32,000 bases of DNA from Nanobdellota archaeon (lineage in GTDB: Archaea; Nanobdellota; Nanobdellia; Nanobdellales; Nanobdellaceae). Position 1 is the stretch's first letter. The number at the start of each line of letters is the position of its first letter. The stretch covers positions 660,001 through 692,000 of the forward strand of contig AP031373.1 in NCBI GenBank assembly GCA_042850255.1. Reading direction: 5' to 3'. A program made the translations under genes and the position numbers. Positions 1 to 32,000 of the stretch are shown here, one piece after another. The notes beneath the pieces are model-generated. The model saw nothing but the letters and a program-made list of their open reading frames with translations. It had not been told where the DNA came from and ran no database searches.

Positions 1-432
1 TTTATAGCAAGAGAAATAACTGCAGAAAATTGTAAATGGTATAAAGGAAAAGTAAAACTTAAGGACTTAAAATTTACTGGTTATATAGATGGAATACCTA
101 AAGAGAGATCTGAAAAAATCAAAGAAAAGACTATAGAAGATATAATAAAAATAGAAGATATAAGAAAGAAAATAGAAGAAAATGGTAAAAAATATGAAGA
201 GAAAAGAGGAAATCTAGTTAATGATCCAATAATAGTTGTAAGAGAAGGAGATAAATATAGAATTTTAGATGGAAATGGTAGAGCATTATATAAATTATAT
301 AAATCAAATTTTGATTTAAATACAGAAATAGATGCTTGGATTGGAGAATGTTCATCTAATGAAAGGAAAAATATATGTATACCATTTGGAATTGTCCATT
401 TCTTTGAAAATAATCCTGATCCTGAGTCTTAA
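1..432 (+). CDS. ParB-like nuclease domain protein (5' end lies outside the window)
   Basis: Frame 1 is open from the window edge to TAA at 430-432. The translation contains ...NDPIIVVREGDKYRILDGNGRALYKLY..., the pI.v....y.ilDGxxR signature of the ParB/sulfiredoxin-like (ParBc) fold. Confidence 0.55.
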   Translation, partial: FIAREITAENCKWYKGKVKLKDLKFTGYIDGIPKERSEKIKEKTIEDIIKIEDIRKKIEENGKKYEEKRGNLVNDPIIVVREGDKYRILDGNGRALYKLYKSNFDLNTEIDAWIGECSSNERKNICIPFGIVHFFENNPDPES

Positions 433-449
433 TAAATATTTTATTAATT

Positions 450-953
450 GTGTCTTTTTGGGATTATGGTAGAAAACCATGGAAATATTTAGAATTAATT
501 AAAAATATAGAAGGATATAAATTAATATTTGCAGGAAATTGGAGGATAAAAAGTTTAAGAGAAAAAATTATTAGAAAAATAAAGGAAGAAAAATTGGAAG
601 ATAAAGTGGAATTAAGGGAAAATGTATCTGAATCTGAATTAAATAATTTATATGATAAAAGTAAATTTTTAATAAGATTTGGATTTGGAGAATATGGTCC
701 TTCTATGTTAGTAATAGAATCTATACAACATACTACTCCGGTAATAATAAATGATGAACTTGGTACTGCAGATTTAGTTAATAATTATAAAATTGGATTA
801 GTAACAAAAGGATTAGATTTTAATTCTATTAAAAAATTTATTGAAGAGGTTGATGAAGGAAAATATAAAGAAATGCAGGATAATATTAAAAAGGTACAGA
901 AAATATATTCTTGGGAAAATCATACTAAAAAGTTGGTAGAAAGTATTATATGA
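450..953 (+). CDS. Glycosyltransferase family 1/4, C-terminal Rossmann half only (split gene or truncated remnant)
   Basis: 167 aa with a GTG start. The translation ...GRKPWKYLELIKNIEGYKLIFAGN...VELRENVSESELNNLYDKSKFLIRFGFGEYGPSMLVIESIQHTTPVIINDELGTADLV...GLV matches the GT-B C-terminal domain pattern (E-x-G...E-x...P-V-I). The N-terminal domain of about 170 aa is absent, because the preceding gene ends at 432. Confidence 0.55.
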   Translation: MSFWDYGRKPWKYLELIKNIEGYKLIFAGNWRIKSLREKIIRKIKEEKLEDKVELRENVSESELNNLYDKSKFLIRFGFGEYGPSMLVIESIQHTTPVIINDELGTADLVNNYKIGLVTKGLDFNSIKKFIEEVDEGKYKEMQDNIKKVQKIYSWENHTKKLVESII

Positions 954-1020
954 TCTATCTTTAATATATAATCTTTAGCAAATAATAACAAATACAAATA
1001 GGAAAACTATATATGTTGTT

Positions 1021-1752
1021 TTAAATACAGAAGAATTCTTTAAATGCTAATATTGCAACAATAGAGCTTAGAATAGTTAAAATAAAAGAATTCATAGTAT
1101 TATATATGACATCTGTTATGTTATTAATATTTTGAGGTAAATTTGTGGATAATACCATCGCAGAAATAATAAAAAGTAGAATAAAAGATATTAAAAGAGA
1201 AAAAATAAATGTTGCTTTATTAATATTTTTTATTAGATTTATTATATCTGCAATATTGATTTTATTATTTAAATTTTTCAATATTAATATAAAAAATTCT
1301 GCTGTGAATGACAAAAGAATAAAATACAAAATTGTATCTATAAGGAAAATGAACGATCTTACTAAAAAATTGTTGGAAATAGATAATATAGTAGATATAG
1401 AAATCATACTATATACACCAAAAGAGATGGAAATAAAAATATATATTATTCTATCTGGGAGATATCTAGCCGAAGCTAAAAGTAATAAGAAGAAAAAAAT
1501 AAGGTAATTGAAAACTATCATAGCTAAGAATATTGAAAAAGTTTTAATAGAAAATATGTAGTTAAAATATTTATTACTAAGGAAGTTATATAGTAGTGAG
1601 AATAAAGAGTTGCTGTTTTGATAAATATGGAGGAAATAAGATAAATATATACCTATATAAATTATAAAAAATAATATAAGAATGTAAAATATGATTCTTA
1701 TTCCTATATATGTATACGACATATATTCTTCCTCTTTACATTTTTTCTCCAT
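1021..1752 (-). CDS. Polytopic integral membrane protein, unknown function
   Basis: 243-aa ORF dominated by I/L/F-rich hydrophobic stretches, about 6-7 predicted TM segments by eye. I recognised no motif. Confidence 0.5.
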   Translation of the reverse strand: MEKKCKEEEYMSYTYIGIRIIFYILILFFIIYIGIYLSYFLHIYQNSNSLFSLLYNFLSNKYFNYIFSIKTFSIFLAMIVFNYLIFFFLLLLASARYLPDRIIYIFISISFGVYSMISISTILSISNNFLVRSFIFLIDTILYFILLSFTAEFFILILKNLNNKINIADIINLIKNINKATFIFSLLISFILLFIISAMVLSTNLPQNINNITDVIYNTMNSFILTILSSIVAILAFKEFFCI

Positions 1753-1857
1753 AATAAGACGATATGATAAAAATTTTTTAAGAGGACATCCTTCTCATAT
1801 TTATTCATAAATAAAAAATATATAATTTAGGGAAGTTCAATATTAATTTATAATAAT

Positions 1858-1877
1858 ACACTGAAAAATTTCAGTGT
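1858..1877. promoter_or_regulatory. Palindrome ACACTGAAA-AA-TTTCAGTGT in a divergent intergenic region
   Basis: Perfect 9-bp inverted arms with a 2-nt spacer. They are flanked by imperfectly complementary ATAATAAT / ATTATTAT. The site lies between the divergent genes 1021-1752(-) and 2049-2498(+). Confidence 0.3.
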
Positions 1878-2048
1878 TTATATTATTATATTAATATATA
1901 TGGGAAGAAAAAGAATTTTAATATAAATGACATATATTTCCGAAGGCATCTTGTATATTATCGATCGAATATTTTGTATCCATTTATAAATATGTTTAGC
2001 AAAATCTGGAGTGGTATATAAATCTTTTGGTGGGATAATATTTACGGA

Positions 2049-2498
2049 ATGGAGTACAATATAAATATATTTGGAGTATACACTAAAGTGATAATATTAG
2101 ACAATGAAGAGGAATTGAAGAAATTCAGAAGAATATGTCGGGACTGGGATAAATATATAGTAATATTGAATAAAGAAATTATCGTACCTTCCATGTTGTT
2201 AAATAGAAAAATACTATCTAAAATAAGAAATTTAGTAATTAAAAGAGAAACAAGTTCGAAGTATGAAAATGGTAAAAAGATAACAGTACATTTTTATAGA
2301 ATAAAATTAGAAGATCCCATTAAAAGCATAATAAAGCAAAATAAAAATATAATTGATTATAAGAGGTTTGTAGAAAATCTGGTAAGTCAAAAATATATGG
2401 AATATTATTATAGAAAGGAAAAGAAGCTAAATGACGAAATAAATAAATTAAAGAAAAGTATAGATGATCTATATAATATAATAAGACAAATAAAATAG
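2049..2498 (+). CDS. Hypothetical protein (149 aa)
   Basis: Uninterrupted ORF with genome-typical K/I/N/E composition. The C-terminal part is predicted helical or coiled-coil. No recognisable motif. Confidence 0.45.
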   Translation: MEYNINIFGVYTKVIILDNEEELKKFRRICRDWDKYIVILNKEIIVPSMLLNRKILSKIRNLVIKRETSSKYENGKKITVHFYRIKLEDPIKSIIKQNKNIIDYKRFVENLVSQKYMEYYYRKEKKLNDEINKLKKSIDDLYNIIRQIK

Positions 2499-2521
2499 GT
2501 GAAGAAATATTTATCGATAAA

Positions 2522-2797
2522 TTGATGAGTATAGCATTTAAGAAGAAAATATTATATTATATAAAATTAAGAAAATTAGGATATTCTATATATGAAATAA
2601 TAAGATTATTACCTATAGATAAAAAAGAAAAGGAGTTTTTAATAGAAGTAATAAGTTTAATAAAAATTATAGATGAAAAATTAATAAGAAATTATAATAA
2701 CTTAATTGAAGAATATGAAAATAAAATAAAAGAATATGAAGGAAGAATTAATAAAATAAAAAATAAGTATAGAGAATTAGAAAAGTTATATTTGTAA
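2522..2797 (+). CDS. Small hypothetical protein with a possible N-terminal HTH and C-terminal coiled coil
   Basis: 91 aa. The track start is TTG at 2522 and an ATG follows at 2525. The segment ILYYIKLRKLGYSIYEIIRLL resembles an HTH, followed by a heptad-like EEYENKIKEYEGRINKIKNKYRELEKL. The 3' end overlaps the convergent HEPN-like gene by 12 nt. Confidence 0.4.
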   Translation: MMSIAFKKKILYYIKLRKLGYSIYEIIRLLPIDKKEKEFLIEVISLIKIIDEKLIRNYNNLIEEYENKIKEYEGRINKIKNKYRELEKLYL

Positions 2798-4150
2798 AAT
2801 ATTATCATTTATTTCTCCCAAATCCACATTACTTAATAGTCTTCTTATTTCATTTTCATATTCTTTATCTTTATCTATTAATTTTAAGAATTTATTTTTA
2901 TCTAAAGGAACCTGCATAAAAATAAGTATAGATTCTCTTAGATATTCTAATAATCTTAATAACAATTTTGTTAATTTTCCTATTTCTTCTATAGATTTAT
3001 CGTTATCTGGTATTAAAGTTTCTCCGTGGGCATATGCATTTCTTATTCCATAAGCTTTTGATATATATTTCTTTATGCTGCTTCTTGTGAAATTTTTATT
3101 AGCTATCGATAAAACTTTTCTAATTCTTTTTCTAATTACTTTTTTCTTTTTTCCTTCTTCTTTTCCTAATGAATAAAGTGTTTCTAAACCAAATACTGCG
3201 CTAGTTATCCTATCTTCTATTAAATCATGTCTAAGTAAAGCATCATTATATTCTCCTATTGCTCTACCTATTGGATTAGAAAGGTCAGGATTTTTAAATA
3301 CATATATTGGTATCTTATCTTTTATTTTGTTATAAAATTCCATCAATCTTTTTCCATCTTCTTTGTTTATATGATAAATAGGTGTTTGTACATCTTCAGA
3401 ATAATAATTATCTAAAAATATACTAGGAGTAGAATGTGAAGATTTATCATCCAAAATTGTAAGTTTTCCTACTGTTAAATATACTGCACCTAATTTATAT
3501 AATCTAAGTGCTTGAAGAAATCTGAATAACTCTGTTTTAATTATTTCATCATCATAATTATCAACTGATAATGTAGATGATTCTATTTCTATTTCATATG
3601 ACGTAGAAGAGGATATTTGATTAATATATTTATGTGCTATACTAAGAATATCTGGAGATAAATATTTAGAGCATTCTTGATATAGATCTTCTATAATTTT
3701 TGGATTAAAGTTGGTTTTTCTTATAACTATATTTTCACTAATCTTTATTTCATTTTCATTAGAAGATACATTTTGTAATATAATGCTTGCTTTATATTTT
3801 ATATTTTTTCCTTCTAATCTTTTTATGAAATTATCTGATAATTCTTCTTTATCTACATATATGGATTCTGTAATAAAATCTTCTAATAATTTATCAAAGT
3901 CTATATATTTTATATATTCTTTATCTTTGTAGATATCATTTAATATCTTTACAAAACATTTAAATTTTTCAGAAGATTTGTACTTTCTTCTAACCTCTAT
4001 AGGAAATTTTTTAGAGGTTGCAGTCAAATCATCGTATATCTGTACCTTTTTTATATCCTTATTTTTTTCTTTCCATTCTTTTAATGATTGTTGGATGTCA
4101 TCTGCTATTGTATATAATATTGATCTTACAAGATTTATATTACGATCCAT
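2786..4150 (-). CDS. Large protein with a C-terminal HEPN-like domain (R-x4-H motif), putative RNase or abortive-infection-type effector
   Basis: 454 aa. The C-terminal helical region reads ...DRITSAVFGLETLYS...KAYGIRNAYAHGETL...LLRLLEYLRESI. R370 and H375 (codons 3043-3041 and 3028-3026) form RNAYAH, the HEPN Rx4-6H active-site signature. The N-terminal 300 aa are unassignable. Confidence 0.55.
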   Translation of the reverse strand: MDRNINLVRSILYTIADDIQQSLKEWKEKNKDIKKVQIYDDLTATSKKFPIEVRRKYKSSEKFKCFVKILNDIYKDKEYIKYIDFDKLLEDFITESIYVDKEELSDNFIKRLEGKNIKYKASIILQNVSSNENEIKISENIVIRKTNFNPKIIEDLYQECSKYLSPDILSIAHKYINQISSSTSYEIEIESSTLSVDNYDDEIIKTELFRFLQALRLYKLGAVYLTVGKLTILDDKSSHSTPSIFLDNYYSEDVQTPIYHINKEDGKRLMEFYNKIKDKIPIYVFKNPDLSNPIGRAIGEYNDALLRHDLIEDRITSAVFGLETLYSLGKEEGKKKKVIRKRIRKVLSIANKNFTRSSIKKYISKAYGIRNAYAHGETLIPDNDKSIEEIGKLTKLLLRLLEYLRESILIFMQVPLDKNKFLKLIDKDKEYENEIRRLLSNVDLGEINDNILQI

Positions 4151-4241
4151 AAAAATTATTTTAAAGAGTAACTTAAAAGTAATTTATTCTGAAGACTTAT
4201 ATAATGGACATAAAAGAAGAAATAATATTTACATATTTATT

Positions 4242-4727
4242 ATGGGAGAAAATTGGAAATAAAATAAAAGAAGGTATGAATTTGAAGAAGTAAAAGAATA
4301 TGAAAGAAAAATTAGAGAAGAATATAATAAAAAGAAATTTGAAGATATATTAAATGAATTAAAAAATATACTAGAAAAAGAAAATAAAATTGAGTACTTA
4401 AATATAATATTAAATTCTAATTGGACAAAAGGTACTGTAGAAGTTAGTAAAATAAAACCTGTAGAACCTATATTAGGGGATTTACCAAAAGAAGCTTTAC
4501 AAAGTAATTTATTATATACTGCAGAATTTGTAAAGAAAAATATAAATTACAAAAGTAGTAAATATATAATAAATTTAACTAAAATTTGTGAGATAATAGA
4601 AAATTATCCACCAATTCTTTTACCATATTATAAAGATTATAAATATACAATATTAGATGGAAATCATAGAGCAATAGCATTAACAATATGCGGATATAAT
4701 AAAATACCAGCTTATATAAAAATTTGA
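4242..4727 (+). pseudogene. ParB-like nuclease domain ORF interrupted by an in-frame TAA six codons after its only ATG
   Basis: ATG 4242 encodes MGENWK, then TAA at 4260-4262. The same frame stays open for 154 codons to TGA at 4725-4727. Its translation ends ...VEVSKIKPVEP...YPPILLPYYKDYKYTILDGNHRAIALTICGYNKIPAYIKI (ParBc signature). I read every codon from 4263 to 4727 and found no in-frame ATG, GTG or TTG. Confidence 0.5.
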
Positions 4728-4860
4728 AAATAGTAGATAACAAAAATAATAATATAAAATAATTCTTATTTGTATCATTTTTATCTTATATTAAATTATA
4801 ATTGTAAGAATAACAAATTATAGATTATAAATAAAAAATTAATAATAAAATATTTATTAT

Positions 4861-6492
4861 ATGATAACAGAATTGTCTGAAGATAATAATTTAGTAGGAA
4901 ATAAAGCATCAAATTTATATAAAGCTAAAAAATTAAATATAAATATTCCAAAATCAATTGTTATTACAACGGATACATTTGAAGAATATATTAAAAATAA
5001 AGATATAAATAAAATATTGGATCAATTAGAAAAATATTTAGAAGATTTTAAAAGACCTTTAATATTTAGAAGTTCTACAAATATAGAAGATACATCTGAA
5101 AAATCTTATGCAGGAGTATTTAAATCAGTATTAAATATATATACAAAAGAAGATATGAAAAATGCAATAGAAACAATTTATCAGGATTTTATAAATAAAA
5201 ATATAAATGGAAAAATTGCAATATTAGTTCAGGAACAATTTAGTAAAGGAAAATTTGGAGTAATGTTCGGATTTGATAATAAAATTGTATTAGAAGTTGC
5301 AATAAATGATCCTGAGGGAATAACAAAAGGAAATGCAAAAATAAAAGATTTATATATAATAGAAAAAGATAATTACTATATTTATAATAATAGAAATTGG
5401 AATATATTATTTGATATTGAAATAAATAAAATAAAGGAAATTGATAAAGAATTGAGGAAAATATATTATCCATATGATGCAGAATTTGTAATATATAAAG
5501 GAGAATTTTATTTATTACAAATAAGACCTTTAACTAGAAAACCAAAATTAAATATTGGAAAATCAAATTTATATGGCATTGGAGTATCTTATGGTAAAGC
5601 AATTGGAAGGGTAACATTTTCTGATGAAAATTATGGAAAAGATAAAATATTAGTAGAAGATGAAATACCATTTGATGAAATAGATAAAATAAAAAATTTT
5701 GGTGGAATAATAATTGAACTTGGAACTTTATTATCTCATATATCTATCCATGCAAGAGAATATAATATTCCTGCAATAATTGGAATACCATCAAAATTCT
5801 TTAAAGAAGGTGAATTAATTGAAATTAATGGAGAAACTGGAGAAATTAAATTTTTAGAAAGAGAAGGATTTGAATTACCAAAAATTGAAAAAGAAGTAGA
5901 AATAGTAGATCCGAGAAAATTACAATTAATGGTTATTGATAAATATTCTTTTTTGTTATATCCTAAAGATAAATATAAAATAGTATATTATAGAGATAAT
6001 AGAGGATTAAATATTTTACTAAAATTATCTGAAGATCCTTTAGTAGATGGAGGAGAAGATAATTGGCATACTTATAATAATATTTTAGAATTATCATTAT
6101 TAGATTCTGAAATAAAGGAAGATTTTGAAAAAGCATTAGAAGTAGTAGATAAAGGAGATATTAATAAAATGAAGGAATTGTATAAAATATTTGTAAATAA
6201 AGTAAAAGAATATTATAAATATGCAGAAATAAATAGGGATATATATTATGCAGAAAAAGTATATTCATATATTAGAATAATTGATACAATGACAGTTATA
6301 TATGGACAAAAATTAAGAAATAATAAAGAATATGTAGAATTTATAAAGGAAACTGAAAAAGATGATGTAAAAGAATTTAGAGATATTTATTATTTATTGG
6401 ATAAAATATATGAAGAAATAAAGGATAAATATAAAATAGATAGAAAAGATTATACTTCTAACTTATCTTTCTTTATTGATTTATTAAAATAA
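4861..6492 (+). CDS. PEP synthase / pyruvate-phosphate dikinase-like protein: N-terminal ATP-grasp nucleotide-binding domain, phosphohistidine swivel domain and a non-canonical helical C-terminus
   Basis: 543 aa. The N-terminus (LVGNKASNL...IFRSSTNIEDTSEKSYAGVF...LQIRPLT) matches the PPDK_N/PpsA ATP-grasp. The segment GGIIIELGTLLSHISIHAREYNIPAIIG is the PEP-utilizer mobile domain, with the catalytic His at codon 5737-5739. The last ~210 aa are K/E/Y-rich helical with no PEP/pyruvate TIM-barrel features. Confidence 0.8.
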   Translation: MITELSEDNNLVGNKASNLYKAKKLNINIPKSIVITTDTFEEYIKNKDINKILDQLEKYLEDFKRPLIFRSSTNIEDTSEKSYAGVFKSVLNIYTKEDMKNAIETIYQDFINKNINGKIAILVQEQFSKGKFGVMFGFDNKIVLEVAINDPEGITKGNAKIKDLYIIEKDNYYIYNNRNWNILFDIEINKIKEIDKELRKIYYPYDAEFVIYKGEFYLLQIRPLTRKPKLNIGKSNLYGIGVSYGKAIGRVTFSDENYGKDKILVEDEIPFDEIDKIKNFGGIIIELGTLLSHISIHAREYNIPAIIGIPSKFFKEGELIEINGETGEIKFLEREGFELPKIEKEVEIVDPRKLQLMVIDKYSFLLYPKDKYKIVYYRDNRGLNILLKLSEDPLVDGGEDNWHTYNNILELSLLDSEIKEDFEKALEVVDKGDINKMKELYKIFVNKVKEYYKYAEINRDIYYAEKVYSYIRIIDTMTVIYGQKLRNNKEYVEFIKETEKDDVKEFRDIYYLLDKIYEEIKDKYKIDRKDYTSNLSFFIDLLK

Positions 6493-6509
6493 TTTCTTAA
6501 TTATTAAAA

Positions 6510-7580
6510 ATGGATAAGAAAATATATCTAGATTTAGATGGAACTCTTTTATCAAAATATTTGGATATATTAAATATCTTTAAAAAATATCTTGGAGATG
6601 AAGGATATAAAAAATTTGTTGAATTAGTAGAATTTAATAGAAAGTTGGGAAAGAAAGAAATATCTTTTATAGATATATTAAAACAAATTATAAATAATGA
6701 AGAAATTATTAAGAAAATATATAAAGAAATGAATAAAAAAATATTAAATCAAAATTTGGTAAATATTATAAGAAAAATGAAAAATAGAGGCTGGAAAATT
6801 GTTATTGTAACAAAGAATGAAGAAGTAGATAAATTATTGGAAATGTATAATATAAAAGATATTGCAGATGAAATAGTTATAACAAGGAAACCTGCATTTA
6901 TTAATGCAGATATTTATATAGGAAATGAAGAATATGAAGATATGTTATCTGGAAAATTGATGAATGCATTTACTATTAAAATTTCAGAATTGTCAGATAT
7001 TTCCATTAATTTTGATGATAATATTGAAGATATATTTGTTAATAATGAAGTATATAATTTTCTTTCAAAATATTATAACAATAAATTAAATATTTTATTA
7101 GATTTATTTAATGAAATTGGAATAAATAAAGATTCAAAGATATTGGATTTAAATAAATATTATGTGAAATATTTAAGAGAAAAAGGATATAATGTTTATG
7201 AAGATATTAATGATGAAAAATTTGATTTAATATATATTAATTCTTTTGATAAAGATATTTCAGAATTATTGAATGAATTAAAAAATATATTAAATAAAAA
7301 TGGATGGTTAATAATAAATATAGATAAAGAATTAAAGAATGAAGAAAGGAAAATAATAGACAATCCTAATATATTTGTATATATTCATATAATGCCAAAA
7401 GAAAAATATATTATTTATAAATATGAAATATATGAGAAAAATACCTGTAAAAAATATTTGGGAATAGTAAGAAAAATTAATTATAATATAGAAGATTGGA
7501 AAAATATATTAAAAATATTTAAAAATGTTATAATTAAAGAAATTGACGATGAATATTGGATAATAGTACAAAATAATTAA
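6510..7580 (+). CDS. HAD-superfamily phosphatase-like domain fused to a degenerate class-I methyltransferase-like domain
   Basis: 356 aa. HAD motif I is YLDLDGTL (residues 6-13). The C-terminal half, ILDLNKYYVKYLREKGYNVYEDINDEKFDLIYINSF...LKNILNKNGWLIINI, follows the spacing of MTase motifs I, II and III. However, the glycine-rich SAM loop (GxGxG) is replaced by NKYY. Confidence 0.55.
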   Translation: MDKKIYLDLDGTLLSKYLDILNIFKKYLGDEGYKKFVELVEFNRKLGKKEISFIDILKQIINNEEIIKKIYKEMNKKILNQNLVNIIRKMKNRGWKIVIVTKNEEVDKLLEMYNIKDIADEIVITRKPAFINADIYIGNEEYEDMLSGKLMNAFTIKISELSDISINFDDNIEDIFVNNEVYNFLSKYYNNKLNILLDLFNEIGINKDSKILDLNKYYVKYLREKGYNVYEDINDEKFDLIYINSFDKDISELLNELKNILNKNGWLIINIDKELKNEERKIIDNPNIFVYIHIMPKEKYIIYKYEIYEKNTCKKYLGIVRKINYNIEDWKNILKIFKNVIIKEIDDEYWIIVQNN

Positions 7581-7596
7581 ATATAATTTTTTATAT

Positions 7597-9513
7597 TTAA
7601 AAATAAGATAAATAATCCCTAATTATCCCAAATTTTTCTTTAAGATAAATATCTAATTTATATCCAGATCCTTCCTCTATAAAATCATTAACATCAAATC
7701 CATATTTTTCTTTTATTTTCTTTCTTATAATATTCCACAATTTTTTCCTTTCATCCCAAACATCATATTTATCAGATAAATTCTTCCACTTTTCTAATAC
7801 TTTATATAATTTATATATTTCTTCCCCCTTATAATTTTCAATATTTGCTAATACTAATCTATAATCTCCATATTTCATTGCCAATTCTCTTAATTTTCTA
7901 ATTCCATATCCTAAGGATATTAATGTATTTGCAATTCCAAAATATCTAGCAGATAAATCTATTAAATCTAAAATTTTTATATAATCCTTTAATTCATTTA
8001 CTCCGCTTTTATATAACTTATATCCTTCATAAAAACTTTTTCTAGCTAATTTCATACTTTCTCTTAAATATTTGTCTAATTCTTCAGGATTATCTAATAA
8101 TTTTTTACCTTTTTCAACCCATTCTTTCAATCCTTTATGAATTAAGAATCCATATATCCATTCAACATAATTCCAATGAACATCACTATGACCTTCTATT
8201 GCATTTAATTTTTCCAATATATTTTTCTTTATATTATTATCAATATTATTACTAAAATATAAAATATTATTACCCATATATTCTTCAAATAAAACTATTT
8301 TTTCAGGATTTTTTATTACTTCAATTTCATTTACTTTTTCTAATGTATTTATATCTAAAGGAGTTAAATCTAATGTAAAATCTGATAAATAATCTAGTAA
8401 TTTTATAGTTTTCTTTCCAGGATAATATACTTTACCATTATCTGCATCAACAAATAAAGGAGTTCCGTCCTTTATTATTTCTAATAATCCTTTTACTCCA
8501 ACTACAGTGGGAATTCCAAATTCTCTAGCAACAATTGCAGAATGAGATGTAATATTTCCTATTTCATTTACAATTCCAATTGCCTTTAACATATCTGGCA
8601 TCCAATCATTATAAGTAGTTTTCGATACTAAAATTTCTCCAGGTTTTAAATTTTCCAATTCTTTTTTATCTTTAATTATTCTTGCTAATCCATATACTTT
8701 TCCAGTACCTGTTGGTATTCCTTCTAAATATCCCCAATCTTTTGGAACATTAAATTCAAATTCTTTCCTTTTCTTATAAGTTATTGGTCTAGCTTGGAAA
8801 ATATATATTTTATCTTTTACTCCAAATTCTACATCAACAGAAAATCCGAAATATTTTTCTATTTCAATTATATTTTTTGCAATATTAATTATCAATTCTT
8901 TATCTAAATTAAAATATTCTCTTTTAATTTTAATATCAAAATTATTTTTATCTATATAATAAATATTTGTATTACCTTTTCCAGATACAACATTTTCTGT
9001 CAACCCTTTACTTATTTCTATTACAACTTCATCCTTATTTTCAAATATATTCTTTGAAAATCCAACTCCTCCATAATCTGTATTAATAAATTCTTGAACA
9101 ACAATACCCATTTTTATTTCAACTTCTTCATCTAATAATTCTAAATATTTTTTAACCTTTTCAGAATTTACAGATTTATATATTTCTTTTATACTATTTA
9201 ATAATTCTTCAAAATTATTTATGGGAAATATTGATATAAATTGACCTGCAAAAGAATGATAAATTAAATCTTCAATTGTTGCAGAACTTCTAGCAATAAC
9301 AGGAAAATTTAATTTATTTAAATATTCATTTAATTCTTCAATAAAATTATATGGAAAATCATTATTTTTTATATAATAATCATATACTTCTGTTGTTATA
9401 ACAAAACCTTTTGGAACATTAAATTTATTTATTAATTTAGATAAAGATAATGCTTTACCTCCAACTAAATTTAAATCTGAAGATTTATCTAATGGTAAAA
9501 TAAATTTATTCAT
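7597..9513 (-). CDS. PEP synthase / pyruvate-phosphate dikinase-like protein: ATP-grasp, phosphohistidine swivel domain and a non-canonical ~270-aa C-terminal domain
   Basis: 638 aa. The N-terminus is LVGGKALSL...VIARSSATIEDLIYHSFAGQF...FQARPIT. The swivel domain is VNEIGNITSHSAIVAREFGIPTVVG, with the catalytic His at codon 8544-8542. The C-terminus (...HSDVHWNYVEWIYGFL... then helical) resembles the C-terminus of the 4861-6492 protein (...DNWHTYNNILELSL...). It does not resemble a PEP-binding barrel. Confidence 0.8.
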   Translation of the reverse strand: MNKFILPLDKSSDLNLVGGKALSLSKLINKFNVPKGFVITTEVYDYYIKNNDFPYNFIEELNEYLNKLNFPVIARSSATIEDLIYHSFAGQFISIFPINNFEELLNSIKEIYKSVNSEKVKKYLELLDEEVEIKMGIVVQEFINTDYGGVGFSKNIFENKDEVVIEISKGLTENVVSGKGNTNIYYIDKNNFDIKIKREYFNLDKELIINIAKNIIEIEKYFGFSVDVEFGVKDKIYIFQARPITYKKRKEFEFNVPKDWGYLEGIPTGTGKVYGLARIIKDKKELENLKPGEILVSKTTYNDWMPDMLKAIGIVNEIGNITSHSAIVAREFGIPTVVGVKGLLEIIKDGTPLFVDADNGKVYYPGKKTIKLLDYLSDFTLDLTPLDINTLEKVNEIEVIKNPEKIVLFEEYMGNNILYFSNNIDNNIKKNILEKLNAIEGHSDVHWNYVEWIYGFLIHKGLKEWVEKGKKLLDNPEELDKYLRESMKLARKSFYEGYKLYKSGVNELKDYIKILDLIDLSARYFGIANTLISLGYGIRKLRELAMKYGDYRLVLANIENYKGEEIYKLYKVLEKWKNLSDKYDVWDERKKLWNIIRKKIKEKYGFDVNDFIEEGSGYKLDIYLKEKFGIIRDYLSYF

Positions 9514-9666
9514 AATATATTATTTTTTATGAAATATTAAAAATAATTTAAAAAATTAGGATAATAATAAAAACAACCATAAAGGAATAATATAAACACT
9601 TTTTTCTTCTTTTAATTCATCTTTACTTATATCCCTCTTTTACATATTCATTAATAGCTACTATAG

Positions 9667-9774
9667 ATTTTGTATCTTAATACAAAATATTTAATTTATA
9701 AAATATTATTTTTTGTATTGGAATACAAAACTTCTATATTATATAGATAATATTTTTTGTATAGAGATACAAAA
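9667..9774. repeat. Array of three perfect palindromes TTTTGTAT-N4-ATACAAAA spaced 43-44 bp apart
   Basis: IR1 is 9667-9688 (ATTTTGTAT cTTA ATACAAAAT, 9-bp arms). IR2 is 9711-9730 (TTTTGTAT TGGA ATACAAAA). IR3 is 9755-9774 (TTTTGTAT AGAG ATACAAAA). Centres are at 9677.5, 9720.5 and 9764.5. An extra half-site GAATACAAAAC lies at 9825-9835. Confidence 0.6.
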
Positions 9775-9904
9775 TATTGATTATCTAAAATAAGCTCTAG
9801 ATGTTTATATAGAAAAATATATAAGAATACAAAACCTGGATATAAAATTTTGATAGATCTAGTAGATAATTTGTTATACTTAAGAAGTCAAAATTTATTA
9901 TAGT

Positions 9905-10045
9905 CATAGCCCCATCATAATCAGGGGCTCCTGCACTCGACTTCCGTAAATGGCCCCTTCACATGCATCTGGGGCCGTTGCTTCAATGCTTCACTGCGCC
10001 CTAAATGGCTCCCTCATCTTATCCAGAGCCGTTGCTACACTGAGC
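9905..10045 (-). ncRNA. Candidate structured non-coding RNA of unknown class (GC-rich island with three G:C-stem hairpins); strand assignment is tentative
   Basis: About 54% G+C by hand count, against about 25% in the flanks. The hairpins are 9908-9913/9924-9929, 9952-9957/9971-9976 and 10007-10011/10026-10030. Hairpins 2 and 3 sit in a 55-nt tandem repeat whose stem substitutions are compensatory. The minus strand is favoured because stem 3 gains a U:G pair there (C.A on plus). In addition, the loops become GA-rich and K-loop-like on that strand (CUGA-UUA-UGAUG). Confidence 0.45.
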
Positions 10046-10075
10046 ATATATATTTTTATATATTATCTTATATGT

Positions 10076-10089
10076 AAGCTTATAAGCTT
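10076..10089. promoter_or_regulatory. Perfect 14-bp palindrome AAGCTTATAAGCTT upstream of the MNT/HEPN operon
   Basis: The sequence is its own reverse complement. It lies 36-49 nt upstream of the ATG at 10125 and just upstream of the TATA-like ATTATAAAAA. Confidence 0.3.
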
Positions 10090-10124
10090 CTAATATTATA
10101 AAAACTAAAAATAAATAATATATT

Positions 10125-10472
10125 ATGTCAGAACAAACAAAGACAATTGATAAAGAAATATTAAATAAAATTAAACAAATTATTTTAGATACTGCTAATA
10201 CTTATAATATTAAAATTCACAAAATTATTTTATTTGGATCTAGAGCTAGAGGAGATTACAGAGAATATTCAGATTGGGATATATTAATTGTAACTGAAGA
10301 TAAATTAGATAAAGAATTAGAAGATAATTTTTATTTAGAGGTTGGAAGGAAATTGGTAAAACTTAATATAATTCCTGAAATTATTATATCTGCTAAAGAA
10401 GAATTTGAAAAATATAAGTATTTAAAAGGCTTTATATATTATTGGGCAGATAAGGAAGGAATAATATTATGA
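10125..10472 (+). CDS. mntA: Minimal nucleotidyltransferase (MNT) antitoxin of a HEPN/MNT module
   Basis: 115 aa. ILFGSRARGDYREYSDWDILIV is the G-S-x9-11-D-x-D polymerase-beta-type NTase motif. Its stop overlaps the start of the downstream HEPN gene by 4 nt (ATGA). Confidence 0.8.
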   Translation: MSEQTKTIDKEILNKIKQIILDTANTYNIKIHKIILFGSRARGDYREYSDWDILIVTEDKLDKELEDNFYLEVGRKLVKLNIIPEIIISAKEEFEKYKYLKGFIYYWADKEGIIL

Positions 10473-10843
10473 ACGAAGATCTAAAAGAATTATTAGAATC
10501 TGCTAATGAAGATTTAGAAGCAGCAAAAATATTGTTAGATAAAAATTTATTTAAATCATCTGCTTTTTATTGTCAGCAATGTGTAGAAAAATACTTAAAG
10601 GCATATCTATTATATAAAACGGGATCTTACCCATTTATCCATTCTATAAAAAATTTAATTGAGCTTTGTATAAATGTAGATAAAGAATTTAATTATTTAT
10701 ATGATATAAATGCCGATAAATTAGATAAATATTATACAGGTACAAGATATTTCCCATTTTTAAAAATTACAGAAGAAGATGCAAAAGAAGCAATAGATAT
10801 TGCAGAAAATGTAAGAGAATTTATTTTAAAGAAATTATCTTAA
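10469..10843 (+). CDS. hepT: HEPN domain protein (putative toxin partner of the MNT)
   Basis: 124 aa, all-helical. The segment A.EDLEAAKILLDKNLFKSSAFYCQQCVEKYLKAYLL...HSIKNLIELC...GTRYFP follows the classic HEPN (PF05168-type) pattern. It is translationally coupled to the MNT gene. Confidence 0.75.
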   Translation: MNEDLKELLESANEDLEAAKILLDKNLFKSSAFYCQQCVEKYLKAYLLYKTGSYPFIHSIKNLIELCINVDKEFNYLYDINADKLDKYYTGTRYFPFLKITEEDAKEAIDIAENVREFILKKLS

Positions 10844-11266
10844 TTTTTCTTCTATTATTTTAATTAATTTTTCCGATAAAGATTTAACAAATTCCAAATA
10901 ATTTTTTGCCTCTTCTTCAGATATTTCTAATCCATAATATTTACTCTTATGTCTTTTATCTCTTAAATTATCTAACTTTAATATTATATCTTCCGAAAAT
11001 CCTAATTTTCTTAAATATGATATATCTGCAATATGTGAATAACTTTTATAACCATCCAAAGATAATATGGCATCTATTAATTCTATAATAGATTCATATG
11101 CAAATTCTAATTTAAATTTGGGAATCTTTAATTCTTCTGCAACCTTTAATCTTTCTGTTGCAGTTTTTAATAAAGATTTTGCTAAATTTATATCTTTTAC
11201 ATAAGTTCTTTTTATATCTCCTTTTTCTATAAAATATTCAAAATCTGGTATCATATTTTTATCCAA
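10835..11266 (-). CDS. HEPN domain protein (second module)
   Basis: 143 aa, helical. It contains ...LAKSLLKTATERLKVAEEL... and LDNLRDKRHKSKYYG, an R/H-containing HEPN-type motif. It overlaps the upstream wHTH-MNT gene by 16 nt, and its 3' end overlaps the convergent HEPN gene by 9 nt. Confidence 0.65.
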   Translation of the reverse strand: MDKNMIPDFEYFIEKGDIKRTYVKDINLAKSLLKTATERLKVAEELKIPKFKLEFAYESIIELIDAILSLDGYKSYSHIADISYLRKLGFSEDIILKLDNLRDKRHKSKYYGLEISEEEAKNYLEFVKSLSEKLIKIIEEKLR

Positions 11267-11763
11267 CCATATAATTTTACCCCATTTAAAATATTTTCTA
11301 ATAATTCTTTAGGATAATTTTTTATATCTCCAGAAAATACTTGTATTTTCCTAGATAATTCTTTTTCAAATTTTTCTAAATTTATTTCAAAATTTTTATA
11401 TCCGATATATAAATCTATATCAGATTTTTCAGTATCTGTTCCATAAGAATAAGATCCAAACAATATTATAACATCTGGAGAATAATTATCAACTAAATAA
11501 TTAACTAAATCTTTTAAAGATAAAATATTATATAATCTCTTTAGTTCTATAAAATATTTATTTTCAAGATTTCCTCTAATTAAATTAATTTTTTCTTTTC
11601 TTTCTATTGTTATTAAATTTTCATTTTCCAATTCCTTTATTATTTTTATTATGTAAGTATGTGAGATACCAGATAATTTTGCTATTTCTCTTATACTTAA
11701 ACCCTTTGTAGGATATTTAAATATTGGTATCAAAACTTTCCACTTGGTATCAAAAATTTCCAT
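11251..11763 (-). CDS. Winged-HTH fused to a minimal nucleotidyltransferase (DNA-binding MNT antitoxin)
   Basis: 170 aa. The N-terminal segment LSIREIAKLSGISHTYIIKIIKELENENLI is an HTH. The C-terminal VIILFGSYSYGTDTEKSDIDLYIG is the GS...DxD NTase motif. Confidence 0.8.
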   Translation of the reverse strand: MEIFDTKWKVLIPIFKYPTKGLSIREIAKLSGISHTYIIKIIKELENENLITIERKEKINLIRGNLENKYFIELKRLYNILSLKDLVNYLVDNYSPDVIILFGSYSYGTDTEKSDIDLYIGYKNFEINLEKFEKELSRKIQVFSGDIKNYPKELLENILNGVKLYGWIKI

Positions 11764-11783
11764 ATGGTATCAATATATACCAA
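11725..11783. promoter_or_regulatory. Three TGGTATCAA repeats at exact 20-bp phase, plus an inverted half-site forming TGGTAT-N6-ATACCA at the start of the wHTH-MNT gene
   Basis: TGGTATCAA occurs at 11725-11733, 11745-11753 and 11765-11773. ATACCA at 11777-11782 makes a palindrome with the third copy. On the minus strand this palindrome sits between the TATA-like TTTATAA (about -27) and the ATG (11763-11761). Two copies lie within codons 4-13. Confidence 0.5.
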
Positions 11784-11873
11784 TGTTTATAAATATTCTG
11801 ATTCAAAAATTTATCCAAATTGTTCCATAATGGAATAATTTTTCAAAAATTTTTTAATTCATATATAATAAAT

Positions 11874-12872
11874 TTAATAATAATCCTGGATAAATTCCTT
11901 TATATCATCTTCAGATATATAATATTTATACTTCTCTATATTCTTTACATCAATTAATACAGAAGCAATAGGTTTTATTATATTTTCATAAAATTCATAA
12001 AATTTTTTACTAACCTTTAATAATACAGGTCTATCTTTATTTTTTATCTTTTTTTCCAAAACTCCTAGAAGTTCTAATATATCAAGATGTCTTTCTATAT
12101 AATATATACTCATATTTTTATTTTCATAATCTAAGATCTCAACAGCATTAATAGTAGATTTTCCATAATCTACTATATATTTCAATATATCCTTGATTAA
12201 ATCTATTTCAAAATATTCATATTTAGTTTTTTCTTTAATATAATTTTCATCTATTTCTTTATTATTTATTTTTTCACAATATTCTTTTGCTTTATCCATT
12301 TTAACATTATAAATATCTCTAACATGATATATAAGTCTAGAATCTTCCAATATTCTTAGTACTTTTATTATATAAGTTTCAGGTATTTTATATTTATTTA
12401 AATAATTTCTAATATCTTTTTCTCCAAAATCTATATTTTCATTCTTTTTTATATAATTTACTATTCTCAAGAAATCATATATTCTAGTATTTTTAATAGT
12501 TTCTTCTAAATCTAATTTTATTTTTGAAATATTTTTATATATGTTATATGCAAATCCTCGAAAATCTTCTCCAAATTTTGATAATCTATATCCATCTTTA
12601 TCTTCTATAATTAATTTAAGTTCTTTCAATGTATTTATATTTAATGAATATATATCCAAATCTAAAGATTTAATTTTCTTATATTTTTCATAGCTCAATT
12701 TACATTTATTTAATATATCTAAAACCCTTTTCATTATTTCTTCCTCATTTCTATAATATTCATCAGGTTTAAAAATTAAATATGTTAATAATAAATCCTT
12801 TTTTGTAAGTAACTTATAAATTATCTTAGATACATCAGAGCTATTTAATATTATCTTATCTAATCCATCCAT
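11874..12872 (-). CDS. Tandem winged-helix family protein, short class (paralog G)
   Basis: 332 aa. It shares with the 16290-17273 paralog the segments MDGLDKII.../...DLLLTYLIFKPDEYY, YRLSKFGEDFRGFAYNIY and KVSKKFYEFYENIIKPI...NIEKYKYY. There are about three wHTH-like units, each with the pattern L..L...GLI....Y.L(S/T).xG. Its start lies 1 nt after the stop of the upstream long paralog. Confidence 0.7.
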   Translation of the reverse strand: MDGLDKIILNSSDVSKIIYKLLTKKDLLLTYLIFKPDEYYRNEEEIMKRVLDILNKCKLSYEKYKKIKSLDLDIYSLNINTLKELKLIIEDKDGYRLSKFGEDFRGFAYNIYKNISKIKLDLEETIKNTRIYDFLRIVNYIKKNENIDFGEKDIRNYLNKYKIPETYIIKVLRILEDSRLIYHVRDIYNVKMDKAKEYCEKINNKEIDENYIKEKTKYEYFEIDLIKDILKYIVDYGKSTINAVEILDYENKNMSIYYIERHLDILELLGVLEKKIKNKDRPVLLKVSKKFYEFYENIIKPIASVLIDVKNIEKYKYYISEDDIKEFIQDYY

Positions 12873-12873
12873 T

Positions 12874-14127
12874 TTAAATATGATTACTATCCTTATAATA
12901 CCAATACCTATATTTTTCGTTTTTTACTAGACCTTTATTTTTTAATTTTCTTAATATATAATATAACACTGGATTATCATATCCTGTATGTTGTGATAAT
13001 TCTTCAATACTTAATTTTTTATATTCTTTTAGTACTTCTAAGACTCTATTTATTTTTTCCTCCTTATATCTTTTTGAATTAATATATAGATTAATAAGTT
13101 TTGATATTTCTTCTTTATTTAAACTATAATCTTTATAATTATACAATTTAAAAGGATTTTCCGATACTTCTTTAATTTCTTCTATAAGATTATATAATTC
13201 AAGTAATTTTTCAGTAGGTTTTATTATAAAATTCTTATCTTTACCTTCCAATATCTTTAAATGCACAAGTACTGATATTATATCCTTAATAGTTCTCTCA
13301 TTCTTTTCATACTTTTTAACCAAATCATAAATATTTGATATAGGTTCCTTACTTTTTACAATATCTCTTATAACTCTTTTAAGAACCTTAAGATTAAATC
13401 TTCCATAATCCGCCTTTTCTTTTATATATTCCCTTATTTCATAGTTGTCTTTCCTATAAATATTTTTATAAATTTTTATAGCTTCTTTACGATTAATTTT
13501 ATAATATTCATCTAAATTCTTTGGTTCTTCATATTTTATTAATCCATAATCTTTAAGTTCTTCTAAATCATATCTAATACCTTCTGCTTTAGCATTTATA
13601 TTTTTAGTTATACTTTTAATACTCGTATTCTCTTTATTTTTTACAATATATTCAATTATTTTTAACTTATTTGATACTTTATTACTTTTATTAACATTTA
13701 ATATATCTTGAGGATTAATTCCTAATTCTATAAATCTTTTTAATACATAAGATATAAAACCTTTTGTTAGTTCTCCAAAAGATGATAGTTTATAACAAAT
13801 TTTTCCATTATTGTATACTTCTTCAGTTACTCCTATTTCTGTTAATATCCCCCTTCCTTCTCTATTCTTTATATAAGATTCATAGGTTGAATCTTCTACA
13901 GGTATAATTTCTTCATAATTTTTTGGGTTTTTTATTATATCATCTAAAGATAAATTAAGTAATCTTGCTGTACTTTCCATTAAACTTTTTCCATTACAAT
14001 ATAACTCATCTTTTTCTAAAGATAAATGGGTAATTGTTCTATGTAAGTTATTAAATAATAATATAATACTTATAAGTCTTTCCTCCTTTGATTTTTTAAT
14101 AAACTCCTCTAATGTGGTATTAGTCAT
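12874..14127 (-). CDS. Tandem winged-helix family protein, long class (paralog F, about four wHTH units)
   Basis: 417 aa. The family motifs are TLEEFIKKSKEERL, YKLSSFGELTKGFISYVLKRFIELGINPQDIL, IIEYIVKNK and IIKPTEKLLELYNLIEEIKEVSENPFKLYNYKDY. The terminal wHTH is LSIEELSQHTGYDNPVLYYILRKLKNKGLVKNEKYRYWYY. Confidence 0.7.
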   Translation of the reverse strand: MTNTTLEEFIKKSKEERLISIILLFNNLHRTITHLSLEKDELYCNGKSLMESTARLLNLSLDDIIKNPKNYEEIIPVEDSTYESYIKNREGRGILTEIGVTEEVYNNGKICYKLSSFGELTKGFISYVLKRFIELGINPQDILNVNKSNKVSNKLKIIEYIVKNKENTSIKSITKNINAKAEGIRYDLEELKDYGLIKYEEPKNLDEYYKINRKEAIKIYKNIYRKDNYEIREYIKEKADYGRFNLKVLKRVIRDIVKSKEPISNIYDLVKKYEKNERTIKDIISVLVHLKILEGKDKNFIIKPTEKLLELYNLIEEIKEVSENPFKLYNYKDYSLNKEEISKLINLYINSKRYKEEKINRVLEVLKEYKKLSIEELSQHTGYDNPVLYYILRKLKNKGLVKNEKYRYWYYKDSNHI

Positions 14128-14160
14128 TATATAATAGTAAAAATAATTTTTAAAATACTA
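14128..14160 (-). promoter_or_regulatory. Conserved promoter/leader cassette TTTAAAAATTA-N5-6-ACTATTATATA-ATG (copy upstream of paralog F)
   Basis: The minus strand reads TAGTATTTTAAAAATTATTTTTACTATTATATA-ATG. Near-identical cassettes precede paralogs E and B. The A/T box is centred about 23 nt before the ATG, which is consistent with an archaeal TATA box and a leaderless transcript. Confidence 0.45.
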
Positions 14161-14232
14161 ATTCAGGTATTTGTTTTAAAATAATATAAAATTTTCTGGA
14201 GAATATAATATACTAAAATAAAATTTAAAATA

Positions 14233-15339
14233 CTATTTACTTTCCTTATTATATATTTCTATTAATTTTTTAATCTTTTCTTCTTTCAATTTATATCCTT
14301 TATAATTATATAATTTATAAGGATCCCTAGATACTTCTTCAATTTCTTTTATAACATTATATAATTCAAATAATTTTTTAGTTGGTTCTATTGATATAAT
14401 AGTTTTTATATTATAACTATTATTTTCTAATATTCCTAAAAAATTTAGTATTTTTATTATATCCATTGCAGCCTCATAATTTATTCCTAATTTTTTCATT
14501 AAATCTTCTGCATTAATTTCTTTTTTATTTTCATAAATATTTATTATATATCTTATAGATTTTTTTATATTTTTAGAATTAAATCTTTTATAGCCAGTTT
14601 CTTCTTCTATATATCTTCTAATTTTATCATTAATTTTTAAATTTTTTATTATTTGATCGTATTCCCTTGCTTTATCTATATTTATATAATATACAGATTC
14701 TTTATTATTATTATAACTTATTCCTTTACCTACTATTAATCCTCTATACATCATGTTTTTTAGATGATACCTTAATAAATTATCCTTTATATTTAATTTT
14801 TTATAAATTTCTGTTAAATTTATTTTTTTATTTGTTTTATATTCATTTACTATATATTCTATTATTCTTATCTTATCATTTGGATAATATCCTTCTCTAT
14901 TACCTTTATTTATGTAGAATATATATTTTGGAGATATTTCTAATTCCACAAATTTTTCTAAAATATATGATATAAATCCTTTAGTCAATTCTCCAAGATA
15001 TGATAATTTATAACCTGTTCTATTATTTTTATCTTTTGCTATTATAATTATTCCAAGTTCTAATAATTTATTATATAAATCTTGTCTATGTTCACTAGGT
15101 TTCAATGGCAAAAATTCTTTATATAAATCATAATTATTCTTTACATCTTCTTTATTTAATCTCATATTATTTAAAATATCTTTTATTATTTCTCCTTTAT
15201 TATAATAAATTTTTCCTTCTTTCAAAGATATATTGATAATAAATCTTCTAGTATTTGATAACAATAATATCAATGTATCTAGCCTTTTTTCTATAGTTTG
15301 ATTAATAAAATTATCTAATGAATTATCTTTATTTATCAT
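14233..15339 (-). CDS. Tandem winged-helix family protein, long class lacking the terminal wHTH (paralog E)
   Basis: The ORF track extends to 15378 (MVCYLKINCNYYI...). Alignment to the paralogs (SLDNFINQTIEKRL) and the conserved ACTATTATATA-ATG cassette support the Met at 15339, giving 368 aa. The family motifs are YKLSYLGELTKGFISYILEKFVELEISPKYIF and IEPTKKLFELYNVIKEIEEVSRDPYKLYNYKGY. Confidence 0.7.
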   Translation of the reverse strand: MINKDNSLDNFINQTIEKRLDTLILLLSNTRRFIINISLKEGKIYYNKGEIIKDILNNMRLNKEDVKNNYDLYKEFLPLKPSEHRQDLYNKLLELGIIIIAKDKNNRTGYKLSYLGELTKGFISYILEKFVELEISPKYIFYINKGNREGYYPNDKIRIIEYIVNEYKTNKKINLTEIYKKLNIKDNLLRYHLKNMMYRGLIVGKGISYNNNKESVYYINIDKAREYDQIIKNLKINDKIRRYIEEETGYKRFNSKNIKKSIRYIINIYENKKEINAEDLMKKLGINYEAAMDIIKILNFLGILENNSYNIKTIISIEPTKKLFELYNVIKEIEEVSRDPYKLYNYKGYKLKEEKIKKLIEIYNKESK

Positions 15340-15375
15340 TATATAATAGTTACAATTAATTTTTAAATAACATAC
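15340..15375 (-). promoter_or_regulatory. Conserved promoter/leader cassette (copy upstream of paralog E)
   Basis: The minus strand reads GTATGTTATTTAAAAATTAATTGTAACTATTATATA-ATG. It overlaps the last codons and stop (15356-15358) of the coiled-coil gene. Confidence 0.4.
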
Positions 15376-16309
15376 CAATTTTATTCTTTAAATCCATTAT
15401 ATTATAATTATTTAATAAATCATTTATATCAGAATAATTGATTTTTTCAATATTCATCTTAATATTTGCCAGTTTTTCAGAAATTTCAAATGAATTATTA
15501 TAATTATATAATTTTATTAAAAATTCAATAAAATATGTTTTATATTTTATTTTCTCTAATATTTGATCAATATAATTTATATCTGAAGATTCTATTTCTT
15601 TTATTAAACTATTTCCTATTATCTTTATTCTTTCATAAATTTTTATTATATTTTCAACATTATTAATATCCAATTTATTAAATTCATCCAATAATTTCTT
15701 TTCTAAATCTACTAAATAAATATAATCAATTTTATATGAGTCTTTCCCTATGTTGTCTATTTTTCTATCATAATAATATTTTGGTAATTTAGTAAATATT
15801 TCATTATAGATTTTCTTAAAATCTTTGTATGCATCTTTAAATTTATCATAAAATATCCTTAAATTATCTATACCATCTATAAGATATAAATAACTCCATA
15901 TTTCCTTATTATTTTCAATATAATTAATTAAATAGTCTAGTTGTTTATTTAATATATTAATTTTTTCATTTATTTTATTTAAATTATATTTTATATCAAC
16001 AATTTCTTTTGCTTTATTAATATCTCTTAAATGGTAATATATAATAGATATATCCTTTATTCTTTCGGATTTATCCATTATATCTTTTATTTTTTTAATT
16101 TTTTCCTTTTCTATATTTATCATTTTTATTTTTATAGAATTGTTTAGATAATAATTTAGGTATGAATTTATTTCTTTTAATTTATCATTTAAATAACTTA
16201 TAACAAATTCTTCATTTTCATTATTTTCTTTAAATTTTTTAGCATTATTAATAACATTTTCTAATATTTCATTAATTATACATAAATCATCACAATTCTT
16301 GAAATTCAT
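15356..16309 (-). CDS. Coiled-coil / all-helical protein embedded in the winged-helix paralog block (gene D)
   Basis: 317 aa, extremely N/I/K/E/Y-rich with long heptad-like runs (KINEKINILNKQLDYLINYIENNKE). It lacks the family motifs of its neighbours. Its start overlaps the upstream paralog by 20 nt. Confidence 0.55.
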   Translation of the reverse strand: MNFKNCDDLCIINEILENVINNAKKFKENNENEEFVISYLNDKLKEINSYLNYYLNNSIKIKMINIEKEKIKKIKDIMDKSERIKDISIIYYHLRDINKAKEIVDIKYNLNKINEKINILNKQLDYLINYIENNKEIWSYLYLIDGIDNLRIFYDKFKDAYKDFKKIYNEIFTKLPKYYYDRKIDNIGKDSYKIDYIYLVDLEKKLLDEFNKLDINNVENIIKIYERIKIIGNSLIKEIESSDINYIDQILEKIKYKTYFIEFLIKLYNYNNSFEISEKLANIKMNIEKINYSDINDLLNNYNIMDLKNKIGMLFKN

Positions 16310-17273
16310 TATATTTATTCTTTAATATATCAATCAGATTTTCTTTATATATCTCAGAATATTGAGAATATTTTTTCAAATTATTTATATCATTGGATAT
16401 ATCATTAATAGGTTCTATTACTTTTTCATGAAATTCTATTAACTTTCTAGTTGGTCTTATATAAACAGATTTTTCTTTATCTTCTCTATTAAGTACTTTA
16501 TACTTTCTTAATTCTTCTAATATACTTTCTATATATCTAATATTATAATCATTTAAATAATCAGCAATTTCTGAAGCATCTATTATAGTTTTTTGGCATT
16601 CTTTTAAATATTCTAATATTTCTTTAATTTTATCAGGATCTGACAATTTTTTAATTTCCCTATTTTTTATTTCATTATAAAATTTATCAATATTGTCAAT
16701 ATTAATGCTATATATTTTCCTAATATAAACTATAAAATTAAGATCTTCTAACAATTTCAAAGTCTTTATTATATAAGTTGAAGATATACCTTTCTTATCC
16801 AAATTTTCTTCCAATTTTCTTCTAGTAATATATTGATCTTTATCTTCTGCAATATAATCTATTAAATTTACGAAGTCTTCTATTCTAATATTTTTAAAAA
16901 TATTTTCAACATTCAATCCAATTATTATAGAATTGTAGAATATATAAGATATAAATCCCTGGAAATTTGCTCCTAATTCAGATAACTTATAACCATTTTT
17001 ATATTTTTCTACTAATTTCATATTTTCAAGATCTTCTATATACTTATCTTTTTCATAATATTTATCAGGATCTAAATATAAATATTTCAAAAGTAGATCA
17101 TTATTTGAAGCTAGGTTAGAAATTATATTTATTATATCAGTACGAATATCTTTTTTTGATAGCATTTGATCTAGAGTTCCCATTATATAATGGTAACAAT
17201 ATATTTTTTTAAATATGCTACGATCAAAGTAATTTTTATGAAAATTATTCATCATAACACCATTTATTATCAT
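16290..17273 (-). CDS. Tandem winged-helix family protein, short class (paralog C)
   Basis: 327 aa as tracked. The true start may be the ATG at 17255/17252 overlapping the stop of paralog B, or 17183 (MGTLDQML aligns with MDGLDKII of paralog G). The family motifs are DLLLKYLYLDPDKYY, YKLSELGANFQGFISYIFYN and IRPTRKLIEFHEKVIEPINDISNDINNLKKYSQY. Confidence 0.65.
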   Translation of the reverse strand: MIINGVMMNNFHKNYFDRSIFKKIYCYHYIMGTLDQMLSKKDIRTDIINIISNLASNNDLLLKYLYLDPDKYYEKDKYIEDLENMKLVEKYKNGYKLSELGANFQGFISYIFYNSIIIGLNVENIFKNIRIEDFVNLIDYIAEDKDQYITRRKLEENLDKKGISSTYIIKTLKLLEDLNFIVYIRKIYSINIDNIDKFYNEIKNREIKKLSDPDKIKEILEYLKECQKTIIDASEIADYLNDYNIRYIESILEELRKYKVLNREDKEKSVYIRPTRKLIEFHEKVIEPINDISNDINNLKKYSQYSEIYKENLIDILKNKYNEFQEL

Positions 17274-18486
17274 CTCTTTTTACAATCCCCATTTTTTCTA
17301 ATCTTTTTAATGTATATGATAATGTTCCTGTATTATATTTAGTATATTTACTTATTTCACTTAATGTTAAACATTTATTCTTATTTAAAATATCAATTAT
17401 TTTATCTTCTTTTTCTTGAAGATCCTTTTTCCATTTATAATATATAACTAATAATTTTGTTATATCATCTTTCGTTAATTTATTTTCATATATTTTATAA
17501 TCTTTTATTTTATCGGGATTTTTTGATATTTCTTTTATTGGTAATATTATTTCATTATATATATTAACTAATTCATTATTGATTTGAATATAAGATTTAT
17601 TTATTTTTTCTTTATTAATTACATCTTCTTTACTAAGAATAGATATATATTTATTTATTATAACAAGACTCATACCTCTTTTATTTATTAATTCTCCAGG
17701 ATCTAATATAGATTTTTCATTTTTTATAATATAATTTAATATATATTCAATATTTTCAATACTATAATTACTAATTTTATATTTTTTCATTTCTTCTTCT
17801 GGATTTTCATATAATTTATTATAATATTCCTTTGCCTTATCTAAATTTACCTTATATATTATAATAGGTTGTCTATTTTTATTATAAATTATTAATCCTA
17901 ATTTGGATAATCTAAACAATATTAATCTAACTATAGATTCTGATAATTTGTATGTATCTTCAATATCCTTCATACCTATTTTCTTATCCTTATTTTCTAC
18001 AAGATATTCTATTACATTTATTGTATTTACAGGATTTGCCTTTTCAACAGATTTTCTAGTATGACCAAATAATTCATAAGGATTTATGTTAAATTTTACA
18101 TACTCTTTTAACAAATAGTTTAAAAAACCTTCTATATCTTCTCCAAAAGAAGATTTAATATATCTATTTTTATCTACTTCTATAATTATCCCAATTTTAG
18201 TTAATATTCCTTCTTTTTCATTTATTGTTGATAAATATTTAAAATAAGTAGTAGATCCTGGTATAATATCTTTTACTTTAACATTATTATCTATTATATC
18301 ATCCAAATTTTTTCCTATAAATTCTAAAAAATCGTTTCTAATCTCTTCTCCATTTTTATAAATTTTTCTTCTTTTTAATGATAAAATAGTTAACATTCTT
18401 ATTATGTGATTATTTATTCTTGACAAATCTTCTAATCTTTTATCTTCAGGTTGTTTTTTAAAATCTTCTATTGTATAGTCTTTCAT
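17245..18486 (-). CDS. Tandem winged-helix family protein, long class (paralog B, about four wHTH units)
   Basis: 413 aa. The family motifs are TIEDFKKQPEDKRL, SSFGEDIEGFLNYLLKEYVKFNINPYELF, VIEYLVENK and ELVNIYNEIILPIKEISKNPDKIKDYKIY. The terminal wHTH is LTLSEISKYTKYNTGTLSYTLKRLEKMGIVKRDDNKWCY. Confidence 0.7.
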   Translation of the reverse strand: MKDYTIEDFKKQPEDKRLEDLSRINNHIIRMLTILSLKRRKIYKNGEEIRNDFLEFIGKNLDDIIDNNVKVKDIIPGSTTYFKYLSTINEKEGILTKIGIIIEVDKNRYIKSSFGEDIEGFLNYLLKEYVKFNINPYELFGHTRKSVEKANPVNTINVIEYLVENKDKKIGMKDIEDTYKLSESIVRLILFRLSKLGLIIYNKNRQPIIIYKVNLDKAKEYYNKLYENPEEEMKKYKISNYSIENIEYILNYIIKNEKSILDPGELINKRGMSLVIINKYISILSKEDVINKEKINKSYIQINNELVNIYNEIILPIKEISKNPDKIKDYKIYENKLTKDDITKLLVIYYKWKKDLQEKEDKIIDILNKNKCLTLSEISKYTKYNTGTLSYTLKRLEKMGIVKRDDNKWCYDE

Positions 18487-18514
18487 TATATAATAGTGGT
18501 ATTAATTTTTTTAA
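18487..18514 (-). promoter_or_regulatory. Conserved promoter/leader cassette (copy upstream of paralog B)
   Basis: The minus strand reads TTAAAAAAATTAATACCACTATTATATA-ATG. It fills the entire 28-nt gap after the TAG stop of paralog A. Confidence 0.4.
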
Positions 18515-19168
18515 CTATGTTATATACTTATTTATGTTTTTAGGATTCTCTACTACGTCAAATATTGGATATATAAGATTATATATTTTTCTTAGTTCTT
18601 CTTTTGGTTTAATTATATGATATCCTTTTCTACCTTCGATTTTATAATATTCTATTAAATTATATCCTAGTAGTTTATTTAACGCATTACTACCCAATTT
18701 AGAATTTTTTAATTTAAAGCATTGATGTATTTCTTTACATTCTATACTTTCTTGTTCTCCTATATTTCTTATAGCCTCCATAATATATTTATTTCCTATA
18801 ATTTCTTTTGGAAATATATTTGAGTTTTCATAAATATCTTTTAACATCTTTGATATAAATTTTTTCATAATTTCTCCAAGTTTAGATATTTTATAGTTAT
18901 CATCTACTTTTATTAATAGTCCATATTTATTTAAATTATTTAAATAATTCGATATAAAACGCTTAATATTATCTATCTCTTTTAAATCTTCTTTTGGTAT
19001 TTTATAATATTTTAATAATTCTCCTAATATTTCTTCTTTACTATATTTTTTATTCTTAAGTGAATTTAAAATATCTACATAATATTTATTATTTAATAAT
19101 CTAAATATAATATTTAATCTTTCTGTTTTTGATTTTTTTATAAAGTTATCTAAAGTATTATCTTCCAT
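18515..19168 (-). CDS. Tandem winged-helix family protein, truncated-architecture member (paralog A, about two wHTH units)
   Basis: 217 aa. The family motifs are TLDNFIKKSKTERLNIIFRLLNN, YKISKLGEIMKKFISKMLKDIY and IIKPKEELRKIYNLIYPIFDVVENPKNINKY. Confidence 0.65.
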   Translation of the reverse strand: MEDNTLDNFIKKSKTERLNIIFRLLNNKYYVDILNSLKNKKYSKEEILGELLKYYKIPKEDLKEIDNIKRFISNYLNNLNKYGLLIKVDDNYKISKLGEIMKKFISKMLKDIYENSNIFPKEIIGNKYIMEAIRNIGEQESIECKEIHQCFKLKNSKLGSNALNKLLGYNLIEYYKIEGRKGYHIIKPKEELRKIYNLIYPIFDVVENPKNINKYIT

Positions 19169-19268
19169 TATTATATATTCTAAGAATTTTTTATAATATT
19201 TACTATATAGTAGTATAATACTATATTCACAAAGTAAAGGTTAAAAAATTTTTAATTATTTTTGTTAC

Positions 19269-19715
19269 ATGGATATGAAGTATGAAGAGTTTATTAAAAA
19301 AGTAATAGAATTTAAAGAGAATATTAAAATTATATATAAAGATTTTTATTTATATTTATATGGAAAAAATAATAAAAAAGAAAAACAAGAACTAGAAAAT
19401 AAAATAAAAGATTCTATATATAAATTTATGGAAGATATAAAAGTCTTTTATAATAAATATAAAAATGAAAATTTATCAATAAAAGATAAAATAATATTGG
19501 AAACTTTGTTGGGATATTCTATTATTTCAAAACATTTATTAGATAAGATAATAATTAATAAGGAGAAATATGATATTGAAGATCTGGATAATCTTGTTTC
19601 TGCAATTCCAAGAGCTTCTAGATATAGTATAGAACTTAAAGAATTGGGTAATGAAATATTAGAATGTAAATATATAGATAGAAATATTGTATGTCAGATA
19701 AAATATAAAGAATAA
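19269..19715 (+). CDS. Hypothetical helical protein (148 aa), divergent from the winged-helix block
   Basis: Clean ORF of genome-typical composition that shares a 100-nt divergent promoter region with paralog A. No motif recognised. Confidence 0.45.
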   Translation: MDMKYEEFIKKVIEFKENIKIIYKDFYLYLYGKNNKKEKQELENKIKDSIYKFMEDIKVFYNKYKNENLSIKDKIILETLLGYSIISKHLLDKIIINKEKYDIEDLDNLVSAIPRASRYSIELKELGNEILECKYIDRNIVCQIKYKE

Positions 19716-19747
19716 AGTTTTATATAAATTTCTAAGAAAAATAAAAA

Positions 19748-20302
19748 ATGGTGGAGATATGTAAAAATATAGATGAGGGAATGGCAGTATATAAATTATC
19801 ATTAGAAATGATAGATAATTTAAAAGATGTAAATTATGAAGATATGTATCATTTATCAACAATATTGGAAGAATGTTATAAAAATCTATATAATAGAAAA
19901 TCTATTAATTTGGATGAAATAAATAAATTAAATATTATAAAAAGAGAAGCTGAAGTATTAAAATATTTATCTTATTGTTTAAAAAATAATAAGATAGGTA
20001 AAGAACATATACCTTACATTAAGAATTCTATTGAAAATCTTTTAGAGGCTAAAAAATATTTGGATTTTGTAATATTTAATTTAGAAATATCACAAAAAAA
20101 TTTAGATCAATACTTAAGTAATAATAAAAATGATACAGGAATGATAACGAATTATAATTTTATATCAGATGTAACAAATTTATTAAAAAGTTTGTATGAT
20201 ATTATTGATCCGGAAAAATTATTTAATAATGATATATCAAAATTTGATACTATAATAAGATATACTAATAATTTATTAAATGAATCAAAGAAAAAACAAT
20301 AA
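19748..20302 (+). CDS. Hypothetical helical protein (184 aa)
   Basis: Clean ORF lying 32 nt downstream of the previous gene. It looks all-helical by composition. No motif recognised. Confidence 0.45.
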   Translation: MVEICKNIDEGMAVYKLSLEMIDNLKDVNYEDMYHLSTILEECYKNLYNRKSINLDEINKLNIIKREAEVLKYLSYCLKNNKIGKEHIPYIKNSIENLLEAKKYLDFVIFNLEISQKNLDQYLSNNKNDTGMITNYNFISDVTNLLKSLYDIIDPEKLFNNDISKFDTIIRYTNNLLNESKKKQ

Positions 20303-20349
20303 ATTTTTAAAATAGAAGGTTTATTAATTTATAATGGTATATCGGTCAA

Positions 20350-21912
20350 ATGGGGTTTCCAGTTGATGTAGATTTTTTGAGGAATAACATAGAATTATAT
20401 AAAGAAACTTTTAAAAAAAGAGGGTTGGACGAAAGTTTAGTAGATAAGGCTATAGAATTGGATAATAAAAGAAGGGAGTTACAAAGGGAAGTAGATAAAT
20501 TAAAACATAAGAAAAATTTATATTCAAAGTTTTATGGTTATGCATTACAATATAAAAATGGAAAAATTAGTAAAGAAGAATTTATTAAAAATGCAATAAA
20601 TTTGGGATTTGATATACATGAGGGAGATATTGATTTAGAAAGATTAAAGGAAGATATAAAAAATATTGATGAAGAAATATTAAAAAAGGAAGAGGAATAT
20701 AAAAATGTAGAAAACAATTTAATAGATTTATTATGGAACTTTTCAAATTTATTATCTCCAGAAGTTCCAATAGGTGATGAAAGTAACAATACTCCAGTAA
20801 GGTTTTGGGGAGTACCAAGGGTATATGATATAAATTTATTTAAAGAACAGACTGAAAGATTTGGATGGAAAATAATAGAAATAGCAAATATAGATGAAAA
20901 ATATGTAAAAAATAAAGAATTATTAAAAGAATTAATTGAAATGTTAGATGATAAAAAAGATTTTACAGAAATAAACTTTAATGATGTATTAGATTTTGAA
21001 AAATTAAATCAAGATAAGATTGTTGTATATAAAAAAGTAAATCATGAATTAAAGCATCAGTATGATATATTAAAAGAATTTAATTTAGCAGATACAGATA
21101 TTGCAGGAAACGTTTCAGGATCAAGATTTTACTTTGAATTTAACGCATTATCATTATTAGATTTAGGATTAAGTTTAGAAGGAGTAAAATATATGATGAA
21201 AAAAGGTTATAAATTTACAATACCTCCATATATGTTAAAAAGAGATATATTAGATGGAATAATTACTTTAGATGATTTTGCAGATATGATGTATAAAATT
21301 GATGGAGAAGATTTATATTTAATAGGAACTGCAGAGCATCCTATTACTGCATTATATTATAATTCTATAATAAATGAAGATGAATTACCAATAAAAATTA
21401 CAGGATGGAGCCCATGTTTTAGAAAAGAAGCTGGAGCACATGGAAAAGATACAAAAGGATTATTTAGATTACATCAATTCCATAAAGTAGAACAATATAT
21501 ATTTTGTAAACCTGAAGATTCTGAAAAATATCATCAAGAATTAATAAAAAATGCACAAGAATTTCTAGAAAAATTAAATATTCCATATAGGACTGTAATA
21601 ATTGCATCAAAAGATATGGGAAAAAGGAATTATAAACAGTATGATATAGAAGGATGGTTCCCTGGACAACAAAAATATAGGGAATTAATATCAGGATCGA
21701 ATGTTACAGACTGGCAAGCAAGGAGATCTAATATTAGATATAGGAAAAAAGATAATAGTTTAGAATATGTACATACACTAAATTGTACATTAACTGCAGT
21801 ACAGAGAACAATAACATGTATATTAGAAAATAATTATGATTATAAAAATAATAGAATATATATACCAAAGATATTACAAAAGCATTTAGAGGGAGAATTT
21901 ATATCAAAATAA
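20350..21912 (+). CDS. serS: Seryl-tRNA synthetase (bacterial/common type) with unusual insertions
   Basis: 520 aa. There is an N-terminal coiled-coil arm. Class II motifs include GSRFYF, LIGTAEHPITALYYN, CFRKEAGAHGKDTKGLFRLHQFHKVEQY and YDIEGWFPGQQKYRELISGSNVTDWQARR...HTLNCTLTAVQR. Confidence 0.9.
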   Translation: MGFPVDVDFLRNNIELYKETFKKRGLDESLVDKAIELDNKRRELQREVDKLKHKKNLYSKFYGYALQYKNGKISKEEFIKNAINLGFDIHEGDIDLERLKEDIKNIDEEILKKEEEYKNVENNLIDLLWNFSNLLSPEVPIGDESNNTPVRFWGVPRVYDINLFKEQTERFGWKIIEIANIDEKYVKNKELLKELIEMLDDKKDFTEINFNDVLDFEKLNQDKIVVYKKVNHELKHQYDILKEFNLADTDIAGNVSGSRFYFEFNALSLLDLGLSLEGVKYMMKKGYKFTIPPYMLKRDILDGIITLDDFADMMYKIDGEDLYLIGTAEHPITALYYNSIINEDELPIKITGWSPCFRKEAGAHGKDTKGLFRLHQFHKVEQYIFCKPEDSEKYHQELIKNAQEFLEKLNIPYRTVIIASKDMGKRNYKQYDIEGWFPGQQKYRELISGSNVTDWQARRSNIRYRKKDNSLEYVHTLNCTLTAVQRTITCILENNYDYKNNRIYIPKILQKHLEGEFISK

Positions 21913-21941
21913 TTTTTTAAAATTTTATTACAATAAATATA

Positions 21942-23513
21942 ATGCGAAAATACATATTTATAATAGGTGGCGTTATGTCTGGTTTGGGTAAAGGGATATT
22001 ATCTTCTTCTACAGGCTTATTATTATCATCAGCAGGATATAATGTTTCAATGCTAAAAATAGATCCGTATATTAATGTAGATGCAGGTACAATGAATCCT
22101 TATCAACATGGAGAAGTATTTGTAACAGAAGATGGAGGAGAAACAGATTTAGATTTGGGACATTATGAAAGATTTCTAAATAAAAATTTACATAAATGGA
22201 ATAATATTACTACTGGAAAAATATATTATAATGTAATTAAAAAGGAAAGAGAAGGGAAATATTTGGGACAAACTGTTCAAATTATACCACACATTACTGA
22301 CGAAATAAAAAATAGTATAAAAGAAGTTGGAGAAAAAGATAATGCAGATATATTAATAATTGAAATTGGGGGAACTGTTGGAGATATAGAATCTTTACCA
22401 TTTTTAGAAGCTGCCAGACAAATGTATTTGGAAGATAGAGAAAATGTTATGTTTATATTAATTGGTCTAGTCCCTTTGTCAAGTGATAATGAACAAAAGA
22501 CAAAACCATTACAACATTCTGTACAAGAATTAAGGAGAATTGGTATACAACCTGATATTATTGTTGGAAGATCAAAAGATATATTAACTCAAGAATCTAA
22601 GAAAAAATTATCATTATTTTCAAATGTTCCATTGGAAGGAATATTTTCAGATCCGGATTTAGATTCTCAATATAAATTACCAATAATATTAAATAATGAA
22701 GGATATTTTGATTATATTTCTAAAAGATTAAAATTAAATAATAAACCTGATTTAAGTAAATTAGAAGATTTTGTAAATAAAATGAATAATTATAAAGAAA
22801 TAAAGAAGGTTGCTATGATTGGAAAATATACAAAAATTACTGATAGTTATTTAAGTATAAAAGAATCATTAAAAATTGCAGGAGCATATTTAAATATAAA
22901 ACCTGAATTTGTTTGGATAGAAAGTACGGATATTGAAGATGGAAAGGTAAATATTGAAGATTTCGATTTTGATTTGGCAATTGTATTGCCAGGTTTTGGA
23001 GCAAGAGGTGTTGAAGGAAAAATAAAGGCATTAAAATATTTAAGAGAAAATAATATACCAACATTGGGAATTTGTTATGGATTACAATTAATGACTGTGG
23101 AAATTGCTAGAAATTTATTAGGTTTAAAAGATGCAAATACTACTGAAGTAAATCCTAATACAACAAATCCTGTTGTAGATTTAATGGAAGAACAGAAAAA
23201 AGTATTAGAATTGGGAGGAACAATGAGATTGGGAAATTACCCATTATATATAAAAGAAAATACATTAGCATATAAAATATATAATTTAAAGGAAACAAAA
23301 GAGAGACATAGACATAGATATGAAATAAATAATAAATATTTAGATAAATTTGAATCTGTAAATTATATTGTATCTGGATATAGTATTGGTAACCTGGTAG
23401 AAATAATGGAGTATAAAGATAATAAATTCTTTATAGGTACGCAATTTCATCCAGAATTTAATAGTAAAATATTTTCACCTCATCCAATATTTATTGAATT
23501 GTTGAAGCGATGA
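21942..23513 (+). CDS. pyrG: CTP synthase
   Basis: 523 aa. Matching segments are [57 protein letters not shown], and the glutamine amidotransferase half with [10 protein letters not shown] (Cys nucleophile), HRHRYE and GTQFHPEF. Confidence 0.95.
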
Positions 23514-24185
23514 TCCTAATTTCCCGAGTTTTTCTTTATTTCCTATAATTATCATAAAATATTTTTCTTCTGGAATAATTAAGGTATATATATTAATTTT
23601 AGCTGCTTTATCATCATAATTTAAAGATTCTAATTTTTCTCCTTTAGCTAATCCGTATATATCTAATACATACTTCTTTAATTCTTTGGATATATTAATT
23701 TTCTCTATACCATCTTTTACATAATCTTCTTTTATAATGAAAAATATATAATTGTTATAATTATTTAGTATATCTTCTATAATATCCTTGTTAGTATTAG
23801 ATATTATATAAACAGGTTCTATTGCTCCTACTCTATACTTTATTCCATCATCTTCATTATATCCATTGTTTGGAAAGAAATAATCATTTTTTCCTAATAT
23901 GATATATAATTTGCTATATAAATTATATTTTTTATTTATTTTATCCAATTCTTTCTTTATATATTCTATATCATAATTATGATTTAAAAAATGATATTCC
24001 TTTAAACCAAATTTATCTGTAAAGATTTCAAATATAGTTTCGGTATAAGGTGATTTTCTAATATCTATTACTTCTAATATATTTATTTTAGTATTATCCT
24101 CAATATTTATAGAAGCATTATTTTTATTTATTTGATTTTTATTTTTGTTTTCTTTCAATATTCTATCTAAAAGCTTTTTTATCAT
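23475..24185 (-). CDS. Hypothetical protein (236 aa)
   Basis: Clean ORF with no motif recognised. Its 3' end overlaps the pyrG 3' end by 39 nt (convergent). Confidence 0.4.
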
Positions 24186-24257
24186 CTATCTAAGTTTTAA
24201 GATAAAATTTAAGAACATTAATGCATTAGTTGTCATTAATAAAAAATAAATTATAAT

Positions 24258-24332
24258 AGCCGCGGAGGGGATTCGAACCCCTGATAAAGAGGGTCTGCAG
24301 CCCTCCCCCTTGGGCCACTCGGGCACCGCGGC
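24258..24332 (-). tRNA. tRNA-Cys(GCA): tRNA-Cys (anticodon GCA), no intron, CCA not encoded
   Basis: The minus strand reads GCCGCGG UG CCCG AGUGGCCCAA GGGG G-AGGG.. and folds as a cloverleaf. The 7-bp acceptor stem is GCCGCGG/CCGCGGC. The anticodon stem is GAGGG/CCCUC with loop CUGCAGA (GCA at 24298-24296). The T arm is AGGGG-UUCGAAU-CCCCU. The discriminator is U (24258), as expected for tRNA-Cys. G+C is about 70% by hand count. Confidence 0.9.
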
Positions 24333-24410
24333 ATAAAATTATATTTTTATTAAAAATATTAAAGTTATTTATTATAAATCATCTCTTTCCAATATTTTGA
24401 TCATTTATAA

Positions 24411-24731
24411 TCAGTAATTCTTTTTTAAATATCTATAAACTATTTTTCCTAAATTAGTTAATTGATAATATGTGTGATGCATTCTAACTTGAAATTGTTT
24501 CTTTAATCTTGCTTTAGTTCTTTTTACAGTTTTACTATGAACTTCTTCAACAATTCCCAATTCTTCCAATTCCTTCAATATATTTTTAACTTTTTCTATA
24601 TTAATTTTTGTATATTTTGATATATTTTTAGCATAATCTAAATTTGCAATTTTTAAATGTTCCAATATTTTTAAATAATCGTCATCAGATTTAAGTAATT
24701 TTGCTAATAACATTACTTCCTCATCATCCAT
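24411..24731 (-). CDS. Small winged-helix DNA-binding protein
   Basis: 106 aa. YAKNISKYTKINIEKVKNILKELEELGIVEEV... followed by HHTYYQLTNLGKIVY fits an HTH plus a wing ending in the Y.LT..G pattern. Confidence 0.55.
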   Translation of the reverse strand: MDDEEVMLLAKLLKSDDDYLKILEHLKIANLDYAKNISKYTKINIEKVKNILKELEELGIVEEVHSKTVKRTKARLKKQFQVRMHHTYYQLTNLGKIVYRYLKKNY

Positions 24732-24742
24732 AAATAAAAGAC

Positions 24743-25054
24743 CTATATTAAATATTTAAAGACTATATAAAATAACGTTATTAATAATATTATATTTAAT
24801 AAAATATAAATAGACAAAAAGACTTTCTTATAATTATTAATGATCTTGTTGTTGGAGTTTTTTACTATTATTGTAGAAAATATAGTATTTAAAAGCATTA
24901 ATAAGAGTATAATAATTAAATAATCAATGTAAAAATTATTTAAATTGTTATTATTTGAATTTAGAGAAGCTATTATTAATGATTCAAAAATTACAATAAA
25001 TGATATATACCAGGGAATAAAGTTATTTTTATTGTATATTAATTTTTTGTTCAT
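24743..25054 (-). CDS. Small membrane protein (about 3 TM segments)
   Basis: 103 aa with three long hydrophobic runs. It is short and low in complexity, so the call is uncertain. Confidence 0.35.
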   Translation of the reverse strand: MNKKLIYNKNNFIPWYISFIVIFESLIIASLNSNNNNLNNFYIDYLIIILLLMLLNTIFSTIIVKNSNNKIINNYKKVFLSIYILLNIILLITLFYIVFKYLI

Positions 25055-25103
25055 ATATAAAAATATAAATAAGAATTTTAAATTTTTATTAGAAAAAACA
25101 ATA

Positions 25104-25715
25104 ATGAATGTAAAAGAAGATCCATCAAAAAAACATTTTTATACATATTGCATATCTGAAAAGGATTATATAAGAAAATCAAAAGCAACAGATTTATTTT
25201 TATTTTATGAATTTATAGAAAAGACATTAAACGAATTTCCAAATATAAAGGATGAAAATTTAGATATAATTAGATTATTCTTAGAAAATATATATTTATT
25301 AATATCAAAACCTGAGGAAAATGAAAAATATCTAAAGTATGCAGTTTATTTAGAAGAAAAGGCTGAAGAATTGGAAAAAGAAGGAAAAAATAAAATAAAT
25401 TATTTCATAGATTTTTCATCTATAGAGGATAAGGAAATAAAGGAATTAAATAATTTAAGGATAAATATTAGAATATTAGAAATATTATTTTGGAATATTG
25501 TAAAGAATAATCAAATTCCTGATAATGGATTGTATTTAACTATACCACATTTTCTAAATGTAGCATCAAAATATATATTTTATTATATTGTAAATAAATA
25601 TTTTGATAAATTAAAACCATTGGAAAGGTTAAATATTGAAATAAATTATAATGAAGAGAAATATAAGAAATATTTAGAAAATTATAAAAATAAATCTTTG
25701 AAAGAATATATATGA
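25104..25715 (+). CDS. Hypothetical protein (about 203 aa) translationally coupled to the MiaB/MtaB-like gene
   Basis: The track ORF starts at 24945, but its first 53 codons are antisense to the 24743-25054 gene. The Met at 25104 (MNVKEDPSKKH...) is the plausible start. Its stop overlaps the next gene's ATG (ATGA at 25712). Confidence 0.45.
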   Translation: MNVKEDPSKKHFYTYCISEKDYIRKSKATDLFLFYEFIEKTLNEFPNIKDENLDIIRLFLENIYLLISKPEENEKYLKYAVYLEEKAEELEKEGKNKINYFIDFSSIEDKEIKELNNLRINIRILEILFWNIVKNNQIPDNGLYLTIPHFLNVASKYIFYYIVNKYFDKLKPLERLNIEINYNEEKYKKYLENYKNKSLKEYI

Positions 25716-27013
25716 AATTTAGTATAATAACATTAGGTTGTACATTAAATAAAGCAGAAGGGGAAATAATGAAAAATATATTAATTAATAAAGGATATGA
25801 ATATATAGAAAATCCAGAAGAATCTGAAATATTAATTATAAATACATGTACTGTTAAAGGACCAACAGAAAATCATGCTTTAAAATTATTAAAACAATAT
25901 TCAAATAAAAAATTAATTTTAGCAGGTTGTTTAGTTCAACATAAACCAGAATTATTTGAAGGTTATCCTTTGGTAGGTTTGGATCATATAGATGAAGTAG
26001 ATAAAGTTTTAGAAGATTATTTAAATGGAAAAATGGATAAATTATTAGATAGAAAAAATATAAACAAATTATTGTTACCTTCTGTAGACCAATATCCAAT
26101 AAAAATCATTATTGCACAAGAAGGTTGTTTATGGAATTGTTTGTATTGTGCAACAAAAATTGCAAGGGGTAATGCAAAATCATATCCTCCAGAATATATT
26201 TATAAAGAAATAAGAGATGCAAAAGAAAAAGGATTAAAAATAATTTATTTAACAGGAACAGATTTGGCAACATATGGTTATGATTTAAAAATGGATCTAG
26301 CAGATTTATTATTAAATATAGATATTGAAGGAGAATATTATATTAGAGTTGGTATGTCAAATCCTGGAATATTAAATAAGTATTTTGATAAATTATTAAA
26401 AGCATATGAAAATGAACACATATTTAAATTTTTCCATTTACCGGTTCAATCAGGATCTAATAATGTATTAAGAACAATGGGTAGAGGTTATACTATTGAA
26501 CAATTTTATGAATTAATTGAAAAAATAAGGAAAAAGTTTTATGAAGCATCAATTGCTACAGATATAATTGTAGGATATCCTACAGAAACTGAAGAAGATT
26601 TTAAGAAAACATTAGAATTAGTAGAAAATGTAAAATTTGATGTAATAAATATGTCAAAATATTGGCCTAGAGCAAAAACATTAGCAACAAAATTATATAA
26701 AACATTACCTGGTAATATTGTAAAAGAAAGATCTAGAAAATTAAAAGAAATATTTAATAAAAATGCATATGAAAGGAATAAAATATGGTTAGGATGGGAA
26801 GGTTATGCAATAGTTGAATCAAAGGGCAAATATGAAAATACATGGATTGCAAGAAATTATGCATATAAACAAATAATTGTAAAATCTGATAAAAATATTT
26901 TAGGAAAAACAATAAAAGTAAAAATTGAAAATATAACTCCAATAGATTTAAGGGGAAAATTATTAGAAATAAAAGATGAGAATTTATTAGAGAGAACTTT
27001 ATATAATGGTTAA
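25712..27013 (+). CDS. Radical-SAM methylthiotransferase of the MiaB/MtaB (CDKAL1-like, archaeal) family
   Basis: 433 aa. The N-terminal UPF0004 cysteines are in LGCTLN, INTCTVK and LAGCLVQ. The radical-SAM CxxxCxxC motif is EGCLWNCLYCATK. There is a C-terminal TRAM-like beta domain (GYAIVESKG...IKVKIENITPIDLRGKLL). Confidence 0.85.
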   Translation: MKFSIITLGCTLNKAEGEIMKNILINKGYEYIENPEESEILIINTCTVKGPTENHALKLLKQYSNKKLILAGCLVQHKPELFEGYPLVGLDHIDEVDKVLEDYLNGKMDKLLDRKNINKLLLPSVDQYPIKIIIAQEGCLWNCLYCATKIARGNAKSYPPEYIYKEIRDAKEKGLKIIYLTGTDLATYGYDLKMDLADLLLNIDIEGEYYIRVGMSNPGILNKYFDKLLKAYENEHIFKFFHLPVQSGSNNVLRTMGRGYTIEQFYELIEKIRKKFYEASIATDIIVGYPTETEEDFKKTLELVENVKFDVINMSKYWPRAKTLATKLYKTLPGNIVKERSRKLKEIFNKNAYERNKIWLGWEGYAIVESKGKYENTWIARNYAYKQIIVKSDKNILGKTIKVKIENITPIDLRGKLLEIKDENLLERTLYNG

Positions 27014-27524
27014 AGTTGTATTTTATGGTAATATTGCTTCAGGAAAAACAACATTATGTTATGAATTAGAAAAATATAATTTTAAATGTAATGAAGTTGA
27101 ATTAGATGATTTAAATATATTAAGAAAAGTAAAAGATCCTTTAAAAAGAGAAATAATATTCTATAATGAATTTGATAGAAAAGAAAAATCTTTTCCTCCC
27201 TATATAAATTCTAATACAAAAATAACTGTATTATCTTTTTTAGAATTGTTTAGATATTATGATAAAGTAAAAGAATTTATGAATAAAATAAATTTTAAAG
27301 AATATTTTGTTATATATTTAAAAGGAGATCCTGAAACTTCTTATAATTGGTATTTAAAAAGAAAAAGAGAAGATTCTGGATTCTGGGATAAGGAAAAATT
27401 TTATGAATTAGATAAAATATTATATAAACAATTTAACTCTTTTAAATATAAATTATATGATTATATTGTTATTGAAGATATAAGTTTAGAGAGTAGGGTT
27501 AATAAAGTTATAAAAAATTTATAA
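27006..27524 (+). CDS. P-loop kinase, deoxynucleoside/nucleotide kinase-like
   Basis: 172 aa. VVFYGNIASGKTTL is a Walker A motif of the dNK/NMP-kinase type (compare GNIGSGKST). It overlaps the preceding gene by 8 nt. Confidence 0.5.
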   Translation: MVKVVFYGNIASGKTTLCYELEKYNFKCNEVELDDLNILRKVKDPLKREIIFYNEFDRKEKSFPPYINSNTKITVLSFLELFRYYDKVKEFMNKINFKEYFVIYLKGDPETSYNWYLKRKREDSGFWDKEKFYELDKILYKQFNSFKYKLYDYIVIEDISLESRVNKVIKNL

Positions 27525-27546
27525 GTATTATTGATAACAATTACTA

Positions 27547-28719
27547 ATGGATAGTGATAAAAAAAACATCGATATATTACCTTATAATCCATTGATAAAT
27601 ATAGATTCAACAAATAGTAAACAAGAAATTACTTTTACGTATACTATTGGTAAAGAAATATTTATTGTTAGTGGAAAAATTGATCCAGAAAAAATAAATT
27701 ATTTAGAAATTAGAGCAGAAATTAAAGATGAAACTGAAGATCAAAATAAAATTATAAGAATACCTGTCACTGTTGTTACTCAAGATTTTTTATATGATCA
27801 TATTAAAAAGTCTAAAGAATTTGAAGAAAAATTTAAAAAAGATATTTTAAATAAAGTAAATGAATCTAGTAAGGAAAAAGTATATAAAAATGGACAAAAT
27901 ATTGTAAAATCTTTATCAAAATCTGTAAAAACCTATGTAGAAACTGGAAAAATAAGTAAATTTTATCAATCACTTGATGAAACAATCATGGATTTGAAAG
28001 AAAGATCAAAACCTGTGAATATAAAATATCTCATATTATATTCTCCTTATGTTCTTACTATGGAGAATATAGATGAAGATATTTTTATAGAAAATTTACT
28101 GAAAGGCTCAAATATAAATATTAATGGATCTGGTCTTCTTCCACAATATGCAGATATAATAGTTGTTGATAGTTATGGTAATACTAAAATATATGGACCG
28201 ACAACAACAAGCGATATAGGAACACCAGTTATTGAACTAAATACAAAAGATTTAATAGTAGAAGATCCAAAAGAGTTTATAAATAAAATAAGAAAGAAAA
28301 TATACAGATTAGATTCAGATAATTTACCTAGAATAGTATATAATTCTATCAATAGAGTCTTATTTAATAGTGCTAAAAAAATAATTGCAAGAGATTTGGA
28401 TGCAGAAAAAACAAACTATGAATTCTGGAAATATCAAAATAGTGAAGAAATTAGTGAAGGAATAGATAAAGATTATTTTGAAGGAGAATATATTCACAAT
28501 ATGAAAGAAATATTGGATATAATAGAAAGGGGTAGAAAACTATATAATGATAGAGTATCTAATGAATTAATTGAGTATTCTATTAAAGCATTAAAAAAAT
28601 TAGAAGGAAGTAATTATTCAATAATAGAACAAACTAATTTATTACAATCTATGCATAGAGTATTATACAATAGTTTCAGAACATTAGATTATACAAAAAT
28701 ATTAACTGGGAAATATTAA
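27547..28719 (+). CDS. Hypothetical protein (390 aa)
   Basis: Long clean ORF with no recognisable motif. Confidence 0.45.
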   Translation: MDSDKKNIDILPYNPLINIDSTNSKQEITFTYTIGKEIFIVSGKIDPEKINYLEIRAEIKDETEDQNKIIRIPVTVVTQDFLYDHIKKSKEFEEKFKKDILNKVNESSKEKVYKNGQNIVKSLSKSVKTYVETGKISKFYQSLDETIMDLKERSKPVNIKYLILYSPYVLTMENIDEDIFIENLLKGSNININGSGLLPQYADIIVVDSYGNTKIYGPTTTSDIGTPVIELNTKDLIVEDPKEFINKIRKKIYRLDSDNLPRIVYNSINRVLFNSAKKIIARDLDAEKTNYEFWKYQNSEEISEGIDKDYFEGEYIHNMKEILDIIERGRKLYNDRVSNELIEYSIKALKKLEGSNYSIIEQTNLLQSMHRVLYNSFRTLDYTKILTGKY

Positions 28720-28722
28720 AAA

Positions 28723-30363
28723 TTATAGCTCTTTAATTTTTTGTACAATTTCTAATGGTGTAAATGGTTCTCCGCTATGTTTCAATATTTTATTTTCTAC
28801 TTCAATTCCTAATTCTTCTCTAATTAATCTTCCTAATTGACTTGTTAAATTATGTTCAATTATTACACTATCCTTTGCTTCTTCAATTAAATATTTTATT
28901 TCTTTTGGGAATGGGGATAAATATGATATTTGTAAGAATCTCCAACCTTTTAAATACTTTAATGCTTCTAATATTGGCATTTTATTTGATCCCCAAGATA
29001 TTATCAATTTATTACCATCTCCATAAATTTTATAAGGTTCAAAATCTTTTACTTCTTTTTCTATTTCTCTCGTTTTTCTTAATCTTTTTTCACTCATTTT
29101 TTGTCCCATTTGATGATCTTCAGTTTCTATTCCATATTCATCATGTTCATAAGATACAGATTTTACAATTGCATTAAAACCTGGTATTGCCCTTAATTGA
29201 TAACCATTTTCCGTAATTTTATAATGTTTATAATCTACTGGAGGATCTAAATCTATATATCTAGATATTTCTATATTTGGTACATATATTTTATCCAATG
29301 TTGCCTTTGATTCTCCTAAAAATAAATCTGATAATATTATTCCTACTGTATTATATTTATATGCTAAATGAAATATTTCTATAGTTCTTTCAAAAGCTTC
29401 TGCAGGATCTCCTGGTGCAACTACAATTCTAGGAAATTCTCCATGTCCAACATTTAGTGCTTCTAATAAATCTGATTGATCAGTATGTGTCGCCATACCT
29501 GTTGAAGGTCCATATCTTTGAGCCCATAAAATTACTATTGGAGTTTCCGACATACCGGCTAAACTAATTGCTTCAGACATTAAATCAATACCACCTCCAG
29601 AAGATCCTACCATTACTTTTGCTCCAGCATAAGATGCACCCAGTGCAATATTTATTGCTCCAATTTCATTATCGGGTTGATATGTTATTAAATTGTATTT
29701 ATCTTTTAATGATGCTAATATATGTAATACTGGAGAAGCTGGAGTCATTGGATATGCGACATAAATATCTAATCCTGCTGCAATTGCACCTAGAGCAATT
29801 CCTTCAGATCCTGACAAATAGAATTTTTTCTTATAATCTTCCTTCTCAACTTTTTTATCCTCCAAATTAAAATCTTGGTATATATAATCAATAATCTTTA
29901 ATTCTTCAGGATCTTTTATCTTTTTCTCCATTACATCTTTTACTATATCTTTATCTATACCCAAATATTTGAAAAATGCAACCAATACAATTGTATTTTC
30001 ATATTTTCTATTAATATTATATTTTTTAATATAATAAGATGTATCTACATCTACTTTTTTATTTGATACTATATTTTTTGCTCCAAATATTATTCCATCT
30101 TCTTTTAACTTATTTTTATGTAAATTAACAGTATTCTGGTCAAATGCTATAATATAATCAAAATCTGAATCATAATATGAATATAAATTATCCTTTGATA
30201 TTGTTACAATATTATAACCATGTCCTCCCCTTATTAAACTCATATACCATCTATAATTAAATGCATTATATCCTAATTTTATGAATACTCTTGATATAAT
30301 ATCTGCGCTAAATTCTATTCCTTGTCCAGCTTGTCCTCCTACTAAAATATTTAGGTCAACCAT
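28723..30363 (-). CDS. 2-oxoacid:ferredoxin oxidoreductase alpha subunit (fused gamma-alpha type)
   Basis: 546 aa. The N-terminal gamma-like domain is ILVGGQAGQGIEFSADIISRVF...IRGGHGYNIV. The alpha domain is LSGSEGIALGAIAAGLDIYVAYPMTPASPVLHILA...GAINIALGASYAGAKVMVGSSGGGIDLMSEAISLAGMSETPIVI. This matches the two-subunit OFOR architecture. Confidence 0.85.
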   Translation of the reverse strand: MVDLNILVGGQAGQGIEFSADIISRVFIKLGYNAFNYRWYMSLIRGGHGYNIVTISKDNLYSYYDSDFDYIIAFDQNTVNLHKNKLKEDGIIFGAKNIVSNKKVDVDTSYYIKKYNINRKYENTIVLVAFFKYLGIDKDIVKDVMEKKIKDPEELKIIDYIYQDFNLEDKKVEKEDYKKKFYLSGSEGIALGAIAAGLDIYVAYPMTPASPVLHILASLKDKYNLITYQPDNEIGAINIALGASYAGAKVMVGSSGGGIDLMSEAISLAGMSETPIVILWAQRYGPSTGMATHTDQSDLLEALNVGHGEFPRIVVAPGDPAEAFERTIEIFHLAYKYNTVGIILSDLFLGESKATLDKIYVPNIEISRYIDLDPPVDYKHYKITENGYQLRAIPGFNAIVKSVSYEHDEYGIETEDHQMGQKMSEKRLRKTREIEKEVKDFEPYKIYGDGNKLIISWGSNKMPILEALKYLKGWRFLQISYLSPFPKEIKYLIEEAKDSVIIEHNLTSQLGRLIREELGIEVENKILKHSGEPFTPLEIVQKIKEL

Positions 30364-30553
30364 AAAAGGTATAACTTCATTATTATTTAAATTCCTTTTA
30401 TTTATCTTCTTAGTAATAACATAACTATTATTTGGTAATCTAAGAAATAAATATAGATTTCATTAAAAAACTTTATTTAATTTTTACTTCATTTTTGTTA
30501 AATCCATTAATTATCGAAAAAATTTAAATATCAGATATTATTATTTTATTTAT

Positions 30554-31324
30554 ATGTATAAAAGATTATTATCATCTCCAGAAGTTTTGCTAGAAGAATT
30601 TGGTGTAGAAAAGTTAACGGAAAGGGTTATTATTTCCCCTATAGAATGGGTTGAAGCATTACCTGATAATTGGATTGAAAGATTGAAAAATGAAGGATAT
30701 AAAATTGAAGAAATATTAAAAGGAGATAGAATAATGAGAAGAATAGATAAAAATTATAAAATAAATAATACATTATTTTTAATAACTGGTAGAGGATTAA
30801 CAGAATCTTTAGATAGATTTTATATATTATGTAATAATCCAGATGTAAAAGAAATAATCTTTTTAGGAATTGCTGCAAGTTTTCATGAAGATTTAACAGT
30901 TGGAGATATAAATATACCTGAATATGTATTACCATGGGAATTTATCAGTACAGAATATGTAGACAATAATGAAGCATTACCAATTGCAGATAAAGAATTA
31001 TTAGATAGGGTTACTAATATTGCAAATGAAGTAACTAGTAAAGATATAAAAATAAGAAACTATAATCATGTAACAGTTGGATTGTTTTATTCTGAAACTG
31101 ATGAATTAATTGAATATTTTAGAAAATTTAATTTAGCAACAATTGATATGGAACTATCTGCATTATATAGATTAGCATATTATTATAAGAAAAAAACTGT
31201 AGGAATTTTAAGAATTTCAGAGGATTTATTAAAAAAGCAAAAAGTGTGGGAAACTAGAAAACATGAAAGAAAAGATCTAGGAAGGGAAATAATATATAAT
31301 ATAGTAAAAAAATTAATAATATGA
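30554..31324 (+). CDS. Nucleoside phosphorylase superfamily (PNP/UDP/MTAN-like) protein
   Basis: 256 aa. Segments IIFLGIAASFHEDLTVGDINIP... and ...ATIDMELSALYRLAYYYKKKTVGILRISEDL match the G-x-A-G...GD and D-M-E-s-a-a motifs of the PNP_UDP_1 fold. Confidence 0.6.
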   Translation: MYKRLLSSPEVLLEEFGVEKLTERVIISPIEWVEALPDNWIERLKNEGYKIEEILKGDRIMRRIDKNYKINNTLFLITGRGLTESLDRFYILCNNPDVKEIIFLGIAASFHEDLTVGDINIPEYVLPWEFISTEYVDNNEALPIADKELLDRVTNIANEVTSKDIKIRNYNHVTVGLFYSETDELIEYFRKFNLATIDMELSALYRLAYYYKKKTVGILRISEDLLKKQKVWETRKHERKDLGREIIYNIVKKLII

Positions 31325-32000
31325 AGATAAGTTTCTTTAATCTAGAAGAATGGGCATGGAATAAAGTAAAAGAATGGACAAATAATTTAAATATTGAAGT
31401 TAAGATATATAAAAATTCTATAAATGATGTAAATGTAGAGGAATATAAAGATTCTGATATAATATCTACAGATAGCCATTCGAAATTAGATAAAAATATA
31501 TTGGAAAAATTAGATAATTTAAAATTCATAATAACAAGAACTGTTGGAATTGATCATATAGACTTAAACTATTGTAAAGAAAGAAATATAAAAGTGTATA
31601 ATATACCAGATTATGGATCTAGAACAGTTGCAGAATTTACTTTTATGTTGATTTTAATGTTATTAAAAAATTATAAAAAGATAGAAAAATCATTAAGGGA
31701 AGATTTAATTATAAATCCATATAATATTAGAGGATATGATTTACAAGGATTAACATTAGGAGTTGTTGGTACTGGTAGGATAGGAACAGAAGTTATAAAA
31801 ATTGCAAAAGGATTTGATATGAATATCATTGCATATAATAAAAGTATTAAACAGGATTTAATAGAAAAATATAATGTAAAATTTGTATCATTCGAAGATT
31901 TATTAAAAAATTCAGATATTATTACACTACATTTACCTTTAACAAATGAAACATATCATATAATAAATAAAAATAATATTAATTTAATAAAAAGAGGTGC
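31321..32000 (+). CDS. D-isomer-specific 2-hydroxyacid dehydrogenase family protein (3' end outside the window)
   Basis: The ATG at 31321 overlaps the previous stop (ATGA), and the frame is open to the window edge. Matching segments are FIITRTVGIDHIDLNYC, the NAD-binding motif LTLGVVGTGRIGTEV, and SDIITLHLPLTNETYHIIN. Confidence 0.8.
   Translation, partial: MKISFFNLEEWAWNKVKEWTNNLNIEVKIYKNSINDVNVEEYKDSDIISTDSHSKLDKNILEKLDNLKFIITRTVGIDHIDLNYCKERNIKVYNIPDYGSRTVAEFTFMLILMLLKNYKKIEKSLREDLIINPYNIRGYDLQGLTLGVVGTGRIGTEVIKIAKGFDMNIIAYNKSIKQDLIEKYNVKFVSFEDLLKNSDIITLHLPLTNETYHIINKNNINLIKRG

Follow-up and report, generated by a model that had tools for sequence, protein, structure and literature searches.

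Nanobdellota archaeon YN1 is a tiny symbiotic archaeon with a genome of 773 kb. A stretch of 32 kb from this genome was analysed, and the whole of it is referred to here as the window. It contains two genes for large dikinase-like proteins, A and C, which bracket a HAD-like gene, B, with spacers of 17 bp between A and B and 16 bp between B and C. This bracketing had been noted in the original prediction, and all three ORFs lie exactly at the positions given there. The features of the locus are as follows:

4861..6492, plus strand: gene A, barrel-less dikinase-like protein of 543 aa from a Nanoarchaeota-only family (ORF call; Pfam PPDK_N and PEP-utilizers)
4879..5544, plus strand: shortened ATP-grasp nucleotide-binding domain of A, about aa 7-228 (PPDK_N, E = 2.4e-21)
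5638..5841, plus strand: phospho-His swivel domain of A, aa 260-327 (PF00391, E = 7.9e-13)
5860..6489, plus strand: C-terminal domain of A, aa 334-543, in which a beta unit and then a helical bundle stand in place of the TIM barrel
6510..7580, plus strand: gene B, orphan HAD-like fusion protein of 356 aa (ORF call; HAD_2)
6528-6884, plus strand: HAD part of B, aa 7-125 (HAD_2, E = 7.9e-8)
7597..9513, minus strand: gene C, barrel-less dikinase-like protein of 638 aa from a rare archaeal family that is linked to a RiPP-like operon
7600..8418, minus strand: C-terminal "C-domain" of C, aa 366-638, putative acceptor-binding domain
8434..8646, minus strand: phospho-His swivel domain of C, aa 290-360, motif GNITSHSAIVAREFGIP (PF00391, E = 3.7e-22)
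8773..9483, minus strand: ATP-grasp nucleotide-binding domain of C, about aa 11-247 (PPDK_N, E = 5.1e-42)
9670..9772, strand not assigned: TTGTAT-N4-ATACAA palindrome in three copies (exact matches) upstream of gene C

Dikinase module and C-terminal domains

Judged by sequence and predicted structure, A and C belong to the His-swivel dikinase superfamily, with a rare and largely helical domain in place of the barrel, and neither is a PEP synthase. Both combine the ATP-grasp (PF01326, PPDK_N) and swivel (PF00391, PEP-utilizers) domains with an intact catalytic His, as originally predicted, namely His293 in A (codon 5737-5739) and His324 in C (codon 8544-8542), each invariant across its family. 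A retains the GNK, RSS..ED, D-x-E-F and Q-x-R-P motifs, all of them invariant in its family, and the ATP-grasp domain of C aligns to the PEP synthase structures 8a8e and 2ols, with GGK, RSSATxED, DxEF and QxRP present. Both ORFs are full length, and every family-invariant residue is retained.

The loss of the PEP/pyruvate barrel, a central claim of the original prediction, is borne out by several lines of evidence that agree with one another. PEP-utilizers_C (PF02896) is absent from both proteins in the Pfam search, and PDB matches to PEP synthase and RPH end with the swivel domain, near residue 332 of A and at residues 365-376 of C. In the proposed comparison with genuine PpsA, the C-terminal profiles of A and C gave no alignment to the TIM-barrel region of eight archaeal sequences (hhalign probability 0.3-0.5%), and the AlphaFold models of both C-termini show long helices after a small beta unit, with no alpha/beta barrel. 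The domain order is PpsA-like rather than RPH-like, as had also been proposed, the swivel domain being central and followed by 210-270 aa. The reading of A and C as pieces of one decayed ppsA is ruled out because each has a complete ATP-grasp and swivel module and both genes are under purifying selection, with dN/dS of about 0.2 (0.22 for C against L005 and 0.26 for A against L017, relatives at dS 0.2-0.3).

Several known systems share the dikinase module. PEP synthase (PpsA, TIGR01418) and PPDK have the first two domains in the same order, with the GGK, RSSxxxED, DxEF, QxRP and TSH motifs in common, and PEP synthase provides the best PDB matches of the module (8a8e, E = 5e-42, and 2ols); however, the roughly 320-aa barrel of PpsA is absent, with an unrelated helical domain instead, which excludes PpsA-style pyruvate/PEP binding, and C (209.2 bits) and A (53 bits) both fall below the TIGR01418 cut-off of 739.75 bits. 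RPH (5fbs, 5hv1) is a barrel-less dikinase that passes an ATP phosphate via the swivel His to a non-PEP acceptor bound to a helical domain (PMC4844700). Both A and C match it significantly in the two shared domains, whereas RPH places its RIF-binding domain between the ATP-grasp domain and a C-terminal swivel His, and A and C have a central swivel and the acceptor domain last; the C-domain has no Foldseek match to RPH structures, and the scores of 144.5 and 44.1 bits are below the NF041857 cut-off of 999 bits. In PigC/RedH/HapC, an ATP-grasp and swivel-His enzyme phosphorylates a substrate oxygen, which a nucleophile then displaces (PMC13534948); phosphorylation as a means of activation, not decoration, thus has a precedent. 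The score of C is 200 bits here (NF052631: C 199.7 and A 59.9, below the cut-off of 1300 bits), but these enzymes have the RPH-like order, a different middle domain and pyrrole substrates in bacterial pigment clusters. Phenylphosphate synthase and HpeHI are split dikinases whose ATP-grasp, swivel and acceptor modules recombine or are separately encoded (PMC12167813), similar to the stand-alone C-domain P0137 and a swivel-only protein at locus L018; in contrast, their acceptor modules are barrel-derived, bind phenols and have no link to radical SAM, PqqD or a precursor.

The acceptor domain was left unassigned in the original prediction, and this still holds, as Pfam gives no match to either C-terminal domain and Foldseek searches of both models against PDB chains give none at E < 0.2. 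The models are confident (pLDDT 91.9 and pTM 0.88 for the C-domain; pLDDT 87-98 for the helical part of A). The C-domain is rare, with 15 representatives among 1.84 billion proteins in an HMM search, and its profile recovers P0134, P0136, P0137, P0138 and P0143 at E = 6e-32 to 3e-13. The proposal that A and C share this domain is upheld in part. Shallow profiles of the two C-termini give an hhalign P of 0.0023, and a 17-sequence profile gives P = 3e-5 with a probability of 73% over 173 collinear columns, pairing the two motifs singled out in the prediction (DGGxDxWHxY with EGHxDVHWNY); the order of secondary-structure elements is identical in the two models. However, the HMM search of 1.84 billion proteins with the C-domain does not retrieve the A family. 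It is plausible that the two domains are distant homologues. The C-domain occurs without any kinase module in P0137 and is fused to a PqqD peptide-recognition element, together with a dead swivel domain, in P0138, and its primary role may therefore be something other than accepting phosphate.

The seven full-length homologues of A share 61-89% identity with it; every named one is from Nanoarchaeota, and the family is kept in three genera with very small genomes. A is a diverged, Nanoarchaeota-only paralogue, probably with an acceptor related to that of C. Named members of the A family are labelled phosphoenolpyruvate synthase, pyruvate, water dikinase or hypothetical protein, and those of the C family PEP/pyruvate-binding domain-containing protein; the labels that imply PEP or pyruvate as substrate are probably wrong.

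A RiPP-like operon associated with the C-domain

The C-domain is located in one type of operon in five archaeal lineages. This operon consists of a small precursor ORF, a SPASM-type radical SAM enzyme, PqqD and the C-domain, either stand-alone or fused to a dikinase, and frequently also includes a divergent aminopropyltransferase (SpeE-like). The gene order is precursor, radical SAM, a dikinase 63% identical to C and SpeE-like at L002-L004; radical SAM, PqqD, dikinase and SpeE-like at L012/L013 and L014-L016; and precursor, radical SAM/SPASM, PqqD and a stand-alone C-domain, with no SpeE-like gene, at L024-L026. At L010 the gene after radical SAM encodes PqqD, a dead swivel (His to Glu) and the C-domain as one fused protein, and L023 has the downstream half only (dikinase, SpeE-like, a 326-aa protein and a second radical SAM). 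The radical SAM, PqqD and dikinase genes overlap, which points to a single transcription unit.

The precursor ORF ends in ...(T/S)AC(Y/V)(G/A)xxGCD. In a six-frame translation of 263 kb of loci, the pattern C-x4-G-C-[DE] was confined to the small ORFs that immediately precede these radical SAM genes; four lineages show it, and a fifth does as well. The radical SAM enzymes of two lineages share 32% identity (E = 7e-33); they resemble the SPASM maturases WgkB, PapB, MftC and PqqE, while scoring far under every curated cut-off. Immediately after the dikinase gene, five lineages carry a gene for a SpeE-like protein; Pyrococcus kukulkanii and the closest relative are among them. These proteins match PF01564 and PF17284 over their full length, and their GxGEG, D..YHE and YD....D motifs are invariant, GxGEG supplying the acidic residue that selects decarboxylated SAM. 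At 171-196 bits they nevertheless stay under the equivalog cut-offs (250-260) and therefore constitute a divergent subfamily.

On account of these conserved partners, C is most likely a phosphotransfer enzyme of a RiPP-like pathway. The archaeal pathway is apparently new; no described PqqD-dependent radical SAM/SPASM pathway with a dikinase module or an aminopropyltransferase was found in the literature.

The locus in YN1 and the role of gene B

Within the 32 kb of the window there is no precursor, PqqD, SpeE-like or family radical SAM gene: no C-x4-GC[DE] ORF was found, and tblastn with radical SAM, SpeE-like and precursor sequences gave no match. In the closest relative, L017, a SpeE-like gene, split into two ORFs, fills the slot between A and C that is occupied by B in the window; the flanks are homologous and the DNA between them is unrelated. 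A 107-bp relic of another copy of C is also present in L017.

The original prediction combined the three genes into a unit in which A and C phosphorylate, and B dephosphorylates, one common substrate. The tight packing of the genes is in agreement with this, as is the N-terminal HAD domain of B, which proves to be real (HAD_2, 33.0 bits against a cut-off of 23.8, aa 7-125) with an intact motif I, LDLDGTLL (DxDGT). However, the HAD_2 profile is covered no further than position 128 of 178, the motif IV region (IGNEEYED) reads GN..E.D in the translation rather than GD...D, and B scores 29.3 against the TIGR01488 cut-off of 45. The sole match of B in 5.8 billion proteins is B itself (YN1_7570), no HAD gene lies beside A- or C-family genes at the other loci examined, and the SpeE-like gene in the L017 slot is unrelated to B. 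Because the arrangement is not conserved, the cassette is largely refuted and we regard it as very improbable.

Proposed mechanism and alternative readings

With moderate confidence, A and C are interpreted as barrel-less His-swivel dikinases with a rare acceptor domain, C originating from the RiPP-like pathway. By homology, the ATP-grasp domain would bind ATP, the swivel His (H324 in C, H293 in A) would take the beta-phosphate with release of AMP and Pi, and the swivel domain would deliver the phosphoryl group to a substrate on the C-terminal domain. From the conserved precursor, radical SAM, PqqD and aminopropyltransferase partners, we infer that the most likely substrate of C is the precursor peptide, with or without radical SAM modification, or else something made from it. 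Phosphorylation would decorate or activate this substrate, and aminopropylation would be the task of the SpeE-like enzyme. Among the substrates suggested originally (a metabolite, an antibiotic-like compound or a macromolecule), the partner genes favour the macromolecule, although no phosphatase is found among them. In YN1, C stands by itself within the window, where the pathway is pared down and B is in place of the SpeE-like neighbour; B would be a bystander rather than a partner, and neither A nor C could make PEP. For A, the peptide idea is weak, because the HMM search misses its family and none of the A-family loci examined has a radical SAM or PqqD neighbour.

Like the PQQ, mycofactocin, sactipeptide and ranthipeptide pathways, the C family has a SPASM radical SAM enzyme, PqqD and a short precursor whose C-terminal core is conserved, but its partner genes are absent from the window. 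In microcin C, a ribosomal peptide with a terminal Asp/Asn bears a phosphate that subsequently undergoes aminopropylation with a SAM-derived group; MccD/MccE reportedly aminopropylate the peptidyl phosphoramidate. A dikinase and a SpeE-like enzyme beside a ...GCD peptide resemble this system by analogy only, and the enzymes differ, as MccB acts by adenylation and MccD is not SpeE-like. To our knowledge, there is no phosphorylated or aminopropylated peptide of the proposed kind.

It would be compatible with the lone dikinase/SpeE-like pairs of P. kukulkanii, L005 and L017, near which neither a radical SAM gene nor a precursor lies, that C and the SpeE-like enzyme act on a small molecule, for example a polyamine or precursor, separately from the peptide, the radical SAM enzyme and PqqD; the characterised barrel-less relatives (RPH, PigC/HapC, phenylphosphate synthase and HpeHI) use small molecules as well. 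We consider this unlikely, given the fusion of the C-domain with PqqD in P0138, the stand-alone C-domains in operons that lack SpeE and the gene overlaps tying radical SAM, PqqD and dikinase together. That C, and perhaps A, is the leftover of a decayed pathway and has no present function in YN1 appears quite improbable: the partners are missing at the locus, the SpeE-like gene is broken in L017 and replaced in the window, and L017 retains a relic of C, but the intact ORFs with all family-invariant residues, the low dN/dS and the maintenance of the A family across three small-genome genera argue against decay.

Split genes occur elsewhere in Nanoarchaeota, and A and C might likewise be true PEP synthases with the barrel encoded by a separate gene. 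The database labels agree with this, the two N-terminal domains score best against PpsA models, and the YN1 paper leaves the conversion of pyruvate to PEP out of its missing steps. Nevertheless, this is extremely improbable, as both proteins have a further 210-270 aa that form a conserved, well-folded domain other than a barrel, no barrel ORF was found in the window, the TIGR01418 scores (C 209, A 53 bits) are far from the cut-off of 740, and the relatives of C lie in radical SAM/PqqD operons rather than in central-metabolism neighbourhoods.

We tentatively suggest, as a possibility that falls short of even odds, that the C-domain marks a new class of ribosomal peptides, largely from DPANN-like archaea, whose TACYGxDGCD core would be cross-linked by the SPASM radical SAM enzyme, phosphorylated by the PpsA-type His relay and aminopropylated by the SpeE-like enzyme. 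This combination of chemistries was not found described in the literature for any RiPP or peptide-derived cofactor. Nanobdellota such as YN1 would have kept the dikinase module, in C and the paralogous A, and re-used it on another substrate, possibly related to the host or the cell surface. If this is true, the "PEP synthase" of Nanoarchaeota gluconeogenesis schemes would not exist.

Upstream of gene C, TTGTAT-N4-ATACAA has three exact matches against 0 expected; the array is found once in the window and is a possible operator array.

Two dikinase-type proteins without a PEP/pyruvate barrel

The locus is composed of three open reading frames, the coordinates of which had been correctly given in the original prediction:

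4861-6492, forward strand, gene A, 543 aa
6510-7580, forward strand, gene B, 356 aa, a HAD fusion
7597-9513, reverse strand, gene C, 638 aa

A and C had been described as carrying a PpsA-like ATP-grasp domain and a phosphohistidine swivel domain, and Pfam identified both domains in A (PPDK_N, 2.4e-21; PEP-utilizers swivel, 7.9e-13) as well as in C (PPDK_N, 5.1e-42; PEP-utilizers swivel, 3.7e-22). The PpsA ATP-grasp motifs GGK/GNK, RSSxxxED, DxEF and QxRP are kept in both proteins, and the codons assigned to the catalytic histidine correspond to H293 of A and H324 of C, each of which is invariant within its own family. The PEP/pyruvate barrel is indeed missing, as had been claimed: PEP-utilizers_C was absent from both proteins in Pfam, sequence alignments to PEP synthase (PDB 8a8e, 5e-42) and RPH (5hv2) end where the swivel domain ends, and no barrel open reading frame was found within the window. 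None of the curated whole-protein models was even approached (for TIGR01418, C scored 209 and A 53 bits against a cut-off of 740), and the C-terminal profiles of A and C gave no alignment to the barrel region of 8 genuine archaeal PpsA proteins (probability 0.3-0.5%). In the AlphaFold model of the last 273 residues of C (pLDDT 91.9, pTM 0.88), a few short strands are followed by long helices, and the last 210 residues of A display the same order of elements, with pLDDT 87-98 in the helical part.

The alternative that A and C are fragments of one decayed ppsA is excluded, because each protein possesses both N-terminal domains and both genes are under purifying selection, with dN/dS against close relatives of 0.22 (C) and 0.26 (A). 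With the barrel absent and the genes not fragments, neither objection to the barrel-less reading holds, and the two proteins represent an architecture new to the dikinase superfamily, in which the PpsA domain order is combined with an acceptor domain not seen before.

Whether the two C-terminal domains are related, as originally proposed, was addressed at several levels. BLASTP aligned A with C over only the first ~413 residues (30% identity, 7e-34). Profile-profile comparison of the C-termini yielded P = 0.0023 with shallow profiles and, after distant sequences of the C-terminal domain of C (hereafter the C-domain) had been added, P = 3e-5 with a probability of 73% over 173 collinear columns; this deeper alignment pairs the predicted motifs DGGxDxWHxY/EGHxDVHWNY as well as YGQK/GYGIRK. 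However, an HMM search with the C-domain among 1.84 billion representative proteins did not recover the A family, and homology of the two C-termini is therefore probable but not proven.

The same HMM search found the C-domain in only 15 of the 1.84 billion representatives, and a metagenome scan with a narrower alignment added only 2 further loci. The C-domain corresponds to no Pfam family, and Foldseek against the PDB gave no match for it (best E = 0.3, TM < 0.3) or for the domain of A. A PDB profile search revealed no relative of either domain; its matches, de novo designed helical proteins, were dismissed as a composition artefact. Full-length relatives of C number 7 at 56-86% identity, from a Nanopusillaceae MAG, contigs of hydrothermal-vent and other metagenomes, and Pyrococcus kukulkanii, plus 1 at 35%, while the remaining matches reach the N-terminal domains only. 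A likewise has 7 full-length relatives, of which the named ones are all Nanoarchaeota (Nanobdella aerobiophila, Nanoclepta minutus and NZ13-N). A genome scan with the domain of A gave matches in Nanobdella and Nanoclepta only; Nps_02680 of Nanopusillus may or may not belong to the A family.

Conserved partners of the C family and the history of the locus

The original prediction also held that A and C form, together with B, a three-gene cassette that phosphorylates and dephosphorylates a substrate. This part of the interpretation was not sustained, in contrast to the barrel-less dikinases themselves. B is identical (100%) to "hypothetical protein YN1_7570 [Nanoarchaeota archaeon]", a database search returned no homologue beyond B itself, and none was found near the A orthologues of Nanoclepta and Nanobdella. 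The cassette is not conserved, since B lacks homologues, is missing at all related loci, and has its slot occupied by a SpeE-like gene in L017, a locus of the closest relative of YN1. In L017 the orthologues of A and C are 89% and 85% identical to those of the window, and A, reading rightward, is followed by the SpeE-like gene and C, which read leftward. DNA alignment with the window showed homologous flanks and an unrelated middle (B in the window, the SpeE-like gene in L017). The possibility that B is a diverged or inverted SpeE-like gene, prompted by the match of KFDLIYINSFD to KYDIIYFDLTD, was rejected, as hhalign gave a null result and the DNA between the flanks is unrelated.

The SpeE-like gene in L017 is broken into two ORFs. 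Ahead of it and the full C gene, a 107-bp relic (2955-3061) of the 3' end of a second C-type gene (residues 599-635) directly adjoins the stop codon of A; its DNA is 89% identical to 7610-7719 of the window. The relic is evidence of module replacement at the locus. A itself is kept in three Nanoarchaeota genera with differing neighbours. Because A and C stand tail-to-tail in both YN1 and its relative, and because of the relic at the stop codon of A, the comparison suggests that the tail-to-tail arrangement is ancestral and that it later took in either a module of the SpeE-like gene plus C, as in the relative, or B, as in YN1.

Across other loci, a divergent SpeE-like gene lies directly downstream of the C-family gene in P. 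kukulkanii (L001), on a vent contig (L002-L004), in the YN1 relative (L005/L017), and in two distant lineages (L012/L013/L023 and L014-L016). The SpeE-like proteins are full length and keep GxGEG, D..YHE and YD....D, but their scores of 171-196 bits fall short of the equivalog cut-offs of 250-260. The P. kukulkanii dikinase and SpeE-like pair (L001, 8001-10712) is 56% and ~51% identical to the nanoarchaeal versions and is situated in a variable region that also contains PIN/MazE toxin-antitoxin genes as well as ORFs of unknown function, which suggests horizontal transfer of the pair between Nanoarchaeota and Thermococcales.

In the two distant lineages the operon encodes a radical SAM enzyme (321-325 aa), PqqD (84-96 aa), the dikinase (716-735 aa) and the SpeE-like protein. 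A stand-alone C-domain protein, P0137, belongs to an operon of precursor, radical SAM/SPASM, PqqD, C-domain and a 344-aa protein, and in a variant at locus L018 the dikinase is accompanied by an alpha/beta hydrolase and by a radical SAM-SPASM enzyme. At locus L010 (1213-2763), P0138 is a fusion of PqqD, a swivel domain and the C-domain without ATP-grasp; its catalytic histidine is replaced by glutamate (GGNIMSETAIKARQHNIACMV), and the protein is naturally kinase-dead. The P0138 gene overlaps an upstream radical SAM gene, the product of which matches the radical SAM enzyme preceding the nanoarchaeal dikinase P0002 (32% identity, E = 7e-33). For the latter enzyme, a viperin identity was considered on the basis of a pVip match (1.9e-20), but was dropped, as NCBIfam gave no more than generic radical SAM similarity and the viperin equivalog reached 61 bits against a cut-off of 180. 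Across these loci the radical SAM enzymes are similar to SPASM/twitch peptide maturases (WgkB, PapB, MftC, PqqE and AlbA), but with scores far below all curated cut-offs. Conserved proteins of 326-344 aa, homologous between L012 (7411-8391) and L025 (3640-4674) (24% identity, E = 2e-8), follow, in two lineages, either the C-domain gene or the SpeE-like gene and show a weak PRTase-CE match (E = 6e-4); in L012 the 326-aa gene is followed by a second radical SAM gene, NrdG/PflA activase-like.

A small ORF immediately precedes each radical SAM gene (L002, L010, L012, L015 and L025), with the following C-terminal sequences:

L012, ...FTACYGKDGCDDEDH
L010, ...FTACYGNQGCDD...
L015, ...FSACVAKDGCDT...
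L025, ...LTACYGRDGCDE...
L002, ...LQMCYAKDGCD*

In the six-frame translation of 263 kb of loci, the window among them, the motif C-x4-G-C-[DE] was restricted to these small ORFs in four lineages; a fifth lineage shows it as well.

Proposed role and significance

The core module consists of the precursor, radical SAM/SPASM enzyme, PqqD and C-domain, with a PpsA-type ATP-grasp and swivel module fused ahead of the C-domain in several lineages and a SpeE-like gene placed after it. With PpsA, PPDK and RPH as analogues, the phosphohistidine would be expected to deliver its phosphate to the third domain. On the most economical interpretation, the peptide or a product derived from it would be held by the C-domain and phosphorylated by the fused module, and the SpeE-like enzyme would then attach an aminopropyl group. 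PigC/HapC provide a precedent for phosphorylation serving as activation, and microcin C is a precedent for a peptide that carries an aminopropylated phosphate. Because the C-domain also occurs without a live kinase module, its role in accepting phosphate may be secondary.

On balance, we favour C being a His-relay phosphotransferase of a rare, apparently undescribed RiPP-like system that is present here in reduced form. No C-x4-G-C-[DE] precursor motif was found in the window, and tblastn detected no trace there of radical SAM, SpeE-like or precursor genes. Judging from its sequence, C is probably active, since every family-invariant residue is kept and the gene is under purifying selection; its substrate may be encoded in another part of the genome or may be a new one. 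A literature search found no description of the combination of precursor, radical SAM/SPASM, PqqD and C-domain genes, with or without the dikinase module and a SpeE-like gene, and the associated operon, which lies outside the window, may represent a new pathway class and is a testable candidate for a new archaeal peptide modification. To our knowledge, few RiPPs are known from archaea. The barrel-less architecture also broadens the range of reactions driven by a phosphohistidine swivel.

Named relatives in the A family carry the annotation PEP synthase / pyruvate, water dikinase or that of a hypothetical protein (the Nanobdella aerobiophila copy being annotated "phosphoenolpyruvate synthase"), and those of the C family "PEP/pyruvate-binding domain-containing protein"; the results support none of these annotations. 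YN1 is an ectosymbiont of Sulfurisphaera ohwakuensis with a genome of 773,326 bp, for which a gluconeogenic gap was reported only between 3PG and GAP, the step from pyruvate to PEP not being given as missing (PMC11420986). In the Nanopusillus study, a highly abundant "PEP synthetase", which may or may not be of the A type, was treated as a diagnostic gluconeogenic enzyme. If A- and C-type proteins cannot make PEP, the way in which carbon metabolism is modelled for these minimal symbionts has to be revised.

Other features of the window

The window, of ~20% G+C, is archaeal in appearance and contains HEPN/MNT pairs and many winged-helix proteins, together with the following features:

2786-4150, Apea-like HEPN protein, 454 aa
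9670-9685, 9713-9728 and 9757-9772, three exact TTGTAT-N4-ATACAA palindromes, 43-44 bp spacing
9908-10045, GC-rich (~55%) island of ~140 nt between C and an MNT/HEPN pair
10125-10843 and 10835-11763, two nucleotidyltransferase/HEPN-type pairs
12874-18486, five same-strand genes (417, 381, 317, 327 and 413 aa)
20350-21912, seryl-tRNA synthetase, 520 aa
28723-30363, pyruvate:ferredoxin oxidoreductase, single ORF of 546 aa

With the Apea-like HEPN protein and the two pairs flanking the locus, the neighbourhood looks like a toxin-antitoxin or defence-rich region. PADLOC identified no known defence system in it, and a defence reading was set aside, as PADLOC matched neither A, B and C nor the SpeE-like protein. 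The second nucleotidyltransferase/HEPN-type pair consists of a 170-aa wHTH and nucleotidyltransferase protein and a 143-aa partner without a Pfam match. The palindromes, located 157-260 bp upstream of the start of C and unique in the window (0 expected from shuffling), look like a transcription-factor operator array. The GC-rich island, a candidate structured RNA, has folding z-scores of -2.3 and -2.0 and matched no Rfam family (best sR14, E = 0.67); it folds into three hairpins whose stems are of the form GGCYCC/GGRGCC, and GCCGUUGCU follows two of these hairpins. The five-gene run, which may be a paralogous regulator array, includes two proteins with a CasR/Csa3-like C-terminal winged helix, one with a sub-threshold HTH_10 and two without a Pfam match. 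In the seryl-tRNA synthetase, an unusually long insertion of ~210 residues separates the N-terminal arm (aa 6-106) from the catalytic core (aa 319-495); the Nanobdella enzyme has 523 aa. The pyruvate:ferredoxin oxidoreductase ORF joins a POR gamma-type region (aa 12-158) to a POR_N alpha-type region (aa 192-417).

Follow-up and report, generated by a model that had tools for sequence, protein, structure and literature searches.

A G+C-rich island at positions 9905-10045 of the 32-kb window, that is, the whole 32,000-nt stretch of DNA analysed here, holds three tandem hairpins whose loops, when read on the minus strand, carry the sequence signature of the K-loops bound by archaeal L7Ae. The island matches no known RNA family, and no homologue was detectable in the collections searched. 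Under the strong A+T pressure of this genome, a 140-nt array of K-loop paralogues with 55% G+C is most simply explained as a functional small RNA that would bind L7Ae. To the fuller proposal, an independently transcribed small non-coding RNA of the minus strand, with three L7Ae-binding K-loop hairpins derived from guide-RNA modules and a function beyond canonical guiding, we give roughly an even chance. Overall, the island is structured, K-loop-like and unclassified. The original prediction, which had proposed a novel structured RNA with K-loop-like loops, is partly supported, since covariation is thin, no conservation was found in the searched collections and expression is a prediction.

The host, Nanobdellota archaeon YN1, is a hot-spring ectosymbiont of Sulfurisphaera ohwakuensis, with a genome of 23.4% G+C for which 889 CDSs, 3 rRNAs and 43 tRNAs are given and other RNA genes are unreported (PMC11420986). 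It is kept in stable co-culture, and its closest cultured relative is Nanobdella aerobiophila. G+C content reaches 54.6% (0.546) over positions 9905-10045, against 0.210 across the window, and falls to 0.164 in the left flank (9514-9904) and 0.101 in the right one (10046-10124). Windows of 141 nt with a G+C content of at least 0.50 make up 0.08% of the total, every one of them located at the island, and when 60-nt windows are used the sole other strong G+C island in the 32 kb is the tRNA-Cys gene (24258-24332). These values agree closely with the stretch of about 140 nt and 54% G+C that had been counted by hand in a 610-nt gap (611 nt by our measure), and the sharp limits bear out the idea that the island behaves as the signature of a structured RNA gene in a thermophile. 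The gap separates a PEP-utilizer-domain gene from an MNT nucleotidyltransferase gene (Table 1). As these neighbours are divergently transcribed, the island cannot be a terminator for either of them.

Table 1. The island, its predicted RNA elements and the neighbouring genes (positions in the window; hairpins named A to C, with their numbers in the original prediction in brackets).
Feature	Position	Strand	Description
PEP-utilizer-domain gene	7597-9513	-	638 aa; left neighbour of the gap
Putative small RNA	9883-10047	-	~145-165 nt; ends placed from the outermost helices and the limits of the G+C island
Long-range helix around hairpin C	9884-9889/9939-9944	-	GAAGUC/GACUUC; minimum-energy folds at 37-75 C
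Hairpin C (hairpin 1)	9908-9929	-	AGCCCC/GGGGCU, 6 bp
Loop of hairpin C			U.U mismatch, tandem G.A/A.G, loop UUAU; D' CUGA, 2-nt spacer, C' AUGAUGG
Hairpin B (hairpin 2)	9952-9976	-	GGCCCC/GGGGCC, 6 bp
Loop of hairpin B			A.A mismatch, tandem G.A/A.G, loop UGCAUGU; D'-like CAGA, C'-like GUGAAGG
Hairpin A (hairpin 3)	10007-10030	-	GGCUCU/GGAGCC, 6 bp including U-G 10012/10025
Loop of hairpin A			G.G mismatch, tandem G.A/A.G, loop UAAGAU; D'-like UGGA, C'-like AUGAGGG
Stems as read on the plus strand	9908-9913/9924-9929; 9952-9957/9971-9976; 10007-10011/10026-10030	+	AGCCCC/GGGGCT; GGCCCC/GGGGCC; GGCTC/GAGCC
Tandem repeat, two copies	9944-10047	unstranded	54-55 nt; 9944-9998 aligned with 9999-10047
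Repeat flanks common to both copies			plus TAAATGGCYCC ... GRGCCGTTGCT; minus AGCAACGGC ... GCCAUUUA
Linkers of the array			AUUUAGGGCGCAGUGAAGCAUUGAAGCAAC and AUUUACGGAAGUCGAGUGCAGG
Irregular lower helix around hairpin A	9986-10047 (outer arms 9986-9990/10043-10047)	-	found in folds of both strands
Elements of the lower helix of hairpin A			AUGCU/AGCAU, CA/UG, UG/CA, GC/GC with internal loops
MNT nucleotidyltransferase gene	10125-10472	+	right neighbour of the gap; HEPN gene next
HEPN protein BFI73773.1, locus tag YN1_7600	downstream of the MNT gene		

All three hairpins with G:C stems that had been predicted are present at their positions. Hairpins A and B lie in a tandem repeat, to which a 55-nt period had been assigned; the repeat is confirmed, its units starting 54 and 55 nt apart. 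Its first copy contains an internal 8-nt duplication (AAGCAUUG/AAGCAAC on the minus strand). The linkers measure 30 nt between A and B and 22 nt between B and C. When the three paralogous hairpins are compared, 18 of 18 stem cells pair, through changes that comprise two pairs altered on both sides (G:C to A:U and C:G to U:A) and one C:G to U:G. The claim of covarying stems hence holds insofar as pairing is kept through these changes, but it draws on just three internal paralogues, and the fact that 59 of 500 shuffles match their pairing record makes it, with n=3 sequences, statistically weak. Folding is also only modestly better than that of shuffled sequences (z = -2.8 for the plus strand and -1.9 for the minus strand), and at 75-85 C the minimum-energy folds retain just the three G:C stems as local elements. 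The outer helices predicted around hairpins A and C (Table 1) suggest an RNA of about 145-165 nt. A seventh pair of the helix around hairpin C, G-U 9883/9945, is possible on the minus strand only.

A box D' followed by a short spacer and a box C' forms a K-loop, which is bound by archaeal L7Ae. The motif consists of tandem sheared G.A/A.G pairs beside a helix, a non-Watson-Crick 3b.3n pair and loop positions L1-L3, with a U at L3. Aligned on the minus strand, the three hairpins of the island share a common design, in which a 6-bp helix is followed by a mismatch of two identical bases, then by tandem G.A/A.G pairs and a loop of 4, 6 or 7 nt. Counted from the first Watson-Crick pair up to and including the second G.A pair, every hairpin has 9 stacked layers. 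In all three, the 5' side of the loop reads NNGA-U and the 3' side R-U-G-A-N-G-G (CUGA-UU-AUGAUGG in C, CAGA-UGCAU-GUGAAGG in B and UGGA-UAAG-AUGAGGG in A). At the sequence level the K-loop arrangement N-GA...R-U-GA-N is therefore present in 3/3 loops, and the N-GA...GA-N signature, found here in every hairpin, has a frequency of about 1.2% among random G:C hairpins of equal composition. The loop readings that had been given for the minus strand are as written, and their interpretation as K-loops is the most coherent feature of the island. Paired and K-loop positions are conserved among the three hairpins, in contrast to the remaining loop positions and the loop lengths, and this pattern suggests selection on RNA structure.

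We are fairly confident that the minus strand is the functional one. The U:G pair of hairpin A (10012/10025), by which stem 3 had been proposed to extend, exists and forms on the minus strand alone, being C.A on the plus strand. Furthermore, the conserved loop positions read NUCAY...AUCN on the plus strand, which is no known motif. On the other hand, the plus strand offers an AAU/GUU extension of stems 2 and 3 through U.G pairs (C.A on the minus strand), a T5 run at about 10053-10057, after the island, and a slightly better z-score. This evidence is weaker than that for the minus strand, and the T5 run is itself a weak cue since such runs are frequent by chance in DNA of 79% A+T. TATA-like A+T runs lie at plausible distances on both strands, a consensus scan being uninformative in flanks of 84-90% A+T.

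The comparison with Rfam that the original prediction had proposed as a check gave no match at the gathering threshold for three nested regions, tRNA, 5S, SRP and RNase P included. Under permissive settings six weak matches appeared, the best sub-threshold one scoring 16.9 bits against a gathering score of 37. C/D-box families account for three of these matches (E = 0.24, 0.47 and 2.7), each on the minus strand, and C/D-box is the only class formed by near-threshold matches. Unit B alone aligns weakly to sR14 (11.8 bits against a gathering score of 38). We rejected tRNA, tmRNA and split tRNA, ARAGORN being negative at the island and the T-arm consensus absent. Together with the Rfam result, this upholds the view that tRNA, 5S and SRP features are missing.

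Box C/D RNAs provide the nearest template for the loops, and the internal D'/C' arrangement with a short spacer is found three times. The rest of the architecture departs from that family. On their 5' side the hairpins are preceded by the C-like elements GUGUAGC, GUGAAGC and GUGCAGG, whose D-like partners are GGGC, CGGA and AUGA. Since GA is present only in GUGAAGC, that is, two of the three C-like elements lack it, a competent terminal C (RUGAUGA)/D (CUGA) K-turn is lacking. Guide spacers of about 12 nt are also missing, the corresponding segments measuring 8+9 nt in A, 16+9 nt in B and 5+4 nt in C, and the would-be guide positions of all units base-pair together in the 6-bp stems. A reading across hairpins, in which the C box of one loop is combined with the D box of the next, was discarded because the internal D' would lack GA. 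Examination of both strands by hand led us to reject a canonical C/D as well as a canonical H/ACA reading, in keeping with the earlier statement that terminal C/D boxes and H/ACA pockets with ACA boxes are absent: the C/D K-turn is unusable and the minus strand has no ACA. The island had also been said to fit no RNA class that could be named. This stands in that it lies outside both guide families as defined, and needs amending in that its hairpins are built like the apical K-loop modules of archaeal guide RNAs, namely the C'/D' part of C/D sRNAs and the upper stem of H/ACA sRNAs. The element thus resembles a guide-RNA K-loop module yet belongs to neither guide family as defined.

Searches for relatives covered genomes, metagenomes and mobile elements. 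A strict repeat-unit pattern gave 0 matches in one genome per species from 185,579 species (GTDB), and in metagenomes two chance matches, both on G+C-rich bacterial contigs. We also used a relaxed K-loop-unit pattern, in which stems and loops were left free and the flanks and GA dinucleotides were fixed. In the window it matched both repeat units, with 0 matches expected. In genomes it yielded 54 chance matches, none of them in Nanoarchaeota and none with complementary stems, and in the viral collection one chance match. In viral contigs, hairpin-specific patterns produced nothing but chance matches, and the island is unmatched in the phage and plasmid collections. A covariance model built from the three hairpins (R1) scored 52.7 bits for hairpin A, 52.2 for B and 38.8 for C and recognised nothing else in the 32-kb window. 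It had no match in about 110 kb from five relatives, which included two N. aerobiophila regions and the syntenic SerRS/tRNA-Cys neighbourhoods. The relatives' whole genomes were scanned with exact patterns only, which divergent orthologues could escape.

Around homologues of the PEP-utilizer (L004-L007), MNT-HEPN (L008, L009, L073) and SerRS (L065-L067, L074) genes, the G+C islands are tRNAs only, and R1 had no match there. A G+C-richer patch of N. aerobiophila (L073, 4586-4671) with a shared TTGCTACA...CTGC was rejected as a chance resemblance, since its alignment score equals the shuffled mean and it has neither a stable fold nor an Rfam match. Synteny with relatives is found in the right part of the window, where SerRS, CTP synthase and tRNA-Cys lie, and the part that contains the island is non-syntenic and variable. 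Absence from relatives, which the original prediction had listed against itself, is partly the case, in that an orthologue was found in none of the collections searched. To the extent of these searches, the element is lineage-specific.

Several other explanations were weighed against a minus-strand RNA of the kind proposed above. Archaeal H/ACA guides are described by a GA stem of 8-11 layers, ideally 10, and by an ACA/ANA box that follows the pocket-closing pair on its 3' side at 14-15 (up to 16) nt, and degenerate NCA boxes have been described for H/ACA-like motifs (PMC4652768). The island could accordingly be a three-hairpin H/ACA-like pseudouridylation guide (L7Ae-Nop10-Cbf5), akin to the degenerate H/ACA-like sRNAs of Pyrobaculum, which have no proper lower stem or ACA box; we consider this unlikely. 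Its K-loops cap GA stems of 9 layers, or 10 if the C.A or G.A below is counted, which falls among the 8-11 layers of natural guides and close to the ideal of 10, and they lie on the helix side that faces the would-be pocket, as in archaeal H/ACA RNAs. The multi-hairpin build is typical of archaeal H/ACA sRNAs as well, lower helices enclose units A and C, and the total size is near that of the single H/ACA sRNA of N. equitans (159 nt, two hairpins with internal K-turns), to which no sequence resemblance was seen. The box and, less clearly, the pocket argue against such a guide. The minus strand of the island is devoid of ACA, and ANA does not occur at 14-15 nt. Positions +15-17 read GAA and AGU, and GCA stands at +18-20 in units A and B; it moves to +15-17, 14 nt past the closing pair, only when the AAC/AUU extension is counted as stem, giving a GA stem of 12 layers. 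So placed, GCA would favour a guide with a degenerate NCA box. A pocket would take about 5-9 nt on each side above a lower stem of 5-9 bp, whereas the internal loops here appear far oversized and asymmetric, with 7-12 nt in the 5' strand against 10-18 nt in the 3' strand, and neighbouring lower helices overlap. Linkers of 30 and 22 nt cannot fit two pocket strands, two lower-stem strands and a box. In addition, the flanks of units A and B are near-identical, so that both would guide one site, and there is no Rfam H/ACA match.

HEPN proteins are RNases, and the functional strand might instead be plus, the island giving rise to a structured 5' leader of the MNT-HEPN toxin-antitoxin operon or to a separate repeat RNA upstream of it. 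In one version, the tandem repeats would make up a type III-like antitoxin RNA that the HEPN RNase processes. Besides the plus-strand z-score and the U.G extensions of stems 2 and 3, this improbable alternative has in its favour that the island shares the orientation of the MNT gene, ending 78 nt before its ATG (10125), and that the tandem repeat is followed by the T5 run, of a kind common by chance at this A+T content. Yet the loops make a textbook K-loop on the minus strand and match no known motif on the plus strand, and the MNT-HEPN modules of relatives (L008, L067 and, in N. aerobiophila, four tandem pairs in L073) have no island, which argues against an RNA linked to the toxin-antitoxin system. 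Nor is a tandem repeat consistently placed upstream of the toxin family, as in a ToxI-like system, since L008, L067 and L073 are repeat-free. The variable, non-syntenic location, the adjoining mobile-type toxin-antitoxin modules, the lack of a homologue in any collection searched and the proposed mobility of C/D sRNA genes in Nanoarchaeota would all suit an origin without a functional RNA, that is, a fragment acquired recently or in decay (the end of a mobile element, a MITE, foreign DNA or the remains of a C/D sRNA gene cluster) or a DNA-level site. We regard this as distinctly unlikely: conserved pairing and K-loop positions beside diverged loop positions and lengths speak for selection, not drift, no second copy or terminal repeat exists within the 32 kb, the phage and plasmid collections contain no match, and protein-binding palindromes keep their arms, not their loops. 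Finally, an ATG-initiated 47-aa ORF (9950-10093, plus strand) covers hairpins 2 and 3, but a small protein is scarcely credible here. Its codons would have 54% G+C in surroundings of 21%, the repeat period of 54-55 nt is not divisible by three, as had been noted for 55 nt, the exact sequence is missing among 15 billion proteins, and an exhaustive HMMER search against 1.84 billion representatives gave just three weak matches, including long proteins aligned in many separate stretches, and no real homologue.

For the minus-strand small RNA that we favour, the transcript of the YN1 gene would run from about 10047 to 9883 and would fold into three tandem paralogous stem-loops, each made of a 6-bp G+C helix and a box C'/D'-type K-loop ending in R-U. 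Up to three L7Ae would dock on the loops, producing a heat-stable RNP. The units, of 45-55 nt each and the size of a nanoarchaeal C/D sRNA, would most likely have descended from guide-RNA modules whose guide positions became helix. This derivation is suggested by the unit size, by the box variants and by the mobility and rearrangement that have been proposed for the C/D sRNA genes of N. equitans. As the guide positions pair with each other, canonical methylation or pseudouridylation guiding is improbable, and a lineage-specific L7Ae-based scaffold or regulatory RNP would be the favoured function. We infer the transcription, strand, L7Ae binding and function of the island RNA from the features described above. 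More tentative, and in our opinion rather unlikely, is that the island represents a new RNA class, namely a head-to-tail array of three K-loops that is neither type of guide, binds L7Ae multivalently and is specific to this lineage of host-attached Nanobdellota. Such an array might buffer or titrate L7Ae, nucleate a novel RNP or control a downstream element.

DPANN/Nanobdellota symbionts have tiny genomes in which RNA annotation goes barely beyond rRNA and tRNA. If the proposal is true, a stable RNA with three L7Ae sites outside both guide families would widen the known uses of the K-loop and L7Ae, and it might show how guide-RNA modules are recycled, given the mobility proposed for C/D sRNAs in Nanoarchaeota. 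Even as a degenerate guide, whether H/ACA-like or C/D-like, it would have no described precedent in this family. Because YN1 is available in co-culture, the prediction is directly testable.

Compared with known systems, the island is closest in its loops to the C'/D' K-loop of C/D sRNAs, with which it shares NNGA, a short spacer and RUGANG, a 3b.3n mismatch of the U.U type and tandem G.A/A.G pairs. Each unit of 45-55 nt is about the size of one nanoarchaeal sRNA, and the sub-threshold C/D matches in Rfam fall on the same strand as these loops. The C/D sRNAs of N. equitans include the box variants CUGA-UUA-AUGAUGA and CAGA-UUA-GUGAAGA (PMC3491384 supplement). Hairpin B has the same variants as sRNA5 (CAGA/GUGAAG for CAGA, GUGAAGA), and the boxes of hairpin C (CUGA...AUGAUG) are like those of sRNAs 2 and 9, although its D'-C' spacer of 2 nt is shorter than in any N. 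equitans sRNA (3-4 nt). The island differs from C/D sRNAs in having guide spacers of 4-16 nt instead of 12 +/- 1, guides that are paired into a 6-bp helix and three units fused head to tail. With H/ACA and Pyrobaculum H/ACA-like sRNAs it has in common a build of 1-3 hairpins, an apical K-loop or K-turn and a GA stem of 9-10 layers; these RNAs bind L7Ae, as is predicted for the island from its sequence. Unlike H/ACA sRNAs, it has no ACA/ANA at 14-15 nt, its pocket seems missized and its linkers are too short for three canonical hairpins.

A further parallel is provided by the L7Ae-binding K-turns of archaeal mRNA leaders, which serve translational autoregulation (Daume et al. 2017, PMC5539422). 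Hairpin C abuts the AUG (9907-9905) of a 36-codon minus-strand ORF, as a leader element would. This ORF is unsupported, being absent from the protein collections, and the nearest real minus-strand gene starts about 390 nt downstream. The island consists of three tandem K-loops rather than a single K-turn; like the leader K-turns, it would place L7Ae recognition elements outside guide RNAs.

The G+C island lies in a variable part of the genome. To the left of SerRS, the window (about 1-20000) is not syntenic with three neighbourhoods of SerRS homologues from relatives (L065, L067 and L074); in these neighbourhoods the genes on that side encode PheRS alpha, PheRS beta and a RIO kinase. On the right side SerRS, CTP synthase and tRNA-Cys are conserved in relatives. 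It is the variable region that holds the island.

Our results show that structured-RNA genes directly adjoin MNT-HEPN modules in three Nanobdellota genomes, with the island as the candidate RNA in YN1 and a tRNA in the other two. MNT-HEPN modules may thus be mobile and have inserted beside RNA genes.

Coordinates of the features (L008, L067 and L073, neighbourhoods of MNT-HEPN homologues in relatives)
Feature	Location	Strand	Remarks
PEP-utilizer paralogue	window 4861-6492	+	PPDK_N and mobile domains
PEP-utilizer paralogue, 638 aa	window 7597-9513	-	PPDK_N and mobile domains
Three palindromes and one extra half-site	window 9668-9775 and 9827-9834		TTTTGTAT-N4-ATACAAAA
36-codon hydrophobic ORF	window 9797-9907	-	MTIINFDFLS...
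MNT-HEPN module, YN1	window 10125-10843		adjoins G+C island (candidate RNA)
417-aa protein gene	window 12874-14127	-	C-terminal winged-helix domain
413-aa protein gene	window 17245-18486	-	C-terminal winged-helix domain
Intergenic patch, N. aerobiophila AP019769	L073 4586-4671		52% G+C
MNT-HEPN, N. aerobiophila	L073 8348-11479		tRNA-Leu, then four tandem MNT-HEPN pairs
MNT-HEPN, Nanopusillaceae MAG	L067 9995-11083		adjoins tRNA-Cys
Palindrome, close relative	L008 780-930		TTGGCCAAAAATATAAAATTTTGGCCAA; upstream of MNT-HEPN paralogue

Both PEP-utilizer paralogues gave no match to the C-terminal catalytic domain in the domain search. The 638-aa protein has a homologue in Pyrococcus kukulkanii (56% identical), and no N. 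aerobiophila protein is among the matches listed for it. The two winged-helix proteins, similar in size, look like paralogues; each of their genes is followed by uncharacterized genes (317-381 aa), and the whole may represent a duplicated module.

Between the 638-aa PEP-utilizer gene and the island stands an array of palindromes spaced 43-44 bp, of which no further full copy occurs elsewhere in the 32-kb window. It looks like an array of transcription-factor operators. The palindrome of the close relative is likely an operator as well, and is unrelated to the island.

The G+C-rich patch of N. aerobiophila shares TTGCTACA..CTGC.CCC..TAAA..GG with the linker of the island. As its alignment score against the island equals the shuffled mean, folding yielded no stable structure and Rfam gave no match, we treated the resemblance as chance.

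On the minus strand, the AUG of the 36-codon ORF lies immediately 3′ of hairpin C, the predicted K-loop hairpin of the island (window 9908-9929). Its product is absent from the protein collection, and the ORF is probably a chance one. The adjacency of a predicted K-loop and a start codon nevertheless resembles the arrangement of translational control by L7Ae.

Follow-up and report, generated by a model that had tools for sequence, protein, structure and literature searches.

A native tandem expansion of an uncharacterised multi-winged-helix protein family in a Nanobdellota archaeon

What are the seven consecutive minus-strand genes that occupy positions 11874-19168 of the window (the whole 32,000-nucleotide stretch analysed here, from the tiny symbiotic Nanobdellota archaeon YN1), where did they come from, and what might they do? 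A first-pass annotation had read six of them as divergent paralogs of an uncharacterised family of stacked winged-helix (WH) proteins and had proposed a scaffolding system or, alternatively, a defence or conflict system. Our analysis shows that the block arose natively, by the tandem expansion, within one lineage, of a small multi-WH family that is as yet uncharacterised. The scaffolding and defence proposals fare less well, and we lean, with modest confidence, toward DNA-binding regulators or architectural proteins that act in pairs.

The gene block and the paralogy of its proteins

The seven open reading frames (ORFs) were also called, as the same seven genes, by an independent gene caller on an identical contig from a sequencing run. 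In the order in which they are read, the features of the block and its flanks are as follows.

19169-19268, no strand: divergent intergenic region 5' of g7, 100 nt, from gene spacing
18515-19168, minus strand: g7, ORF of 217 aa; the array's first gene and shortest paralog
17245-18486, minus strand: g6, ORF of 413 aa
17263-17427, minus strand: WH4 of g6 (C-terminal, ArsR/MarR-type), aa ~354-408, from Pfam
16290-17273, minus strand: g5, ORF of 327 aa (alternative start: 320 aa)
15356-16309, minus strand: g4, ORF of 317 aa
14233-15339, minus strand: g3, 368 aa from the ATG at 15339; the ORF reaches a TTG at 15378
14128-14232, no strand: g3-g2 gap, 105 nt, from gene spacing
12874-14127, minus strand: g2 (YN1_7640), ORF of 417 aa
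12892-13074, minus strand: WH4 of g2 (C-terminal, ArsR-type), aa ~352-412, from Pfam and AF2 secondary structure
11874-12872, minus strand: g1, ORF of 332 aa
10125-10843 and 10835-11763: MNT/HEPN-type modules adjoining the block

The ATG at 15339 is probably the true start of g3, and two pipelines call the 368-aa product that it yields. The genes are closely packed: the reading frame of g5 shares 29 nt with that of g6 and 20 nt with that of g4, and a single nucleotide separates the stop of g2 from the start of g1. The only sizeable gap within the array, that between g3 and g2, may hold an internal promoter; the repeats found there are all AT-rich and low in information. The array is presumably transcribed from a promoter in the divergent region upstream of g7. 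Here, in DNA that is 80% A+T, lies inverted repeat I3, a near-palindrome of 22 bp (19205-19226) whose arms are 91% complementary. None of the AT-rich sequence between the genes yielded an identifiable operator.

Judged by their sequences, g1, g2, g3, g5, g6, and g7 are true paralogs. Composition-corrected BLASTP gives 165 bits for g2-g3 (38% identity), 147 for g2-g6, 112 for g1-g5, 87 for g3-g6, 62 for g1-g6, and 47 for g3-g7. The six share 25-38% identity over most of each protein in BLASTP, and MAFFT aligns them end to end. An HMM built from family members outside the cluster only (the outgroup HMM) scores g6 at 302 bits, g2 at 256, g3 at 172, g5 at 93, g1 at 84.5, and g7 at 53.8, against a maximum of 3.5 bits among 1,400 composition-matched shuffles. 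The earlier claim that six of the seven genes are homologous (54-302 bits) thus survives proper alignment and statistics, and the case for it proves stronger than first made. The same annotation had confined the homology to short islands, which is wrong: the similarity runs full length. The peptides that it quoted do all occur in the translations, and the islands are simply the best-conserved segments. Mean pairwise identity is ~40% in the WH1 wing and the next helix, 38% in the helix that follows the WH3 wing, and 21-25% in the recognition helices. In the tree, g1 pairs with g5 at 100% bootstrap and g2 with g3 at 94%.

The remaining gene inside the array, g4, encodes an all-helical orphan protein that is unrelated to the other six. 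It has no match to the outgroup HMM, its hhalign probability is 0.1%, and its AF2 single-sequence model, all-helical, is unreliable at pLDDT 44.7. With a GC content of 14.7%, it encodes a protein in which F, I, N, K, and Y make up 60% of the residues. Searches of Pfam, NCBIfam, PADLOC, and PHROG returned nothing at the thresholds used.

Domain architecture of the family

An AF2 model of g2, built on a six-sequence alignment (pLDDT 84.7, pTM 0.75), contains four WH folds, as helix-helix-helix-hairpin units at residues ~1-135, 153-223, 246-323, and 360-410. Both g2 and g6 are long forms with four WH units. By alignment to the g2 model, g3 has three units and lacks WH4; g1 and g5 are short forms with a degenerate N-terminal motif and no WH4; and g7, having lost most of WH2 and WH3, is reduced to WH1, a single hybrid WH, and the helix at the C terminus. 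WH1 is a family-specific N-terminal unit, whereas WH2, WH3, and WH4 are homologous to one another (hhalign 93-97%). The ancestral protein has ~430 aa, in which an acidic, WH-like N terminus, the best-conserved part, precedes three basic ArsR/MarR-type wHTH units, most of them followed by a helix.

Within the cluster, wHTH matches exceed the Pfam cut-offs in g2 and g6 only. These are HVO_A0114, HTH_24, and HTH_5 for g2 (WH4, residues 361-402: HTH_24 at 26.2 bits and HTH_5 at 26.0), while residues 359-407 of g6 exceed the gathering cut-offs of HTH_5 (34.4 bits), MarR_2 (34.0), MarR (27.6), HTH_24, and HTH_27. Many relatives likewise match ArsR, MarR, IclR, and TrmB HTH models above cut-off; all the Pfam families matched are generic wHTH ones, and the PDB profile matches are single DNA-binding WH domains in every case. 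No family-level model exists in Pfam or NCBIfam, whose searches also found no enzyme domain in the block. The description of an uncharacterised stacked-WH family with no enzymatic part therefore stands. A ligand-binding domain is likewise missing from the family architecture. Conserved columns carry no catalytic-type residues; nearly all the invariant and near-invariant ones are occupied by aromatic residues, Gly, Pro, or Leu. Net charge is +14 for g2, +11 for g6, +12 for g7, +3 for g1, -3 for g5, and +21 for g3, the most basic copy (381-aa reading). Within g2, WH2-4 carry +5 to +7 each, and the N-terminal domain and C-terminal helix are acidic.

Relatives and origin of the array

The family is small, with 61 matches among 1.84 billion cluster representatives. 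Relatives whose source is named belong to Nanobdellota/DPANN-type archaea: Nanobdella, Nanoclepta, Nanopusillaceae, and MAGs labelled Aenigmatarchaeota. The cluster copy nearest to the relatives in other genomes is g6, which is 32% identical to an Aenigmatarchaeota-labelled homologue (E 1e-53). In other organisms the family gene is almost always single and lies amid ribosomal-protein, tRNA-modification, and transporter genes, with no neighbour common to all loci. The 13 loci that we fetched include 10 distinct places in other organisms, none of which contains a comparable array; this supports the earlier reading of the array as lineage-specific. One archaeon does carry a conserved tandem pair of family genes, and a natural fusion of 915 aa joins a short to a long unit whose halves are 24% identical (E 1e-25).

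Outside the window, YN1 has a further, conservative copy, YN1_7880, which clusters with the conserved clade (93% bootstrap, 39-47% identity). YN1 is shown to have added six fast-diverging copies here beside a conservative one. The GC3 of the array, 0.08-0.12, matches that of housekeeping genes, which argues for a native origin. The array genes are not mentioned in the YN1 paper.

Possible functions of the array

WH domains bind proteins or RNA as well as DNA. Under the scaffolding proposal, the paralogs and the helical g4 would form a heteromeric multi-WH complex like those of KITE/kleisin (ScpB, MukE, Nse1/3), ESCRT-II, or TFIIE/Rpc82-Rpc34, with the main task of holding other proteins and not of reading DNA sequence. 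Several features are consistent with this: the paralogs consist of tandem WH units alone, the genes are translationally coupled, the fusion and the tandem pair elsewhere imply association of units, and conservation peaks in WH1, which is acidic, and in the helices between domains, not in the recognition helices. The best whole-chain Foldseek matches (SelB, RPC62, UFL1/DDRGK1, and proteasome lid subunits) are multi-WH scaffolds or adaptors, among them the protein- or RNA-binding chains SelB, RPC62, and UFL1, but they are insignificant, and every whole-chain match has E≥0.015 and a TM-score of 0.09-0.22. The first-pass annotation had likened the proteins to ScpB, ESCRT-II, Rpc34, and TFIIE, a resemblance that proves to go no further than the generic WH fold. 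Even at E≤1, the Pfam models of ScpB, EAP30, Vps25, and Rpc34 are unmatched. Those of TFIIE_alpha and the RPC82 HTH appear below cut-off, over single WH units and behind many generic wHTH models, and the g2 model scores TM 0.12-0.22 against multi-WH chains. Moreover, neither the window nor the surroundings of any relative contain a gene for SMC, kleisin, ESCRT-III, Vps4, or RNA polymerase, and g4 cannot be a conserved partner, because searches of the fetched loci and of JGI metagenomes turned up no relative of it. We regard a pure scaffold as unlikely. A SelB-like stack that recognises structured RNA instead of DNA seems to us highly improbable. The four-WH C-terminal fragment of SelB is the top PDB match of the g2 model (1lva, E 0.015, probability 0.91), 2uwm, with SECIS RNA, gives E 0.19, and several relatives have genes of RNA processing or modification nearby (RTC, RNase P subunits, RsmB, Elp3, and MiaB). 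These E-values are not significant, however, the TM-scores span just 0.12-0.26, the SelB WH models of Pfam are unmatched, the sequence matches go to the DNA-binding ArsR/MarR/IclR HTH families, and no gene neighbour is common to all the loci.

The two toxin-antitoxin modules do abut the block, as first described, and one matches the PADLOC candidate PDC-M05 (a 143-aa ORF against PDC-M05B at 1e-8). With the strong divergence of the paralogs, an array unique to this genome, and a region unlike the syntenic region of Nanobdella aerobiophila, this adjacency could suggest a fast-evolving immunity or symbiont-host module. Around the relatives, however, which sit among housekeeping genes, the adjacency is not conserved: MNT/HEPN neighbours are absent, and only a PhdYeFM/ParE pair near the fusion-protein gene and a weak PIN 9 kb from the Nanobdella relative were seen. 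PADLOC matches of g2 and g6 are limited to the wHTH end of the Csa3, CasR, and CARF3 models, with no CARF or effector domain; Pfam and NCBIfam reveal neither a nuclease nor an ATPase nor any other effector in the block; IMG/VR, BFVD, and PLSDB (viral and plasmid sequences) yielded no relatives; and codon-position GC is that of the host genome. Nothing links the array to a defence system, and we give such a role a small probability. The chance that the copies are functionless duplicates, drifting AT-rich and heading for loss, is slim. WH4 has gone from four of the six and most of WH2 and WH3 from g7, the branches that lead to the cluster copies are long, FINKY content is high (0.46-0.53), and the Nanoclepta minutus homologue is split over two ORFs. 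Yet all seven frames remain intact over 217-417 codons at 15-21% GC, where stops arise very often, the family-defining positions are preserved in every copy, the tight coupling of reading frames is maintained, and intact short forms exist in other genomes (MJ1_0363, P0025, and P0033).

A DNA-binding or architectural role is likelier than a pure scaffold because WH2-WH4 are ordinary ArsR/MarR-type units with a basic surface. These units probably bind DNA, so that one chain would carry several DNA-reading heads and serve as a transcription regulator or a nucleoid-architectural protein. It is less certain than this mechanism, but probable, that the copies function as pairs or as larger heteromers. 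The earlier suggestion that long and short paralogs act jointly gains some support from the short-long fusion and the tandem pair, both of which suggest that paralogs work in pairs. Because the majority of relatives occur singly, heteromers were not an ancestral requirement. In YN1, the basic long forms g6 and g2 might pair with the neutral short forms g5 and g1, which lack WH4, and overlapping or abutting reading frames would provide the partners in stoichiometric amounts. Finally, it is in the recognition helices that the paralogs differ most, whereas WH1 and the helices between the domains were kept, a pattern which suggests that one retained framework has been turned to new DNA specificities.

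Paralogy of the array genes

The minus-strand array at 11874–19168 of the window contains six true paralogs of a rare protein family. The window, at ~20% G+C, is identical in sequence to part of the 773,326-bp genome of YN1, an ectosymbiont of Sulfurisphaera ohwakuensis (ISME J 2024; PMC11420986). Two of the seven consecutive ORFs, g2 and g5, are annotated there as hypothetical proteins (YN1_7640 and YN1_7670). The array genes do not enter the discussion in the YN1 genome paper (PMC11420986), and we found no paper in the literature connecting winged-helix (WH) proteins to Nanobdellota. The same seven products were returned by a second gene caller for an identical contig from a sequencing run.

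Genes of the array, all on the minus strand, in order of transcription
g7 (−), 217 aa, family member, transcribed first
g6 (−), 413 aa, family member
g5 (−), 327 aa, family member
g4 (−), 317 aa, helical orphan, not a member
g3 (−), 368 aa from the ATG at 15339 (the ORF reaches a TTG at 15378), family member
g2 (−), 417 aa, family member
g1 (−), 332 aa, family member, transcribed last

Gaps of 28, 16, 105, and 1 nt separate g7 from g6, g4 from g3, g3 from g2, and g2 from g1, respectively, and the reading frames of g6/g5 and g5/g4 overlap by 29 and 20 nt.

A first-pass annotation had described six of the seven genes as homologous in short islands only, and all of the peptides it quoted are present in the translations. 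The homology extends well beyond islands: MAFFT aligns the six proteins end to end, and composition-corrected BLASTP alignments are long (g2–g3, 165 bits, 38% over 353 columns; g2–g6, 147 bits, 31% over 422 columns), with further scores of 112 bits for g1–g5, 87 for g3–g6, 62 for g1–g6, 56 for g1–g3, and 47 for g3–g7. Since K, I, N, and E abound in the array proteins, we also made a composition-independent test, in which an HMM was built solely from family members outside the YN1 cluster and 1,400 shuffled versions served as control; the family here means the DPANN four-WH proteins as delimited by our alignments. This outgroup-only HMM gave full-length matches to all six proteins (g6 302, g2 256, g3 172, g5 93, g1 84.5, and g7 53.8 bits), against 3.5 bits for the best shuffle. 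Thus, the similarity survives the statistical check that had been named for it beforehand. In contrast, g4 was not matched by the family HMM (hhalign probability 0.1%). It has no homologues in the fetched loci of relatives or in JGI metagenomes, and its single-sequence AlphaFold2 model is unusable (pLDDT 44.7). The islands noted earlier are the best-conserved segments of the alignment. Mean pairwise identity among the paralogs is ~40% across the wing of the first WH unit and the helix that follows it and 38% in the helix following the wing of the third, and it falls to 21–25% in the helix-turn-helix parts of the second and third units.

Architecture and comparison with known winged-helix proteins

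The stacks of WH units that had been read from the sequence are present in an AlphaFold2 model of g2 (mean pLDDT 84.7, pTM 0.75), which used the shallow six-paralog alignment. The model shows four units of the form helix-helix-helix-hairpin, and an additional helix comes after each of the first three.

Winged-helix units of g2, numbered from the N terminus
WH1, residues ~1–135, with an insertion; wing 101–114; long helix 116–135
WH2, residues 153–223
WH3, residues 246–323
WH4, residues 360–410, after a long linker helix

The pTM suggests that g2 may fold into one defined, compact body instead of a beads-on-a-string chain, subject to the shallowness of the alignment. WH2, WH3, and WH4 are mutually homologous (96.6%, 96.4%, and 93.0% in hhalign comparisons), and the WH1 core has no similarity to them detectable by the same profile–profile method. 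In Pfam, WH4 matches ArsR/MarR-type models above cut-off in both g2 and g6, and WH2 of g2 matches HVO_A0114 above cut-off. Nothing above cut-off was found in Pfam for g1, g3, g5, or g7, and therefore their WH units were assigned by alignment to g2. On this basis, g2 and g6 have four units (the long form), and g3 has three and lacks WH4. The short forms g1 and g5 likewise have three units and lack WH4, and their N-terminal motif is degenerate, whereas g7 has WH1 plus one hybrid unit.

In g2, WH2–WH4 each carry a charge of +5 to +7, and WH1 and the C-terminal helix are acidic; net charges are +11 to +21 for g2, g3, g6, and g7, +3 for g1, and −3 for g5. Nearly all columns that are invariant or close to it across the family hold an aromatic residue, Gly, Pro, or Leu, and there is no catalytic-looking constellation, in agreement with the earlier observation that the block lacks enzymatic motifs. 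Each protein has only two Cys residues, none conserved, and two to five His residues, none conserved in the alignment. The family design is one of three to four WH units per chain, with basic units of the ArsR/MarR type and no enzyme domain.

The first-pass annotation could not map the array to any described system, and at the protein level we concur: the defining features of ArsR/SmtB, MarR, TFE/TFIIE-alpha, Rpc82, ScpB/KITE, ESCRT-II, Csa3/CARF, and AlkZ proteins are lacking. Nor do the six fall into one characterized regulator family; only g2 and g6 carry ArsR/MarR units above cut-off. At the domain level these two do contain bona fide ArsR/MarR-type WH units. The gathering cut-offs of such models (HTH_5 PF01022, MarR PF01047, MarR_2 PF12802, HTH_24 PF13412) are exceeded by WH4 in g2 and g6 and, in many relatives, by WH2 or WH4. 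The units share with this class their basic character and the order of recognition helix, "GLI", wing, and Y-x-L-[ST]-x-x-G helix. Against HTH_5 (cut-off 22 bits), WH4 scored 26.0 in g2 and 34.4 in g6, and g1, g3, g5, and g7 had no match; g6 also exceeded the cut-offs of MarR (27.6 vs. 24.6) and MarR_2 (34.0 vs. 27), and g2 fell below both (18.0 and 22.3). ArsR/MarR regulators, however, have one WH per chain, act as homodimers, and often bear a metal or ligand site, whereas the family combines three such units with a novel N-terminal WH-like domain in one chain of 330–500 aa and lacks sensor residues. An ArsR/SmtB protein, a metal-sensing homodimer with a single WH in ~100 aa, is accordingly a poor description of array chains of 217–417 aa with two to four WH units and no conserved Cys or His; the NCBIfam model HTH_metalloreg reached 30.3 bits against a cut-off of 55. 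A MarR protein, with one WH between N- and C-terminal dimerization helices in ~150 aa, does not accommodate four WH units in one chain, and the MarR matches in the PDB cover single WH units only.

Other multi-WH proteins offer partial likenesses. The C-terminal domain of SelB (PDB 1lva, 2uwm) has four consecutive WH units, which bind SECIS RNA, and was the best whole-chain Foldseek match (E 0.015, probability 0.91, 294 aligned columns), but the TM-score was 0.15–0.22 with an rmsd of 26 A, and the family has no GTPase/EF-Tu part and no sequence similarity to SelB. Rpc82/hRPC62 and TFE-alpha/TFIIE-alpha are likewise WH chains with an extra helix. The TFE WH 1q1h is among the best PDB sequence matches, for WH2 only (E 7e-4 to 2.6e-5), and in one JGI record a relative bears the automatic name "transcription initiation factor IIE alpha subunit". 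Nonetheless, g2 and g6 score 18.2 and 11.4 bits against PF02002 (cut-off 22.9), with no zinc ribbon or Cys-rich motif, and g6 scores 13.3 bits against the Rpc82 HTH model PF08221 (cut-off 23.4). A further family copy in the YN1 genome, YN1_7880, reaches 28.9 bits against PF08221, but only on WH4, where generic models match as well. Foldseek matches to RPC62 had TM 0.12–0.17; for 2xub/5afq, E was 0.06–0.13 and TM 0.12–0.15. Unlike TFE and RPC62, the family has neither zinc ribbon nor coiled coil, and the TFE and Rpc82 Pfam matches among relatives lie on single WH units that generic wHTH models score better, for which reason we reject a TFE/Rpc82 kinship.

KITE proteins (ScpB, MukE, Nse1/Nse3) and ESCRT-II subunits (Vps22/25/36) are tandem-WH-only homo- or heterodimers encoded beside their partners. 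The family resembles them in consisting of tandem WH units only and in having a helical protein, g4, in the array's operon; it differs in having three or four WH units rather than two, and its relatives are usually solitary genes. Pfam searches at E ≤ 1 gave no match to ScpB, EAP30, or Vps25, there is no SMC, kleisin, or ScpA gene in the window or the relatives' loci, and no ESCRT-III/Vps4 gene lies nearby. The sole link to ESCRT-II comes from structure: 55 residues of a single WH match a phage protein that bears the name EAP30/Vps36. Thus, the proposed analogy to scaffolds such as ScpB, ESCRT-II, Rpc34, and TFIIE does not stand at the level of sequence models, where the first two are unmatched and the TFE/Rpc82 matches cover single WH units.

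PADLOC models for CasR and Csa3 match g2 and g6 (E 9e-10 to 4e-7). In Csa3/CasR a CARF domain accompanies the wHTH, and these PADLOC/NCBIfam matches are confined to the wHTH and linker-helix end (positions 106–173/179 and 124–191/202); the array proteins lack a CARF domain and the window lacks cas genes. AlkZ/YcaQ HTH_42 glycosylases have three WH units followed by a C-terminal beta-barrel and a catalytic QxQ/QxD motif. Here there was no HTH_42 Pfam match, the Foldseek match to 9zd6 was poor (E 0.19, TM 0.12), and the g2 model has no beta-barrel. PDB sequence matches of WH4 to ZBP1 and PKZ (E ~3e-4) raised kinship with Z-alpha domains, which we reject because, by eye, g2 and g6 do not conserve the Z-DNA-contacting Asn and Tyr of helix 3. 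A last, possible lead is crenarchaeal WhiP/eukaryotic Cdt1, a double-WH replication initiator. Like the family, WhiP is an archaeal stand-alone multi-WH protein that lacks an enzyme domain, and the host of YN1 belongs to the Sulfolobales. No NCBIfam or Pfam match pointed to WhiP or Cdt1. What is new in the family is its N-terminal domain and its four-unit, single-chain design, within a multi-wHTH kind of protein that is already known.

Relatives, history, and genomic surroundings

Word-index homology searches recovered little beyond the queries themselves, as their candidate filter is swamped by the low-complexity, AT-rich composition. The family was found by an exhaustive HMMER search of 1.84 billion cluster representatives, which recovered 61 proteins at E ≤ 1e-3 (26 of these at E ≤ 1e-10); many of the matches are full-length. 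Members with a named source come from Nanobdella aerobiophila (MJ1_0363), Candidatus Nanoclepta minutus, a MAG of Nanopusillaceae, hot-spring MAGs with the label Aenigmatarchaeota, and YN1 itself (YN1_7880); the remainder are metagenome proteins, a few auto-named "MarR family regulator" or "TFIIE alpha subunit". The family is thus rare and, where sources are named, belongs to Nanobdellota/DPANN-type archaea. It was not found in IMG/VR viral contigs, BFVD, or PLSDB plasmids, and g6 has no close relatives on JGI metagenome contigs. Neither Pfam nor NCBIfam holds a model for the family (the 26 members scanned match generic wHTH families only). Against the PDB, the family profile matches single WH domains only, best PscE on WH4 and TFE 1q1h on WH2, and the defining 143-residue N-terminal domain has no solved relative by sequence even at E ≤ 10. 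Foldseek searches of the whole g2 model against the PDB and the viral BFVD likewise gave no whole-chain match at E < 1e-3 and single-WH matches only; the best matches were other multi-WH chains at TM 0.12–0.22 (SelB C terminus, RPC62, UFL1/DDRGK1, and AlkX/YcaQ).

The 13 fetched loci cover 10 distinct places in organisms other than YN1. At most of these places, a solitary family gene lies among housekeeping genes (ribosomal proteins, RTC, MgtE, Elp3, RsmB, RNase P subunits, MiaB, POR), and no neighbor is common to all fetched loci. There are two exceptions. On a high-GC archaeal contig (ENA ERZ27237313, locus L007, 3746–6788), long forms of 478 and 476 aa stand in tandem, adjoining GlyRS, and in our tree both lineages recur in other samples. 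In Logan SRR22388241 (locus L013, 2192–4939), a 915-aa protein consists of a short unit (48–371, lacking WH4) fused head to tail to a long unit (471–875, with WH4), and its two halves are 24% identical (E 1e-25). The tandem pair and the fusion suggest that two diverged units work together. Farther along the L007 contig are proteins of 678 aa (with an N-terminal ArsR-type HTH) and 758 aa of unknown function, and a PhdYeFM/ParE toxin-antitoxin pair follows the fusion gene at L013. In Candidatus Nanoclepta minutus (MWMI01000002.1, 10007–11169), the gene occupies two adjacent ORFs of 297 and 87 aa that encode the N- and C-terminal parts, which is either a pseudogene or a MAG assembly frameshift.

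Nanobdella aerobiophila has a single short-form gene, MJ1_0363, between DUF2250 and a block comprising a 206-aa gene, MiaB, a 178-aa gene, and POR. Window positions 24411–30363 are syntenic with AP019769.1 locus positions 9595–15346 across DUF2250, a 206/211-aa gene, MiaB-like radical SAM, a 172/178-aa gene, and POR. At the MJ1_0363 slot, YN1 has ~350 bp with a doubtful 103-aa ORF, and tblastn detected no MJ1_0363-type remnant there (24732–25080).

The seventh member in the YN1 genome, YN1_7880, lies about six genes past the right end of the window and is a 500-aa protein with an extra inserted WH unit, giving five in all. In a neighbor-joining tree (Poisson distances, 200 bootstraps), it groups with a slowly evolving, widespread clade (93% with the relative P0008; 39–47% identity to other members) and is therefore likely the orthologue of the conserved single-copy gene. 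The array copies sit on long branches: g1 and g5 pair at 100% and g2 and g3 at 94%, these four join MJ1_0363 and the relative P0025 at 73%, and g6 attaches weakly. In a simple scenario that fits, a long-plus-short pair would have duplicated to yield g6–g5 on one side and the g2/g3 ancestor with g1 on the other; the long gene would then have duplicated again, with WH4 lost in g3. GC3 in the cluster (0.08–0.12) equals that of SerRS, PyrG, MiaB, and POR. Therefore, the array is native rather than a recent import; it is also lineage-specific.

Other features of the window
4861–6492 (+), PEP-utilizing-enzyme-like protein, 543 aa
6510–7580 (+), HAD-family hydrolase
7597–9513 (−), paralog of the 543-aa protein, 638 aa
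10125–10843 (+), MNT/HEPN-type toxin-antitoxin pair: minimal nucleotidyltransferase, 115 aa, and HEPN, 124 aa (Pfam E 2e-30)
10835–11763 (−), second such pair, convergent and overlapping with the first: 143-aa PDC-M05B match (PADLOC 1e-8) and 170-aa wHTH-nucleotidyltransferase fusion (MntA-like)
19205–19226, 22-bp near-perfect palindrome (ATATAGTAGTA / TAATACTATAT)
19269–19715 (+), helical orphan ORF, 148 aa, divergent from the array
19748–20302 (+), helical orphan ORF, 184 aa, divergent from the array
20350–21912 (+), long seryl-tRNA synthetase, 520 aa
24411–24731 (−), DUF2250 protein, 106 aa, single WH
27547–28719, 390-aa orphan before POR, extra relative to N. aerobiophila

The 543- and 638-aa proteins have a PPDK_N ATP-grasp and a mobile His domain and no match to the C-terminal PEP/pyruvate domain. 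The YN1 paper reports that genes leading from PEP to pyruvate are missing (PMC11420986), and these truncated PPDK-like enzymes may therefore do something else. The fetched loci contain no homologue of either divergent orphan; the protein of 148 aa weakly matches the C-terminal part of the PADLOC Csx1 model (E 9e-4), with no obvious Rx4-6H motif. In the seryl-tRNA synthetase, ~210 residues lie between the N-terminal coiled-coil domain (6–106) and the class II core match (from 319), which suggests an insertion. The DUF2250 protein gives a weak match to the family profile (15 bits) and matches a WH unit of P0025 (E 2e-5); in N. aerobiophila its gene is the divergent neighbor of MJ1_0363. A search of the array's intergenic DNA for operators returned inverted and direct repeats that were all AT-rich and uninformative. 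The palindrome, which lies in the promoter region from which g7 and the 148-aa ORF diverge, could be an operator or could have arisen by chance in DNA that is 80% A+T.

Function and significance

Our preferred reading, which we hold to be somewhat better than an even bet, is that the copies are DNA-binding, multi-head regulators with diversified specificities that form long–short heteromers. WH2–WH4 would bind DNA, so that one chain offers several reading heads. Since the recognition helices are the least conserved part of the proteins, specificity may have diversified among the copies. The coupled reading frames suggest that basic long forms and neutral short forms would assemble into heteromers; pairing by fusion or tandem arrangement occurs in two other lineages, and most other genomes have a solitary gene. 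Paralogy and architecture are nearly certain, DNA binding is held with moderate confidence, and pairing with less.

That the best-conserved parts are the acidic WH1 and the inter-domain helices would also be expected of a pure protein scaffold, which nevertheless finds no specific support in sequence, fold, or neighborhood and which we judge unlikely. A defense role had been suggested from the adjacent toxin-antitoxin genes, and the array does adjoin two modules of the MNT/HEPN type, including one with a match to the PADLOC candidate PDC-M05. However, no such adjacency is seen near the relatives, and what PADLOC detects in g2 and g6 is essentially confined to the part of the Csa3/CasR models that represents the wHTH. 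In PADLOC-DB 2.0, g1, g4, g5, and g7 had no match, and g2, g3, and g6 matched almost only the wHTH portion of CRISPR-associated regulator models, with weak matches (E ≥ 2.7e-5) to PsyrT, SoFic, PDC-M05A, and mad1 over the linker helix/WH4 end. With no defense-specific component besides this generic HTH, we consider defense improbable. There is also a slim chance, somewhat below that of a pure scaffold, that the copies are subunits of a new heteromeric multi-WH complex peculiar to ectosymbionts of the Nanobdellota type. Such a complex might be a lineage-specific chromatin or general transcription cofactor of long–short pairs, functionally like TFE-alpha/beta or Rpc82/Rpc34, whose isoforms in YN1 perhaps diversified in connection with free-living versus host-attached states.

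The gene family expansion is real and was correctly spotted in the first-pass annotation. The array (7.3 kb, seven genes) makes up ~1% of the 773-kb YN1 genome, and YN1_7880 lies elsewhere in addition. Nothing in the array evidence indicates a new mechanism, and lineage-specific expansions of wHTH proteins are common in archaea; if the copies are neither regulators nor a complex, this would be an ordinary one. If they form a complex, a new multi-WH assembly would join the short list of known ones. Since co-cultures exist for both YN1 and Nanobdella aerobiophila, the family is directly testable. Nanobdellota and other DPANN archaea have very small genomes with few recognizable regulators. If the copies are regulators, they would be candidates for the missing regulatory layer of these symbionts.
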